42,863 nt of DNA, taken from the IMG/VR virus record IMGVR_UViG_3300020388_001444, positions 1-42,863 of that record. One strand, 5' to 3'. This stretch comes from a virus. Taxonomy: Duplodnaviria; Caudoviricetes. Each line of letters opens with the position of its first letter. Positions within the stretch are counted from its first letter, which is position 1. The notes below the pieces were generated by a model. That model ran no database searches, was not told where the DNA came from, and saw only the letters and a program-made list of their open reading frames with translations. The translations under genes were made by a program, and so were the position numbers. Positions 1 through 42,863 of this stretch are shown here, piece by piece.

Positions 1-384
1 TTAATCTATGAGTTCTAAACGTTTCATTACCGCATCAACTTTTTGCGCGTTAAAGGGCTTAGCTATAAATTCTTTTGCGCCTAGCTCCCAGGTATTTTGC
101 ACTGTTTCAAAGCTATTGTGGCCTGAACACATAACAACATGTGCATGAGGGTGTTCGTTGTTAATCGACTCTAAAATTTCAATGCTTTCAGAATCAGGTA
201 AATCAACATCTAAGAATATAACGTTGGGTGATTTTTCAATAAGCAGAGGTTTAGCACAATTAAAATTATCGCACTCAATAATGTCATCAAAACCTAAACC
301 GGCTAATACTTGGCTTAAATCAGCGCGGATCTGTTTAACATCATCAATAATTAAAATTGGTTCGAGTGGGCGTACAAATTCCAT
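1..384 (-). CDS. Host single-domain response regulator (CheY-like receiver)
   Basis: Receiver motifs: IIDD acidic pair, FLDVDLP phospho-acceptor Asp, CSG, GA..FIAKPF; lies outside the prophage ends. Confidence 0.9.
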   Translation of the reverse strand: MEFVRPLEPILIIDDVKQIRADLSQVLAGLGFDDIIECDNFNCAKPLLIEKSPNVIFLDVDLPDSESIEILESINNEHPHAHVVMCSGHNSFETVQNTWELGAKEFIAKPFNAQKVDAVMKRLELID

Positions 385-483
385 ATGAATACTTCAATGT
401 TTTTTACGGCTTGTGCTTTAATATTAAGCTAAGCATTAAGGAACCTCAAGGTGATAACTATGAATAACCATAATAGTTGTTTA

Positions 484-530
484 AAGCCACTTAATGTCCG
501 ATACCGTCTAGTATTGGACTTAGTGAGCTT
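484..530. repeat. Imperfect inverted repeat (hairpin) in the host flank
   Basis: AAGCCACTTAATGTCCGATAC-CGTCTA-GTATTGGACTTAGTGAGCTT pairs over about 20 bp with bulges. Confidence 0.55.
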
Positions 531-571
531 GAAGCTTTTAAAATAGACCGCTGTTTATATATAGGTATATT

Positions 572-599
572 ACTACCTATAATTTATATTATGTTAAAT
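572..599 (+). other. dif: dif-like XerC/XerD recombination site (probable chromosome or chromid dif)
   Basis: ACTACCTATAA-TTTATA-TTATGTTAAAT: 11-6-11 structure; XerD arm identical to the canonical TTATGTTAAAT; XerC arm keeps the inner ATAA. Confidence 0.8.
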
Positions 600-627
600 A
601 GCATATATATGTACTTAAGCAAACTAA

Positions 628-632
628 CTATC
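628..632. repeat. Left copy of 5-bp target-site duplication (CTATC)
   Basis: CTATC immediately precedes TG at 633 and recurs immediately after CA at 42834. Confidence 0.9.
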
Positions 633-831
633 TGTAAGGGGTTGTTCATTTCTAGAATAATGATGATATGAGGATTTTCGCCCTCGTCTTTTGGAAAAGC
701 CCATTATTACTGGGGTTAGCTAATCCTGAGCGGAAAATTAGTTAAATCTGGATTACGCTTGGTTTTAGACGAAACCTGTTCAAACTGACTCATTACCCAA
801 TCATTCCTGCTCATTATACGTTTAGAATTAG
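633..831 (+). repeat. Left end with putative transposase-binding repeats
   Basis: TTCTAGAA at 650-657 (same offset from the end as the right-end site), GGTTTTAGA at 761-769, TTTAGAATTAG at 821-831 (exact reverse complement of 42784-42794). Confidence 0.6.
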
Positions 832-845
832 ATCATTTCTGATCG

Positions 846-895
846 TTTAACTTTCCTTTAAATACACTTTAAACGCCTTTTAAACGCTGTTTAAA
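846..895. repeat. Phased TTTAAA array 1 (11-bp period)
   Basis: TTTAAC 846; TTTAAA 857, 868, 879, 890. Confidence 0.85.
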
Positions 896-914
896 TATTT
901 TGAGCTGCCGATAT

Positions 915-2057
915 TTAAAGTTTTTCGGCAGCTATAATTGTATTGAACTGCGGTCCTAGCTCTATTGTGATCATAAAACCTTGGTACGATATTTTTACTT
1001 GGTTGCCTATATAAGTAAACGTATTTGGATTTTGAACAGCGTTCATTAGTTCGTGTATTTGTTCAATTGCTAATTGGCCAGTTAAGAGCTTTTCAATTTG
1101 AGCGCTGCTGACTGTAACAGTGCTACTATATATAGGTGCGTTTTTACGTGATAACTCGTTTAGTAAATTTACTGGCAAGTGCCCTAGCGTAAATTGCTGG
1201 CCATCGGCTCCTGATTTTTTAAGTGCCAACTTTGCTGCTTGCAAGTTTACCTGCTTTATATAGTACTGCTTAGATTTTAAAACTGCCTCGTTAAATTGTG
1301 ATACCGCCAGTTGTTGTAAATCCTTTGATAGATTTATGACTGACTTACCCGCTGCAATGTCTGCACCTAACCATGCTTTCCCTGGATTATAATCCCAACC
1401 TAAATCAATGCCTGGTAACTTACTTAGCTCTTCACCTGTAGATGGATCAACAACATTAAATGACTCCATAAACTTATCTACTTTTTCAGGCTTGGTAACA
1501 GATAAACCCATACGTGCTATATCGCGCGCATTAAGTGATACTACTTTACACCTGCAGTTATACCCATTCGGTGGATAATGTGTATCCCAAAAAGGATGAT
1601 CCACTGGAAGTAAAATATAATTCCATTTACCGTGTTCAGGTCTTACGCGGCTATCACCAGCAGTTAAGTATAATAAATATGGCCTGCGCTCTTTTAAACG
1701 CTGTTGTTGTTGCCAACGGCCAGCTGCACGCGCGGTGTTTTTATTGTTTTGATAAATTACTTTTGAACGCCAGCCCCGCTTGCCATTGTATGACCAACCT
1801 TGATCACTCACTATTTTGTCAAAGCGTTTTCTAAAGTCCGATATAGTTTCGCCATCACTAATCGCTTTATCTACTGCTTTATATAGCTCGTTTATAATTT
1901 CGATTTGAGTTGCACCGGCAACAGTAAATGCCTTGGCGTGAATTAAGCCTTGTAAATCTTTATATGATTCACTGGTTAGCTTAATTTTGTCTTTGAAATG
2001 AGAAATGGCTTCCTTGAACTTAACAAGGTCGCCATATTGTGGAGCTGGTAAGGCCAT
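915..2057 (-). CDS. Mu gpF-like head morphogenesis (minor head) protein with C-terminal extension
   Basis: AFTVAG, GDSRVRPEH, HYPPNGYNCRC and GWDYNPG motifs typical of Phage_Mu_F. Confidence 0.9.
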   Translation of the reverse strand: MALPAPQYGDLVKFKEAISHFKDKIKLTSESYKDLQGLIHAKAFTVAGATQIEIINELYKAVDKAISDGETISDFRKRFDKIVSDQGWSYNGKRGWRSKVIYQNNKNTARAAGRWQQQQRLKERRPYLLYLTAGDSRVRPEHGKWNYILLPVDHPFWDTHYPPNGYNCRCKVVSLNARDIARMGLSVTKPEKVDKFMESFNVVDPSTGEELSKLPGIDLGWDYNPGKAWLGADIAAGKSVINLSKDLQQLAVSQFNEAVLKSKQYYIKQVNLQAAKLALKKSGADGQQFTLGHLPVNLLNELSRKNAPIYSSTVTVSSAQIEKLLTGQLAIEQIHELMNAVQNPNTFTYIGNQVKISYQGFMITIELGPQFNTIIAAEKL

Positions 2058-2058
2058 A

Positions 2059-2601
2059 TTATTGCTCTTTTAGTGACTGTTGAATGTCCTGAATTTCATT
2101 TCTTCGTGAATTATCACGGCTATTACCAAAGAAGAAATTCAATATTGACGCTACAACGGTGCCTAAAATAAAGCCCAAAATGGTGTCTGCAAAGCGTGTT
2201 GCGGTATCTGGAATGGTTAAAAACGTTATACAGCCTATGTATATAACCGTTGCAACAGACCAAAACCACGCATAGTAATAAATGAAGCGTTTAGAAAACT
2301 TATCATCTTGATTAAGTGCCTGTATCTGCATATTTCGGGCGCTTTGAGTATTTTTAAACGCTAAATCATCAAGCTCTTTTTCACGGTTTAATATGGTTTG
2401 CCTAAGCTCTTGTTGTAATGCACTCGATTGCTGAATACGGTTCATAGCCTCTTGTGGTGAACCGCAATTAGTGAGTGTTTGTGCCATATCAACAACTTTA
2501 GACGCGACCTTTGATCCATTGTCGCCCCCTATCCAACTGCCTATTTTTTTATCCAGGCCTGTGAGCTTTGCAAGGCCGAGCGCTATCGTAACTGGGTCCA
2601 T
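2059..2601 (-). CDS. Putative holin-like membrane protein
   Basis: Two C-terminal hydrophobic segments ending NFFFGNS and a QSARNMQ motif, as in 3TM/GTA-type holin-like proteins. Confidence 0.55.
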   Translation of the reverse strand: MDPVTIALGLAKLTGLDKKIGSWIGGDNGSKVASKVVDMAQTLTNCGSPQEAMNRIQQSSALQQELRQTILNREKELDDLAFKNTQSARNMQIQALNQDDKFSKRFIYYYAWFWSVATVIYIGCITFLTIPDTATRFADTILGFILGTVVASILNFFFGNSRDNSRRNEIQDIQQSLKEQ

Positions 2602-3042
2602 TTATGCCTCCATTGATTCGTAAGATATGCCACCAATCAGTTCAAGCTCGATATTTTCAATGCGCTTAAATTGACGAACAAGTGACTTAGACGTTGTAAA
2701 AGAACAATCAAAATATTCAGTTTTATCATGCAATTTTGGGAAATGCTTTTTTGCATCGCGTTTACCAAAGGTTTTTTGAATACGCTTAATTTCAGTAGGT
2801 TTATATAATGATATGGAGCGCTTGCGCCATACTTGCTCAAGGCATACAGGGCGTGACTCTTTTTTGTTAAACCATTCACCTTTTATGAAGTCATCAATAT
2901 AAACGCTTAACACGGTTGTCGATTCAGATTTTCTCTGACGTTGAACAGAGACTTTGTGATCACCTACAGAGAAAACAACATTACCAAATGTGCCTGCAAG
3001 TTCGTTTTCTATCTCTGTCCACTGCTCTTTTGTAATGGCCAT
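2602..3042 (-). CDS. Hypothetical phage protein
   Basis: 146-aa ORF tightly packed in the leftward operon. Confidence 0.75.
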   Translation of the reverse strand: MAITKEQWTEIENELAGTFGNVVFSVGDHKVSVQRQRKSESTTVLSVYIDDFIKGEWFNKKESRPVCLEQVWRKRSISLYKPTEIKRIQKTFGKRDAKKHFPKLHDKTEYFDCSFTTSKSLVRQFKRIENIELELIGGISYESMEA

Positions 3043-3052
3043 AAGCGCCCCG

Positions 3053-3667
3053 CTACAGTTTTGCTATATCGAGTGAAATTGCTTGCTCAATGCCGTTATC
3101 ATCTTGCTTGTAAAAGCGGATAAAGCGGGTTGAGTCAACCACGCCAACGGATTCCGCAATAATGTTCATGGCTTTAGCCCATTTGCCTGAATCGTCAGTA
3201 ATTTCGAGTTTACGCAGCGCTAAAATGCGTTGCGGGTTAAGTGAACCTTGCTTATCGGTATTGAACGTTTTGCTAACAATAGCCTTAATGTTTTGATTGC
3301 CGCCTTCGGTCCATTCATCTAGGCATTGATCAATTAATTGTTTAGCAAGGGTAAGTTCTGGGCCAAGTTCAATGCGTTCTTGCGTTTGCAGAGTTACTTT
3401 TAATTGGCTGTCAAAGGTGCGTAACATCACATTGCCTTTTTTACCGCCTAAGTTAACGCCATGTTCTTGAGCTAATAGCTCTATAAAGTCGTCGGCCTCA
3501 GCCATTAAACTTTGTTTAAACTCTGCCAGTGCTTTTTGCATTTCAATCGCTTTATCAATGGCTTTTTTAACAAACTCGTCTTTGATTAAATCGGTTTGTT
3601 TGATGTTAGCAATGGCGACTAAATTGCCTTTGCCGTCTTTTAAATACCCGTCAGGAACATTATTCAT
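3053..3667 (-). CDS. DUF3164 family protein (common in Mu-like phages)
   Basis: GY..D.KG.LV, GGKKGNV, AK.LID.CL.EW, W..AM..I.ES...RFY motifs. Confidence 0.85.
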   Translation of the reverse strand: MNNVPDGYLKDGKGNLVAIANIKQTDLIKDEFVKKAIDKAIEMQKALAEFKQSLMAEADDFIELLAQEHGVNLGGKKGNVMLRTFDSQLKVTLQTQERIELGPELTLAKQLIDQCLDEWTEGGNQNIKAIVSKTFNTDKQGSLNPQRILALRKLEITDDSGKWAKAMNIIAESVGVVDSTRFIRFYKQDDNGIEQAISLDIAKL

Positions 3668-5162
3668 TGTCTATCTCCACAGTTTTAGAATTAGCCTCGT
3701 TCATGCCTGCCATAAACTCATACTCCATTGCTGATTGGGCTACTTGCACCAGCGTAGAGTCTGAAATATCGGGGAATTGTGAGGTGATTTTTTGTTTAAG
3801 TTCGTCCAGGTCTTTTGATGCCTGAGCAAAATTAAAAAGCTGTTTAATGGTGTCGTCTGTTGCGTGATCAAACACATCTAACTCGTTGGTAAGCTCTACG
3901 CTTTCAGTTGGCTTTTTGGCAAACTCTGTTTTAGCAGGTGTTGCAATGCCATGGCCTTCGTCGGGCACATCAAGTATTGCTTCACCGTCTTTTGGTTTAG
4001 GTACACCGAGCTCTTGATAAGCCCAGTCTTCACCAACTGGCACAATACGGGCGGTTTCGCGCACGCGGGTTACGGTGTCGGTGTTAATTTCGCGTTTGTC
4101 TTTAAAAATGAATTTTGGCGGTTCGCCACCATCAAAATTTACCGTATGAAGCGAATTTAAAAGCTGATTGCGGTATGACGCTACAAGCGCCCTGTCTGAG
4201 CGTTGGTTGTCGCCTGCACGTTTTGCATGAGTTTCGCTGGCAGCACGTGCGCCGCCATTTTTTTGCTCTGTTGCTAAGGTTTGACTGGTTAAAGCTTTGC
4301 TTATTTCAGCATTACAAAAGTTAACCAAGCGCTCGGGCACTGGCTCGCCAGATAGCTTGCTTTCAATAATATCAATGCTTGTGTCATCGGGTATGGCGGC
4401 TATGCCGTCTTGAACAAGCTTAGCTAGCCCATCAAGTAAGTTATTTATGTCTGAATCTTTACTGCCTATTGGGTATTTACCCACAGGAAATGGAATACCA
4501 AAGCGCTCGCACAGCTGTACAAAAAACTTAAAGCCGCCATGCTTAAACGTCCATGGCCAAAAACAACTACTTAATAATGCAATACCATACGGGTTTTCGG
4601 CACTTGGCATATGGCGAACACACGACCAACGACGAGAATCGACTATTTCGCCCTGTGGGTTTTCACTGGTTTTTACTAATAACTCGTGATCACTATTAAA
4701 CGCAAAGCGGCTGTTACGCCATGTTTCTACGTATTCGGGTTGCCAATGGCCATTGCTTTTAATGTACTTGCCAAGGTGGGTAACACTAAAACCATTTAAA
4801 ATGGCGCTGTAATTGTGCCAGTCCATATCGGCCCATTCTGTATGTGGGCATGGTTTACGGGCAAAAAAGGCTTTAGCTAACTCATAACTTTTTAAACTGG
4901 CTGCGTCATCCCCCCCTGGTACAAGCTCGGTGTTAAAGCTAAATAAGCCACTGCGCAGTGAGCGCAACTCTCCAATAACGTGCGCATCACGGGCTATTTC
5001 TTCATAAATAGCGGTGTTTTTACCCGCACGGCGCAGTATTGGATCTGGATTTGGTAGCTCAGTAATAAGCGCTGTTAGGCTAGGGTCTAAGCGGTTTTGG
5101 TCAAACATACGGTTAAGCGCAGCGTATGCTTTTGATGTAATACGTGGCTTGCTTTTAAACAT
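3660..5162 (-). CDS. Portal protein (Mu gp29 / DUF935 family)
   Basis: NPYG..LL, F.ERFG.P..GKY, N.EISKA..QTL motifs; follows terminase. Confidence 0.9.
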   Translation of the reverse strand: MFKSKPRITSKAYAALNRMFDQNRLDPSLTALITELPNPDPILRRAGKNTAIYEEIARDAHVIGELRSLRSGLFSFNTELVPGGDDAASLKSYELAKAFFARKPCPHTEWADMDWHNYSAILNGFSVTHLGKYIKSNGHWQPEYVETWRNSRFAFNSDHELLVKTSENPQGEIVDSRRWSCVRHMPSAENPYGIALLSSCFWPWTFKHGGFKFFVQLCERFGIPFPVGKYPIGSKDSDINNLLDGLAKLVQDGIAAIPDDTSIDIIESKLSGEPVPERLVNFCNAEISKALTSQTLATEQKNGGARAASETHAKRAGDNQRSDRALVASYRNQLLNSLHTVNFDGGEPPKFIFKDKREINTDTVTRVRETARIVPVGEDWAYQELGVPKPKDGEAILDVPDEGHGIATPAKTEFAKKPTESVELTNELDVFDHATDDTIKQLFNFAQASKDLDELKQKITSQFPDISDSTLVQVAQSAMEYEFMAGMNEANSKTVEIDNE

Positions 5163-6894
5163 GATAGCCCCTTATTTGTTTTGTCACTTTACGGCTATTT
5201 ACACGAGGAACGCCGCCTGCCCCTGTACTGGCTATCATCCATAAAATAGCCAGGGCACAACTTAAATCATAGTGATGGGTTGTTTGCTTTTCTGGCCAGT
5301 TTTCAAGCTCGTCGAGTAGTAAGCGACACCGTGAATGAAAGGCAATTTGTGCCGGCGTATTGGTTACATAAGTTTCTAGTGAGCCTATACGTTCCTCTGC
5401 AGATATGGTTGCTGTAACACCACGTAAAGGCAGTGCTATACCTTGCTCTAAGCCTGTAGTAATAAATTGGCTACGCATAAAATCAAAGGCATTGTTATTT
5501 TCAAAGCCCCATACGCGGCAGTTATATTCTTTTTGGGCGCGAATTAAGTCGTTAAGTAAACGGCTAGTACCACGAACCTTACGGCTTTCGTATTCAACGT
5601 GCAGCTTTTGTAAATCTTGGGAATAAAAACCCACTAATATAGCGCTGGGATCGGCTTTTTCTGTTTTGCCCATACTTGGGTCGCACGCGCCATAGGGTAT
5701 CCATTCGTTTAAGCGGTCTACCCAAAAATCAAACTGGTAAAATATGGCTTCTTCGTCACTTTTGGCAATGCCTTGCATTTCACGGTTAAACTCACGTTTA
5801 TTAGCCGCCCACATACACATTAAATCGTAGAGTGTACGCACACTTGGCCAACTGGTTTGGGCACCTTTAAGCATTTGCTTTTTACGCTTTAACCAAAATT
5901 TAAACGAGGGTTTTTGCTCAGTTGAAACAGCCTCACCCTTTGCGGCAGCGCGTTTTTCAAAGCGTTTGTCGTCGTGCACCATTAAATCGCGGCACTCTTC
6001 CCATAAATCCATGCGTTCAGGCATTTGTTTAATGGCTTTAAAGCGGTGAACAATATGCCCTGGTGCTTCTTCGGCGCGGCTTATTGGGTCATCGTTATTT
6101 AAAACGGTATTTACACCTAAAAATTTAACGGTGCCATCGGGTGGGCCAAGGTATTGCACGGCTGCTTCTAAAAAGCGCCAACGGTTATCACGCTCTGTGG
6201 GCGATTTAGCCTCGGCATCGGTAATAATGTCATCGGATAGCAGTAGCTTAGGGCGGCTGGCACCATGGAACGTACCGCGTACTGACTGCTCAGCACCACG
6301 GCTTTCAAAGCGTACGCCTTGCGCTGTTACAAACTCGCCTAACTTCCATACAGGGGATTTTTGGCACACTTCGGGAAAGTCTAACGAAAGATTATTATTG
6401 TTAAGCAACTCAGTTTTAACTACCTCGAGTGTTTTGGTTGGCATTTTTGTTTCAGCGCCAAACAAAATTACAAAATCAATAAATTGGGTTATTTTAGCAA
6501 GGCCCAGGTCTTGGCAAATTTCAGGGTCTTGCAATAGCGCCAGCACCGCTACATACACAGGGGCAATTTTTACCCCAAGGGTACTTTTGCCCTCACCACG
6601 CGGGGCTACAAACCAGTTTTTCCAGCCATTTTTAAGCTTGAGCGCTTCGGGAAACCAGTTCATAAAATAGCTTTGGAATTCAGACGCTGTTTGATCGTCG
6701 TCAAGCCACATATGATGCGGAAAATACGTATAAACAAAAAACTCAAAATCGCCGCCAAGTACACGTTTACGACGTGCTTTAATTGCAGCGGGGCTTGGGT
6801 CTATGTTGCGCTCTTTTGCTTCTATATCACGGCGTAGTGAACCGGTTATTTGTTCTATTTCAGCTAAAAACTCGCGTGAATTCATATCGGCCAT
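5155..6894 (-). CDS. Terminase large subunit (Mu gp28-like)
   Basis: Walker A APRGEGKST, RP.LLLSDD Walker B, nuclease ACDPS; between small terminase and portal. Confidence 0.9.
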   Translation of the reverse strand: MADMNSREFLAEIEQITGSLRRDIEAKERNIDPSPAAIKARRKRVLGGDFEFFVYTYFPHHMWLDDDQTASEFQSYFMNWFPEALKLKNGWKNWFVAPRGEGKSTLGVKIAPVYVAVLALLQDPEICQDLGLAKITQFIDFVILFGAETKMPTKTLEVVKTELLNNNNLSLDFPEVCQKSPVWKLGEFVTAQGVRFESRGAEQSVRGTFHGASRPKLLLSDDIITDAEAKSPTERDNRWRFLEAAVQYLGPPDGTVKFLGVNTVLNNDDPISRAEEAPGHIVHRFKAIKQMPERMDLWEECRDLMVHDDKRFEKRAAAKGEAVSTEQKPSFKFWLKRKKQMLKGAQTSWPSVRTLYDLMCMWAANKREFNREMQGIAKSDEEAIFYQFDFWVDRLNEWIPYGACDPSMGKTEKADPSAILVGFYSQDLQKLHVEYESRKVRGTSRLLNDLIRAQKEYNCRVWGFENNNAFDFMRSQFITTGLEQGIALPLRGVTATISAEERIGSLETYVTNTPAQIAFHSRCRLLLDELENWPEKQTTHHYDLSCALAILWMIASTGAGGVPRVNSRKVTKQIRGYHV

Positions 6895-7400
6895 TAGTCG
6901 TCTAACTCCGTATCGAGCTTAGGACCAAACGCGGTAAGTATTTCAACAAATTCGGGCGCAAAGTCAGGGTATTTGGTTGACACAAACTTAGCCAAAATTT
7001 TAAGCACTTCGGTGGCAATGGTGCGCTTTTCAAGCTTTTTATTACCGCCCGACACTTTCATTACCTTGCTCATCATATCGGTAAGTGAGCTCAATATTTT
7101 GGTGCGTTGGTCAAGTGGCAGTGCTGCGCCTTCGGCTGATTTTAAAAGCTCAAAGGTTTCGTTTACTTGAATGGTAAATTCTTCAATAAAGTCGGTGGTA
7201 AACTCCCCTGCAGTGCCTTCGCTACGGCGGCTTGCTGCACGGGCTAAGTCCCAATCGTCACCGTTTTCTTTGGCTTCCATTTTCCAGCGTCGTGCGGTGC
7301 CATCGGCCACACTGTGCTTAATAGCGGCAACACTTAACGCAAGCAGCTCGGTTACATAGCTGTGGCGTACGGCGTTTTTCTTTTCAGCTGGGTGTGCCAT
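6894..7400 (-). CDS. DUF1804 family protein, probable terminase small subunit
   Basis: MAH...K..VR..Y, TARRWK....GDDWD.ARAA HTH motif; immediately upstream of the large terminase. Confidence 0.8.
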   Translation of the reverse strand: MAHPAEKKNAVRHSYVTELLALSVAAIKHSVADGTARRWKMEAKENGDDWDLARAASRRSEGTAGEFTTDFIEEFTIQVNETFELLKSAEGAALPLDQRTKILSSLTDMMSKVMKVSGGNKKLEKRTIATEVLKILAKFVSTKYPDFAPEFVEILTAFGPKLDTELDD

Positions 7401-7738
7401 TAGCCCGCCATCCCATTTTTTACAGCATAGGCAATAAGCGACACAGCCAAACCCGCAGTGCCACCCATGGCAGCTACTTTAACGCGTTGGTTTGTTAGCT
7501 TTTCTTCAACCTTGCTTAAGCGGTCATCTTGCTTATTAATGGCTGCAATTTGGCGTTTTTCGCTTTTTTCTATATCAAGCTTTAAGCCATCGGTTATTTC
7601 TTTTTGACGCGCTTCGGATTTTTCAATGCTTTGATGAATATCGGCTTTTATATCTTTTAGGTCATTTAAAATAGCGGCTTGGCTGCCCTGTATTTCACCA
7701 ATGGCCTGAAAAAGTAAGTTTTCTTGCTCTTGATTCAT
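7400..7738 (-). CDS. Coiled-coil protein with C-terminal transmembrane segment (possible lysis accessory)
   Basis: Heptad-rich body and hydrophobic tail VAAMGGTAGLAVSLIAYAV; follows endolysin. Confidence 0.55.
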   Translation of the reverse strand: MNQEQENLLFQAIGEIQGSQAAILNDLKDIKADIHQSIEKSEARQKEITDGLKLDIEKSEKRQIAAINKQDDRLSKVEEKLTNQRVKVAAMGGTAGLAVSLIAYAVKNGMAG

Positions 7739-7747
7739 GGGTGTTCC

Positions 7748-8191
7748 TTACGGGTTAAATACTTTAATGCCCGTCCAGGTAGGCGTGCGCACATCAAAAT
7801 GAAACCAGCTCACTTGACCTTCAATGGCGGTGATATACGGGAATTTTTGCGGGTGGGCTAATACGTAGTCACGTACTTGCTGAGCGGTGTAGTTTTTAAA
7901 GCTACAGTCGAATGCTTTGCCTAGCTTATGTTGGCTGCGTTTAGCACCTATGGTGCAATCAAGTGGGCGATAGCCACGGTATTGATTAGCACCGCCCCAA
8001 TACCAGTTGTTTACTGTGCATGGGCCGAATGTGTCGCGTAACTTTTGCAGCATACGCAATGCGCGTTCATCAAACAGATGAATTAAAAATAATGGGGTAT
8101 CGTTAAATAGTTCAAACGTGGCTTTAGGTACCAACTCTTGAAATATAAAACTAGGGGCTGTAGGCACGGTTACTCTATTTTTTACCGCCAT
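7748..8191 (-). CDS. Endolysin, peptidase M15 family
   Basis: GYR, SQH..G.AFD and HFDVR zinc-peptidase motifs; Mu lys position. Confidence 0.85.
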   Translation of the reverse strand: MAVKNRVTVPTAPSFIFQELVPKATFELFNDTPLFLIHLFDERALRMLQKLRDTFGPCTVNNWYWGGANQYRGYRPLDCTIGAKRSQHKLGKAFDCSFKNYTAQQVRDYVLAHPQKFPYITAIEGQVSWFHFDVRTPTWTGIKVFNP

Positions 8192-8432
8192 GTTGAGTCC
8201 TTGTAATGTGAGTTAAACGTTGTTTATTTAGGACGTAACAGGCAGGCAAACGGGTATCGCGTAAAGGTTTTTTGTTTGCAGGATTTAGCAGCTCTTTTAC
8301 ACGGGTACGTAATGCGGGCAAGTCTTGATACGGGCAACGGCGAGATAACGCTATTTGCTCGTTTTTGGAGCTGGCCGACACAATAAGCTGAGCTAAAAAC
8401 TCAATAATTGGCGCATGCACTGTTTTTGTCAT
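8175..8432 (-). CDS. Hypothetical protein, first gene of the leftward late operon
   Basis: 85-aa ORF whose ATG lies 6 nt after a putative -10 box. Confidence 0.6.
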   Translation of the reverse strand: MTKTVHAPIIEFLAQLIVSASSKNEQIALSRRCPYQDLPALRTRVKELLNPANKKPLRDTRLPACYVLNKQRLTHITRTQHGGKK

Positions 8433-8438
8433 GCGTTA

Positions 8439-8484
8439 AGTAAATCAATTTAGGGGGATGCTAAACACTGTAAAGTTTTTTGCG
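8439..8484 (-). promoter_or_regulatory. Putative late promoter for the lysis/packaging operon (activator box plus -10)
   Basis: Minus strand CGCAAA-AAAC-TTTACA, 24 nt, then TTTACT; same geometry as the 22079 and 31731 sites. Confidence 0.6.
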
Positions 8485-8519
8485 GCTGGGGCTTTCGAGT
8501 TGGTCTATTAGGTTAGAAT

Positions 8520-8551
8520 AAAAAGGCTTGCTATTACAAGAGGGGCAAGCC
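8520..8551 (-). terminator. Putative intrinsic terminator after the KAP NTPase
   Basis: GGCTTGC(8525-31)...GCAAGCC(8545-51) stem followed by a T-run on the minus strand. Confidence 0.55.
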
Positions 8552-8557
8552 AACTTT

Positions 8558-10186
8558 TTATTCAAAGTTATTTTGAGTTTTTTTTAATGCGTTTAACAAA
8601 AACCAAATATTCCCTCTTTTTAGTGATGGATCTAAAGTCTTTTGATACTTATCTAAATAGATAATTAACTCATTAGTCACTTCTTTTTCTTTTTCTAGCT
8701 CCTTGGATGCACCTATAAAGTCCACTCTTCCATTTATAAAGGCTGCAAAATATCCAATATCTCGGCCTTTCCAACCAATTACTAATTGTTTTAAAGTTTC
8801 GATTTTTATTTCATGCAAAATCGGTCTTGTTTTATATCCTGCATCTGTATAAAGGCAAGAATTTTTGAATGACTTTCTCATTTCATTTATTAATTTAGTT
8901 AATTCTTGGCTTCTTTGATCTTTATAAATAGAATCAAGGTATCTATCTAATTCTAGCTCATATTTTTCTTCAACAAATGTTCGACTTCTCATCCCTTCAT
9001 AATTTTCAAACTGTTTTGAACTAGCAATATTATTAATTTTTTCAAAAGTTATTCTTTCATCTTCTTCTAAAAAGCCTTTTGAAACTAAAAATTCATAGTA
9101 ATCAAAACATTCAAAAAACTTCTGTACGACAACATTTTGTTCATTCAGTATGTAATTTTTAAGTTCTTCAGCACCTTTTTCAAAGTCTTGTTCTGATAAT
9201 GTGTATACTTGGCTATAAAGAAGCTTATCTAAATGTGAATCTTTCTGAGGAAGTGAACTTTCGGGAAAAATATTTTCGAAATTATTTTCCTTCCCCGTCA
9301 TGTATGAGAAAAAATTCTGGTGTTGTCTAAAAGAAAAAGCCTTGTAGTACTTATCATCTCGTTCAGTTATCTGCTCTTGGTTATCAACATAAAAACTTTT
9401 TGCGATAAAAATCCCGTCACTTATTATTTTTGATTTCGTTAGCTCATAGTCAATCCTAGAAAACTGTTCCAGATATAAAATAAGAGATTCAATGCGCTTT
9501 AAACTTCGTTTGAGAACCCTCAAATTGGTTAAATTGTTTTCTTTTATCAGTGTTATGATCAATTCTTCGTCTTTAGCTAACTTTTTTAACTCAGGCTTTA
9601 TAGCTAAAAATAACTCTGTGGGACTCTGCCTAAAAATAATTGTTTCAGAGAATGTTTTTTCAGTAAAGGATTGTTCAAGGTTGAGTTTTTGTTCATCAGT
9701 AACGAAAATAAATTTATTTTCGCTTTGTGTAAGTGTTAAACATTCTCCAATAATATGCTTTTTTAAAGAAGAACACTCGATACGCTCAATATCATCAATA
9801 ATAAATAATTCATCAGAAATATTTTTTAGCATATAGTGTTTTGCAGCACCTGCAGAGCCTTTAATAACGTTACTAATGATACTAGAACCACCTGTCACTT
9901 TCTCTGCTGTAGCAAGTAAATGTGTTAGATGGGTTACCCCTTTTGCATCATGCTTTTCTTCTAAATATCTTTTTGCTATTAATAAATCTTTAAAGTCATC
10001 TAGTGATGTAATGCCTAGTACCGATAGATATGTGATTTTATATTGGAATTTGGTTTTGAGTTCAGTTGTTAAAATTTTTTCAACATAGTAAGTTTTACCA
10101 ATGCCCCATCTACCAGTAAATATAATCATGGGTGGGTATGAGTCATCGTTGAATAGATCATTTATCTGAGTAGCGTAGTCTTGCAT
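8558..10186 (-). CDS. KAP-family P-loop NTPase (AT-rich moron)
   Basis: G.WG.GKT Walker A, IIDDIER Walker B, EK.F, N.R.LKR motifs; visibly AT-rich. Confidence 0.8.
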   Translation of the reverse strand: MQDYATQINDLFNDDSYPPMIIFTGRWGIGKTYYVEKILTTELKTKFQYKITYLSVLGITSLDDFKDLLIAKRYLEEKHDAKGVTHLTHLLATAEKVTGGSSIISNVIKGSAGAAKHYMLKNISDELFIIDDIERIECSSLKKHIIGECLTLTQSENKFIFVTDEQKLNLEQSFTEKTFSETIIFRQSPTELFLAIKPELKKLAKDEELIITLIKENNLTNLRVLKRSLKRIESLILYLEQFSRIDYELTKSKIISDGIFIAKSFYVDNQEQITERDDKYYKAFSFRQHQNFFSYMTGKENNFENIFPESSLPQKDSHLDKLLYSQVYTLSEQDFEKGAEELKNYILNEQNVVVQKFFECFDYYEFLVSKGFLEEDERITFEKINNIASSKQFENYEGMRSRTFVEEKYELELDRYLDSIYKDQRSQELTKLINEMRKSFKNSCLYTDAGYKTRPILHEIKIETLKQLVIGWKGRDIGYFAAFINGRVDFIGASKELEKEKEVTNELIIYLDKYQKTLDPSLKRGNIWFLLNALKKTQNNFE

Positions 10187-10219
10187 ATGAAGTTCCTTTT
10201 TAATTTAATACAAACTATG

Positions 10220-10417
10220 TCAACTCCTATAACTTTTCAAGACTTTATATGCCTCCCTATACTCATCCATTAAACCCGTTAAATTTAACCCCATAATTTT
10301 ACGTTGGTTGATGTAACGGGCTAACAAGTTTAAACCATATTCGTACTGCCACTGCTTAGGTTTAGCGCCGCCGCTAAGTTGTAACGCAGTGAGCAGTACA
10401 AAATTGTTATGCTTCAT
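10220..10417 (-). CDS. Hypothetical protein
   Basis: 65-aa ORF overlapping the mor stop. Confidence 0.65.
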   Translation of the reverse strand: MKHNNFVLLTALQLSGGAKPKQWQYEYGLNLLARYINQRKIMGLNLTGLMDEYREAYKVLKSYRS

Positions 10418-10818
10418 AATAAGTTAAGTTGTGTCTCGTGCGCCCGTTCGTCTTGGTATGCACTGTAAATGCTGCTTACTTGCTGGCGGGTTATTTTAAA
10501 ACGCTTAACCAGCTGCTGAATGTTGCAGGTTTTGGTGTCTAGCGCCTCACAAATTTGTTGATTGCGAATTTGCATAAGCACTTTGTGCAACATGGGTATT
10601 TGGTAGCTTGAGCCTACATTGGCATTTATTAGCTCTTTTACCAGGGCTTTTCCAAACACCTTAACTACTTCGTGATCGTCGGTTGGCTTTTCAGGGATAT
10701 AAAACATTTGCCCTTGTTGTTCGGTAAGTACGGCAATGGTTTGTTCAACCCCTAAGTGTTTAACAATGCGACGTAGGCCGTGGGGTAATGCCCGTAAATC
10801 TATGCTTGATTCGCTCAT
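10414..10818 (-). CDS. Mor/C family transcription activator
   Basis: LP..L..I...LG......L....G...YIP...RN..I plus C-terminal HTH (F.ITRQQV); Mu C position. Confidence 0.8.
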   Translation of the reverse strand: MSESSIDLRALPHGLRRIVKHLGVEQTIAVLTEQQGQMFYIPEKPTDDHEVVKVFGKALVKELINANVGSSYQIPMLHKVLMQIRNQQICEALDTKTCNIQQLVKRFKITRQQVSSIYSAYQDERAHETQLNLL

Positions 10819-11012
10819 GATTGCTCCTCAAATAAATAATCTAAGCCGTGCTCGCGATCAATTCGGCGTTGCTCTTGGTAGGCCTCTACATCACGGCGAA
10901 TACGGCATTCTTGCTTGTCTTTTTCTTTTACATTACGGTAGCGTTTTTCCTCTGTATAAGCGGCTTTACGCGGGTTAATAGTAAAGTTTTGGTACTCTTC
11001 GTAATTAGCCAT
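10815..11012 (-). CDS. Hypothetical protein
   Basis: 65-aa ORF with ATGA overlap into mor. Confidence 0.6.
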   Translation of the reverse strand: MANYEEYQNFTINPRKAAYTEEKRYRNVKEKDKQECRIRRDVEAYQEQRRIDREHGLDYLFEEQS

Positions 11013-11411
11013 TTACGCCCCCTGCTTTGCTTTATGGCGTGCAAGCCATTGCTTAAGTACTTCAATAATATGCGGCCACTGCTGGGCGCTTTGGCTGAGC
11101 TTTTTGCCTTGTAAGTGTTTTTCACAAAACGCATCGCAGGCCTGTTTTGAATCGATATTTACAGCGCCTGCGCGGCTCAATTGGCCCCACAGGCTGTAAA
11201 TCATTTTTAGTTGTGCGGGTAACTGTGTTTTACCCGCATTTGGGTTCATAGCGCGGTAACGTGCAAGCAGTTGCTGTTGCTCAAGCTTGGTTAAACCTGT
11301 GCAGGTATTAACACGACCATCGCAAATGTACGACACATTAAGTTGGTGGGTATGTTGGTCGATACCCGCCGCCTTTTGTGCAATTTTGATTTGCTGAGTC
11401 AAGTTGCTCAC
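11013..11411 (-). CDS. Mu GemA/gp16-like regulatory protein (DUF1018)
   Basis: I.IA....GI, KMI..LW..L, IIE.LK.W..R motifs. Confidence 0.8.
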   Translation of the reverse strand: MSNLTQQIKIAQKAAGIDQHTHQLNVSYICDGRVNTCTGLTKLEQQQLLARYRAMNPNAGKTQLPAQLKMIYSLWGQLSRAGAVNIDSKQACDAFCEKHLQGKKLSQSAQQWPHIIEVLKQWLARHKAKQGA

Positions 11412-11767
11412 GCTATGTCCTCCAGGGCTTCAATTTCAAAGTGTGGCGCTTGGCCTATGCCAATAATTTTAATGCCCCAGTCTTTCATGCCGCTGGTATA
11501 AACCAGCGGAAAATCACGATAGATATTATTAAAACGTCTTGCTGTGTGGGCATGAGAGTTAATTTCATGCACATGGTGAATACTAAATAACTTGTCGGCA
11601 GCAAGTGTTGCAAAGGCCGCTTTAATGTTGCCATCGCATTTATCTATGAGCTCGCCTTGTGGGTCTTTTTTAGCAAGTAGGCTAAGCATTAATGCGTTTG
11701 TAACCAACGAGCTAAATGCTAAATGCGCCGTGTAACGTGATGTGTTTAATTTTATTGAAAATGCCAT
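11408..11767 (-). CDS. Hypothetical early protein
   Basis: 119-aa ORF with AAGGA SD, directly after muB. Confidence 0.65.
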   Translation of the reverse strand: MAFSIKLNTSRYTAHLAFSSLVTNALMLSLLAKKDPQGELIDKCDGNIKAAFATLAADKLFSIHHVHEINSHAHTARRFNNIYRDFPLVYTSGMKDWGIKIIGIGQAPHFEIEALEDIA

Positions 11768-11780
11768 GATTAAATCCTTA

Positions 11781-11808
11781 TTTAAATTATGTTTAAACGG
11801 CGTTTAAA
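11781..11808. repeat. Phased TTTAAA array 2
   Basis: TTTAAA at 11781, 11792, 11803. Confidence 0.75.
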
Positions 11809-13039
11809 CCGCTGGTTTATTAAGTACTGATGAAAAAATGCCATTAACTAACAGCTTGTCTACGGCGGTGTCTGGGTTTTTGTTGGTGTGGTTAAGCAAG
11901 TGCGGTAACAGGTTTTCAACCAGCTCACGGGCGTTACCTTCAACGCGTTTGTGCAGCCATTGCCACCATTTTGCATCATCTTGGGCGAGCTTTACGGTGC
12001 CTTCGGTGAGCTCTAAAAACAGGGTGCGAATGTCTTCAACGGTTATTTGGCCGATAGGTTTAGGCCAAAAGCATACGCGGCTTGCAATCAGTTCGTAGCG
12101 CTCTTGGGTTTGCAATTTGTCTACTAGTTGAATGTTGCCAACCAAGGTTACGCCTACAATGGCTTGGTCGCTTATGGTGCGCAGTGGGTCGAGCGAGTTT
12201 GGTTTGCATTTGTCGGCTTCGTCTAAAATTATTAGGCGGTCGGTATCACGCAGTGCTTGAATAATTTTTTGCATGTTTTTATACGCGCTTGGGCAGCGCG
12301 ATAAGCCCAGGGCTAAAGTTAGTTGCTCTAGCACTTGGGTACTGCTGGTTTGCTCACTGCCAGCAATTAAAATGGCCTCTTTGTTTTGGCGGCAATATTC
12401 CGTAATACCTTTGGTTTTACCCAGCCCTGCTTGGCCTGCAAATACACTAAAGCGTTTACGTTGGCGAGCTTGGTCGCATGCCATAGCAATAAGCTTAGAT
12501 GTACTGGTAGGAATAAAGCGCACATCACCGTATACAATACTTATATGCTTACGCTCTATGTTTGGTTTGCCTTGTTCAAGTTCTGCAGGGCAAATAAGTG
12601 CCCAAATATCGTGTAAGTGCTTAGTAGGCTTGGCGTTGTATTTACCGTTAATAAGTTGGCTTATTGATGCAGGGCTTTTACCCATGCTCACAGCAATACT
12701 GGCACTGGTAATGTTTTGGTCGCGTATTTCGGGTGATTGCAAACGCAAGCAAATACGCGCTGCCAGTTCGCGATCAGCTTTGTTGTACGATTTATTAAAG
12801 CCGTTACGTTTTTCAATGTCGGTAATAGCGGCTTCACCAAATAGCTTATGCCACAAAGCCACAATGACTTTTTCAGGGTTAATGGTGCATTTATTTGCTA
12901 GTACTTCTTTAACTGATTGCAGTGCAAAACCACAGTTAAGTTCCTCAATACTCATGCCTGTGGTGCTTAGCTCTTGGTTTATAAGCTCAACTCGGTGCGA
13001 TTGTTCTTCTGTATATGGGTGTGGTTGGCTATAGCTCAT
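11804..13039 (-). CDS. MuB-like AAA+ transposition ATPase with N-terminal HTH domains
   Basis: G.AGLGKT, IILDEAD, L.G, SR motifs; follows transposase; likely start ATG 13039 with AAGGA SD. Confidence 0.9.
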   Translation of the reverse strand: MSYSQPHPYTEEQSHRVELINQELSTTGMSIEELNCGFALQSVKEVLANKCTINPEKVIVALWHKLFGEAAITDIEKRNGFNKSYNKADRELAARICLRLQSPEIRDQNITSASIAVSMGKSPASISQLINGKYNAKPTKHLHDIWALICPAELEQGKPNIERKHISIVYGDVRFIPTSTSKLIAMACDQARQRKRFSVFAGQAGLGKTKGITEYCRQNKEAILIAGSEQTSSTQVLEQLTLALGLSRCPSAYKNMQKIIQALRDTDRLIILDEADKCKPNSLDPLRTISDQAIVGVTLVGNIQLVDKLQTQERYELIASRVCFWPKPIGQITVEDIRTLFLELTEGTVKLAQDDAKWWQWLHKRVEGNARELVENLLPHLLNHTNKNPDTAVDKLLVNGIFSSVLNKPAV

Positions 13040-14693
13040 AGGTTTGTTCCTTGCGTTCATTAGGTTGATCAAGTAATTCGTTTAGGTCGATTTCGTGCTG
13101 CGCCTGTGTTGGCGTTACATCAAAATCAAAAATGTTTATGGGTGCTTGCTGTGCCTCAATACCCTTAATAGGTGCAGCAAACTTAGTTACAGACTCAACA
13201 TCAATAATGCGGTCTTGGGTTTCTTGAGCTTCGATTTCACGGCGCTTGGTGTCGATGCGTTTTAAGCGGCCAGTTCGGCGTTTGCTTTCGGCTTGCTCAA
13301 TACGTGACGTAGGCACTGCATGCGATTTAGTTTTTAAGTTAGCGAACATTAAAAACTCACCGTTTAGCTTATAAAGTTTGGTGTAGCTGTCGTCGTGCAG
13401 GTCGTAGGCGGCAATGAGTTCTTGGCCATTAAACTGGTGTAAAAAGTCGGCGCTGTAATCACGTTGGTGCAAGCGAAAACGGCCACGACGAATGTTTACG
13501 GTTTCGCGTGGTAGCATCACAAAGTCGCCCTCTACTGGTGGTACGCGCTCTATGTTTTCGTCCCATACTTGCTGGCGTGTTTTGCCCTTAACTTCAGGGT
13601 GTTCGCTGTTGTGGTAGTCGTTTAAAAAGGCTTTAAACTCAGCTATCCATTCGTCTACAGTAGGCAGTTTACGTTTGCCTTGTTTAGCCTCTTTAAGTAC
13701 CAGTTGCTTATGGCGATCGTCGTGGTCGCGCCCGCAATACGTGCTAAAGCGTTTACCCACGCGGTCTTCCATGTGTAAAAAGAACCGCTCTATCCACTTA
13801 ACCCGTGCATTACCTGGTATGGCAAAAATAACGTCTATTTCAAACTGGGCGTAAAAGCCAGTTGTATCGTCGTTCATGAGTTTGTTTTTGTAGCCTGAGC
13901 CGTTATCTAGGTAAAACATGGCAGGCACGTTGTTATGCACTTTAATAGCGCGACTTATTGCTGCTAGCGTATCGAGTGTGCTTTCGGCATAGCCAAGTTC
14001 CCAGCCCACAATGCAGCGGCTTGCTACGTCTTGAAACGCGGTTAACTCAGCACGGTAAGGCTTACCTGTTTTAGGGTGCGCTAGGTATACGTCGAGCGTG
14101 TGGCCATCGCCGTTATACATAACGCCTGGCTTAATATTATTAGTAGAGCGCAACAAATGATCTTTATGTTTTTCACGGTAAAGTTTTGCACCCATACGAT
14201 ACGGGCTTTGTGGGCCAAGCTCGTGCGGCAGTGCATTAATAAAGCGGCGCACTTGGTGATGCTCGGCCTTGTAACCCTCTTTATTTAGTTGGTCGCTCAC
14301 TTGTGCGAAGCTTGGGCTGTTTGGGCTGTGATAAAGCTCAAGGCAGCGGGCAAGCCAGCTGTACTGGGTTTGTGCTTTACCTTTATGGTTAGGTAATAGG
14401 CCGTTAATGCCGTTGTCTTTGTAGGCATTGCACCAGTTATAAATGGTTGCACGCCCTGGTAACTTACCCAGTGCATCAATAGCGCTAATAAGTGTGCCCA
14501 GCGCTGTATTGGTGCGGTAGGCATTAACCAGTGCTTCAAACGCTTTTGGTAACGCGCATTCTTGGGTTAATAGATGGCGTACTATTACCGCCCTACTTTG
14601 GGCTTTTTTACGGGCTGTTTCGCTGGCATTTTGCCAACTCAGCTCGTTACCTGTGCTTGGTAACTTATTGTATTTTTGAACTGCAGGATGCAT
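13029..14693 (-). CDS. MuA-like DDE transposase
   Basis: GDGHTLD, YLDNGSGY and IERFF triad; YHN..H; Mu-type C-terminal domain. Confidence 0.92.
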   Translation of the reverse strand: MHPAVQKYNKLPSTGNELSWQNASETARKKAQSRAVIVRHLLTQECALPKAFEALVNAYRTNTALGTLISAIDALGKLPGRATIYNWCNAYKDNGINGLLPNHKGKAQTQYSWLARCLELYHSPNSPSFAQVSDQLNKEGYKAEHHQVRRFINALPHELGPQSPYRMGAKLYREKHKDHLLRSTNNIKPGVMYNGDGHTLDVYLAHPKTGKPYRAELTAFQDVASRCIVGWELGYAESTLDTLAAISRAIKVHNNVPAMFYLDNGSGYKNKLMNDDTTGFYAQFEIDVIFAIPGNARVKWIERFFLHMEDRVGKRFSTYCGRDHDDRHKQLVLKEAKQGKRKLPTVDEWIAEFKAFLNDYHNSEHPEVKGKTRQQVWDENIERVPPVEGDFVMLPRETVNIRRGRFRLHQRDYSADFLHQFNGQELIAAYDLHDDSYTKLYKLNGEFLMFANLKTKSHAVPTSRIEQAESKRRTGRLKRIDTKRREIEAQETQDRIIDVESVTKFAAPIKGIEAQQAPINIFDFDVTPTQAQHEIDLNELLDQPNERKEQTYEL

Positions 14694-14702
14694 TGCTCTC
14701 TC

Positions 14703-15623
14703 CTACTCGCGGGTTTTAATACGGTCGTTAAACATGGCGAGCATGTATTCACGGTTTGCTTGGGCGTCTTGCCATTCGTCTTCGGCAAATTGTGGTATGC
14801 ACTCAGCGCCGGCTAAATGCTCGGGGCCAAACTCGCCGCTTAAGCGGTTGAGCATGTGGGTAATGCGTTGTTGTATGCCTAACCATAAATGCCATGTGGT
14901 TTGTGCAGCACCTATCCGGTGGTTTAGGTCAAGATCGCGGGTATTACATAGTTGCTCGACCATGGCTATAAACTCTTCGAGCGACTCGTTAACAACGGCA
15001 TTATGTGCAAACGATTTTTGGCGCACCTGTGCAACCAGCATAGGCAGCTCGTACATTTGCTTTGGGGCTTTGGTTAAGCGCTCTGTTTCAAGGGCGTTTA
15101 TAAGCGTGGCTGTTTGTTGTTCAAGGTCGGTGTGCTTGTCTTTTAGCTTGCGAATTTCTTTACGGAACTCACGCACTGATAAATCGTTAAGCGTGTCTAG
15201 GTCGTCGTCATCTAACGATTCAACGGTTTCAACAGGCAAACGCGCCATTTCAATGAGTTTGCTTTTGTTCATGTTTAAAACGGCCGACGTCAGCCGTTTT
15301 GACTCTGGCAGCGCTAAAAACATTTTTGCTACAGCAATACAACTCCTTGCTGAACGTGGAGCAATGGAGTACTCATTTAACTTAGTTTCAAACTCACCGT
15401 GGCCTAAATGCATTTTGATCGACATATACAACAGCCCGCGCTTTGCGGTATCTACCAGCGCTTGCTCTTCCATACGCACAACCAATTGCCATGCGTCGTC
15501 AACTGAATCAGGCATTACAAGTTGTATGTGCCCTGCCATCTTTTCGATTTTGGCACTGAGTTGTTGTTGCTCTTCGGCACTAAAAACCTGAATTTCAGAC
15601 GGTTCTTGGTCTTTGATGGTCAT
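14703..15623 (-). CDS. DUF3102-domain protein
   Basis: G.....K..L.HGEF...L.....RSA...VA motif followed by a coiled coil; upstream of transposase as in many Mu-like phages. Confidence 0.7.
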   Translation of the reverse strand: MTIKDQEPSEIQVFSAEEQQQLSAKIEKMAGHIQLVMPDSVDDAWQLVVRMEEQALVDTAKRGLLYMSIKMHLGHGEFETKLNEYSIAPRSARSCIAVAKMFLALPESKRLTSAVLNMNKSKLIEMARLPVETVESLDDDDLDTLNDLSVREFRKEIRKLKDKHTDLEQQTATLINALETERLTKAPKQMYELPMLVAQVRQKSFAHNAVVNESLEEFIAMVEQLCNTRDLDLNHRIGAAQTTWHLWLGIQQRITHMLNRLSGEFGPEHLAGAECIPQFAEDEWQDAQANREYMLAMFNDRIKTRE

Positions 15624-15670
15624 TGTTTTAGCCTTAAATGGGTTTTATATCGAGTGGTGTAATGGTGACG

Positions 15671-16123
15671 TCATTCTTGATTATCGTCGTTTGTTAGTAA
15701 CGACTCAGCTATATAGCGCTGCATTGCGGTGCGCTCTTCTATTTCCATTTGTAGCTCGGCATGTTGTTGCAACAGTTGTGAACGCTGATCGACCGCTTTA
15801 AATAAAATAGGTTTTAGTAATATGTTGGCAGGCTCGGTTGAGCGCACGGCGTAACACAGTGCTGGTAAGAAATGCATTGGCATATAGTGAGCCTGGCTGG
15901 GGGCTAGCCATTTATTAAGTTTTGACTGATCAACCTCGTTATTTTGCGATCGCAATGCATCGTTCATACGGTCTGCTATTACTGGGCGACTAAAGCCTGA
16001 GCGCTTCATGGCTGAACATACACTGTGAATAAACAGGTGATATATATCGCAGTCTGGCGCTACATCGGCATCGAGGATGCTTTTAGTGAGTTGTTTTTGC
16101 TGTGCCATTGTTAAATTTTCCAT
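15671..16123 (-). CDS. Putative phage regulatory (HTH) protein
   Basis: SR..IA..M....V..S.L..W..P pattern; between ner and DUF3102. Confidence 0.6.
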   Translation of the reverse strand: MENLTMAQQKQLTKSILDADVAPDCDIYHLFIHSVCSAMKRSGFSRPVIADRMNDALRSQNNEVDQSKLNKWLAPSQAHYMPMHFLPALCYAVRSTEPANILLKPILFKAVDQRSQLLQQHAELQMEIEERTAMQRYIAESLLTNDDNQE

Positions 16124-16175
16124 GGTAAAAATCTCTTACACAATTACATTGATTAAGTGTGCTTTTTTGCCGATG

Positions 16176-16442
16176 CTATTGGTTACTGGCTAAAAGTTCG
16201 CGTAGTGCTTGTACTTTTTGGCTTCGGGTGTCTTTGTTTTTTACGTAGGCAGGAACATCGGGAAAAATAACCTCTACAGGTTCATCTATTATTTTGGCAA
16301 TAGCGGCAGCTACTTTGTATGAAGTAGTGTGTTGATAAACAACACTGCTTACATGAGATAAGTTTAAACCTAATGCAGCGGCAAGAATTGATAGAGAATA
16401 GCCTTTTTTGTCAAGGGCTTGTTTAATTTGCTCGGGTTTCAT
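16176..16442 (-). CDS. ner: Ner-like transcriptional regulator
   Basis: IK..L.KKG.SL..LA, IA..I..PV..IFP...Y; divergent from the repressor. Confidence 0.8.
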   Translation of the reverse strand: MKPEQIKQALDKKGYSLSILAAALGLNLSHVSSVVYQHTTSYKVAAAIAKIIDEPVEVIFPDVPAYVKNKDTRSQKVQALRELLASNQ

Positions 16443-16523
16443 TGTAAAGTACCTTTTGGTTTACATTCTCTTTTATGTACTTAAGCGAGACTTAAAAAAG
16501 AATGTTTTTGTTAATGTGCGGTG

Positions 16524-16553
16524 AGTATAGTTTCAACATATTGAAACTGTCAA
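16524..16553 (-). promoter_or_regulatory. Early promoter with repressor operator as its spacer
   Basis: Minus strand TTGACA-GTTTCAATATGTTGAAAC-TATACT; the 18-bp spacer is a GTTTCAA-N4-TTGAAAC palindrome. Confidence 0.85.
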
Positions 16554-16583
16554 CACTGTAAATTTCATTATTTAGCACTATTT

Positions 16584-16653
16584 GTTTCAATATTTTGTAT
16601 ATTATTGATATTGCTTGTAATTAAAATGGATGAAAGTTTCAATAAATGACAAC
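16584..16653. promoter_or_regulatory. Additional degenerate operator sites
   Basis: GTTTCAATATTTTGTATA (16584-16601) and GTTTCAATAAATGACAAC (16636-16653, overlapping the repressor ATG). Confidence 0.6.
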
Positions 16654-17320
16654 ATTCTTGCGCGATGAACGTAATAGGTTAGAACTCACTCAAGCTGAGG
16701 CATCAAAAGCAATAGGGGTAGGAAAGACAACTTTTCTCCGTTGGGAAGCTGGGAATCCAATTCCTTCTGATAAGTTAATTGCCTTATCCGATATTGGCTT
16801 TGACATTAACTATGTCCTTAAAGGTTGCAAAGAAGAGCCATTACCAGCTAAGTCATCACAAAGTTCCGCGCTGCAAACCAGTCATGCTGATTTAACACCC
16901 GTGCCGCAATACGATTTAGCGGCCAGTGCGGGAGGTGGTGCTTTAGTTATTGCCGAGCACCCTATTGCACGGTTTGAGCTTTCAACGCGTTGGCTGCAAC
17001 AAAATAACTTACATAATAAAAAATTAACTGTGGTACCTGTACGCGGCGATAGTATGGAACACACTTTGTGTGATGGTGATTTAACCTTGGTATCGCTAAT
17101 TGATGACCCTGCGGATGCACGTGAGGGTGTATGCGTACTCAGGTTTGACGATGAAATTTTTGTAAAACGCATTCAGTACGACTTTAAAAGTAAGGGTTAT
17201 AAAGTCACCAGTGACAATACAGCTTACTCAGGTTTTTTTGTTGAAGTTGAAGATATTGAATCTGGCAGGTTCACAGTGCTTGGCCGTGTTGAGCGCGTAC
17301 TGCAAAGGACGAAGGTTTGA
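16646..17320 (+). CDS. CI-like repressor (XRE HTH + S24 peptidase)
   Basis: LTQ.E....GV......WE.G HTH; SAG cleavage site, GDSM Ser, VKR Lys. Confidence 0.92.
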   Translation: MTTFLRDERNRLELTQAEASKAIGVGKTTFLRWEAGNPIPSDKLIALSDIGFDINYVLKGCKEEPLPAKSSQSSALQTSHADLTPVPQYDLAASAGGGALVIAEHPIARFELSTRWLQQNNLHNKKLTVVPVRGDSMEHTLCDGDLTLVSLIDDPADAREGVCVLRFDDEIFVKRIQYDFKSKGYKVTSDNTAYSGFFVEVEDIESGRFTVLGRVERVLQRTKV

Positions 17321-18138
17321 TGGACTTAGATGAATTTTTAAAACTTGGTTTATTTGCCTCTTTAACTGTAGCGGGGACAATCGGTTTCGCAAGAATATTT
17401 TTTAAAGGTTACATAGAGCAAAAAAGCAAAAATCTTGCTACCAAAGAAGATGTTTGTGAAATTACCCATATTGTTGAGAAAATTAAAACAGATAATGCTC
17501 ATACTTTAGAAAACATCAAAGCTGAACATGCTAAAAAATTAGAAGAAATCAGAAAAGAAAACCAATTATTAGTTTCTACCGTAGATAAACATTTAGCTCT
17601 AAAAATTAAAATTTATACTGATGCAATAGTGGCTTTTACATCTTTAGGACATAATTTACTCGAACTGATCGACTCTCAAAATAACTCAAATACCTTTAAT
17701 ACTGCAATAATAAATGAATCAAAAATAATATCTAAAGTTAGAGTTGTTGGCTCTATTGAAACCTGCGTTACTGCTCTAGAAGCTATGGCAATGTTCAATA
17801 AAATAGCCCTAGAACTTCAAAATAAGCGAGTTAGAATCTTAGTAGATAAGGATAGACTTGAATTATTAGAGAAAAAGAAAACATTAGAAAAAAATGAGAG
17901 TGAAGAGTTAGATAAATTAATAGACTCACAACTAGCAGATACGATTGATATTTCAAATCTCTGTTTGGAAAGAAATAATGAGTTTTCCGGTTTAGTCACA
18001 CGCTTTGTGTTTTCAGCTAGAAAAGAACTTGGTTTAGAAATAAATGAAGCAGAATTGATACAGGCTGAAAATAATAATACAAAATCAGTAAATGAATCAT
18101 TTGAATCTTTTATAAATGATATGGAAAAGATGCAATAG
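17320..18138 (+). CDS. Membrane-anchored coiled-coil moron protein coupled to the repressor
   Basis: TGATG stop/start overlap; N-terminal TM; K..NLATKED...IT motif; AT-rich. Confidence 0.75.
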   Translation: MDLDEFLKLGLFASLTVAGTIGFARIFFKGYIEQKSKNLATKEDVCEITHIVEKIKTDNAHTLENIKAEHAKKLEEIRKENQLLVSTVDKHLALKIKIYTDAIVAFTSLGHNLLELIDSQNNSNTFNTAIINESKIISKVRVVGSIETCVTALEAMAMFNKIALELQNKRVRILVDKDRLELLEKKKTLEKNESEELDKLIDSQLADTIDISNLCLERNNEFSGLVTRFVFSARKELGLEINEAELIQAENNNTKSVNESFESFINDMEKMQ

Positions 18139-18330
18139 AGCTCCCTGATTTCGATCAGCCAATAGATTTATAGAAACCTAAGCTTTTAACTACGAAATAT
18201 TCAATTTAGAAGGATCTAATTATGAAACATCAAAACTCAATTGAGTCAGATCACCTCGATTCACCAAAAAATAAGCTATCTTCTTTATGTATGATTGCAT
18301 CTTATAAAACAGATAAAAATAAGAAACGAT

Positions 18331-19221
18331 ATGAACGATAAAATTAAACAAATATTTAAAATATCTTATGATACAACTGAAACTGCAGATCATACTATTG
18401 ATGCTGTTCTACTTGGCAATGCCATAATTAATACAGCCAATGTTTTGAAACATACAGATAAAATGCTAAATGGTGAGGACTCTACTATTGACCTTGAAGT
18501 GCAAGCAAACAGCGAGGGCTCTTTCGTCATTGAGTTTGTTACTTGGCTAAATGGAAGTGGAGTTAACCCTCTAACTTTACTTGGTTTTGCAGCTGTACCT
18601 ATAGGAATAAAAAGCTTAATGGATGTGTTGGGGGAGATTAATTCTAGACCAGTTAAAGCCTGTGTTGATATGGGGACTGGTATTTCGAGGCTTGTTTTTA
18701 AAGATGGCTCTGAAATTAAAGCTGATAGTAACATTGCCCGTTTAGTTGTTGACCGAACATTTAGAAAAGATCTTGAAAAAGTTGTGAAAGCACCTTTAGA
18801 AGGTGCTAAAGATGGAAAACTTATATTTAAAGATGCAAACGATGTTCAAGTATCATCCTTTGTGGAAAAGCAAGTCAACGACTTTAAAACCCCTACACGT
18901 GAGGTTGTTGAAGAAGTAAAAGAAGAGATAACAAATACAGAATTACGCTTTGTAAAAGTTAACTTTAGCGGCTCAAATGGATGGACAGCACAACTTACTA
19001 ATGGTGATAATATTAGCGTAAAAATGAAAGATGATACTTTTCTTACTAGAATTGATGAAAATAAACGTGTATCCAAAGGTGACTTATTCGTTGTAAAATT
19101 AAAAACTACAACAATATTTAAAACTGGCGCGAACCCTTCAGTTAGTCGTGAAGTGATTAAGGTAGAACGCCATCGAGCCGCTAAAGAAGATAAGTTAATA
19201 CCAGATAATAATGATGAGTGA
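18331..19221 (+). CDS. Hypothetical moron protein
   Basis: About 296-aa ORF (likely ATG 18331) with YD...H.ID and A..EGSF motifs seen in prophage accessory genes. Confidence 0.75.
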   Translation: MNDKIKQIFKISYDTTETADHTIDAVLLGNAIINTANVLKHTDKMLNGEDSTIDLEVQANSEGSFVIEFVTWLNGSGVNPLTLLGFAAVPIGIKSLMDVLGEINSRPVKACVDMGTGISRLVFKDGSEIKADSNIARLVVDRTFRKDLEKVVKAPLEGAKDGKLIFKDANDVQVSSFVEKQVNDFKTPTREVVEEVKEEITNTELRFVKVNFSGSNGWTAQLTNGDNISVKMKDDTFLTRIDENKRVSKGDLFVVKLKTTTIFKTGANPSVSREVIKVERHRAAKEDKLIPDNNDE

Positions 19222-19459
19222 AACTGAGGCATACTTTAGATTAATTTTAATGGCAAGCACTTTATTGTGCTTGCCTTATGTTTTCTTATATGTAACGCCC
19301 ATACTTGCTAAATTGTTCGTAGCTCGTTTTTTTCCACCAAAACATTTAGACGTTGAAATTATTAATGGTGATACGATTAATAAAAAGCGTATTTCTCTTG
19401 AAAATGATGACGAACTCATTAATGCTTTATTAAACATAAGGGATAATGTTAATGAGTAG
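19211..19459 (+). CDS. Small single-TM protein
   Basis: Overlaps upstream gene; N-terminal hydrophobic helix. Confidence 0.65.
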   Translation: MMSETEAYFRLILMASTLLCLPYVFLYVTPILAKLFVARFFPPKHLDVEIINGDTINKKRISLENDDELINALLNIRDNVNE

Positions 19460-19838
19460 ATTGTTTAAGAGCCCATTACTCATTGGTTTTGCTACGGGTA
19501 TAAATACGATTGCAATTGCGGTTATCCAAGTGAATGTTACAGGTGAAACCAATAGATTAGCATACTCAGCATGTACACCATTCATTTGTAACACAATTGT
19601 CTTTATTATTGATTGGTTTTTAGCTAAAAAAAACGTTAAAAGCTCAGAGCAACTTAGGATTGAGAATTTACTAGATGATAAAATTTCTATTGCTCAGAAA
19701 AACCTTAAAGAAGCAATCAAATATAATTTAGACGTTGATACCTTTAAACAGCAATTGACCAAATTAATGAATGCGAGAGCTAACGTTCCTGCACTTGTCT
19801 CAAGAGCTCAAAATAGAAAAAGGCAAAGCGACTCTTAA
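19446..19838 (+). CDS. Two-TM protein with C-terminal coiled coil
   Basis: Overlaps upstream gene; two hydrophobic segments; followed by a terminator. Confidence 0.7.
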   Translation: MLMSRLFKSPLLIGFATGINTIAIAVIQVNVTGETNRLAYSACTPFICNTIVFIIDWFLAKKNVKSSEQLRIENLLDDKISIAQKNLKEAIKYNLDVDTFKQQLTKLMNARANVPALVSRAQNRKRQSDS

Positions 19839-19865
19839 CTCGTTTATTAAATGCTATTAGATTAG

Positions 19866-19895
19866 AAAGGCCCCAAGCTAGGGGCTTTTTTTTTT
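19866..19895 (+). terminator. Intrinsic terminator between convergent genes
   Basis: GCCCC-AAGCTA-GGGGC followed by T10. Confidence 0.85.
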
Positions 19896-19918
19896 GCTAT
19901 ATTTCAAGGTTACGCATA

Positions 19919-20119
19919 CTATTTTTTGTTAATATTGTCGTAGAGGATACACTCTATTTTAGAAAGGTAAGCAGCAATCTTATTGTTCGACGCTGCGATC
20001 ATAAACCCAGAAACTAACTCTGGGTTATTTCGAGCATAGTCATCTCCAAATAGAGTATCAATAGATTGCTTGGCTTGATGCAATATTTGGTCAGTATCTT
20101 GTGCTAAATCTTTATCCAT
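19919..20119 (-). CDS. Hypothetical protein
   Basis: 66-aa ORF with AAGGA SD; ID..FG..YA..NPELV..F motif. Confidence 0.7.
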   Translation of the reverse strand: MDKDLAQDTDQILHQAKQSIDTLFGDDYARNNPELVSGFMIAASNNKIAAYLSKIECILYDNINKK

Positions 20120-20132
20120 TGTTTTCCTTTAA

Positions 20133-20561
20133 TTATTTGATAATTGAATCTATTAAATCGTCATCTAAATGTACTGTTGCTTGTCTTGAAAAAGAAATTT
20201 TCATTTTTACAACTGGTTCAATAAAATCGAACTCAAAAGATAATGATTCAATATTACCTTCAATCGTTGGTTCAGAATCTAATAATAGAGATATAGATGC
20301 AGCCAATTGATTTTCTATGTTTGAAATAGGTATATTCTTTAATGATTGGAGTTTCTGGCTCGAATAGTTATCTTTTTTCTCTTTTCCATGATCTTCTAGA
20401 ACGAGTTTACCTGTATCATCCTTGTAAACAGTTTGATTAAACTCAAAATGTACTAACTTCTCTCCCCTTGTTTTTAGCCTATAAAAATCAAGTCCGCCAA
20501 AATGAATTTCTACATCATCATTAAATCCATTTAATTGTTCTTTTAAATCACCAACATTCAT
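20133..20561 (-). CDS. Hypothetical protein (possibly two fused small domains)
   Basis: 142-aa ORF with GAGG SD. Confidence 0.7.
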   Translation of the reverse strand: MNVGDLKEQLNGFNDDVEIHFGGLDFYRLKTRGEKLVHFEFNQTVYKDDTGKLVLEDHGKEKKDNYSSQKLQSLKNIPISNIENQLAASISLLLDSEPTIEGNIESLSFEFDFIEPVVKMKISFSRQATVHLDDDLIDSIIK

Positions 20562-20687
20562 AATTAACCCTCACATATTTTAGATTCAACATTATAGAAT
20601 AAATATTACCCTATTAAGAAGGATGGCTGTAAGCGATTTTAAGCACCCTACTTTGTTTTGTAGCTACATTGCCTTACGCGCAATCCG

Positions 20688-20746
20688 TTTAAACACACTC
20701 AATCGAATTTAAACACAGTTTAAACATGGTTTAACTTGTATTTAAA
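20688..20746. repeat. Phased TTTAAA array 3 near the prophage midpoint
   Basis: TTTAAA 20688, 20708, 20719, TTTAAC 20730, TTTAAA 20741. Confidence 0.8.
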
Positions 20747-20747
20747 G

Positions 20748-21122
20748 TTAAGATTCTACGTTTTGGTAATTAAGCCATGTTTTATGAAATTGTTGTTTGG
20801 TTGTTTTGAACTCTAAATTTAAATCTGTTGCCATACTGAGGTTGTGCCTAAGGGTTAAACGAATGTACTCGGATTCTGTAATAACTTGATCAACATATGC
20901 CTGATTAAGGTCGGCTATAAACTCTTTACTTGGGTTTGACTCCAATTTATTGGTAAGTGCTACGTAGAGTTGAGGCATGGCCTCATCGGGATTTGATGAA
21001 AGGTATTTATCTGGATTGTTGATATATAAATACACACCTAGTCCAATACCAGACAAAAGAAAGTATGCAGCTATAGTAATGAGTGTTTTATTTAAGGTTT
21101 TTAAATGAGCTTGCTTTAGCAT
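20748..21122 (-). CDS. Single-TM hypothetical protein
   Basis: N-terminal hydrophobic helix; ATG 21122 with AAGGA SD. Confidence 0.65.
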   Translation of the reverse strand: MLKQAHLKTLNKTLITIAAYFLLSGIGLGVYLYINNPDKYLSSNPDEAMPQLYVALTNKLESNPSKEFIADLNQAYVDQVITESEYIRLTLRHNLSMATDLNLEFKTTKQQFHKTWLNYQNVES

Positions 21123-21172
21123 AACCAATCCTTGGTGATTTTGTGTTTATTTAATATAGTATTTTAAAAATT

Positions 21173-22009
21173 ATGTACAAGGGACTTGATGTGGAAACGG
21201 TTGATAAATTTTTAAATTTTTTAGTTAAATGCTTCTCTATTGATGAAAGTAGAGCATTACACAAGAACTATTCTTTTTGGTTTGCACTATTAACTCCAGC
21301 AATTATTGCATTGCTACTTGGTCTGAATTTAACTAGAGAGCTAGTTATACATGAAAGGTTCGATTTTGGTTTTACGGCTGTGCATTTGGATTCGTTTATT
21401 AAGTATTACAAGTTTCCTATCGGTCTTTTGCCTATATCAATATTGTTGAGTGTTATGGTCGCTCGGTTTCATGCATCTAAGCAAACAGTTCAACAAACCC
21501 ACCTCAAAAATTATTTTGAACACTTTTCGTTTTTTGAATCGTTCTGTAATGATTTAGAAAAGAAGCATAATGTAAATATTAATGTTCGGGCACTGTATTT
21601 GAATTTTTATAATAAATCGAACATTAATCACTTTAGCCCTGTTCCAAGTGATGACTTGATCCATAGTTATGTTTATACATTACAGCTACTTTCTGATGAA
21701 ATAGAGTGTAACAGTGATTTAGATTCTGTAGAAATAGCGACATATAAGGATCATATCCCTGATTTTGAAGGTGATTTCAGTCTCATAACCTTAGATAAAG
21801 ATAAAAGTAACACTTATTATTGGGCATATGAAATGAAGAACCTTGTAAATGAGTTCTATTCTTTCCCTGGTAATAGAATAACCGCATTAAAGTTTATGGA
21901 GATTGAAAATAAACTCACACAATCATTCACAAATTTAACTCGTTCTCTAGCTCAGAACTTCCCTACAGTTGATTTGGAAAGCTTATTATTTTTTGACATA
22001 AAGGATTAA
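21173..22009 (+). CDS. Two-TM moron membrane protein
   Basis: Two hydrophobic segments, H.S.QT..Q....NYF.H motif; AT-rich. Confidence 0.75.
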   Translation: MYKGLDVETVDKFLNFLVKCFSIDESRALHKNYSFWFALLTPAIIALLLGLNLTRELVIHERFDFGFTAVHLDSFIKYYKFPIGLLPISILLSVMVARFHASKQTVQQTHLKNYFEHFSFFESFCNDLEKKHNVNINVRALYLNFYNKSNINHFSPVPSDDLIHSYVYTLQLLSDEIECNSDLDSVEIATYKDHIPDFEGDFSLITLDKDKSNTYYWAYEMKNLVNEFYSFPGNRITALKFMEIENKLTQSFTNLTRSLAQNFPTVDLESLLFFDIKD

Positions 22010-22078
22010 CATTAATAATTTTGCTTGCGACTTTTTAAATACCCGCTTAGCCTATATACGTAAGCCCATTCTTAACGC

Positions 22079-22124
22079 TGTAAAGTCTTTTCCAGCGGTT
22101 CAATAGCCACTCCCCGCATACACT
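22079..22124 (+). promoter_or_regulatory. Putative late promoter for the head/tail operon
   Basis: TGTAAA-GTCT-TTTCCA, 24 nt, TACACT. Confidence 0.7.
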
Positions 22125-22159
22125 GGGTGCCACTTAGTTAGTTTATTGGCACTTGGAAC

Positions 22160-23305
22160 ATGGCAAACAAAACAACCCCAAACACCTCATTTAATTGGTT
22201 TGAAGTATTTAGAGCAGGTACACAAACCGACTCTAAAGGCGTTGAGCACACATTTAGCGATGCTGATTTAAACAGCGTAGTCGCTAACTTTAAACCTAAA
22301 AGCGCACCACTGGTTATTGGCCACCCTAAAATGGACGACCCTGCGTGGGGTTGGGCCAGTGAGCTAAAAGCAGAAGGTGGCTCTTTGTTTGCCAAAGCTG
22401 AAGACGTATGCACTGAATTTGCCCAAGCGGTACAAAGCAAGCGATACCCTAACCGCTCGGTTAAACTTGAAAAGGTGGCTAATGGCTACCAACTCGCTCA
22501 CATTGGTTACTTAGGTGGCAAGCCCCCTGCTGTTGAAGGCCTAGCCTGGCAGTTTAACCAAAGTGATGACGCCGAAACACTTACCCTAGAATTTGCTGCC
22601 GGTGATATTGACAACATATCGCTGCGCACATCAAACACCCTTACCCGCCTAATGGGCAATTTACGCAACTTTATAACTGACCGTTTTGGCAGTGAAGCGG
22701 CTGATAAAGTTGTGCCCGACTACGAAAGCGAATGGTTAAAAGAAGAAACCATTATTGCTGAGCACGAACGTGCCAAGGTGAATAGTGGCGAGGGTGCCGA
22801 ATTTAGTAAAGGCGATGATGACGCCACACCACCCACCCATGAGGACCATGCAATGGATGAAAAAGAAAGAAAGGCGCTGCAAGACCAGATTGATGCAGCT
22901 AACGCTAAAAACGCACAGCTTGAATTCGCGCAGCGTGTTGCAGCAGCTAACACCTTTATTAACACCGAAATTAATGGCGGCAAAGCCCCGCGCTTAACAA
23001 ACACAGAGGGTGTGGCTGAGTTTATGGCCAAGCTTGACGATGGCGACACCACCTTTGAGTTTGCTGCCGCAGACGGTAAAAGCCAGGAACTTAAACCTGC
23101 AGCGTGGTTTGAAGGCTTTTTAAAAGGTTTGCCTGAACAAACGGGTTTAACTCACGAGTTTAACAAGGACGATAAAGACGGCGAAGTGACTGACGACAGT
23201 GCAGAAGCATTGGCAGCAAAAGCGCTGGAATTTCAACAATCACAATCTAGCAAAGGCATTGAAATTAGTATAACTGCCGCGTTAGACCACATTAAAAAGG
23301 CATAA
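22160..23305 (+). CDS. Prohead protease/scaffold (Mu gpI-like)
   Basis: EVFRAG, PLVIGHP...PAWGW, Y..RSV, L.HIGYLG..PPAV.GL; upstream of capsid. Confidence 0.85.
   Translation: MANKTTPNTSFNWFEVFRAGTQTDSKGVEHTFSDADLNSVVANFKPKSAPLVIGHPKMDDPAWGWASELKAEGGSLFAKAEDVCTEFAQAVQSKRYPNRSVKLEKVANGYQLAHIGYLGGKPPAVEGLAWQFNQSDDAETLTLEFAAGDIDNISLRTSNTLTRLMGNLRNFITDRFGSEAADKVVPDYESEWLKEETIIAEHERAKVNSGEGAEFSKGDDDATPPTHEDHAMDEKERKALQDQIDAANAKNAQLEFAQRVAAANTFINTEINGGKAPRLTNTEGVAEFMAKLDDGDTTFEFAAADGKSQELKPAAWFEGFLKGLPEQTGLTHEFNKDDKDGEVTDDSAEALAAKALEFQQSQSSKGIEISITAALDHIKKA
22853..23305 (+). CDS. Probable internally initiated scaffold protein (Mu gpZ-like)
   Basis: In-frame ATG 22853 preceded by GAGGA (22841-45) after a Pro/Thr-rich linker. 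Confidence 0.6.
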   Translation: MDEKERKALQDQIDAANAKNAQLEFAQRVAAANTFINTEINGGKAPRLTNTEGVAEFMAKLDDGDTTFEFAAADGKSQELKPAAWFEGFLKGLPEQTGLTHEFNKDDKDGEVTDDSAEALAAKALEFQQSQSSKGIEISITAALDHIKKA

Positions 23306-23309
23306 AACC

Positions 23310-23705
23310 ATGGCACAACCAGGATTTATAAAAAACTTTAGCGCTGAAGACGTTATACCGGCTAACCGTTTAGTGGTTGTATCGGCTGCGGCTGACTTTC
23401 ATGTTGGGTTAGCGGTTGATGCCAGCGCAATGTATGCCGGTGTTACCGAGCAAGGCACTGACGAGCATTTACGTGTTGATGTAGTAATGACACAAAGCGC
23501 CCCAGTTGAGTTTGGTGCCGCGTTAATTGCAGGCACCCTAATTGTTGCTGATAGCGAAGGTAAAGCCGTTGAGTTTGACCCTGCTAACTTTGTGGGCCAA
23601 ACCGAAGTATACGTTGCAGGTTGGGTAATGGAAGACGGCGAAGCTGGAGTGATTGGCGACGTGTTTTTAAACCCGCATGTAGTAGCAACAATTCCTAGCG
23701 CTTAA
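23310..23705 (+). CDS. Capsid decoration/cement protein (DUF2190-like)
   Basis: Small Ala/Gly/Val-rich protein between protease and capsid. Confidence 0.7.
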   Translation: MAQPGFIKNFSAEDVIPANRLVVVSAAADFHVGLAVDASAMYAGVTEQGTDEHLRVDVVMTQSAPVEFGAALIAGTLIVADSEGKAVEFDPANFVGQTEVYVAGWVMEDGEAGVIGDVFLNPHVVATIPSA

Positions 23706-23746
23706 GGCGCTTGGGTTAACTTAATTATTAATAGTGAGGATTTGCC

Positions 23747-24682
23747 ATGAGTAATGGTATGCCATTTACCCCCGATGTTGAGCAAACGGCCATAGCCATT
23801 GCTTATCGTAATAGAGCGTTAGTTGCAGACACACTTGCGCCCTATTCACCCGTTGGTTTACGTAACTATAAGTGGACCGAGTATAAAAAAGGCGAAAAAT
23901 TTACAGTTGTAGACGATAAAATTGGCCGTAAGTCATCGCCGAATCAAGTTGAGTTTAGTGTTGAAGAGAAAACCGGCTCAGTGGTTGATCATGGTTTGTC
24001 TGATGTGGTGCCGAATGATGATGTAACCAATGCGCCAGTAAACTATAACCCGCGAACCCATGCCGCTGAAAGCTTAACTGACTTAGTTTTGCTTAACCGT
24101 GAAATACGTGTGGCAACTATGTATAACAAAGCGGCTAACTTTGGCAATACTCAATCGTTAGCTGCAGCAGGCCACAAGCGTTTAGATGACCCTGCACTTG
24201 ATATTTTACCGTTTTTTTTAGAAATGCTAGATGCACCACTTATGCGCCCTAATGCAATGACAGTATCGCAAAGCGTGGCAACTAAATTGCGTACACACCC
24301 TAAGTTACTCAAAGCGTTTAATGGCACTAGTGGCGACCAGGGCTTAGTGCCATGGAGCTACATTAAAGAAGTGCTAGAGCTTGAGCATGTAACCGTTGGC
24401 CAAGCGCGCCTAAACACGGCTAAAAAAGGCCAAGCCGTTAACTTACAAAAGGTTTGGCAAGATACCCTGTCGTTTACGTATCACGACCCGCTAGCGTCGT
24501 TTAACAACAACCGCATGACCTTTGCACTCACTGCACGTTATGGCTCGCGTACATCGGGCAACCGTGACGTAGCTGCGGGCCTAAATGGTGGGGTTGAAAT
24601 TATGGTAGGCGAATCGGTGCAAGAGCAAATTATTGCAAAAGACTGCGGTATTTTGCTGACCAACGTGCTGACACCAGCGTAA
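23747..24682 (+). CDS. Major capsid protein
   Basis: 311 aa; TAIA..Y.N..L.AD...P and REIRVA motifs; strong GAGG SD; followed by a terminator. Confidence 0.88.
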   Translation: MSNGMPFTPDVEQTAIAIAYRNRALVADTLAPYSPVGLRNYKWTEYKKGEKFTVVDDKIGRKSSPNQVEFSVEEKTGSVVDHGLSDVVPNDDVTNAPVNYNPRTHAAESLTDLVLLNREIRVATMYNKAANFGNTQSLAAAGHKRLDDPALDILPFFLEMLDAPLMRPNAMTVSQSVATKLRTHPKLLKAFNGTSGDQGLVPWSYIKEVLELEHVTVGQARLNTAKKGQAVNLQKVWQDTLSFTYHDPLASFNNNRMTFALTARYGSRTSGNRDVAAGLNGGVEIMVGESVQEQIIAKDCGILLTNVLTPA

Positions 24683-24705
24683 TTAATTATTGTTGTTCCC
24701 TGTGT

Positions 24706-24741
24706 AAAGGCCCCAGTACCGACTTGCTCGGGGCCTTTTTT
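24706..24741 (+). terminator. Intrinsic terminator after the capsid gene
   Basis: AAAGGCCC...GGGCC followed by T7. Confidence 0.8.
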
Positions 24742-24758
24742 TACTAACTGAGGTGCCC

Positions 24759-25226
24759 ATGTTTACGACAGAACAAGCAGTTATAGATAAAGTTGGTATT
24801 AATACGCTGTTGCAATTTGCGACTGCTAAGTTTGCAGCGGTAGGTAGCCGTCCAACGCGCGACGATGTTGAAGCAGCGCTATTAAGCGAAACGTACAACG
24901 AGTTGCAAGAGCAAATTAATGCCTGGTATGTACAAGCACAAAAAAATGTAAATGCGGTTATAGCAGGCTATGTAGCACGGTTTGCATTAAACCAAGACGA
25001 TATAAATAACTCGGTATTGCCAGGCATTGCTAACGATTTAATGCATTGTGAGTTAGCCCCTAACATTGCTGACGAAAACCTTAAAGCCCTTAAAAGTAAC
25101 GCTATGGCGATGCTCGACAAGGTTAGTAAAGGTGTGATCCAAATTAAGGAAGATGCGCCTGCAGGTGCAAGAACTGGGATGCGAACTAAACCTGCAGGCT
25201 CTCAATTTAATTGGCCAGGTTATTAA
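24759..25226 (+). CDS. Head-tail connector (Mu gp36 / DUF1320-like)
   Basis: I.GY..RF.L and A...L..V..G.I.I pattern; position after capsid. Confidence 0.65.
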   Translation: MFTTEQAVIDKVGINTLLQFATAKFAAVGSRPTRDDVEAALLSETYNELQEQINAWYVQAQKNVNAVIAGYVARFALNQDDINNSVLPGIANDLMHCELAPNIADENLKALKSNAMAMLDKVSKGVIQIKEDAPAGARTGMRTKPAGSQFNWPGY

Positions 25227-25227
25227 A

Positions 25228-25650
25228 TTGGCGGGTGTATTTATAAATATAACGGGTAATGCGCTAACCGGTTTAACCCAAATTGCAAATACAAGTGGTG
25301 AACCTGCTGATGTATTGGATGATATTGGTGCATTTTTAGACATGGACGTCACCACCCGATTTTTACGTGAAGTAACACCCAGTGGTAAAAAATGGGAGCA
25401 GTCGCAAGCAGCAAAAGACCGTGGCGGTTTAACACTAACAGATGAGCGCAACCTTGCAAGCTCGGTAACGCATAACGTAAACGGCAATACGCTTGAACAT
25501 GGTTTAGGTGAAAAGTACTCAGCAATACACCATTTTGGTGGTGAAACAGGCCGCAATAAAAGCGTTAAATTACCCGCGCGGGCAATTATTGGTATAGCAG
25601 CTGTGCAAGAAACTGAGATTAACGACATTATTACTGATTGGTTAATTTAA
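25228..25650 (+). CDS. Virion morphogenesis protein (Mu gpG-like)
   Basis: RF....P.G..W, L..S, Y.AIH.FGG, LPAR..IG motifs; likely TTG start 25228. Confidence 0.85.
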   Translation: MAGVFINITGNALTGLTQIANTSGEPADVLDDIGAFLDMDVTTRFLREVTPSGKKWEQSQAAKDRGGLTLTDERNLASSVTHNVNGNTLEHGLGEKYSAIHHFGGETGRNKSVKLPARAIIGIAAVQETEINDIITDWLI

Positions 25651-25695
25651 GAAGCCTCTTGGTTAAGTTTAAACAGTATTTAAAGAGCATTTAAA
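25646..25695. repeat. Phased TTTAAA array 4
   Basis: TTTAAG 25646; TTTAAA 25668, 25679, 25690. Confidence 0.75.
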
Positions 25696-26138
25696 TGGCA
25701 TTTAACTTTGATTTAAACAACATAGAAACCCTGCTAAGCCAAACAATCCTTAATGCAACGGTTGGGTTTGCTAGCGACTTTAACCATGTGCGCGAGCATG
25801 CTGTACACAGTGCTCAGTTGTTTGTATTGCCGCTGGCAGATGACAACACCAATACTAATGAAGTACACGGCCTTGACGAATACCAAGTTAAAGATGTATT
25901 TGCAGTGATGATTGTGATCCCCTGCTCTGCAGGTAATGCCCATAGCGATATGCAAATAAAGCAATTGCGCAGTGATGTTAAAACCGCTGTAGCAGGTTGC
26001 CAGTTCGCAGGTTGGAACCCTATAAAGCTTGATAAGGGCCGCACAATTGAGCTTAGCAAGCAAACTAATAACTTAATTTACCAGTGCCAGTTTAGTGTAA
26101 CTGGCCTACATACCGTAACTGTGAAGGTGATGCCATGA
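25695..26138 (+). CDS. Putative tail terminator protein
   Basis: Size and position before the tail tube. Confidence 0.6.
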   Translation: MAFNFDLNNIETLLSQTILNATVGFASDFNHVREHAVHSAQLFVLPLADDNTNTNEVHGLDEYQVKDVFAVMIVIPCSAGNAHSDMQIKQLRSDVKTAVAGCQFAGWNPIKLDKGRTIELSKQTNNLIYQCQFSVTGLHTVTVKVMP

Positions 26139-26338
26139 GCAAACAGACCGAGCCGCAATCGAGTAAACCCGCTGAACAACAGGCTGACGTTAACATAAAG
26201 CCTAAAATATCCCGCGCGATGACGATTGCCCAAAACGTTAACCAGGCTTTAGCTAAAGCAAAAGGTAACAGAGACGAGATAGCCGGCGCTTTTAACTTAA
26301 AAAGCGGTGAGCTAATTAAAGTGGAGAATAAATCATGA
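26135..26338 (+). CDS. Hypothetical protein
   Basis: ATGA overlaps on both sides. Confidence 0.65.
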   Translation: MSKQTEPQSSKPAEQQADVNIKPKISRAMTIAQNVNQALAKAKGNRDEIAGAFNLKSGELIKVENKS

Positions 26339-27234
26339 GTAGTTGGCGATTTAAAGACAAACTCATTTTAGCCGATGCCCTGGGCACAACTTTAACGGGC
26401 CTGCATGCCATTTATGCCAGTGACGTTGAATTATCGCTTGAAAGCGAAAGTGAAAAAGACGAGCTAGAAACCAGCTACAGCGGTGCCAGTATGGAAACCT
26501 TTTATGGTGAACATATAAGTCTTAACTTTAAAACCCCACTTGCCATGAGTGGCACAGCCGGTAACGAACCTGCGTTTGCCCCGCTGCTACTTGCTTGCGG
26601 CATGGTGCAAGTTGCCGATGCAACAAGCGTTACCTTTACAAAAGGGGCCGCTGTTGCAGTTACATGCTTAGTACGCTTTGGTAAAAACACCCACAACATT
26701 AGCGAAATGAAAGGCAATGTGAGCTTTGCGCTTGAAAAAGGTAAGCCCATGCTTAACTGGCAGTTTAAAGGCTTGTTTAGTGCGCCGGTTGCAAGTACTG
26801 CCGCCCCTGCGGTTGATTGGGATCGTTGGGTACGCCCTGAAGTACTTGGCGTAAGTAATAGCAGTGATTTTAAGCTTAATGATGTTAAACGTACGCTGCA
26901 CAAAATTACCATTGATTTAGGTAATAACGTGGTGTTTGACCGCGCTATTAACCACGAAGAAATAATGATAACCGGTCATGAAAGCAGCGCTAATTTTACG
27001 CTAACAGCAGAAGAATTAACCAGTTTCAACCCGTTTGATGACGTTGCTAAAGTGCAAATGTTTGAGTTTACCCATGGCACAGCTACAGGTAAAAAAGTAA
27101 CCATTATTGGCCGTTACCAAATGCCGTGGCCTAAATACACCAGCCTGGACTCAGAATTAACTGGTTATGAGTTTGACGGCAAGCTAGTGCCCAGTGGCGC
27201 AGGCTATGACGAACTAACGATAGTGTTTGAGTAA
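26335..27234 (+). CDS. Major tail tube protein (siphovirus type)
   Basis: SGTAG..P...PLL.ACG, F.GL, HG...G..V motifs; precedes chaperones and tape measure. Confidence 0.8.
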   Translation: MSSWRFKDKLILADALGTTLTGLHAIYASDVELSLESESEKDELETSYSGASMETFYGEHISLNFKTPLAMSGTAGNEPAFAPLLLACGMVQVADATSVTFTKGAAVAVTCLVRFGKNTHNISEMKGNVSFALEKGKPMLNWQFKGLFSAPVASTAAPAVDWDRWVRPEVLGVSNSSDFKLNDVKRTLHKITIDLGNNVVFDRAINHEEIMITGHESSANFTLTAEELTSFNPFDDVAKVQMFEFTHGTATGKKVTIIGRYQMPWPKYTSLDSELTGYEFDGKLVPSGAGYDELTIVFE

Positions 27235-27271
27235 GTTAGTTATTCATAAATAATAAATTAGGACAGCAAAA

Positions 27272-27598
27272 ATGAAATTAAAACTATTAAACGCGTTAAA
27301 AAATGCGGTTATAAGCGCCCCGCTTGATTTTGAATTTGGTGGGTTACCTTTTAAGTTTACGGCAAAAATTAAACTGGTACCTGAAAGCGAGCTTAAAACA
27401 CTGACTGAAACACAAGGCACGAGTGATGGCGAGATTGTACGTGAGCTGTTAGTGGGCTGGAATGATTTTTTTGATGACGGTAAAGAGGTGCCTTTTGATA
27501 AAAGTACCCTTGAAGAGCTGCTTGTTTATAGTGGGCTAACAGCCCGCTTAAGTGTTGAGTGTATTAACGCCCAATACCGTATCACTGAAAAAAACTAG
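27272..27598 (+). CDS. Tail assembly chaperone (lambda G-like)
   Basis: L.GW..D....F motif; ends in a slippery site. Confidence 0.8.
   Translation: MKLKLLNALKNAVISAPLDFEFGGLPFKFTAKIKLVPESELKTLTETQGTSDGEIVRELLVGWNDFFDDGKEVPFDKSTLEELLVYSGLTARLSVECINAQYRITEKN
27589..27595 (+). other. -1 programmed ribosomal frameshift site A AAA AAC
   Basis: GAA AAA AAC TAG; the -1 frame stays open into ORF 27619-27963. Confidence 0.85.
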
Positions 27599-27963
27599 CC
27601 GATGTTGCTGGGTGGTTTTTGGGCGACCTAGCAGCAGACAGTAAAACCCTTGATGACGACGAAGCCCATTTTGGCGCACCTAAACAAGTTGTGCCACACG
27701 ATGAGGAAACATTGTTTGTATTGCCCCAAAACCACACAGCAGTATTGGCATTAACGACCGCCAGTAGCCAGTGGCAACGGGATAACGATGGGGTAGAAAT
27801 TGCCCTTGATTATGCTAGAGCTGATATAGCCTGGCGCTATGCAAATATAACCCTTAACCCCGATGATTTTGCAAAACTGCAAACCCTAGAGCGCACCATA
27901 ATTGGACTAATAAGGCGACCCGATGAGCAACAACTTGAATTTGGCGTTACGCTTAAGTTATGA
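27595..27963 (+). CDS. Tail chaperone frameshift extension (DUF1799-like, lambda T-like)
   Basis: N..A......QW.....ALDY....F..LQ.LE motif; no good independent start. Confidence 0.75.
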   Translation, partial: LADVAGWFLGDLAADSKTLDDDEAHFGAPKQVVPHDEETLFVLPQNHTAVLALTTASSQWQRDNDGVEIALDYARADIAWRYANITLNPDDFAKLQTLERTIIGLIRRPDEQQLEFGVTLKL

Positions 27964-30805
27964 CGGTAAAGCAGTTACCACCGGTGCGCGCCAAAACGTA
28001 AACGAACTAAACCGCATACCCCAAGCAGTACAGCGCCAAGTTGCAGCTAACCAGCAATTAGGCGCAAGCCAAGCCCGCATTATGCAACAGCAAGGCGCTA
28101 TGACCCGTCAACTCGGGCTAATGAATACCGCGTACGGGCAAATAGGTGCAACCCTTACGACCTTAGTGGGTATTGGTACCGCGACTATGTTTGTGCGTGA
28201 TACCGGTGCTGCACAATTACTTGATACTCGCTTAAAAGGATTAACTGGCTCAGCTGAAAATTACGCCAAAGTACAAGAGTATTTATTTGCTACATCTGAT
28301 CGCTTAAATACCGGTTACACCACCCTTGCCGACTCTTACAGTAAAATTTTAACCCTACAAGAGGTTGGCGTTGTTACTCAAACTCAAGGTAAAGCCATTT
28401 TAGAGGGTATGGCCAATGCCGCCGCTAAAACGGGGGCCAGTAATGTGCAGCTTGGGCAGAGTTTGTTTGGTATGACACAAGGGATGACTGCCGGCGTTTT
28501 ACGTGCAGAAGAGCTAAACCAAGTAACCGAGCCTATGCCAGGGCTTTTACAAAAACTCGATAAAGCAGCAGGTAAAGCCGCCGGCGGCTTTAGGCAGATG
28601 GTGAACGATGGCCAAGTAACCAGCCAGATGTTTAAAAATTACCTTATTAAAGCACTTAACGATTACGCCGGTGCTGCTGAGGCCACTGAGGGTAAAATAA
28701 ACGCCAGCTTTGCTGAAATGGGTAACGAGTACCAGCGCTTAATACGCAAATATGAAGAGCCCGTAAACTTTGCTGTTACCAGCGTGGTTGACTCAATTAC
28801 CGATACCATGGCGTATTTACGTGAAAACGAAGAGGCTGTGGATAATTTAGTGGTGGCAACCGGTGCATTAGCTACTGTATTAACCGGCCATTTAGTAGCA
28901 GGGTTAAGTGCCAGTGCTGCGGGGTATGTAACTAGCGTTGCGGCAAAGAACCGCGCGTTAATTGCGGATGCAGCCCTTGCAAAACAAAATCAGGCGAATG
29001 CGGCTTTAGAGCTACAGCGCGCCGCACAAATGAAAGCCTATGCACAGCATACGCTTGCTGTGGCTAATACCACCAACTTACGCACTGCAGCTGTTGCCCG
29101 TTTGGCTGCTGCTAATACCCGCTATACAGCAACACAAGCCGCTGCTACTACCGCTACTAATATTTATACTGCTGCCGCTGGGCGTGCAACGTTAGCAGCG
29201 CGGGGCCTTAGTACTGTAATGGGCTTGTTAGGTGGACCCGTTGGATTACTGGTAACGGCTGGGCTTGGCCTTGCCTACTTTGCAAGCCAAGGCGATGACG
29301 CTACCGACTCAGTTAATAAACTCAAAGAAGCCAGTAAAGATCTAAACCCGTATGCCAATTTAACCAGTAGCCAGGCACAAGGTTTACTGCTAATGGCACA
29401 GGGCCGCATTAAAAATGCGATTCAAATGGCCGATGAAGCAAGGGAACGTTTTAATAACCCGTTTTTAAAAGGTAAGTTTTCTGACGTTGAAGCTGCTGAA
29501 AAGCGCGTTACTGATTTAAAAAATGAAATTGTGGCGCTACAACAAGTGCTTGCTATTAAAGAAACAGAAAAGCCTAAGCCTGCCCCTGTTAGCTCAAGCG
29601 CCCTGCCCGATAACATTAAGCGTTTAGAAGTAAGCCTAATGGGCGAAGAAGCCCGTTTAAAAGACAGCTACGAAAAACGTAAGCAAATGGTCATTGTTGC
29701 TCGTGAGAACGATACGGCTAATAAAGTTAAATACGATACCATTTTAAAGCAGCTTGATGTTAAATACGGTGAAGACCTAAAAGCAATTGCACAAAAACGT
29801 GAAACCGAAAAAACACGTATACAAAACCAAGCTGAAGAAAAACGTAAAAACGATTTACAACGCGATTTAGAAAACCGTATTGCTACCGTTAAAGGCTTTG
29901 CTGGGCGTGAAGCACTTGCCGCTTATAATAACGAACTTAGTGTAGAACAAGCACGCCAACAAGCACGGGTTGATGCCAAGCGACGCTCACAATTAGGTTT
30001 AGCGGCCAATGATGAAAGTGGCGAGCTTAAATATAACGCAGATAACCAAATTCGTGAGTTAGAGCGCCAATCTGAACTTAATGCTGCAAATGGCTACCAT
30101 AGCCAACGTGAAGCGAGTGAAGCCGCACACCAAGAACGATTGATGCAAATTAAAACACGCCATACAGGTGCTTTACAAAGCAACATTTTAGCGTTTGCTA
30201 ACTTTGAGAAAAAAACAGAAGCTGAAAAATCTAACGCTATTGTTGGCTTGGGTGCCACTACTTTTAAAGCAATGGCTGGACAAAGTAAGACAGCATTTAA
30301 AGCCTATAAAGCGTTTGCAATTGCGCAAGCTGTTATAAATACCTACCAAGGTGCAACAGCTGCTTATACGTCTTTGGCCCCTATTCCCATTGTTGGCCCA
30401 GTGTTGGGTGGTGTTGCAGCTGCGGCAGCGGTTATGATGGGCTTACAACAAGTACGCCAAATTAAAGCTCAGCAACCGGCTGGTATTGCGCACGGTGGTT
30501 TAGATTATGTGCCGAATGAATCTACCTACGTATTACAACGTGGCGAGCGTGTATTAAGCCCGAAACAAAATACAGAAATTAGCCAAATGGCACGGCGTTA
30601 CAACGCCGGCGGCGCAGCGAATGATGGTGGCGGCTCTGGTGGTGTAAGTATACATATAACCAACCAAATTACCGTGCAAGGTGGTGCTAATGAGCAAACA
30701 TCGCAAGCGGTTGGCCAAGACATAGCCCGCCAGGTGGTTGGGGTTGTTGTGGCTAATATACAAAGCAACGGTGCAATTATTCGAGCAGTGCGAGGTGCTG
30801 CTTAG
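27923..30805 (+). CDS. Tape measure protein
   Basis: 960 aa, Ala-rich helical; Q....GVLR.EELN, LGGP.G and H.G....E...L..GERVL motifs. Confidence 0.92.
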   Translation: MSNNLNLALRLSYDGKAVTTGARQNVNELNRIPQAVQRQVAANQQLGASQARIMQQQGAMTRQLGLMNTAYGQIGATLTTLVGIGTATMFVRDTGAAQLLDTRLKGLTGSAENYAKVQEYLFATSDRLNTGYTTLADSYSKILTLQEVGVVTQTQGKAILEGMANAAAKTGASNVQLGQSLFGMTQGMTAGVLRAEELNQVTEPMPGLLQKLDKAAGKAAGGFRQMVNDGQVTSQMFKNYLIKALNDYAGAAEATEGKINASFAEMGNEYQRLIRKYEEPVNFAVTSVVDSITDTMAYLRENEEAVDNLVVATGALATVLTGHLVAGLSASAAGYVTSVAAKNRALIADAALAKQNQANAALELQRAAQMKAYAQHTLAVANTTNLRTAAVARLAAANTRYTATQAAATTATNIYTAAAGRATLAARGLSTVMGLLGGPVGLLVTAGLGLAYFASQGDDATDSVNKLKEASKDLNPYANLTSSQAQGLLLMAQGRIKNAIQMADEARERFNNPFLKGKFSDVEAAEKRVTDLKNEIVALQQVLAIKETEKPKPAPVSSSALPDNIKRLEVSLMGEEARLKDSYEKRKQMVIVARENDTANKVKYDTILKQLDVKYGEDLKAIAQKRETEKTRIQNQAEEKRKNDLQRDLENRIATVKGFAGREALAAYNNELSVEQARQQARVDAKRRSQLGLAANDESGELKYNADNQIRELERQSELNAANGYHSQREASEAAHQERLMQIKTRHTGALQSNILAFANFEKKTEAEKSNAIVGLGATTFKAMAGQSKTAFKAYKAFAIAQAVINTYQGATAAYTSLAPIPIVGPVLGGVAAAAAVMMGLQQVRQIKAQQPAGIAHGGLDYVPNESTYVLQRGERVLSPKQNTEISQMARRYNAGGAANDGGGSGGVSIHITNQITVQGGANEQTSQAVGQDIARQVVGVVVANIQSNGAIIRAVRGAA

Positions 30806-30860
30806 TTGTTAAGTGTTTGAGATTGGTGTAAAAAGGAGTTTTAAAAAGCGAGGGAATGTA

Positions 30861-31727
30861 ATGACTGAACAAGAGATACAGCAGAAAAAAGAAGCTGAGT
30901 TTATAAAATTAATTATTATTGTAGCAGTATTTGTACTTTTAATAGTTGGTATAACATTTGGCTTTTTATTTGAACTTACGCCCTCTAAAAAGCTAAAAAC
31001 ATGGGTTGATACTGCAACAATATTCACAGGCGTTGCAACCCCAATTTTGTCTACTGTGTCTGTTTTTTTATTGTATTTTGTTTGGAAAGATAACCGTAGA
31101 GAACTCGCAGCTACCAAGAAGGCACTTACAGAACAGTCTGACACGCAGAATTTTAGCGTTATAAAGGATGCTGTTTTTGAAATTGCATATCAAGCAAAAT
31201 TACGTCTTCAAAATGATGTTGAAATTTTTGAGACTGATAATAGGATAGAGTTTGTTAATTTGGATCAAGAAACACGGAATGTAATTGATGATTATTATCT
31301 AGAAAATATGAAAACAATACCTTTTGAAGAGTTCCTCTTCAGTTATTTTATGTTTACCAAAGTCAAACCTATTGAAAAGAATAAAAAGAATCTGCAGCAC
31401 ATTGATATGTTGTATTCTGAAGAAACTTTTTATTTTATTGATAAAATTAAATCCATTGCGATGTTTATGATGAAAATAAAAAGTATTGAGTATAAGAGTA
31501 TTCTTGAAATTACTTTGTTTTCTAAACTAACCATCTTTTCTTGGTTAATGTTCACTGAGATAGCTTTCCACTTATATAAAACAACTAGGGAAGAAGAGAA
31601 AAAATATTCTGAGCTTGTATTTCTCGAGATAGCTGGTTTAACATGTAGGCAGCTTAAAGAAGTTTATTGGATTGATGCACTTTCTGATGAAGTGTTACTT
31701 GAATTAAAAGCTCGTAAACTACTATAA
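30861..31727 (+). CDS. Two-TM moron protein, resembles putative abortive-infection proteins
   Basis: TM-TM then P.LS....L.......REL..T...L..Q; AT-rich insert in the tail operon; ATG 30861 with GAGGG SD. Confidence 0.6.
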   Translation: MTEQEIQQKKEAEFIKLIIIVAVFVLLIVGITFGFLFELTPSKKLKTWVDTATIFTGVATPILSTVSVFLLYFVWKDNRRELAATKKALTEQSDTQNFSVIKDAVFEIAYQAKLRLQNDVEIFETDNRIEFVNLDQETRNVIDDYYLENMKTIPFEEFLFSYFMFTKVKPIEKNKKNLQHIDMLYSEETFYFIDKIKSIAMFMMKIKSIEYKSILEITLFSKLTIFSWLMFTEIAFHLYKTTREEEKKYSELVFLEIAGLTCRQLKEVYWIDALSDEVLLELKARKLL

Positions 31728-31730
31728 CTA

Positions 31731-31776
31731 TGTAAACCCCTTTCCAGCCGAAAACTTACCCCTTAAATTTTATACT
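31731..31776 (+). promoter_or_regulatory. Putative late promoter for the tail-tip operon
   Basis: TGTAAA-CCCC-TTTCCA, 24 nt, TATACT. Confidence 0.7.
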
Positions 31777-31810
31777 CGTTACCAGTGTTTTATTATGAAA
31801 CTTGGTAACG

Positions 31811-32416
31811 ATGCAACCACTCCCTTTACCCAAACGGCCTAAAAGCTCTAACTTTACGTTAGTGCCTAATAGCCAAACCCATTTAAACAAAGCCAATAAC
31901 GCCACTGAGGTTTATGACCTTGAAGGTGCTTACTGGGAATTTGAAATTGAACTTGCCAATGTGCCTGAGCGTGATGCCCTCGCCCTTGATGGTTTTATTG
32001 CTAGCCTACGCGGCCAAGTGGGTACGTTTACGTTAATTGATTACCGCCGTGAACAGCTAGATAAAGACTTTACGGGCTATGTGCGCGGTGCAAACCAAGA
32101 CGGGAATATTTTAAATTTATATGCGCTACCCGCTAACCAAACGTTACTGGTTGCCGGCGAACGTATGCAAGTAGGCGTAGGCCAAAACACTGAACTTAAA
32201 ATATTAACGGCTGACCTGGTAAGTGACTCAGTTGGCCAAGCGACGGCTATTTTTGAGTCTCCTGTACGAAAAATACCTGCAGAAAACACCCTTATTACAT
32301 TTAAGCAACCAGCTGGATTGTTTCGACTTGCTGATAATAAGCAAGGGCTTGCTAGTGCGCAGTATAAAAACGGCATAGTTACCAGCTGGAAAATTAAAGG
32401 GCGTGAGGCGTTTTAA
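31811..32416 (+). CDS. Putative distal tail protein
   Basis: G..W, F...LRG..G.F motifs; first structural gene after tape measure. Confidence 0.6.
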   Translation: MQPLPLPKRPKSSNFTLVPNSQTHLNKANNATEVYDLEGAYWEFEIELANVPERDALALDGFIASLRGQVGTFTLIDYRREQLDKDFTGYVRGANQDGNILNLYALPANQTLLVAGERMQVGVGQNTELKILTADLVSDSVGQATAIFESPVRKIPAENTLITFKQPAGLFRLADNKQGLASAQYKNGIVTSWKIKGREAF

Positions 32417-33006
32417 TGGAGAGCTTAAACTCGGGGTTACTTGCGGATTTAGCCACCAGTGGCCGCGCTCGCTTTTTTGTGCGACTTGCGCTTAAAAGTG
32501 GCGATGTATTGCTGCACACAGGTGTAGGCGAGCGCCGCTTTGCTAATTTAACTTGGCACGGCGTGGGTATGCTTGGCACTGTTAGTGAAATACCCGCTAA
32601 TGATAATAACGACAGCGCCCGCATACGTTTAACCCTACACACTCAAGACCAGGCAATTTTAGCCGAAGTGGCCGAGAACGACCCGATAAGCCAGGACTGC
32701 GAAATTTACCTTGTTACTGTTGATGAACATTACCGTGTTAGCCAAAGCCAGTTACTTGAAAGCGGCTACATTGTGGCATGTGATGTAGAGCGTGGCGATG
32801 TATCGCAAGTGCAGCTTAGTGTTGCAGGTGAAAGTGAACGCTGGAAAGACGCACGGCTACACCAACGTTGGAATGATGCAACCCAAAAAGCCCTTTACCC
32901 GGGTGATGTGTTTTTTAGTGAGCAAGTCACGACCAACAAACAAAACCTACCTGATACACAACCTGGTAAATACATAGGAGGCAACCGCTATGAACGCCAG
33001 CGCTAA
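32416..33006 (+). CDS. Tail tip/hub protein
   Basis: HTG.G.....W.G.G..G.V and Q...YPGD..F motifs. Confidence 0.6.
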   Translation: MESLNSGLLADLATSGRARFFVRLALKSGDVLLHTGVGERRFANLTWHGVGMLGTVSEIPANDNNDSARIRLTLHTQDQAILAEVAENDPISQDCEIYLVTVDEHYRVSQSQLLESGYIVACDVERGDVSQVQLSVAGESERWKDARLHQRWNDATQKALYPGDVFFSEQVTTNKQNLPDTQPGKYIGGNRYERQR

Positions 33007-33400
33007 ACTTGCTGCTTTTATAAACCGCCGCAACTGTGAACCCTTTAAATGGGGTAAAAACGATTGCTGCTTATTGGTAGCCGATTGGGTGCTATTTGCA
33101 ACCGGTAACGATGTAGCTGACGATTTTAGGGGTAAATACCGCACTAAAAGTGGCGCATTTAAACAACTATTTAAACGTGGTTTAAACGATGTTGAAAGCG
33201 TGTTTAAAGACCGTTTAAACCCCGCTATACCAATTAACTATGCTCGACGTGGTGACTTGGCTTTAGTTGAGTTTAAAGACGAATATGTAGGCGGTATTGT
33301 AACCGTTAACGCGGTGGTGTGTGTTGGCGAAAATGGCTTAGTGACGTTACCAATGGACACGGTAAAAGCGGTTTACCCATTGGAGCCGCGAAATGTCTAA
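32990..33400 (+). CDS. NlpC/P60-like tail tip protein (DUF6950-like)
   Basis: PF.WG..DC...ADW....G.D...RG.Y and A.RGD motifs. Confidence 0.75.
   Translation: MNASAKLAAFINRRNCEPFKWGKNDCCLLVADWVLFATGNDVADDFRGKYRTKSGAFKQLFKRGLNDVESVFKDRLNPAIPINYARRGDLALVEFKDEYVGGIVTVNAVVCVGENGLVTLPMDTVKAVYPLEPRNV
33158..33219. repeat. Phased TTTAAA array 5 inside a coding sequence
   Basis: TTTAAA 33158, 33170, 33181, TTGAAA 33192, TTTAAA 33203, 33214. Confidence 0.8.
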
Positions 33401-36400
33401 GGTCGTAGATTTAGTTGTAGATACGGGCGGCGATATATTTGGCCTTGGTCGCAGTGTATTTGATAAAACTGTAGGCGCTTTATGGGATTCACTCACCCCT
33501 GATGTACCTGAAAAAGATTTAGCCACACTTGGCCAAGGTTTGCAAAAAGGCATAGACCAACCACGCCGCATTACATTTGGTCGTGACCGCGTTGGCGGTG
33601 TTATTGCCCACCAAGCAGAAGTTGAAAAAGGTGGTAAAAAATGGATGCAGTTAATTGTATTGATTAATGGTGCCCCTATTGATGCCCTTGAAGAAATTTA
33701 CATTGCTGATAAAAAGCTCACTGATTACCCACGAGAAAGTTGGGATTACTCTTTAAGCGATGGCCGCCAAACCACAGCTAACGCAAAAGCGGTAGCTAAA
33801 ATGGCGGGATGGACGAGTGAACATGTTGGCTTTGGCCAAAGCCATGTTTTTATTGAAATGGAAAATAATCGTGAAGTGTTTGAAGATGGCATAAACGATA
33901 TGGGCTTTTTAATACGGGGTGCCCGTGTATGGGACCCACGAGATACAGCCCAAAACCCTGACGATGAAAGTACCTGGCTTTGGAGCCAAAACGCCGTACT
34001 GTGTGCCCTGCACTATGTGCGTTTTTATGGAGCTCATGAAGTTCCTTTTGAACGTTTACCGTTACAGTGGTGGATTGCTGCCATTAACGTGTGTGATGAA
34101 GATGCCGAATTTACCGACGCTGATGGCGTTGTTACCACCGAGCCGCGTTACACAACCAATGGTAGCTTTACATTTAGCTCTAAGCCGCTTGAAGTGTTAG
34201 GCCAGCTAGAAGCGTGTTTTGCGGGTAAAATATTTAGGCAAATGGGCCAGTGGTATGTACGCGTGGGTGCCTGGTATGGCGAACCGACCTACACCATTAA
34301 TGCTGATGATGTTCACGGTAATATTAAAATTAAATGGCATGCTGATTTACGAGAGCGTGCCAATGTTGTGCGTGCTACGTTTACCGACCCCGAACAAAAC
34401 TACGATCGTACAGACGCACCGCCTGTTGTGTCTGCGGGGTATCAGGCTATTGATAATCAAATATTAGAAAAGTCTATATCACTCCCCTTTGTGCGCAGTA
34501 GTACTACAGCACAACGCCTGGCGACAATACATTTAGAACAAACACGTTTAGGCGAAATAGAGTTACCCCTCAAACACAAAGGCTTGGCTGCAGCTGTTGG
34601 CCGTACTGTGTACTTAAACTTACCTGGCGAATCGATAAATAATAAGGTTTACCGTGTAACAGAGCGCCGCTTTAGGTTAGATGGTGGCGTGACCTTAATG
34701 TGTGTTGAAGACGGCCCCGATTTATGGGCTGATAACATAATACCTGGTTCGCAGGATTTAACCCCAAACAGTGACTATTTAGTGGGCAAACCACAGCCTG
34801 TTTTTGATGTAAGGGTAACAGTGGATGGTGATGGAAATGGCATAATAAAATGGTCCCATCCGACCCCGCTTGCTGTTCATGAATACGATGTTGAGTTTAT
34901 TAATACTGCTGCAAACGAGCAGGTATTTAAAACATCGGTAACATACACCCAAGTAACTATTCCTAACTTGCAACTGGGAGAATACACCGCGCGTATTAGC
35001 GCTAAAAACATATTTGGCCAGCGCTCACTCCTTGTTGCTGTGCAATTTAGTGTGCAGACCCCTACCTTGCCGACTGTGTATGTAACTGTTGATTATAACC
35101 AAATTACATTAACCGCTAATATTGCCGCAGCAGGCATTGGCACCGCGTTTGAATGGGAGTTTTTGGGAACAGCTGAACAACCGCAAAGCGGTGAACGTGT
35201 GCTAGCACAGATTTATAACCGTATTGGTTTAAAAAGCGAAACTGAATATAAATTTAGAGCGCGGAGCGTTAATCACCTGGGCGCAAGTGACTGGGTTAAT
35301 GTAACAGCCACTACGACCACCGTTGATTTAACCAAGTACATTAATAATGTTGAGTTAACCCAGCTAAGCGAAGATGCACAAACTTTAATTGAAGATATGA
35401 ACCAGCAAGTTGATCGCTTGCGACCTGGCACTGAAAACAATCTGCCCGATGTACTTGAACAAACCGTTAGTGATTTAAACCTTGAAAAGCGCCACCGCCA
35501 AGACATTGAAAAAGGCGTACTCGATTTATCAGCAAATTACACCAACTGGCGCCAAGAATACGAACGCCGCCAGTTAGGCAGCGAGCGCTTAATTGATGCC
35601 GTGGCATACTTTGACCCTGAAAACGGCCTAATCGTTAACCGTGCGTTTTCATACACCAACGAAGCATTTAAAGAGGCTAATCTATTAATCGACGGCGTAA
35701 ACACCAGTATAGCCCTGCAAGCTAACCGCATAACACAAAGCGATACCCGTTTGACTCAGGCCGAGGGGGAGCTTGAAGTACAAGCAGGAAAAATAAACCA
35801 GCGCGCCACATTTACAGAAATGCGCACCGAAATAGCCGGTGCCATTGAAGCATTAACCCCCGCGTATAGCTGGCACTTCAACACCTCAACTGAGGGCTTT
35901 GCTGGCGATGTAACCTACAGCGCACTTGGCTATGTAACACTTAATACCACGGCTTACACGCCTGCCATCAGCTTTATTGCTGATGAAAACCCTATGTTGC
36001 GCATTCGCTTTAGAAAACACGCCAATTCCCCGTGGTTAGGTAATATTTATTTAGGTGAATCGCAGTTATTAGTGAACGTGTTAGAGCCAGAAACAGAAAG
36101 CTGGGAAACACGAAACATCGACCTAAGCACCGAAGATGGCTACATCGGTGAAGTTGCGGGCTTAAAGTTTGACTTAGGCCATGTTGATGTTGATTTTATT
36201 GAAATAGGCAAACGTGGTGTAAACGATTTAGCGCTCAATGATATAACTGCCCGCGCCACCATGCTAGAAAACGATATAGACGCTGCCACGGGGGTAATGG
36301 CGCAGTATGCAACCACTAAATGGGTTGATGAATTTGGCTATCAAACAGAGTCAAATGTAAACCAAATACTCGACACATTTAACAGCACGTATCAAGTGAG

Positions 36401-39400
36401 CGCCTCACTTAAACAGCTAACCGATAACGACACCCTTGAAAAAGCAAACGCTGCCCAGCAGTTTATTAACGGCGCAGAGGCGTACATTAAAACGCAAATC
36501 ACCGCGTTTAATGCCGCCGAGGGCGGTATTGATGCTAAGTTTTCAAACGTTGAGCAAAACTTAGACGCCATTAGCGGCACTATCAGCGATAACATTGTGC
36601 AAGTGCGTGGGCTTGAACTAGAGCTTAAAAACGCAAACTTAAACGATGTGATTGCCGCCGCTAACCAGTTAATTCAAGGCAATGAACTTGCACAGCAAGG
36701 CGTAAAGTTAGCCGTTGCACAGCGTAACTTAAAAGCCAATGCCACCGACATAGAGGCCGTTGCCCAAGAGTCACTAGAGCTAAGTGCCCTGCTAGACCAA
36801 AACCAATCACAAATACAGGCATTAAACACAGCGTTTGTAAACGAACAGCAAGCCACGGTCGCGCGCGACGAACGTTACCAAGCAACGTTTGACAATGTAA
36901 CCGCCCGTTTTAGCGATGTAACCACGGCCATTGCAACTATTGACCAAGCAAACACAATTCGCGATCAAGAATTTGAATCCTTTGTTGCTGATACGGTATC
37001 AAGTTTTGACGAAGTGACCGAAACCTTTGCAAGCCAAAACCAAGCTTACACAACGCTTGAACAAACACTGACCTCAAAAATTAACACCGATACCGCCGAG
37101 GCGAAAACTCAAGCAATCGCCACGGCGCAAGAGTACACCCGTACTGCAGTGGGTTACTGTTTAGATGCCCAAGGCAATATCACTAACAGTAACGATGCTG
37201 TGCAATGTGTTGCTGATGGTGGTTCGTGGGTTAATGGGCCATTAGCTGAATTTATTGCCAACATGCAAATAAGTGACGGCGCCAATAGTGCTAGCATTAA
37301 GCAACTACGCCAAGTATTTAAAACGGTAGATGGCCAGTTGGTTGCCCGTGGCGGTTGGCAGTTAGACAACAACGGTCGTGCTGTGGGTGTGGTTGGTTAT
37401 AACGATGGCCAAGTGGGCAACTTAGACTTGGTGGGCGATGTAATTCGCCAAGGCGTGATGGTGGGCAATACCTTTGTACCCACGTCATACATTGATAATA
37501 CCGACCCTGCTAACCCTGTTCAGGTATTTAAAGGCCGAATGGAGCTAGGTGATGGTTATACCGTTAATAGCGTAGAGGACATTAAAGCACAGGATGGCTC
37601 TGGCGCTTTTACTTTAAAACCTACAGCGTATGTGGCTGTAACTCCTACTGAGATAGTCTGCACAGGCGGGCTTGGGTGGGATTCCGGTGGTTATGGTTTA
37701 GAGTTGTATTCAGGAGATTGTTTTGTCTCTTGTAACATGATAAACGCGGCAAGCCGACTCATGATGGGGTTATCTAAGGATTCGGGAGCAAGCCCTACCT
37801 ATACGTCAATAGATTTTGCAATATACCGAGAACAAAATAACAATGTATCCGTATACGAAAGCGGTGTAAGTAGAGGTGTGAAAACCACAATGAGCGACGC
37901 AGACGTTATGTCGGTTGTTCTTGTGGGTAACAAAGTGGAGTACCGTAAAAACGGTTTAACTTTTTATGTCTCAACCGTCACACCGTCAGGGTCTTATCGC
38001 TTTGATTGCTCCTTTGTTGCCAAGGGAGATAAATGTACCAACATCACTATGGGTGAAATGCTAAAAGGTGATGATGGTCAAGATGGTCAAGACTCTGGCA
38101 GCATCAACCTTGCGAACCATTCTGACTACTGGGTAATTGGTCGCCGTGGTTCACAGGGCCCATTCATTCAAAATGGGTCGGATAATGAAAATACTATTAT
38201 TGCAGATACGGGCCCTTTAGGTACCGTCGAATCAATATGGTATGCACAAGCGGGTAATAATAGCTCAGATGGTGGTTGGAATATGAATAATATTCCAATT
38301 AACCATGAAAAAACCTATCGCTTTTCAGTATGGATGAAGCAAGAAATTGGCATTGCTAATAGCTTGTATTTAGGTTGCGATGATTGCTTAACATTATCAG
38401 GAGTTACAAATACCAACCCTTATTTTTGGTCGGGTGATTTACCACAATTAAATAAGTGGTATTTAGTTGTTGGCGTATTGCATTCATCTAAAAAAACCAG
38501 TGGCACTATCTCGGGTTTGTCAGGGGTATATGACCCAGTAACCGGTAAACGGGTATTAGTTGGTACGGATTTTAAGAGTATTGCTAATCGCAATGTGCAA
38601 ACTCACCGCGCTTATCGTTATTACGTAACGAACCAAAGCCACACGGCTAAATTTGCGCGCCCACGTTTAGAGGTAATGGACGGTGGCGAGCCCTCAGTAT
38701 TTAGCTTGCTGGGCACCCTTACAACCACTGACCCTGGCACCCGAGGCGCAGGGCGTTATGATCTGGGTACCGCAACGGGTGCTTGGTCGGATACTACAGC
38801 AAACAATATTGTACCTAATGGTGTGCCGGTAACGGGTGATGTTGTAACAATATTTAAGGCAAGCGATCCTAAAATACAAACTACTAAACGCTATACGGGT
38901 TCAACATGGCAAACCTATGCGCTACATATCCATGGCAGCGCATTAATTGAGGATACCCTGGACGGTAACGTATTACGTGCGGGTACCCGTATCGAATCGC
39001 CGCGTATTGATATGATAGGCTCCAACTTTTTAAAAGTGGAGTTTGTGAACGGGTTTGGCCCCGATAATTTATGGTATTGGTATGGGCCTAAAATTTTAGT
39101 GAATGGCCTACCCAACCTGAATGCGCTAACAAAAGCGAACGCTACAGATTGGAAAGATGTGTATGGAAACTCATTCACCCGAGGCACATTTGTAGCTGGT
39201 TCACTAGAAACCAGTGCCTCTACGTCACAACTAATCAGTACACCATCAAGAGAGATTGAATTTACCAGCAACGGTCGATTAATTCATCTTGCGGTGAGCT
39301 ATTCATATAGTCGCTATTCTATTGGGCCGACTAATGGCGCACCAAACACGGTTTATTGTCCAAGTAGCCCTATCATGACACCTGTCAGTGGCACGGTTTA

Positions 39401-39665
39401 CTTAGAGCGTTGGACGGGTTCGTCATGGGTTGTTGTTCAACAGAAAAACTTTTCAGGAACCTATGATTGTACTAATGGGTTTTACGAAAGTGAACCTGGC
39501 TCATCCAATGACCCCTACAGAGCGACGACAAACTCTAATACCAGTTTTACAGCCACCGAAACGCGTAGTGCGGGATATGTTAAGTACCGCGTTAGAGCGG
39601 TTGTAAATAACTTTATATCAACGACGCAAACAGGCCAATACCTATCAATTGCGGCTAGCGAATAG
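33393..39665 (+). CDS. Tail tip / host-specificity protein (J-like) with FN3, coiled-coil and receptor-binding domains
   Basis: G..VWDPR, AAINVCDE, AQRLA motifs; FN3-like repeats; long coiled coil; 2090 aa. Confidence 0.85.
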   Translation: MSKVVDLVVDTGGDIFGLGRSVFDKTVGALWDSLTPDVPEKDLATLGQGLQKGIDQPRRITFGRDRVGGVIAHQAEVEKGGKKWMQLIVLINGAPIDALEEIYIADKKLTDYPRESWDYSLSDGRQTTANAKAVAKMAGWTSEHVGFGQSHVFIEMENNREVFEDGINDMGFLIRGARVWDPRDTAQNPDDESTWLWSQNAVLCALHYVRFYGAHEVPFERLPLQWWIAAINVCDEDAEFTDADGVVTTEPRYTTNGSFTFSSKPLEVLGQLEACFAGKIFRQMGQWYVRVGAWYGEPTYTINADDVHGNIKIKWHADLRERANVVRATFTDPEQNYDRTDAPPVVSAGYQAIDNQILEKSISLPFVRSSTTAQRLATIHLEQTRLGEIELPLKHKGLAAAVGRTVYLNLPGESINNKVYRVTERRFRLDGGVTLMCVEDGPDLWADNIIPGSQDLTPNSDYLVGKPQPVFDVRVTVDGDGNGIIKWSHPTPLAVHEYDVEFINTAANEQVFKTSVTYTQVTIPNLQLGEYTARISAKNIFGQRSLLVAVQFSVQTPTLPTVYVTVDYNQITLTANIAAAGIGTAFEWEFLGTAEQPQSGERVLAQIYNRIGLKSETEYKFRARSVNHLGASDWVNVTATTTTVDLTKYINNVELTQLSEDAQTLIEDMNQQVDRLRPGTENNLPDVLEQTVSDLNLEKRHRQDIEKGVLDLSANYTNWRQEYERRQLGSERLIDAVAYFDPENGLIVNRAFSYTNEAFKEANLLIDGVNTSIALQANRITQSDTRLTQAEGELEVQAGKINQRATFTEMRTEIAGAIEALTPAYSWHFNTSTEGFAGDVTYSALGYVTLNTTAYTPAISFIADENPMLRIRFRKHANSPWLGNIYLGESQLLVNVLEPETESWETRNIDLSTEDGYIGEVAGLKFDLGHVDVDFIEIGKRGVNDLALNDITARATMLENDIDAATGVMAQYATTKWVDEFGYQTESNVNQILDTFNSTYQVSASLKQLTDNDTLEKANAAQQFINGAEAYIKTQITAFNAAEGGIDAKFSNVEQNLDAISGTISDNIVQVRGLELELKNANLNDVIAAANQLIQGNELAQQGVKLAVAQRNLKANATDIEAVAQESLELSALLDQNQSQIQALNTAFVNEQQATVARDERYQATFDNVTARFSDVTTAIATIDQANTIRDQEFESFVADTVSSFDEVTETFASQNQAYTTLEQTLTSKINTDTAEAKTQAIATAQEYTRTAVGYCLDAQGNITNSNDAVQCVADGGSWVNGPLAEFIANMQISDGANSASIKQLRQVFKTVDGQLVARGGWQLDNNGRAVGVVGYNDGQVGNLDLVGDVIRQGVMVGNTFVPTSYIDNTDPANPVQVFKGRMELGDGYTVNSVEDIKAQDGSGAFTLKPTAYVAVTPTEIVCTGGLGWDSGGYGLELYSGDCFVSCNMINAASRLMMGLSKDSGASPTYTSIDFAIYREQNNNVSVYESGVSRGVKTTMSDADVMSVVLVGNKVEYRKNGLTFYVSTVTPSGSYRFDCSFVAKGDKCTNITMGEMLKGDDGQDGQDSGSINLANHSDYWVIGRRGSQGPFIQNGSDNENTIIADTGPLGTVESIWYAQAGNNSSDGGWNMNNIPINHEKTYRFSVWMKQEIGIANSLYLGCDDCLTLSGVTNTNPYFWSGDLPQLNKWYLVVGVLHSSKKTSGTISGLSGVYDPVTGKRVLVGTDFKSIANRNVQTHRAYRYYVTNQSHTAKFARPRLEVMDGGEPSVFSLLGTLTTTDPGTRGAGRYDLGTATGAWSDTTANNIVPNGVPVTGDVVTIFKASDPKIQTTKRYTGSTWQTYALHIHGSALIEDTLDGNVLRAGTRIESPRIDMIGSNFLKVEFVNGFGPDNLWYWYGPKILVNGLPNLNALTKANATDWKDVYGNSFTRGTFVAGSLETSASTSQLISTPSREIEFTSNGRLIHLAVSYSYSRYSIGPTNGAPNTVYCPSSPIMTPVSGTVYLERWTGSSWVVVQQKNFSGTYDCTNGFYESEPGSSNDPYRATTNSNTSFTATETRSAGYVKYRVRAVVNNFISTTQTGQYLSIAASE

Positions 39666-39690
39666 CCGCAAAGACTAGAGAGGATTAACC

Positions 39691-41370
39691 ATGGCAACCT
39701 ATACAGCCAATCAAGTAAGCATAAATAACGGCTCAAAGCTCGTTACTGTTAATAGCAATGAAAGCCCTGAAAGCGTAAGCCAAGGGGATTTTATTCAAAT
39801 AGCTAACTACCCGCTGGCCGAAATAAACCGTACTTTTTTAGACGCAAACAGTAATCATATTATTGAGCTGGTTAAAGTTTGGAAACACAGCGACCAAACA
39901 ACCCAGCCTGCGATTGTGGTACCTACTACGGTGGATTTTAAAGCCACGGTTGATGCACTAAAAAAAGCAAATATTTTAGTCAATGACAACACTAAAGCTA
40001 TGCAAGATTGGCAAACAAAGCTAGGTTCGGTCACGTTTATAAATATTGACGAAACGCAAACAACCATAAAAACATTAAAGCAAATGGAAAGCGATTTTAA
40101 TGAACTTATGGCGCGCCTTGAGGCGGGAAATACTAAGGATATAGAAAGAGTTGTAGTTGTTGGCGCTTCAATAATGTTTTCGGCATATGGTAAAAGCCTA
40201 ACCGAACCAAGTGCTGAGGGTACACAGGCATTTGTTGATCAAGGTATTTCAGGGGTTCCGGTCTATGGTTACTGTTTCCCTGGCGAAAATATGGCGCAGT
40301 TACTCCCCCGCGTTCAAGAGGCGGTTGCTCACTTTGATGCTGCAAGCACATTGTTTGTTTTTCATGGTGAGGGTAACTCAATCACTGAATCACGGCCTTA
40401 CACTGGAATGGAACAGGCAGCACAAGATAAGTTTAGTATTGAGCTTGATGCCATTCTAAATGCTTTTTCAGGGACAAACTTTATATTGTCCGAGGTATCA
40501 TTCAGGGCGTATGCTGATCCAGCAGGCGTTTTTGGTAGAGATGCGTTCAACGATGAAGCATTAGGTTCTCTACCTTACAACACAACATATAACCACCCTA
40601 GAATATTAAATTTGCAGCCTGAATATGTTGATGAAAACGGGGTTAGCGTTGTCGATTTCTACAATCATTTTAGGAATGACTTTGAGAAAATGCTTGCGGC
40701 CGATGGCGTGCATCTCACAACGCCTTATGGTGTTGACTCGGTAAGGCAATTCCTACCAACACGCATTAAATTTGCTATACAGGGCGGAGAAAAACCAGCC
40801 CCAATAATACCAGCCCAAAAAGATAATGTGACAGGGGTAGAGGCCAAAGCTACGCTTTCATTTGGCTATAAAGATGAAAGCTTACAGAACTCTATAAACG
40901 TAGATTCAGCAAAGTTAGGGCAAGAAAAATACCTTAAATCAGATTTGGGCGTTCCAACCCCTTACATTTATAGCATGCACTCGTCTGATCCAAGCTCAAC
41001 AGGCAACAATCTGAATGGCGCAAACACAACGGGCATTGGTGATTACGCCGGTGATATATATTGCGATCAAATGGTAAGTGATAGTTGCTATGCCCAGCAA
41101 GGGGTAATTCTAACGCATAAAGTTAAAGGACTAACCCCAAACAGCGCTTATATATTTGAGGTTGTAGCTAATAGAAACTCAACGGAGCAAAGAATAACAA
41201 ACTTAGACTTTGGCTCTGGCTATATTGATATAAATACGAGCGAGGATATTCCACAACAGCCACAATCTATACAAGTAACATCAAATGCACAGGGTGAGAT
41301 AATATTTACCCAGACGAATAAATTAGGTTCATTTAGTTATCTTGGGGCGTTTAGTGTCTATAGAGCCTAA
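39691..41370 (+). CDS. Tail fibre/spike with SGNH-hydrolase domain
   Basis: N-terminal fibre anchor; VVVGASI (block I Ser), G.N (block III), DGVH (block V). Confidence 0.7.
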   Translation: MATYTANQVSINNGSKLVTVNSNESPESVSQGDFIQIANYPLAEINRTFLDANSNHIIELVKVWKHSDQTTQPAIVVPTTVDFKATVDALKKANILVNDNTKAMQDWQTKLGSVTFINIDETQTTIKTLKQMESDFNELMARLEAGNTKDIERVVVVGASIMFSAYGKSLTEPSAEGTQAFVDQGISGVPVYGYCFPGENMAQLLPRVQEAVAHFDAASTLFVFHGEGNSITESRPYTGMEQAAQDKFSIELDAILNAFSGTNFILSEVSFRAYADPAGVFGRDAFNDEALGSLPYNTTYNHPRILNLQPEYVDENGVSVVDFYNHFRNDFEKMLAADGVHLTTPYGVDSVRQFLPTRIKFAIQGGEKPAPIIPAQKDNVTGVEAKATLSFGYKDESLQNSINVDSAKLGQEKYLKSDLGVPTPYIYSMHSSDPSSTGNNLNGANTTGIGDYAGDIYCDQMVSDSCYAQQGVILTHKVKGLTPNSAYIFEVVANRNSTEQRITNLDFGSGYIDINTSEDIPQQPQSIQVTSNAQGEIIFTQTNKLGSFSYLGAFSVYRA

Positions 41371-41585
41371 TTATTCTGATTTGTCCGACTTGAGTAATTG
41401 GTTAGATACAAGGTAGCAATAAATTTACTTTAAGCTAACTCAATAAGATCAACTTAACTTAATTGGTGATTTAATCATGCAGTATGCCTGGTAAGGAAAG
41501 CGGATATCTTATTTGCCGTATCATGCTAATTGAAATAGTGAGTTTTAATGTTAAAGAGAGGATTAACTTAATTCACTATTTAATT

Positions 41586-42488
41586 TTATTTAGTCTTCAT
41601 AAAGTTAGATTTAACAAAAGGGTGAACATTTTGTACTCTATTGATTATTTCATGTAAACAATCATTTTTTGTTCTATTAGCTTTAATCTCTAGAGCAAAG
41701 TCGAACAATGAGTATGAATATGAGTTATTTATTTTATGATTCAGACCACCATATGCATGAACAATCGAAGCATGATTACCAACTAATTCATTTATTTTAT
41801 TTCGTTTAGAATCTAAAAAATTATTCCATATTAAACTTTTACCAGATTGAAAAACTGTTGTTAGATCATCATTCAATTTAGAATTTCTTATATATGTTGG
41901 AGTTAAGTCAATCGCGATTATCCCAAAGCCCTCATGTAAAGATATTTGCTTTGACGCCTCTTTGATTCTATTAAGGATTTTGTTTGCACTTTGTGGTCGC
42001 TTACAAGCAATATTGTATCTATTACCTAAATAATAAAAAAACAAATCAGGTTCTCCAAACTTTACATCATAACCAGCTTGTATATATTTTGATGCAATAA
42101 GGAGCTCAAATTGAGTATTCCTACCTTTTTTATTTGTTCCTGATAACTCATCAACATTATCTTTGGTGATCGACTCAATTATAACCTCGTTATGAGCACT
42201 TGAAAGCGTATTAATAATTTCATAGATCTCTAGAACTTCATGATAAATCAGCGTTCTTGGAAGGTTATCCCAGTTTTTTGATACTTGCTCTTCAAATAAA
42301 GTCAGCATTCCCCAAATTCTCGAAGATCGATTTACTTGATACTTATCTAAAAATGACTTAATTGATTCTATTATGTATTGATGATCGGTAACAACTTGTA
42401 TGTTAAAAGGTTTTTGCCTAAATACAGCCATATATACACTCATATCTATTAGAAGACAATCCTCAGAGGACCAAACAATGATACACAA
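41586..42488 (-). CDS. AT-rich moron, possible PD-(D/E)XK-fold nuclease
   Basis: FEL..A....G..V...EPDL.......IACKR; start may be downstream of 42488. Confidence 0.55.
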   Translation of the reverse strand: MCIIVWSSEDCLLIDMSVYMAVFRQKPFNIQVVTDHQYIIESIKSFLDKYQVNRSSRIWGMLTLFEEQVSKNWDNLPRTLIYHEVLEIYEIINTLSSAHNEVIIESITKDNVDELSGTNKKGRNTQFELLIASKYIQAGYDVKFGEPDLFFYYLGNRYNIACKRPQSANKILNRIKEASKQISLHEGFGIIAIDLTPTYIRNSKLNDDLTTVFQSGKSLIWNNFLDSKRNKINELVGNHASIVHAYGGLNHKINNSYSYSLFDFALEIKANRTKNDCLHEIINRVQNVHPFVKSNFMKTK

Positions 42489-42747
42489 ACATTTACATTT
42501 TGCTACTTACATATGTTAGCGCTTATTACTCTGTTTAATATATTATCTAGTCTTACGGCTGAGTTTTCTATTATCTGCAAGTAAAGAAGAATAGAACAAT
42601 ATACGCTCTTACCTCATGGTTATTTTAGATAAAATCTAAACTACTAATGAAATATATAAGAACACAAACGAACTACTTCAATATCACTCTTTCAAAACCA
42701 ATTAAATTAGTTTCAAACAAACTTTAAATCTTAAGCGTAAGTAAACG

Positions 42748-42834
42748 ACTAAATTTAAAACCCGCAGTATTTAACATAATTCACTAATTCTAAAATCTAT
42801 CGTTATTTTTTCTAAAACCCAACGGCGGCTTACA
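42748..42834 (-). repeat. Right end with putative transposase-binding repeats
   Basis: TTCTAAAA at 42810-17 and 42788-95 (22 bp apart) and ACTAAATTTAAAACCC at 42748-63; terminal CTTACA. Confidence 0.7.
42769..42779 (-). other. Perfect XerD-binding arm inside the phage right end
   Basis: ATTTAACATAA is the reverse complement of TTATGTTAAAT. Confidence 0.6.
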
Positions 42835-42839
42835 CTATC
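42835..42839. repeat. Right copy of target-site duplication (CTATC)
   Basis: Identical to 628-632. Confidence 0.9.
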
Positions 42840-42863
42840 GGCAATTACGTCACTTATAAACAT

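Follow-up and report, generated by a model that had tools for sequence, protein, structure and literature searches.

A clade of transposable phages that inserts repeatedly beside dif in Pseudoalteromonas

Mu is the textbook random integrator, and a Mu-like prophage found a few tens of base pairs from the dif site of its host raises the question of whether such a position is chance or choice, and by what means it might be chosen. The window considered here, 42,863 nucleotides long, is one entire virus record (IMGVR_UViG_3300020388_001444), whose homologues point to Pseudoalteromonas as the host genus. It holds a complete transposable prophage of 42.2 kb (633–42834) with TG...CA ends, the left end starting with TGTAAG at 633 and the inverse of this motif ending at 42834, and the prophage is bracketed by a 5-bp target duplication (628–632 and 42835–42839, plus strand). 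On the same strand the dif site occupies 572–599 in the arrangement 11-6-11, i.e. XerC arm (572–582), spacer (583–588) and XerD arm (589–599), the last a perfect match, and 33 bp separate this arm from the phage TG. A first-pass annotation of the sequence had proposed an 11-6-11 dif at this place, a target duplication followed by the phage TG, and a prophage about 30 bp from a dif that it left undisrupted. All of this is confirmed: the duplicated 5-mer recurs at the far end, an empty allele (the single 5-mer followed directly by the right flank of the window) is present in locus L003 and in a contig of run X2, and dif is intact outside the phage.

The chance of a dif core within the 632-bp flank is approximately 4e-5. 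The 28-mer of the window is identical to the chromosome I dif of the complete genome G063 (at 1.768 of 3.521 Mb), whose chromosome I record opens with a gene that we take, by eye, to be dnaA. The GC skew of G063 changes sign at dif, 10 of 11 sampled 20-kb pieces before it being positive and 8 of 9 after it negative, so that the proposed location at the skew terminus holds for this relative. The site has the features expected of dif, namely a 28-bp 11-6-11 sequence with a XerD arm, a single occurrence per chromosome and a skew switch, as measured in G063; a XerD gene is present in G019.

The phage itself is Mu-like in most respects. Beyond a host response-regulator gene in the flank (1–384, minus strand; Pfam PF00072, E 3e-20), the left end (633–830, plus) carries TTTAGA-type repeats that are conserved across the clade and are likely transposase-binding sites. 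The left arm, on the minus strand, ends with a Mu F-like head morphogenesis gene (915–2057; PF04233), and Pfam/PHROG scans place in it a Mu-type portal, a large terminase and a DUF1804 gene (3660–7400) and a DDE transposase of 554 aa with rve and Mu-transpos_C domains (13029–14693). It also encodes a 119-aa protein (11408–11767) after a MuB-like AAA+ ATPase (11804–13039), which is 411 aa long and carries two HTH-like domains in tandem at its N-terminus. The same scans identify a CI-like repressor on the plus strand (16646–17320), where the two arms diverge, the head maturation, tail and fibre genes of the other arm (22160–41370, plus), and Mor and GemA genes; among the 45 ORFs they give no match to TniQ, a resolvase or a tyrosine recombinase. 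Transposable phages are marked by a DDE transposase with a MuB-like ATPase and by TG...CA ends with a short target duplication, all present here, and the Mu-type head, late-activator and GemA genes add to the likeness; the near-random prophage position that is typical of Mu-like phages, although no part of the definition of the family, is not seen. In its divergent gene order the phage resembles BcepMu/B3-type phages. Among isolated phages the closest are Curvibacter TJ1 and Burkholderia KS10, with 36–37% transposase identity, and in a tree with two outgroups the 19 transposases of the clade form one group (100/100).

Three low-GC regions of the window (8558–10186, 17317–22009 and 41586–42488) contain accessory genes that vary between relatives, the first with a weak KAP-NTPase score, and these may be defence or exclusion cargo. 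A 2090-aa tail tip/fibre protein (33393–39665) is partly common to relatives.

The transposase of this clade was detected in 19 of 140 Pseudoalteromonas genomes, all 19 of which have at least two dif-core matches, and in 16 of them the transposase gene lies 11–15 kb from a dif, as the phage map predicts. In the fragmented assemblies G040 and G103 the left end lies 34 and 18 bp from dif, and G057 is a true exception, with a clean insertion and clean duplication 185 kb from dif, inside what reads by eye as an efflux-pump gene. Two collections were also scanned for the phage end by itself (18 and 36 loci), and all sources were then pooled, giving 110 ends in 62 junction clusters (30-bp flanks less than 80% identical). 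In 43 of these 62 left-end clusters dif is found upstream, always with its XerD side towards the phage and in one orientation; in 34 it lies within 150 bp, with an arm-to-end distance of 14–145 bp, and 17 fall at 20–36 bp. A reversed dif was never found upstream (0 among 109 ends), nor was any dif found after right ends (0 among 15).

Most junctions that lack a dif are short: 12 rows have a flank of at most 204 bp, three of these rows being one contig. Seven lack dif despite a flank of at least 600 bp, namely G057, L053 from Psychrobium, L384 and L082, each a second copy in a tandem array, and three metagenome junctions (the L349 group, L353 and L361), in which dif was not found within 600 bp. 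Where dif is in view or the flank reaches at least 600 bp, dif is therefore upstream in 43 of 50 clusters, against a chance of 2–4e-5 for a dif-adjacent position per random insertion. Other MuB loci served as a control and numbered nine in 401 genomes of the order: the four on a dif-bearing contig lie 91 kb, 1.2, 1.8 and 2.1 Mb from dif, two are on other contigs and three are in genomes without a dif match. Distant gpF loci have no dif within 10 kb, and with their ends unmapped they are weak controls. Helical phasing of the insertion distances is weak (p 0.03–0.24). The clade almost certainly targets dif when inserting, and the first-pass suggestion that dif is a preferred target of this phage group is supported; the scatter of related prophages that would speak against it was not seen, the phages keeping to one side and one orientation at dif. 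That dif-adjacent insertion benefits the phage as a safe haven, as was also suggested, may be so.

Such a pattern could descend from few events, and the junctions speak to this directly. There are 28 different distances to dif within 150 bp, one host allele has phage ends at both 33 and 67 bp, and a perfect 5-bp duplication is found in 12 of the 15 prophages with both ends mapped, which supports insertion by DDE transposition as first proposed. Clean duplications occur at 22, 33, 62, 108 and 129 bp from dif and beyond. The dif of chromosome II is used in G023, G075 and G125, and where dif is inverted relative to the neighbouring genes (G050, G054 and G056) the phage keeps to the XerD side. The variable distances, the use of both chromosomes’ dif and the phage following an inverted dif argue for repeated targeted insertions.

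The three remaining prophages of the 15 (G019, G063 and G079) have mismatched end pairs, consistent with more than one hit at the site. The 275-bp duplication of G063 looks like the product of two insertions, at about 63 and 338 bp, that later recombined, and in G079 three end letters accompany the duplicated 5-mer. In G040, L386, G054 and L017 the full left end is preceded by a partial one of 10–37 bp, and a second left end follows 46–47 kb further on in G054 and G125. The 6-bp TGTAAG seen ahead of some left ends was not counted as such a relic, because in G023 it belongs to the host target. Several right ends and two left ends lie within 1.4 kb in L082/L316, an array that suggests repeated insertion and decay. 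Damaged dif sites are seen in L017, L364 and L390, with a 37-bp partial left end ahead of the full end, while L242 (G021) and G022 are prophage remnants at dif that retain a left end and F gene with no transposase match; in G021 a stretch of dif-side DNA is repeated 5.5 kb apart. On the host side of the left end, L128, L134 and L046 contain small genes and dif variants, which by eye look like remnants of dif-integrating filamentous phages.

Two features of the phage, both absent from the first-pass annotation, bear on how dif might be found. The right end (42780–42834, minus) has two TTTTAGA repeats, and immediately inside it is a perfect XerD arm (42769–42779, minus) starting at end position 56. 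This arm, with at most one mismatch, is present in 13 of 18 right ends (two rows sharing one junction) and in two further ones, 15 of 20 altogether, at position 55–57 from the end, or 68 in G057; the local chance of a XerD arm is approximately 1e-3 per 100 bp. Only the 11–12 bp of the arm are kept. The letters on either side vary, the spacer is unconserved, there is no XerC arm, and its place is filled by the inner end repeat, all of which makes this a half-site and not an attP. The arm is absent at the right ends of G023, G050, G054, G094 and G125; these prophages lie 113–3446 bp from dif with side and orientation still kept, so the arm is not required. In the host the XerD-arm 11-mer is rare (6–19 exact copies per genome) and is clustered near dif in G056 and G094, and no single polarity is seen there that would make polarised host half-sites the reason for the right-end arm. 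All 10 exact 11-mers of chromosome I in G056 (G056:C1) lie within 2.17–2.64 Mb of 4.90 Mb, and near the terminus of G056:C1 and G094:C1 isolated XerD half-sites may serve the host.

The other feature is an enlarged MuB. Residues 8–72 match residues 84–152 (HHalign 94.6%, E 7e-8, compared with 0.2% for the control), and a structure model has two helical N-terminal domains; judged from these comparisons, the extra domain is a duplicate of MuB’s HTH-like domain. Homologues of at least 42% identity are 401–432 aa long in 33 of 34 cases, the other being a 268-aa fragment, compared with 314–345 aa for three distant homologues and 350–351 aa for the outgroup open frames. The protein has only a weak TniB-like score, and an atlas search with residues 12–170 gave a best score of 0.80, a lead only. 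The neighbouring 119-aa protein belongs to no Pfam/PHROG family, its profile matches clade loci only among the loci fetched, and its confident predicted fold has no PDB match at E≤0.001; it is a candidate targeting factor. The 306-aa gene before the transposase (14703–15623, minus; DUF3102-like by feature search) was rejected as target selector, as outgroup phages carry a homologue. The off-target prophage of G057 has both the right-end arm and a two-HTH MuB, so these parts are not sufficient.

A second host element beside dif has to be considered. PAL is an 11-6-11 palindrome (494–521 in the window, 3244–3267 in L319, and seen also in L053) that accompanies each dif with one copy per chromosome, empty sites included, and is not part of the phage. 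It was found in 32 of 121 genomes of the family, and a gene for a 403–432-aa tyrosine recombinase follows it directly on chromosome II in G019 and G063 as well as in Psychrobium. In Colwellia G529, where no XerD exceeds the cut-off, PAL lies about 0.5 kb from a weak XerD-family match. PAL recalls single-recombinase systems and is a candidate for a second dimer-resolution site of that kind, and its system a candidate for the resolution system reported missing in Colwellia psychrerythraea in the available part of PMC2731167. PAL was rejected as an anchor in Pseudoalteromonas because the side of dif on which it stands varies and it is 520 bp away in G020. In the Psychrobium locus L053 only 19 bp separate the same phage left end from PAL, a XerD arm was not found in 3.6 kb and, in an incomplete assembly, there is no XerD over the family cut-off; the right end of this prophage was looked for and not found there. 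L347 is like L053 with a short flank.

Taken together, the observations make it somewhat probable, by analogy with the res-site hunters Tn5053/Tn402, that the phage, a ‘dif hunter’ in this view, reaches dif by docking its transposition complex on XerD-bound dif. On infection, MuA would assemble on both phage ends, and the two-HTH MuB, perhaps with the 119-aa protein, would recognise the XerCD–dif complex and load on the DNA beside XerD. Host XerD, if bound 55–57 bp from the tip of the right end, would provide a further link to the dif complex and make the position more precise, and MuA would then insert mostly 14–145 bp away, leaving dif intact. Later phages inserting at the same spot would give nested ends and tandem prophages, and lytic replicative transposition would likely be untargeted. 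The constant XerD side and orientation at dif, the right end’s lone XerD arm and the doubled HTH domain of MuB support docking on XerD; against it stand G057, the arm-less prophages, L347, the three metagenome junctions without dif and, as the strongest counter-result, L053 in its incomplete assembly with no XerD over the cut-off. A fuller version is put forward only tentatively: host XerD would be the phage’s target selector, with the right-end arm bridging to dif and the doubled MuB domain loading the ATPase, a site-specific Mu with a two-mode life whose relatives may switch to the second resolution site in hosts without XerCD. If true, lysogeny would be aimed and replication random, and a cis-encoded tether to a host recombinase would be unlike any described target selector.

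The placement of L053 beside PAL without a XerD arm keeps alive the alternative that the cue is not XerD itself but the whole resolution machine, e.g. FtsK arriving and activating the recombinase, or else DNA shape, the right-end arm then serving chromosome housekeeping. FtsK translocates to dif and activates XerD (described in the part of PMC5357621 available), arm-less phages keep side and orientation, and L347 repeats the PAL association. This is nevertheless an unlikely account, as the side tracks dif even where dif is inverted relative to the chromosome, the end in G020/L395 lies 22 bp from dif and 520 bp from PAL, and the fixed place of the arm beside the transposase repeats is left unexplained. 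The assembly from Psychrobium is incomplete, and of the 21 loci returned by a scan for phage ends next to a PAL half-site, 20 were chance matches and one was a known locus. It could also be that the tandem MuB domains themselves read the sequence of the XerD arm, both at dif and inside the phage right end, bridging the two without a host protein. Such reading would suit the presence of two HTH-like domains, the restriction of right-end conservation to the arm, the phage end 12 bp from a lone host XerD arm in G022 and the one in L128, 23 bp from an arm whose XerC side is degenerate. With several exact copies of the arm in the genomes, yet nearly all ends at a full dif, direct reading appears doubtful; it does not explain Psychrobium, and the N-terminal domain of Mu’s MuB is described as mediating filament contacts (in the title of a reference in PMC7350765).

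Random insertion, with dif-near prophages surviving better or descending from one old insertion, draws on the fact that all prophages sampled are surviving lysogens, on the clean off-target insertion in G057 and on the secondary recombination in three junction pairs. It is very improbable given the 28 distances and clean duplications at several of them, the use of both chromosomes in one orientation by phages scattered in the transposase tree, and the persistence of other Mu-like prophages far from dif. The XerD arm inside the phage might also recall an attP used for XerCD recombination, as in integrative mobile elements exploiting Xer (IMEX), but a dif left whole outside the phage at varying distances, TG/CA ends with a 5-bp duplication and a phage site with neither XerC arm nor shared spacer leave this route hardly credible, and the junctions already contradict it.

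Docking on XerD-bound dif is the reading we prefer. Among known systems, the clade shares with Mu-like phages a DDE transposase, MuB ATPase, Mor, GemA, Mu portal, F gene, TG...CA ends and a 5-bp duplication. Mu samples all parts of the genome, with poorer access to Ter when MuB is missing (PMC7350765, available part), and phage Ab30 has 42 hotspots 55–61 bp from BIMEs that take 5% of insertions with no orientation bias (PMC5977238, available part), whereas in this clade one type of site holds most prophages, in one orientation. Transposons of the Tn5053/Tn402 group insert at res sites by means of the target’s resolvase, with a preferred orientation, 5-bp repeats and rare off-target events (PMC7765201, in the part available). 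The phage likewise inserts by DDE chemistry next to a host recombinase site, in a preferred orientation and with 5-bp repeats, but its target is a chromosomal tyrosine-recombinase site, the element is a phage lacking the tniABQ and res-tniR module, with no TniQ or resolvase in its 45 ORFs, and it has a copy of the recombinase arm in its own end. Tn7-like elements (TnsD, TnsE, TnsF) resemble it in AAA+ ATPase-guided insertion at a neutral site where arrays accumulate, and differ in that the window ORFs have no match to the TniQ/TnsD/TnsF family and the distance is variable. By word search of the available text, dif is not named as a Tn7-like target in PMC10293859 (on TnsF) or PMC11406308, from which ‘dif’ and ‘XerD’ are absent. 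Like IMEX (CTX, TLC, GGI and LME-1) the phage exploits dif and sits at the terminus; unlike them, it does not recombine into dif through Xer but transposes beside it, with no crossover inside dif, no hybrid att sites and a XerD arm only in place of a XerC plus XerD dif mimic.

No report of a transposable phage targeting dif was found in the literature searched, which mostly did not extend to subscription papers; ‘dif’ is absent from the available part of PMC5498523, on Mu-like Pseudoalteromonas phages, and the discussion and three supplements of PMC9765430 gave no match. The dif-targeting clade is real and recurrent, with none found in print. Its transposition beside dif adds to Xer recombination as a third means of exploiting this site, and the clade illustrates the evolution of target choice within the MuB/TnsC family, the same chemistry being aimed at one universal gene-free landmark. 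Two small parts can be named for testing, the 11-bp arm and the 85-aa duplicate MuB domain, and an oriented, large-cargo integration tool for marine bacteria could follow. As a minor observation, the linear record G013 (L013, L021) is near-complete and has at either end a short flank without a match. Virion DNA or a copy made during replication would look like this, which hints at replicative packaging with host DNA.

Follow-up and report, generated by a model that had tools for sequence, protein, structure and literature searches.

Phages of a transposable family restricted to marine Pseudoalteromonas target the dif site of their host from its XerD side, by DDE insertion and in one orientation. 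All named relatives belong to this genus, in which the transposase is present in 19 of 140 species genomes. Mu-like phages are textbook random integrators, and the lysogeny of a whole family at one landmark means that transposition by MuA and MuB can be retargeted. The parts implicated in this retargeting are an XerD half-site borne on the phage end and a 70-residue domain of MuB.

The window, the whole stretch of DNA that was analysed, is an IMG/VR record of 42,863 bases, a provirus together with short stretches of host DNA on either side. Positions 633-42834 are a complete transposable prophage of B3/KS10-like type, which starts 33 bp past the XerD arm of an undamaged host dif (572-599, plus strand, with the XerC arm at 572-582, the spacer at 583-588 and the XerD arm at 589-599). 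The termini of the prophage are TGTAAG at 633 and CTTACA at 42834, and a 5 bp target duplication, CTATC, flanks it on both sides, the left copy at 628-632 and the right copy, together with the right terminus, at 42829-42839 (both plus strand). The empty site is preserved in a contig of run X2, which joins position 632 directly to the sequence after the right duplication, and in L003 the same host allele carries a phage inserted 34 bp further on. Behind the TGTAAG terminus, the left end (633-832, plus strand) holds three putative transposase boxes, L1 (642-656), L2 (755-769) and L3 (818-832), proposed from repetition at both ends. Two right-end repeats that resemble them, R2 (42789-42803) and R1 (42811-42825), lie 22 bp apart on the minus strand (42789-42825) and are probably transposase boxes as well.

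The prophage belongs to the Mu/B3-like phages. Gene hits identify a head-morphogenesis block of gpF, portal, large terminase and DUF1804 genes in B3/KS10 order (915-7400, minus strand), and the window also encodes Mor, GemA, Ner, a cI-like repressor and Mu-type head genes in KS10 order. The MuA-like DDE transposase (13029-14693, minus strand; PF09299, PF00665 and phrog_310) is 36-37% identical to the transposases of KS10 and TJ1. It adjoins a MuB-like AAA+ ATPase (11804-13072, minus strand) that matches phrog_296, has MuB filaments as its best Foldseek hits and bears an extra N-terminal domain at approximately residues 14-84. The gene after MuB (11408-11767, minus strand) encodes a 119 aa protein, the second candidate for a targeting factor. 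KS10 (NC_011216), TJ1 (MH766655) and Mu resemble the window phage in gene order, in MuA (at the 36-37% identity given above), MuB, Mor, GemA and Ner, and in having TG..CA ends with repeated boxes and a 5 bp duplication.

Left ends of relatives were gathered without dif in the query, using the gpF protein, the transposase and a left-end pattern that was run over viral, metagenome and genus collections; samples of approximately 400 genomes at the family, order and class levels added only two distant prophages, G350 and G530. Three sequences that match the left-end pattern without phage genes (L163, L167 and L181) were excluded, and the sample consists of established, surviving lysogens only. Of 74 distinct left-end junctions listed, 54 have dif upstream in the orientation of the window, five of which were flagged as nested in an older left end, and three more junctions were placed separately (G038 at 108 bp, L211 at 33 bp and L272 at 89 bp). 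The 52 non-nested junctions share one orientation and are all found on the XerD side of dif. Of these, 24 are no more than 36 bp from it, 43 no more than 150 bp and 47 no more than 400 bp, the farthest being at 3446 bp; a few follow stubs of 3-20 bp of an older left end. The 17 remaining rows comprise five left ends behind the right end of another copy (including G041, where that right end is on a separate contig, so that the link to dif is not established), six nested fragments on short or altered contigs, four junctions with non-dif flanks of only 8-88 bp, one sequence that is not a phage end and one clear exception, G059. The left end of G059 lies 185 kb from dif, where it interrupts what reads as an efflux-pump gene, and still faces the XerD side. 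No XerC-side insertion was found among the junctions collected. Near-random lysogenic insertion is a typical trait of Mu/B3 phages, not a taxonomic criterion, and this family departs from it, with 52 junctions beside dif against the one clear exception.

The dif site is left intact, at least 14 bp from the phage ends, and directly matching target duplications are found in 14 of the 23 prophages with paired ends. The transposase and MuB genes, the TG..CA ends, the 5 bp duplications and the intact dif together establish DDE insertion. Each genome has two dif-like matches, of which the dif homologue is one; it lies at 46-51% of the large replicon in four complete genomes. Both host dif sites are used by the family: the flanks of G054, G060 and G126 match the other dif of G059 and G155, which is probably that of the chromid. 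Pseudoalteromonas strains differ to an unusual degree in the XerC arm and spacer of their chromosomal dif, of which more than 20 variants were seen, with the XerD arm fixed. With a single exception at G155, lone exact copies of the 11 bp arm elsewhere in the genomes do not serve as targets. Neither of the outgroup prophages (approximately 46% transposase identity) is at dif; a sequence that by eye resembles 5S rRNA precedes G350, and G530 has no dif in the 128 bp of its flank. At L364 (G155:C11:978591-978604) a secondary XerD arm in inverted orientation, situated 1.1 kb from dif, has a left end 12 bp away, which cuts through what may once have been a pdif-like site.

Close to dif, nine junctions lie at 20-25 bp, one at 26-31 bp, 13 at 32-36 bp and none at 37-45 bp. 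A jitter test for a period of 10-11.5 bp gave p=0.003, or p=0.01 with four homologous alleles collapsed to one, and a period of 12.25 bp fits as well as one of 10.5 bp. Beyond 36 bp there is no phase signal (p=0.92), so the signal amounts to two peaks one turn apart, a spacing that would match the expectation for a protein anchored at dif. Repeated use of the same site is evident from the left-end stubs, from host duplications of 20 and 270 bp between mismatched ends and from tandem prophages. Stacked left-end fragments of 3 bp to approximately 330 bp precede an intact left end in L112, L116, L159, L264, L275, L291, L362 and L017; these stacks seem to record the entry of new copies into a resident left end, and target immunity near dif seems weak.

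A second element of the host locus is the palindrome GTCCRATAC-N6-GTATYGGAC, at 496-519 in the window, 52 bp before dif. It occurs once per replicon, next to dif, in G020, G058, G065, G095 and G155, with an extra copy with two mismatches elsewhere in G058. In most cases it precedes the XerC arm by 41-43, 50-53 or 62-63 bp or follows the XerD arm at 71-77 bp; the gap widens to 300-700 bp at some second dif sites. The phased gaps suggest that the palindrome is the site of a protein working with dif. In hosts with the palindrome on the XerD side (L108, L110, L112, L114, L116, L118, L299, L305, L308 and L364) no phage end was found between dif and the palindrome, the nearest lying at 108-113 bp, just past it; either a bound protein blocks insertion there or splitting the two sites is harmful. 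A 413 aa tyrosine-recombinase-like frame lies approximately 0.5 kb from the palindrome on C2 of G020 and G065.

The right end of the window prophage contains a lone XerD arm, TTATGTTAAAT (42769-42779, minus strand), at positions 56-66 from the terminus at 42834, with its outer face pointing into the phage and with 11 of 11 positions matching the host XerD consensus. An earlier note on this DNA had drawn attention to it, and its description of the sequence stands: the letters at 42768-42780, TATTTAACATAAT, are the exact reverse complement of 588-600, and the arm lies 55 bp inside the right end. The note had also placed the arm between MuA repeats, which is right on one side only, as the arm sits immediately inside R1 and R2 with no conserved box beyond it. 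A MuA-like repeat does take the place of an XerC arm, as had been claimed in arguing that no complete dif is present; the would-be XerC position reads ATTTTAGAATT and overlaps R2. No XerC arm was found at a spacer of 6, 7 or 8 bp from the right-end arm: at 6 bp only 3-5 of 11 positions match, and no spacer is consistent across the 15 related ends described below. The motif was rejected as a full dif or pdif because the XerC arm is absent.

The window holds two exact copies of the 11-mer, one in dif and one in the right end, and 44 copies with up to two mismatches against 42.4 expected. The chance of an exact arm within 100 bp of either end is approximately 0.002 for the local composition. Whole genomes carry 6-23 exact 11-mers each (20 genomes), a number similar to that of a reversed control, so the case is one of position and conservation and not of the word itself. 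The weaker, 8 of 11 motif that had been pointed out in the left end (737-747, ATTAGTTAAAT) proved to be noise; it is present in only four sequences (the window's type, L001, L002 and L185) of 44 left-end rows, and was rejected as a conserved Xer site because it is not conserved across relatives.

Conservation of the right-end arm at the same offset in related ends, which the note had named as the check to make, largely held and extends across all MuB sub-clades. Right ends were collected with patterns covering R1 and R2 only; an initial pattern was too strict (0 of 5 found), the hits of loose patterns were mostly chance, and the majority of IMG/VR records stop short of the right end. Among 35 distinct right ends, the exact arm stands at 55-57 bp in 14, with one mismatch in one, at 68 bp in two and at 86 bp in one; in the other 17, among them many solitary ends, the first 100 bp contain no exact copy. 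The 15 ends with the arm at 55-57 bp all agree at 10 of its 11 positions, and 14 of them also at the last one; the spacer before the arm and the DNA after it vary. The two ends with the arm at 68 bp carry unrelated inserts, each of exactly 11 bp. Runs X3 and X5 supplied one further arm-bearing type of right end, whereas X9 and X12 yielded none. The arm occurs in every sub-clade of the MuB tree and was lost in several, and it is invariant across MuA identities of 53-97%, while the neighbouring DNA diverges. No XerD arm was found in the ends of KS10 and TJ1.

Among the 23 prophages with paired ends the arm is present in 17, in two of them shifted by exactly 11 bp. The six armless prophages have distances to dif of 32 (G077), 129, 432, 1072, 1306 and 3446 bp, which shows that insertion nearby does not require the arm; nor is the arm sufficient, given that G058 and G059 carry it at distances of 1227 bp and 185 kb. 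The second check named in the note also came out largely in favour, in that the family does insert beside dif, but its reading is supported in part only, and the arm is at most accessory to dif targeting. Arm-bearing prophages with a traceable duplication are closer to dif than armless ones (median 54 versus 752 bp, p=0.03), but the difference is gone (p=0.45, n=9 versus 2) without the hosts that have the palindrome on the XerD side; since no phage end falls between that palindrome and dif, the link between arm and distance is confounded by host. Right ends can be exchanged by recombination after insertion, and the present pairs of ends need not be those that inserted. The pattern of conservation and loss indicates that the arm is under selection yet dispensable for siting beside dif. 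Near dif, G057:C19, G066:C11, G155:C19 and G041:C45 carry right ends on their own and shortened elements, one of them 9.6 kb long; several have lone XerD arms further inside, and they are possibly non-autonomous derivatives.

MuB is 405-422 aa long in the dif-associated clade and 330-344 aa long in KS10, TJ1, G350 and G530; the KS10 and TJ1 proteins, of 330-331 aa, have one N-terminal HTH where those of the family have two. In an hhalign comparison the additional 70 residues at the N-terminus match the HTH-like domain of MuB itself (E=2e-4, probability 45%), and they are modelled as a similar helical bundle with the first HTH helix shortened (mean pLDDT 68.5). The domain is absent from all 150 phage MuB matches, those shown all beginning at residue 83 or later and none of the 150 records covering 80% of the query, and from four outgroup MuBs. 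A profile of the domain found it absent from 399 of 400 sampled class genomes (one genome unscored), with only the centre genome matched. A search of the PDB gave no significant hit, and the single Atlas lead (0.75) is to a Cro/C1 HTH cluster. Models and alignments indicate that an HTH-like domain was duplicated in this clade alone, and the extra copy is a candidate module for targeting. The 119 aa gene is present in all dif-associated relatives examined and missing from the two outgroup prophages; its product has no hit in Pfam, PHROGs, NCBIfam, PDB or Atlas.

We see an even chance that the right-end 11-mer is a binding site for host XerD that helps to bring that end to dif, with a phage protein as the likely core targeting factor and DDE transposition making the insertion. 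Host XerD would bind the half-site in the phage right end, and this XerD and the one at dif would be brought together through recombinase contacts or, alternatively, by both stalling the septal FtsK motor at their outer face. MuB, through its extra HTH-like domain, or the 119 aa protein would load beside the XerD-bound dif and pass to the transpososome the DNA that lies two to three helical turns off. Insertion would be made more efficient or more precise by the arm without depending on it, and the phage would gain a safe, non-coding site for lysogeny. The many independent offsets, the fixed side and orientation, the use of both dif sites and the arm offset of 55-57 or 68 bp are the observations in support. 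According to one study, Escherichia coli XerD alone binds a dif half-site with a KD of approximately 10 nM and halts FtsK approximately 5-fold better from its outer face (PMC2800217). A second source describes FtsK as activating recombination from the XerD side and XafT of TLC-phi as proposed to bridge two XerD molecules (PMC9226527), the latter a precedent for a phage protein that holds XerD.

A bolder form of this proposal, which we put forward tentatively as a little less than probable, is that the phage converts the segregation machinery into a target selector. End-bound XerD and dif-bound XerD would be held together, directly or on septal FtsK, and MuB with its duplicated HTH would send the lysogenizing jump two or three turns past dif, with lytic jumps remaining random. 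If true, it would give a Mu-like phage a life cycle of two modes like that of Tn7, in which XerD serves as a non-catalytic cofactor of transposition.

The arm could instead have a job separate from targeting, with phage proteins contacting XerCD or FtsK at dif; we consider this unlikely. The armless prophages that still target dif speak for it. The arm might, for example, be a one-way roadblock for FtsK that keeps the transposase on the right end. Its outer face points into the phage, and by the polarity given in the FtsK study (PMC2800217) FtsK heading for dif would meet the weak inner face while outward-moving FtsK would halt just before R2 and R1. However, a roadblock has no obvious need for 11 bp phasing to the terminus, and the left end is without a comparable site.

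About as unlikely, in our estimation, is a TnsD-like reading in which a phage protein (the extra HTH-like domain of MuB, the transposase or the 119 aa protein) recognizes the XerD-arm sequence itself, both at dif and in its own right end, so that host XerD is unneeded. The restriction of the duplicated MuB domain to this clade would fit, as would the targeting of dif sites that vary in XerC arm and spacer around a fixed XerD arm; in addition, the position of the arm in armless G051 resembles part of a transposase box. Yet the arm matches the host XerD consensus at all 11 positions, whereas the transposase boxes drift between sub-clades, and the 6-23 lone exact 11-mers per genome are untargeted save for the one case at G155. 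The shortened first HTH helix in the model of the extra domain also speaks against direct recognition.

It is very improbable that insertion is untargeted or merely biased towards the terminus, the copies beside dif being survivors and the arm a relic of the neighbouring dif. The sample of established lysogens, the distant G059 and the roughly half of right ends found without the arm would all be compatible with such a history. Selection of survivors would nevertheless have to place 43 junctions within 150 bp on one side of a 28 bp site in genomes of 4-6 Mb, in one orientation and in two peaks one turn apart, and a relic would not be expected to stay invariant at MuA identities of 53-97% while its neighbours diverge. 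Mu itself is reported to insert all over the genome and, when MuB is missing, to gain access to Ter only poorly (PMC7350765). Xer recombination in the manner of IMEXs, with the right-end site as attP, would account for the exact XerD arm and the closeness to dif and is scarcely credible, as dif is intact and at least 14 bp off, the arms are inverted, 5 bp duplications flank the TG..CA ends and no XerC arm stands at a spacer of 6-8 bp.

Insertion of DDE elements beside dif has a precedent, so dif-targeted DDE transposition was already known, and the earlier note was wrong to state that no hybrid of DDE transposition and Xer-site targeting had been described. The ISAjo2/ISAba32 group of the IS1202 family, the 'dif site hunters', inserts at dif and pdif, 5 bp from the XerC arm (PMC10132070; bioRxiv 10.1101/2022.12.17.520857). 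The group and the phage family alike use DDE transposition beside dif in a fixed orientation, with the left end towards dif and a 5 bp duplication, and both accept varied dif sequences and make successive insertions at one site. The differences are that ISAjo2/ISAba32 are one-gene insertion sequences of 1.5 kb fixed at 5 bp on the XerC side, whereas the phage has 42 kb and MuB and inserts on the XerD side, 14-150 bp (up to 3.4 kb) past the arm with helical peaks; the phage end also bears an XerD half-site, and the portions of those sources that were covered mention none for ISAjo2/ISAba32. Members of this IS1202 group are insertion sequences of 1.3-2 kb with a single transposase of 400-500 aa, a description that does not fit a 42 kb phage. 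The preprint calls the way in which DDE elements find dif a matter of speculation (bioRxiv 10.1101/2022.12.17.520857), and for this question the present system offers a site in cis, a candidate protein, a helical-phase prediction and hosts that are cultivable and non-pathogenic.

IMEXs such as TLC-phi with XafT are also phages at home in the dif region, but they recombine into dif with XerCD, whereas here dif is intact and the joints are made by the phage's own transposase; the XerC arm of TLC-phi is good and its XerD arm poor, opposite to the situation in the window right end (PMC9226527). The window shows no dif crossover with an attL/attR direct repeat of the kind that defines IMEXs, and it encodes MuA and MuB, whereas IMEXs lack an integration enzyme of their own. 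Unlike the dif-sited family, Mu inserts genome-wide in E. coli according to the report cited above (PMC7350765).

Safe-site targeting in the Tn7 family uses TnsD/TniQ with TnsC. The phage resembles this system in its AAA+ ATPase of the MuB/TnsC fold and in oriented insertion beside a conserved chromosomal landmark, and differs in the spread of distances in place of a fixed offset and in the outcome of a scan of 45 ORFs against Pfam and PHROGs, which gave no TnsA or TniQ/TnsD hit and included small unassigned ORFs. In its mode of action the phage is comparable to the IS1202 dif hunters and to safe-site targeting by Tn7; it belongs neither to the IMEXs nor to the IS1202 elements. A full-text literature search that covered few subscription journals returned no report of a transposable phage at dif, of dif-targeted DDE transposition on the XerD side or of an XerD half-site in a transposon end. 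The family may suit the delivery of large DNA to a safe site. It also bears on the idea that dif2 insertions reshaped Pseudoalteromonas chromids, put forward in a paper that describes prophages at or near dif2 in this genus, discusses them as possible IMEXs and may include some of the present ones in its Table S4 (PMC7858055).

Several further observations concern the host locus and the phage cargo. L007, L010 and L249 have no palindrome upstream of dif; small frames resembling repressors occupy the XerC side, and L010 and L249 also have an altered XerC arm. The locus is probably a filamentous prophage Xer-integrated in dif and co-resident with the transposable phage. Upstream of the left end in L017 and L268, a 25 bp flank is as in L184 and dif is replaced by a degenerate sequence ending in TTAGTTAAAT, which represents either a lost dif or an assembly error. 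An Rfam search gave no match, and KOPS number 0 and 1 in the prophage, too few to read a polarity. The sequence directly inside the right-end arm differs in every relative, which marks it as a cargo hotspot. Low-GC cargo genes lie at 8558-10186, 17317-22009 and 41586-42488 of the window, and one product of this cargo, a P-loop protein of 542 aa, has a match to PDC-S49, a candidate defence family (E 7e-19).
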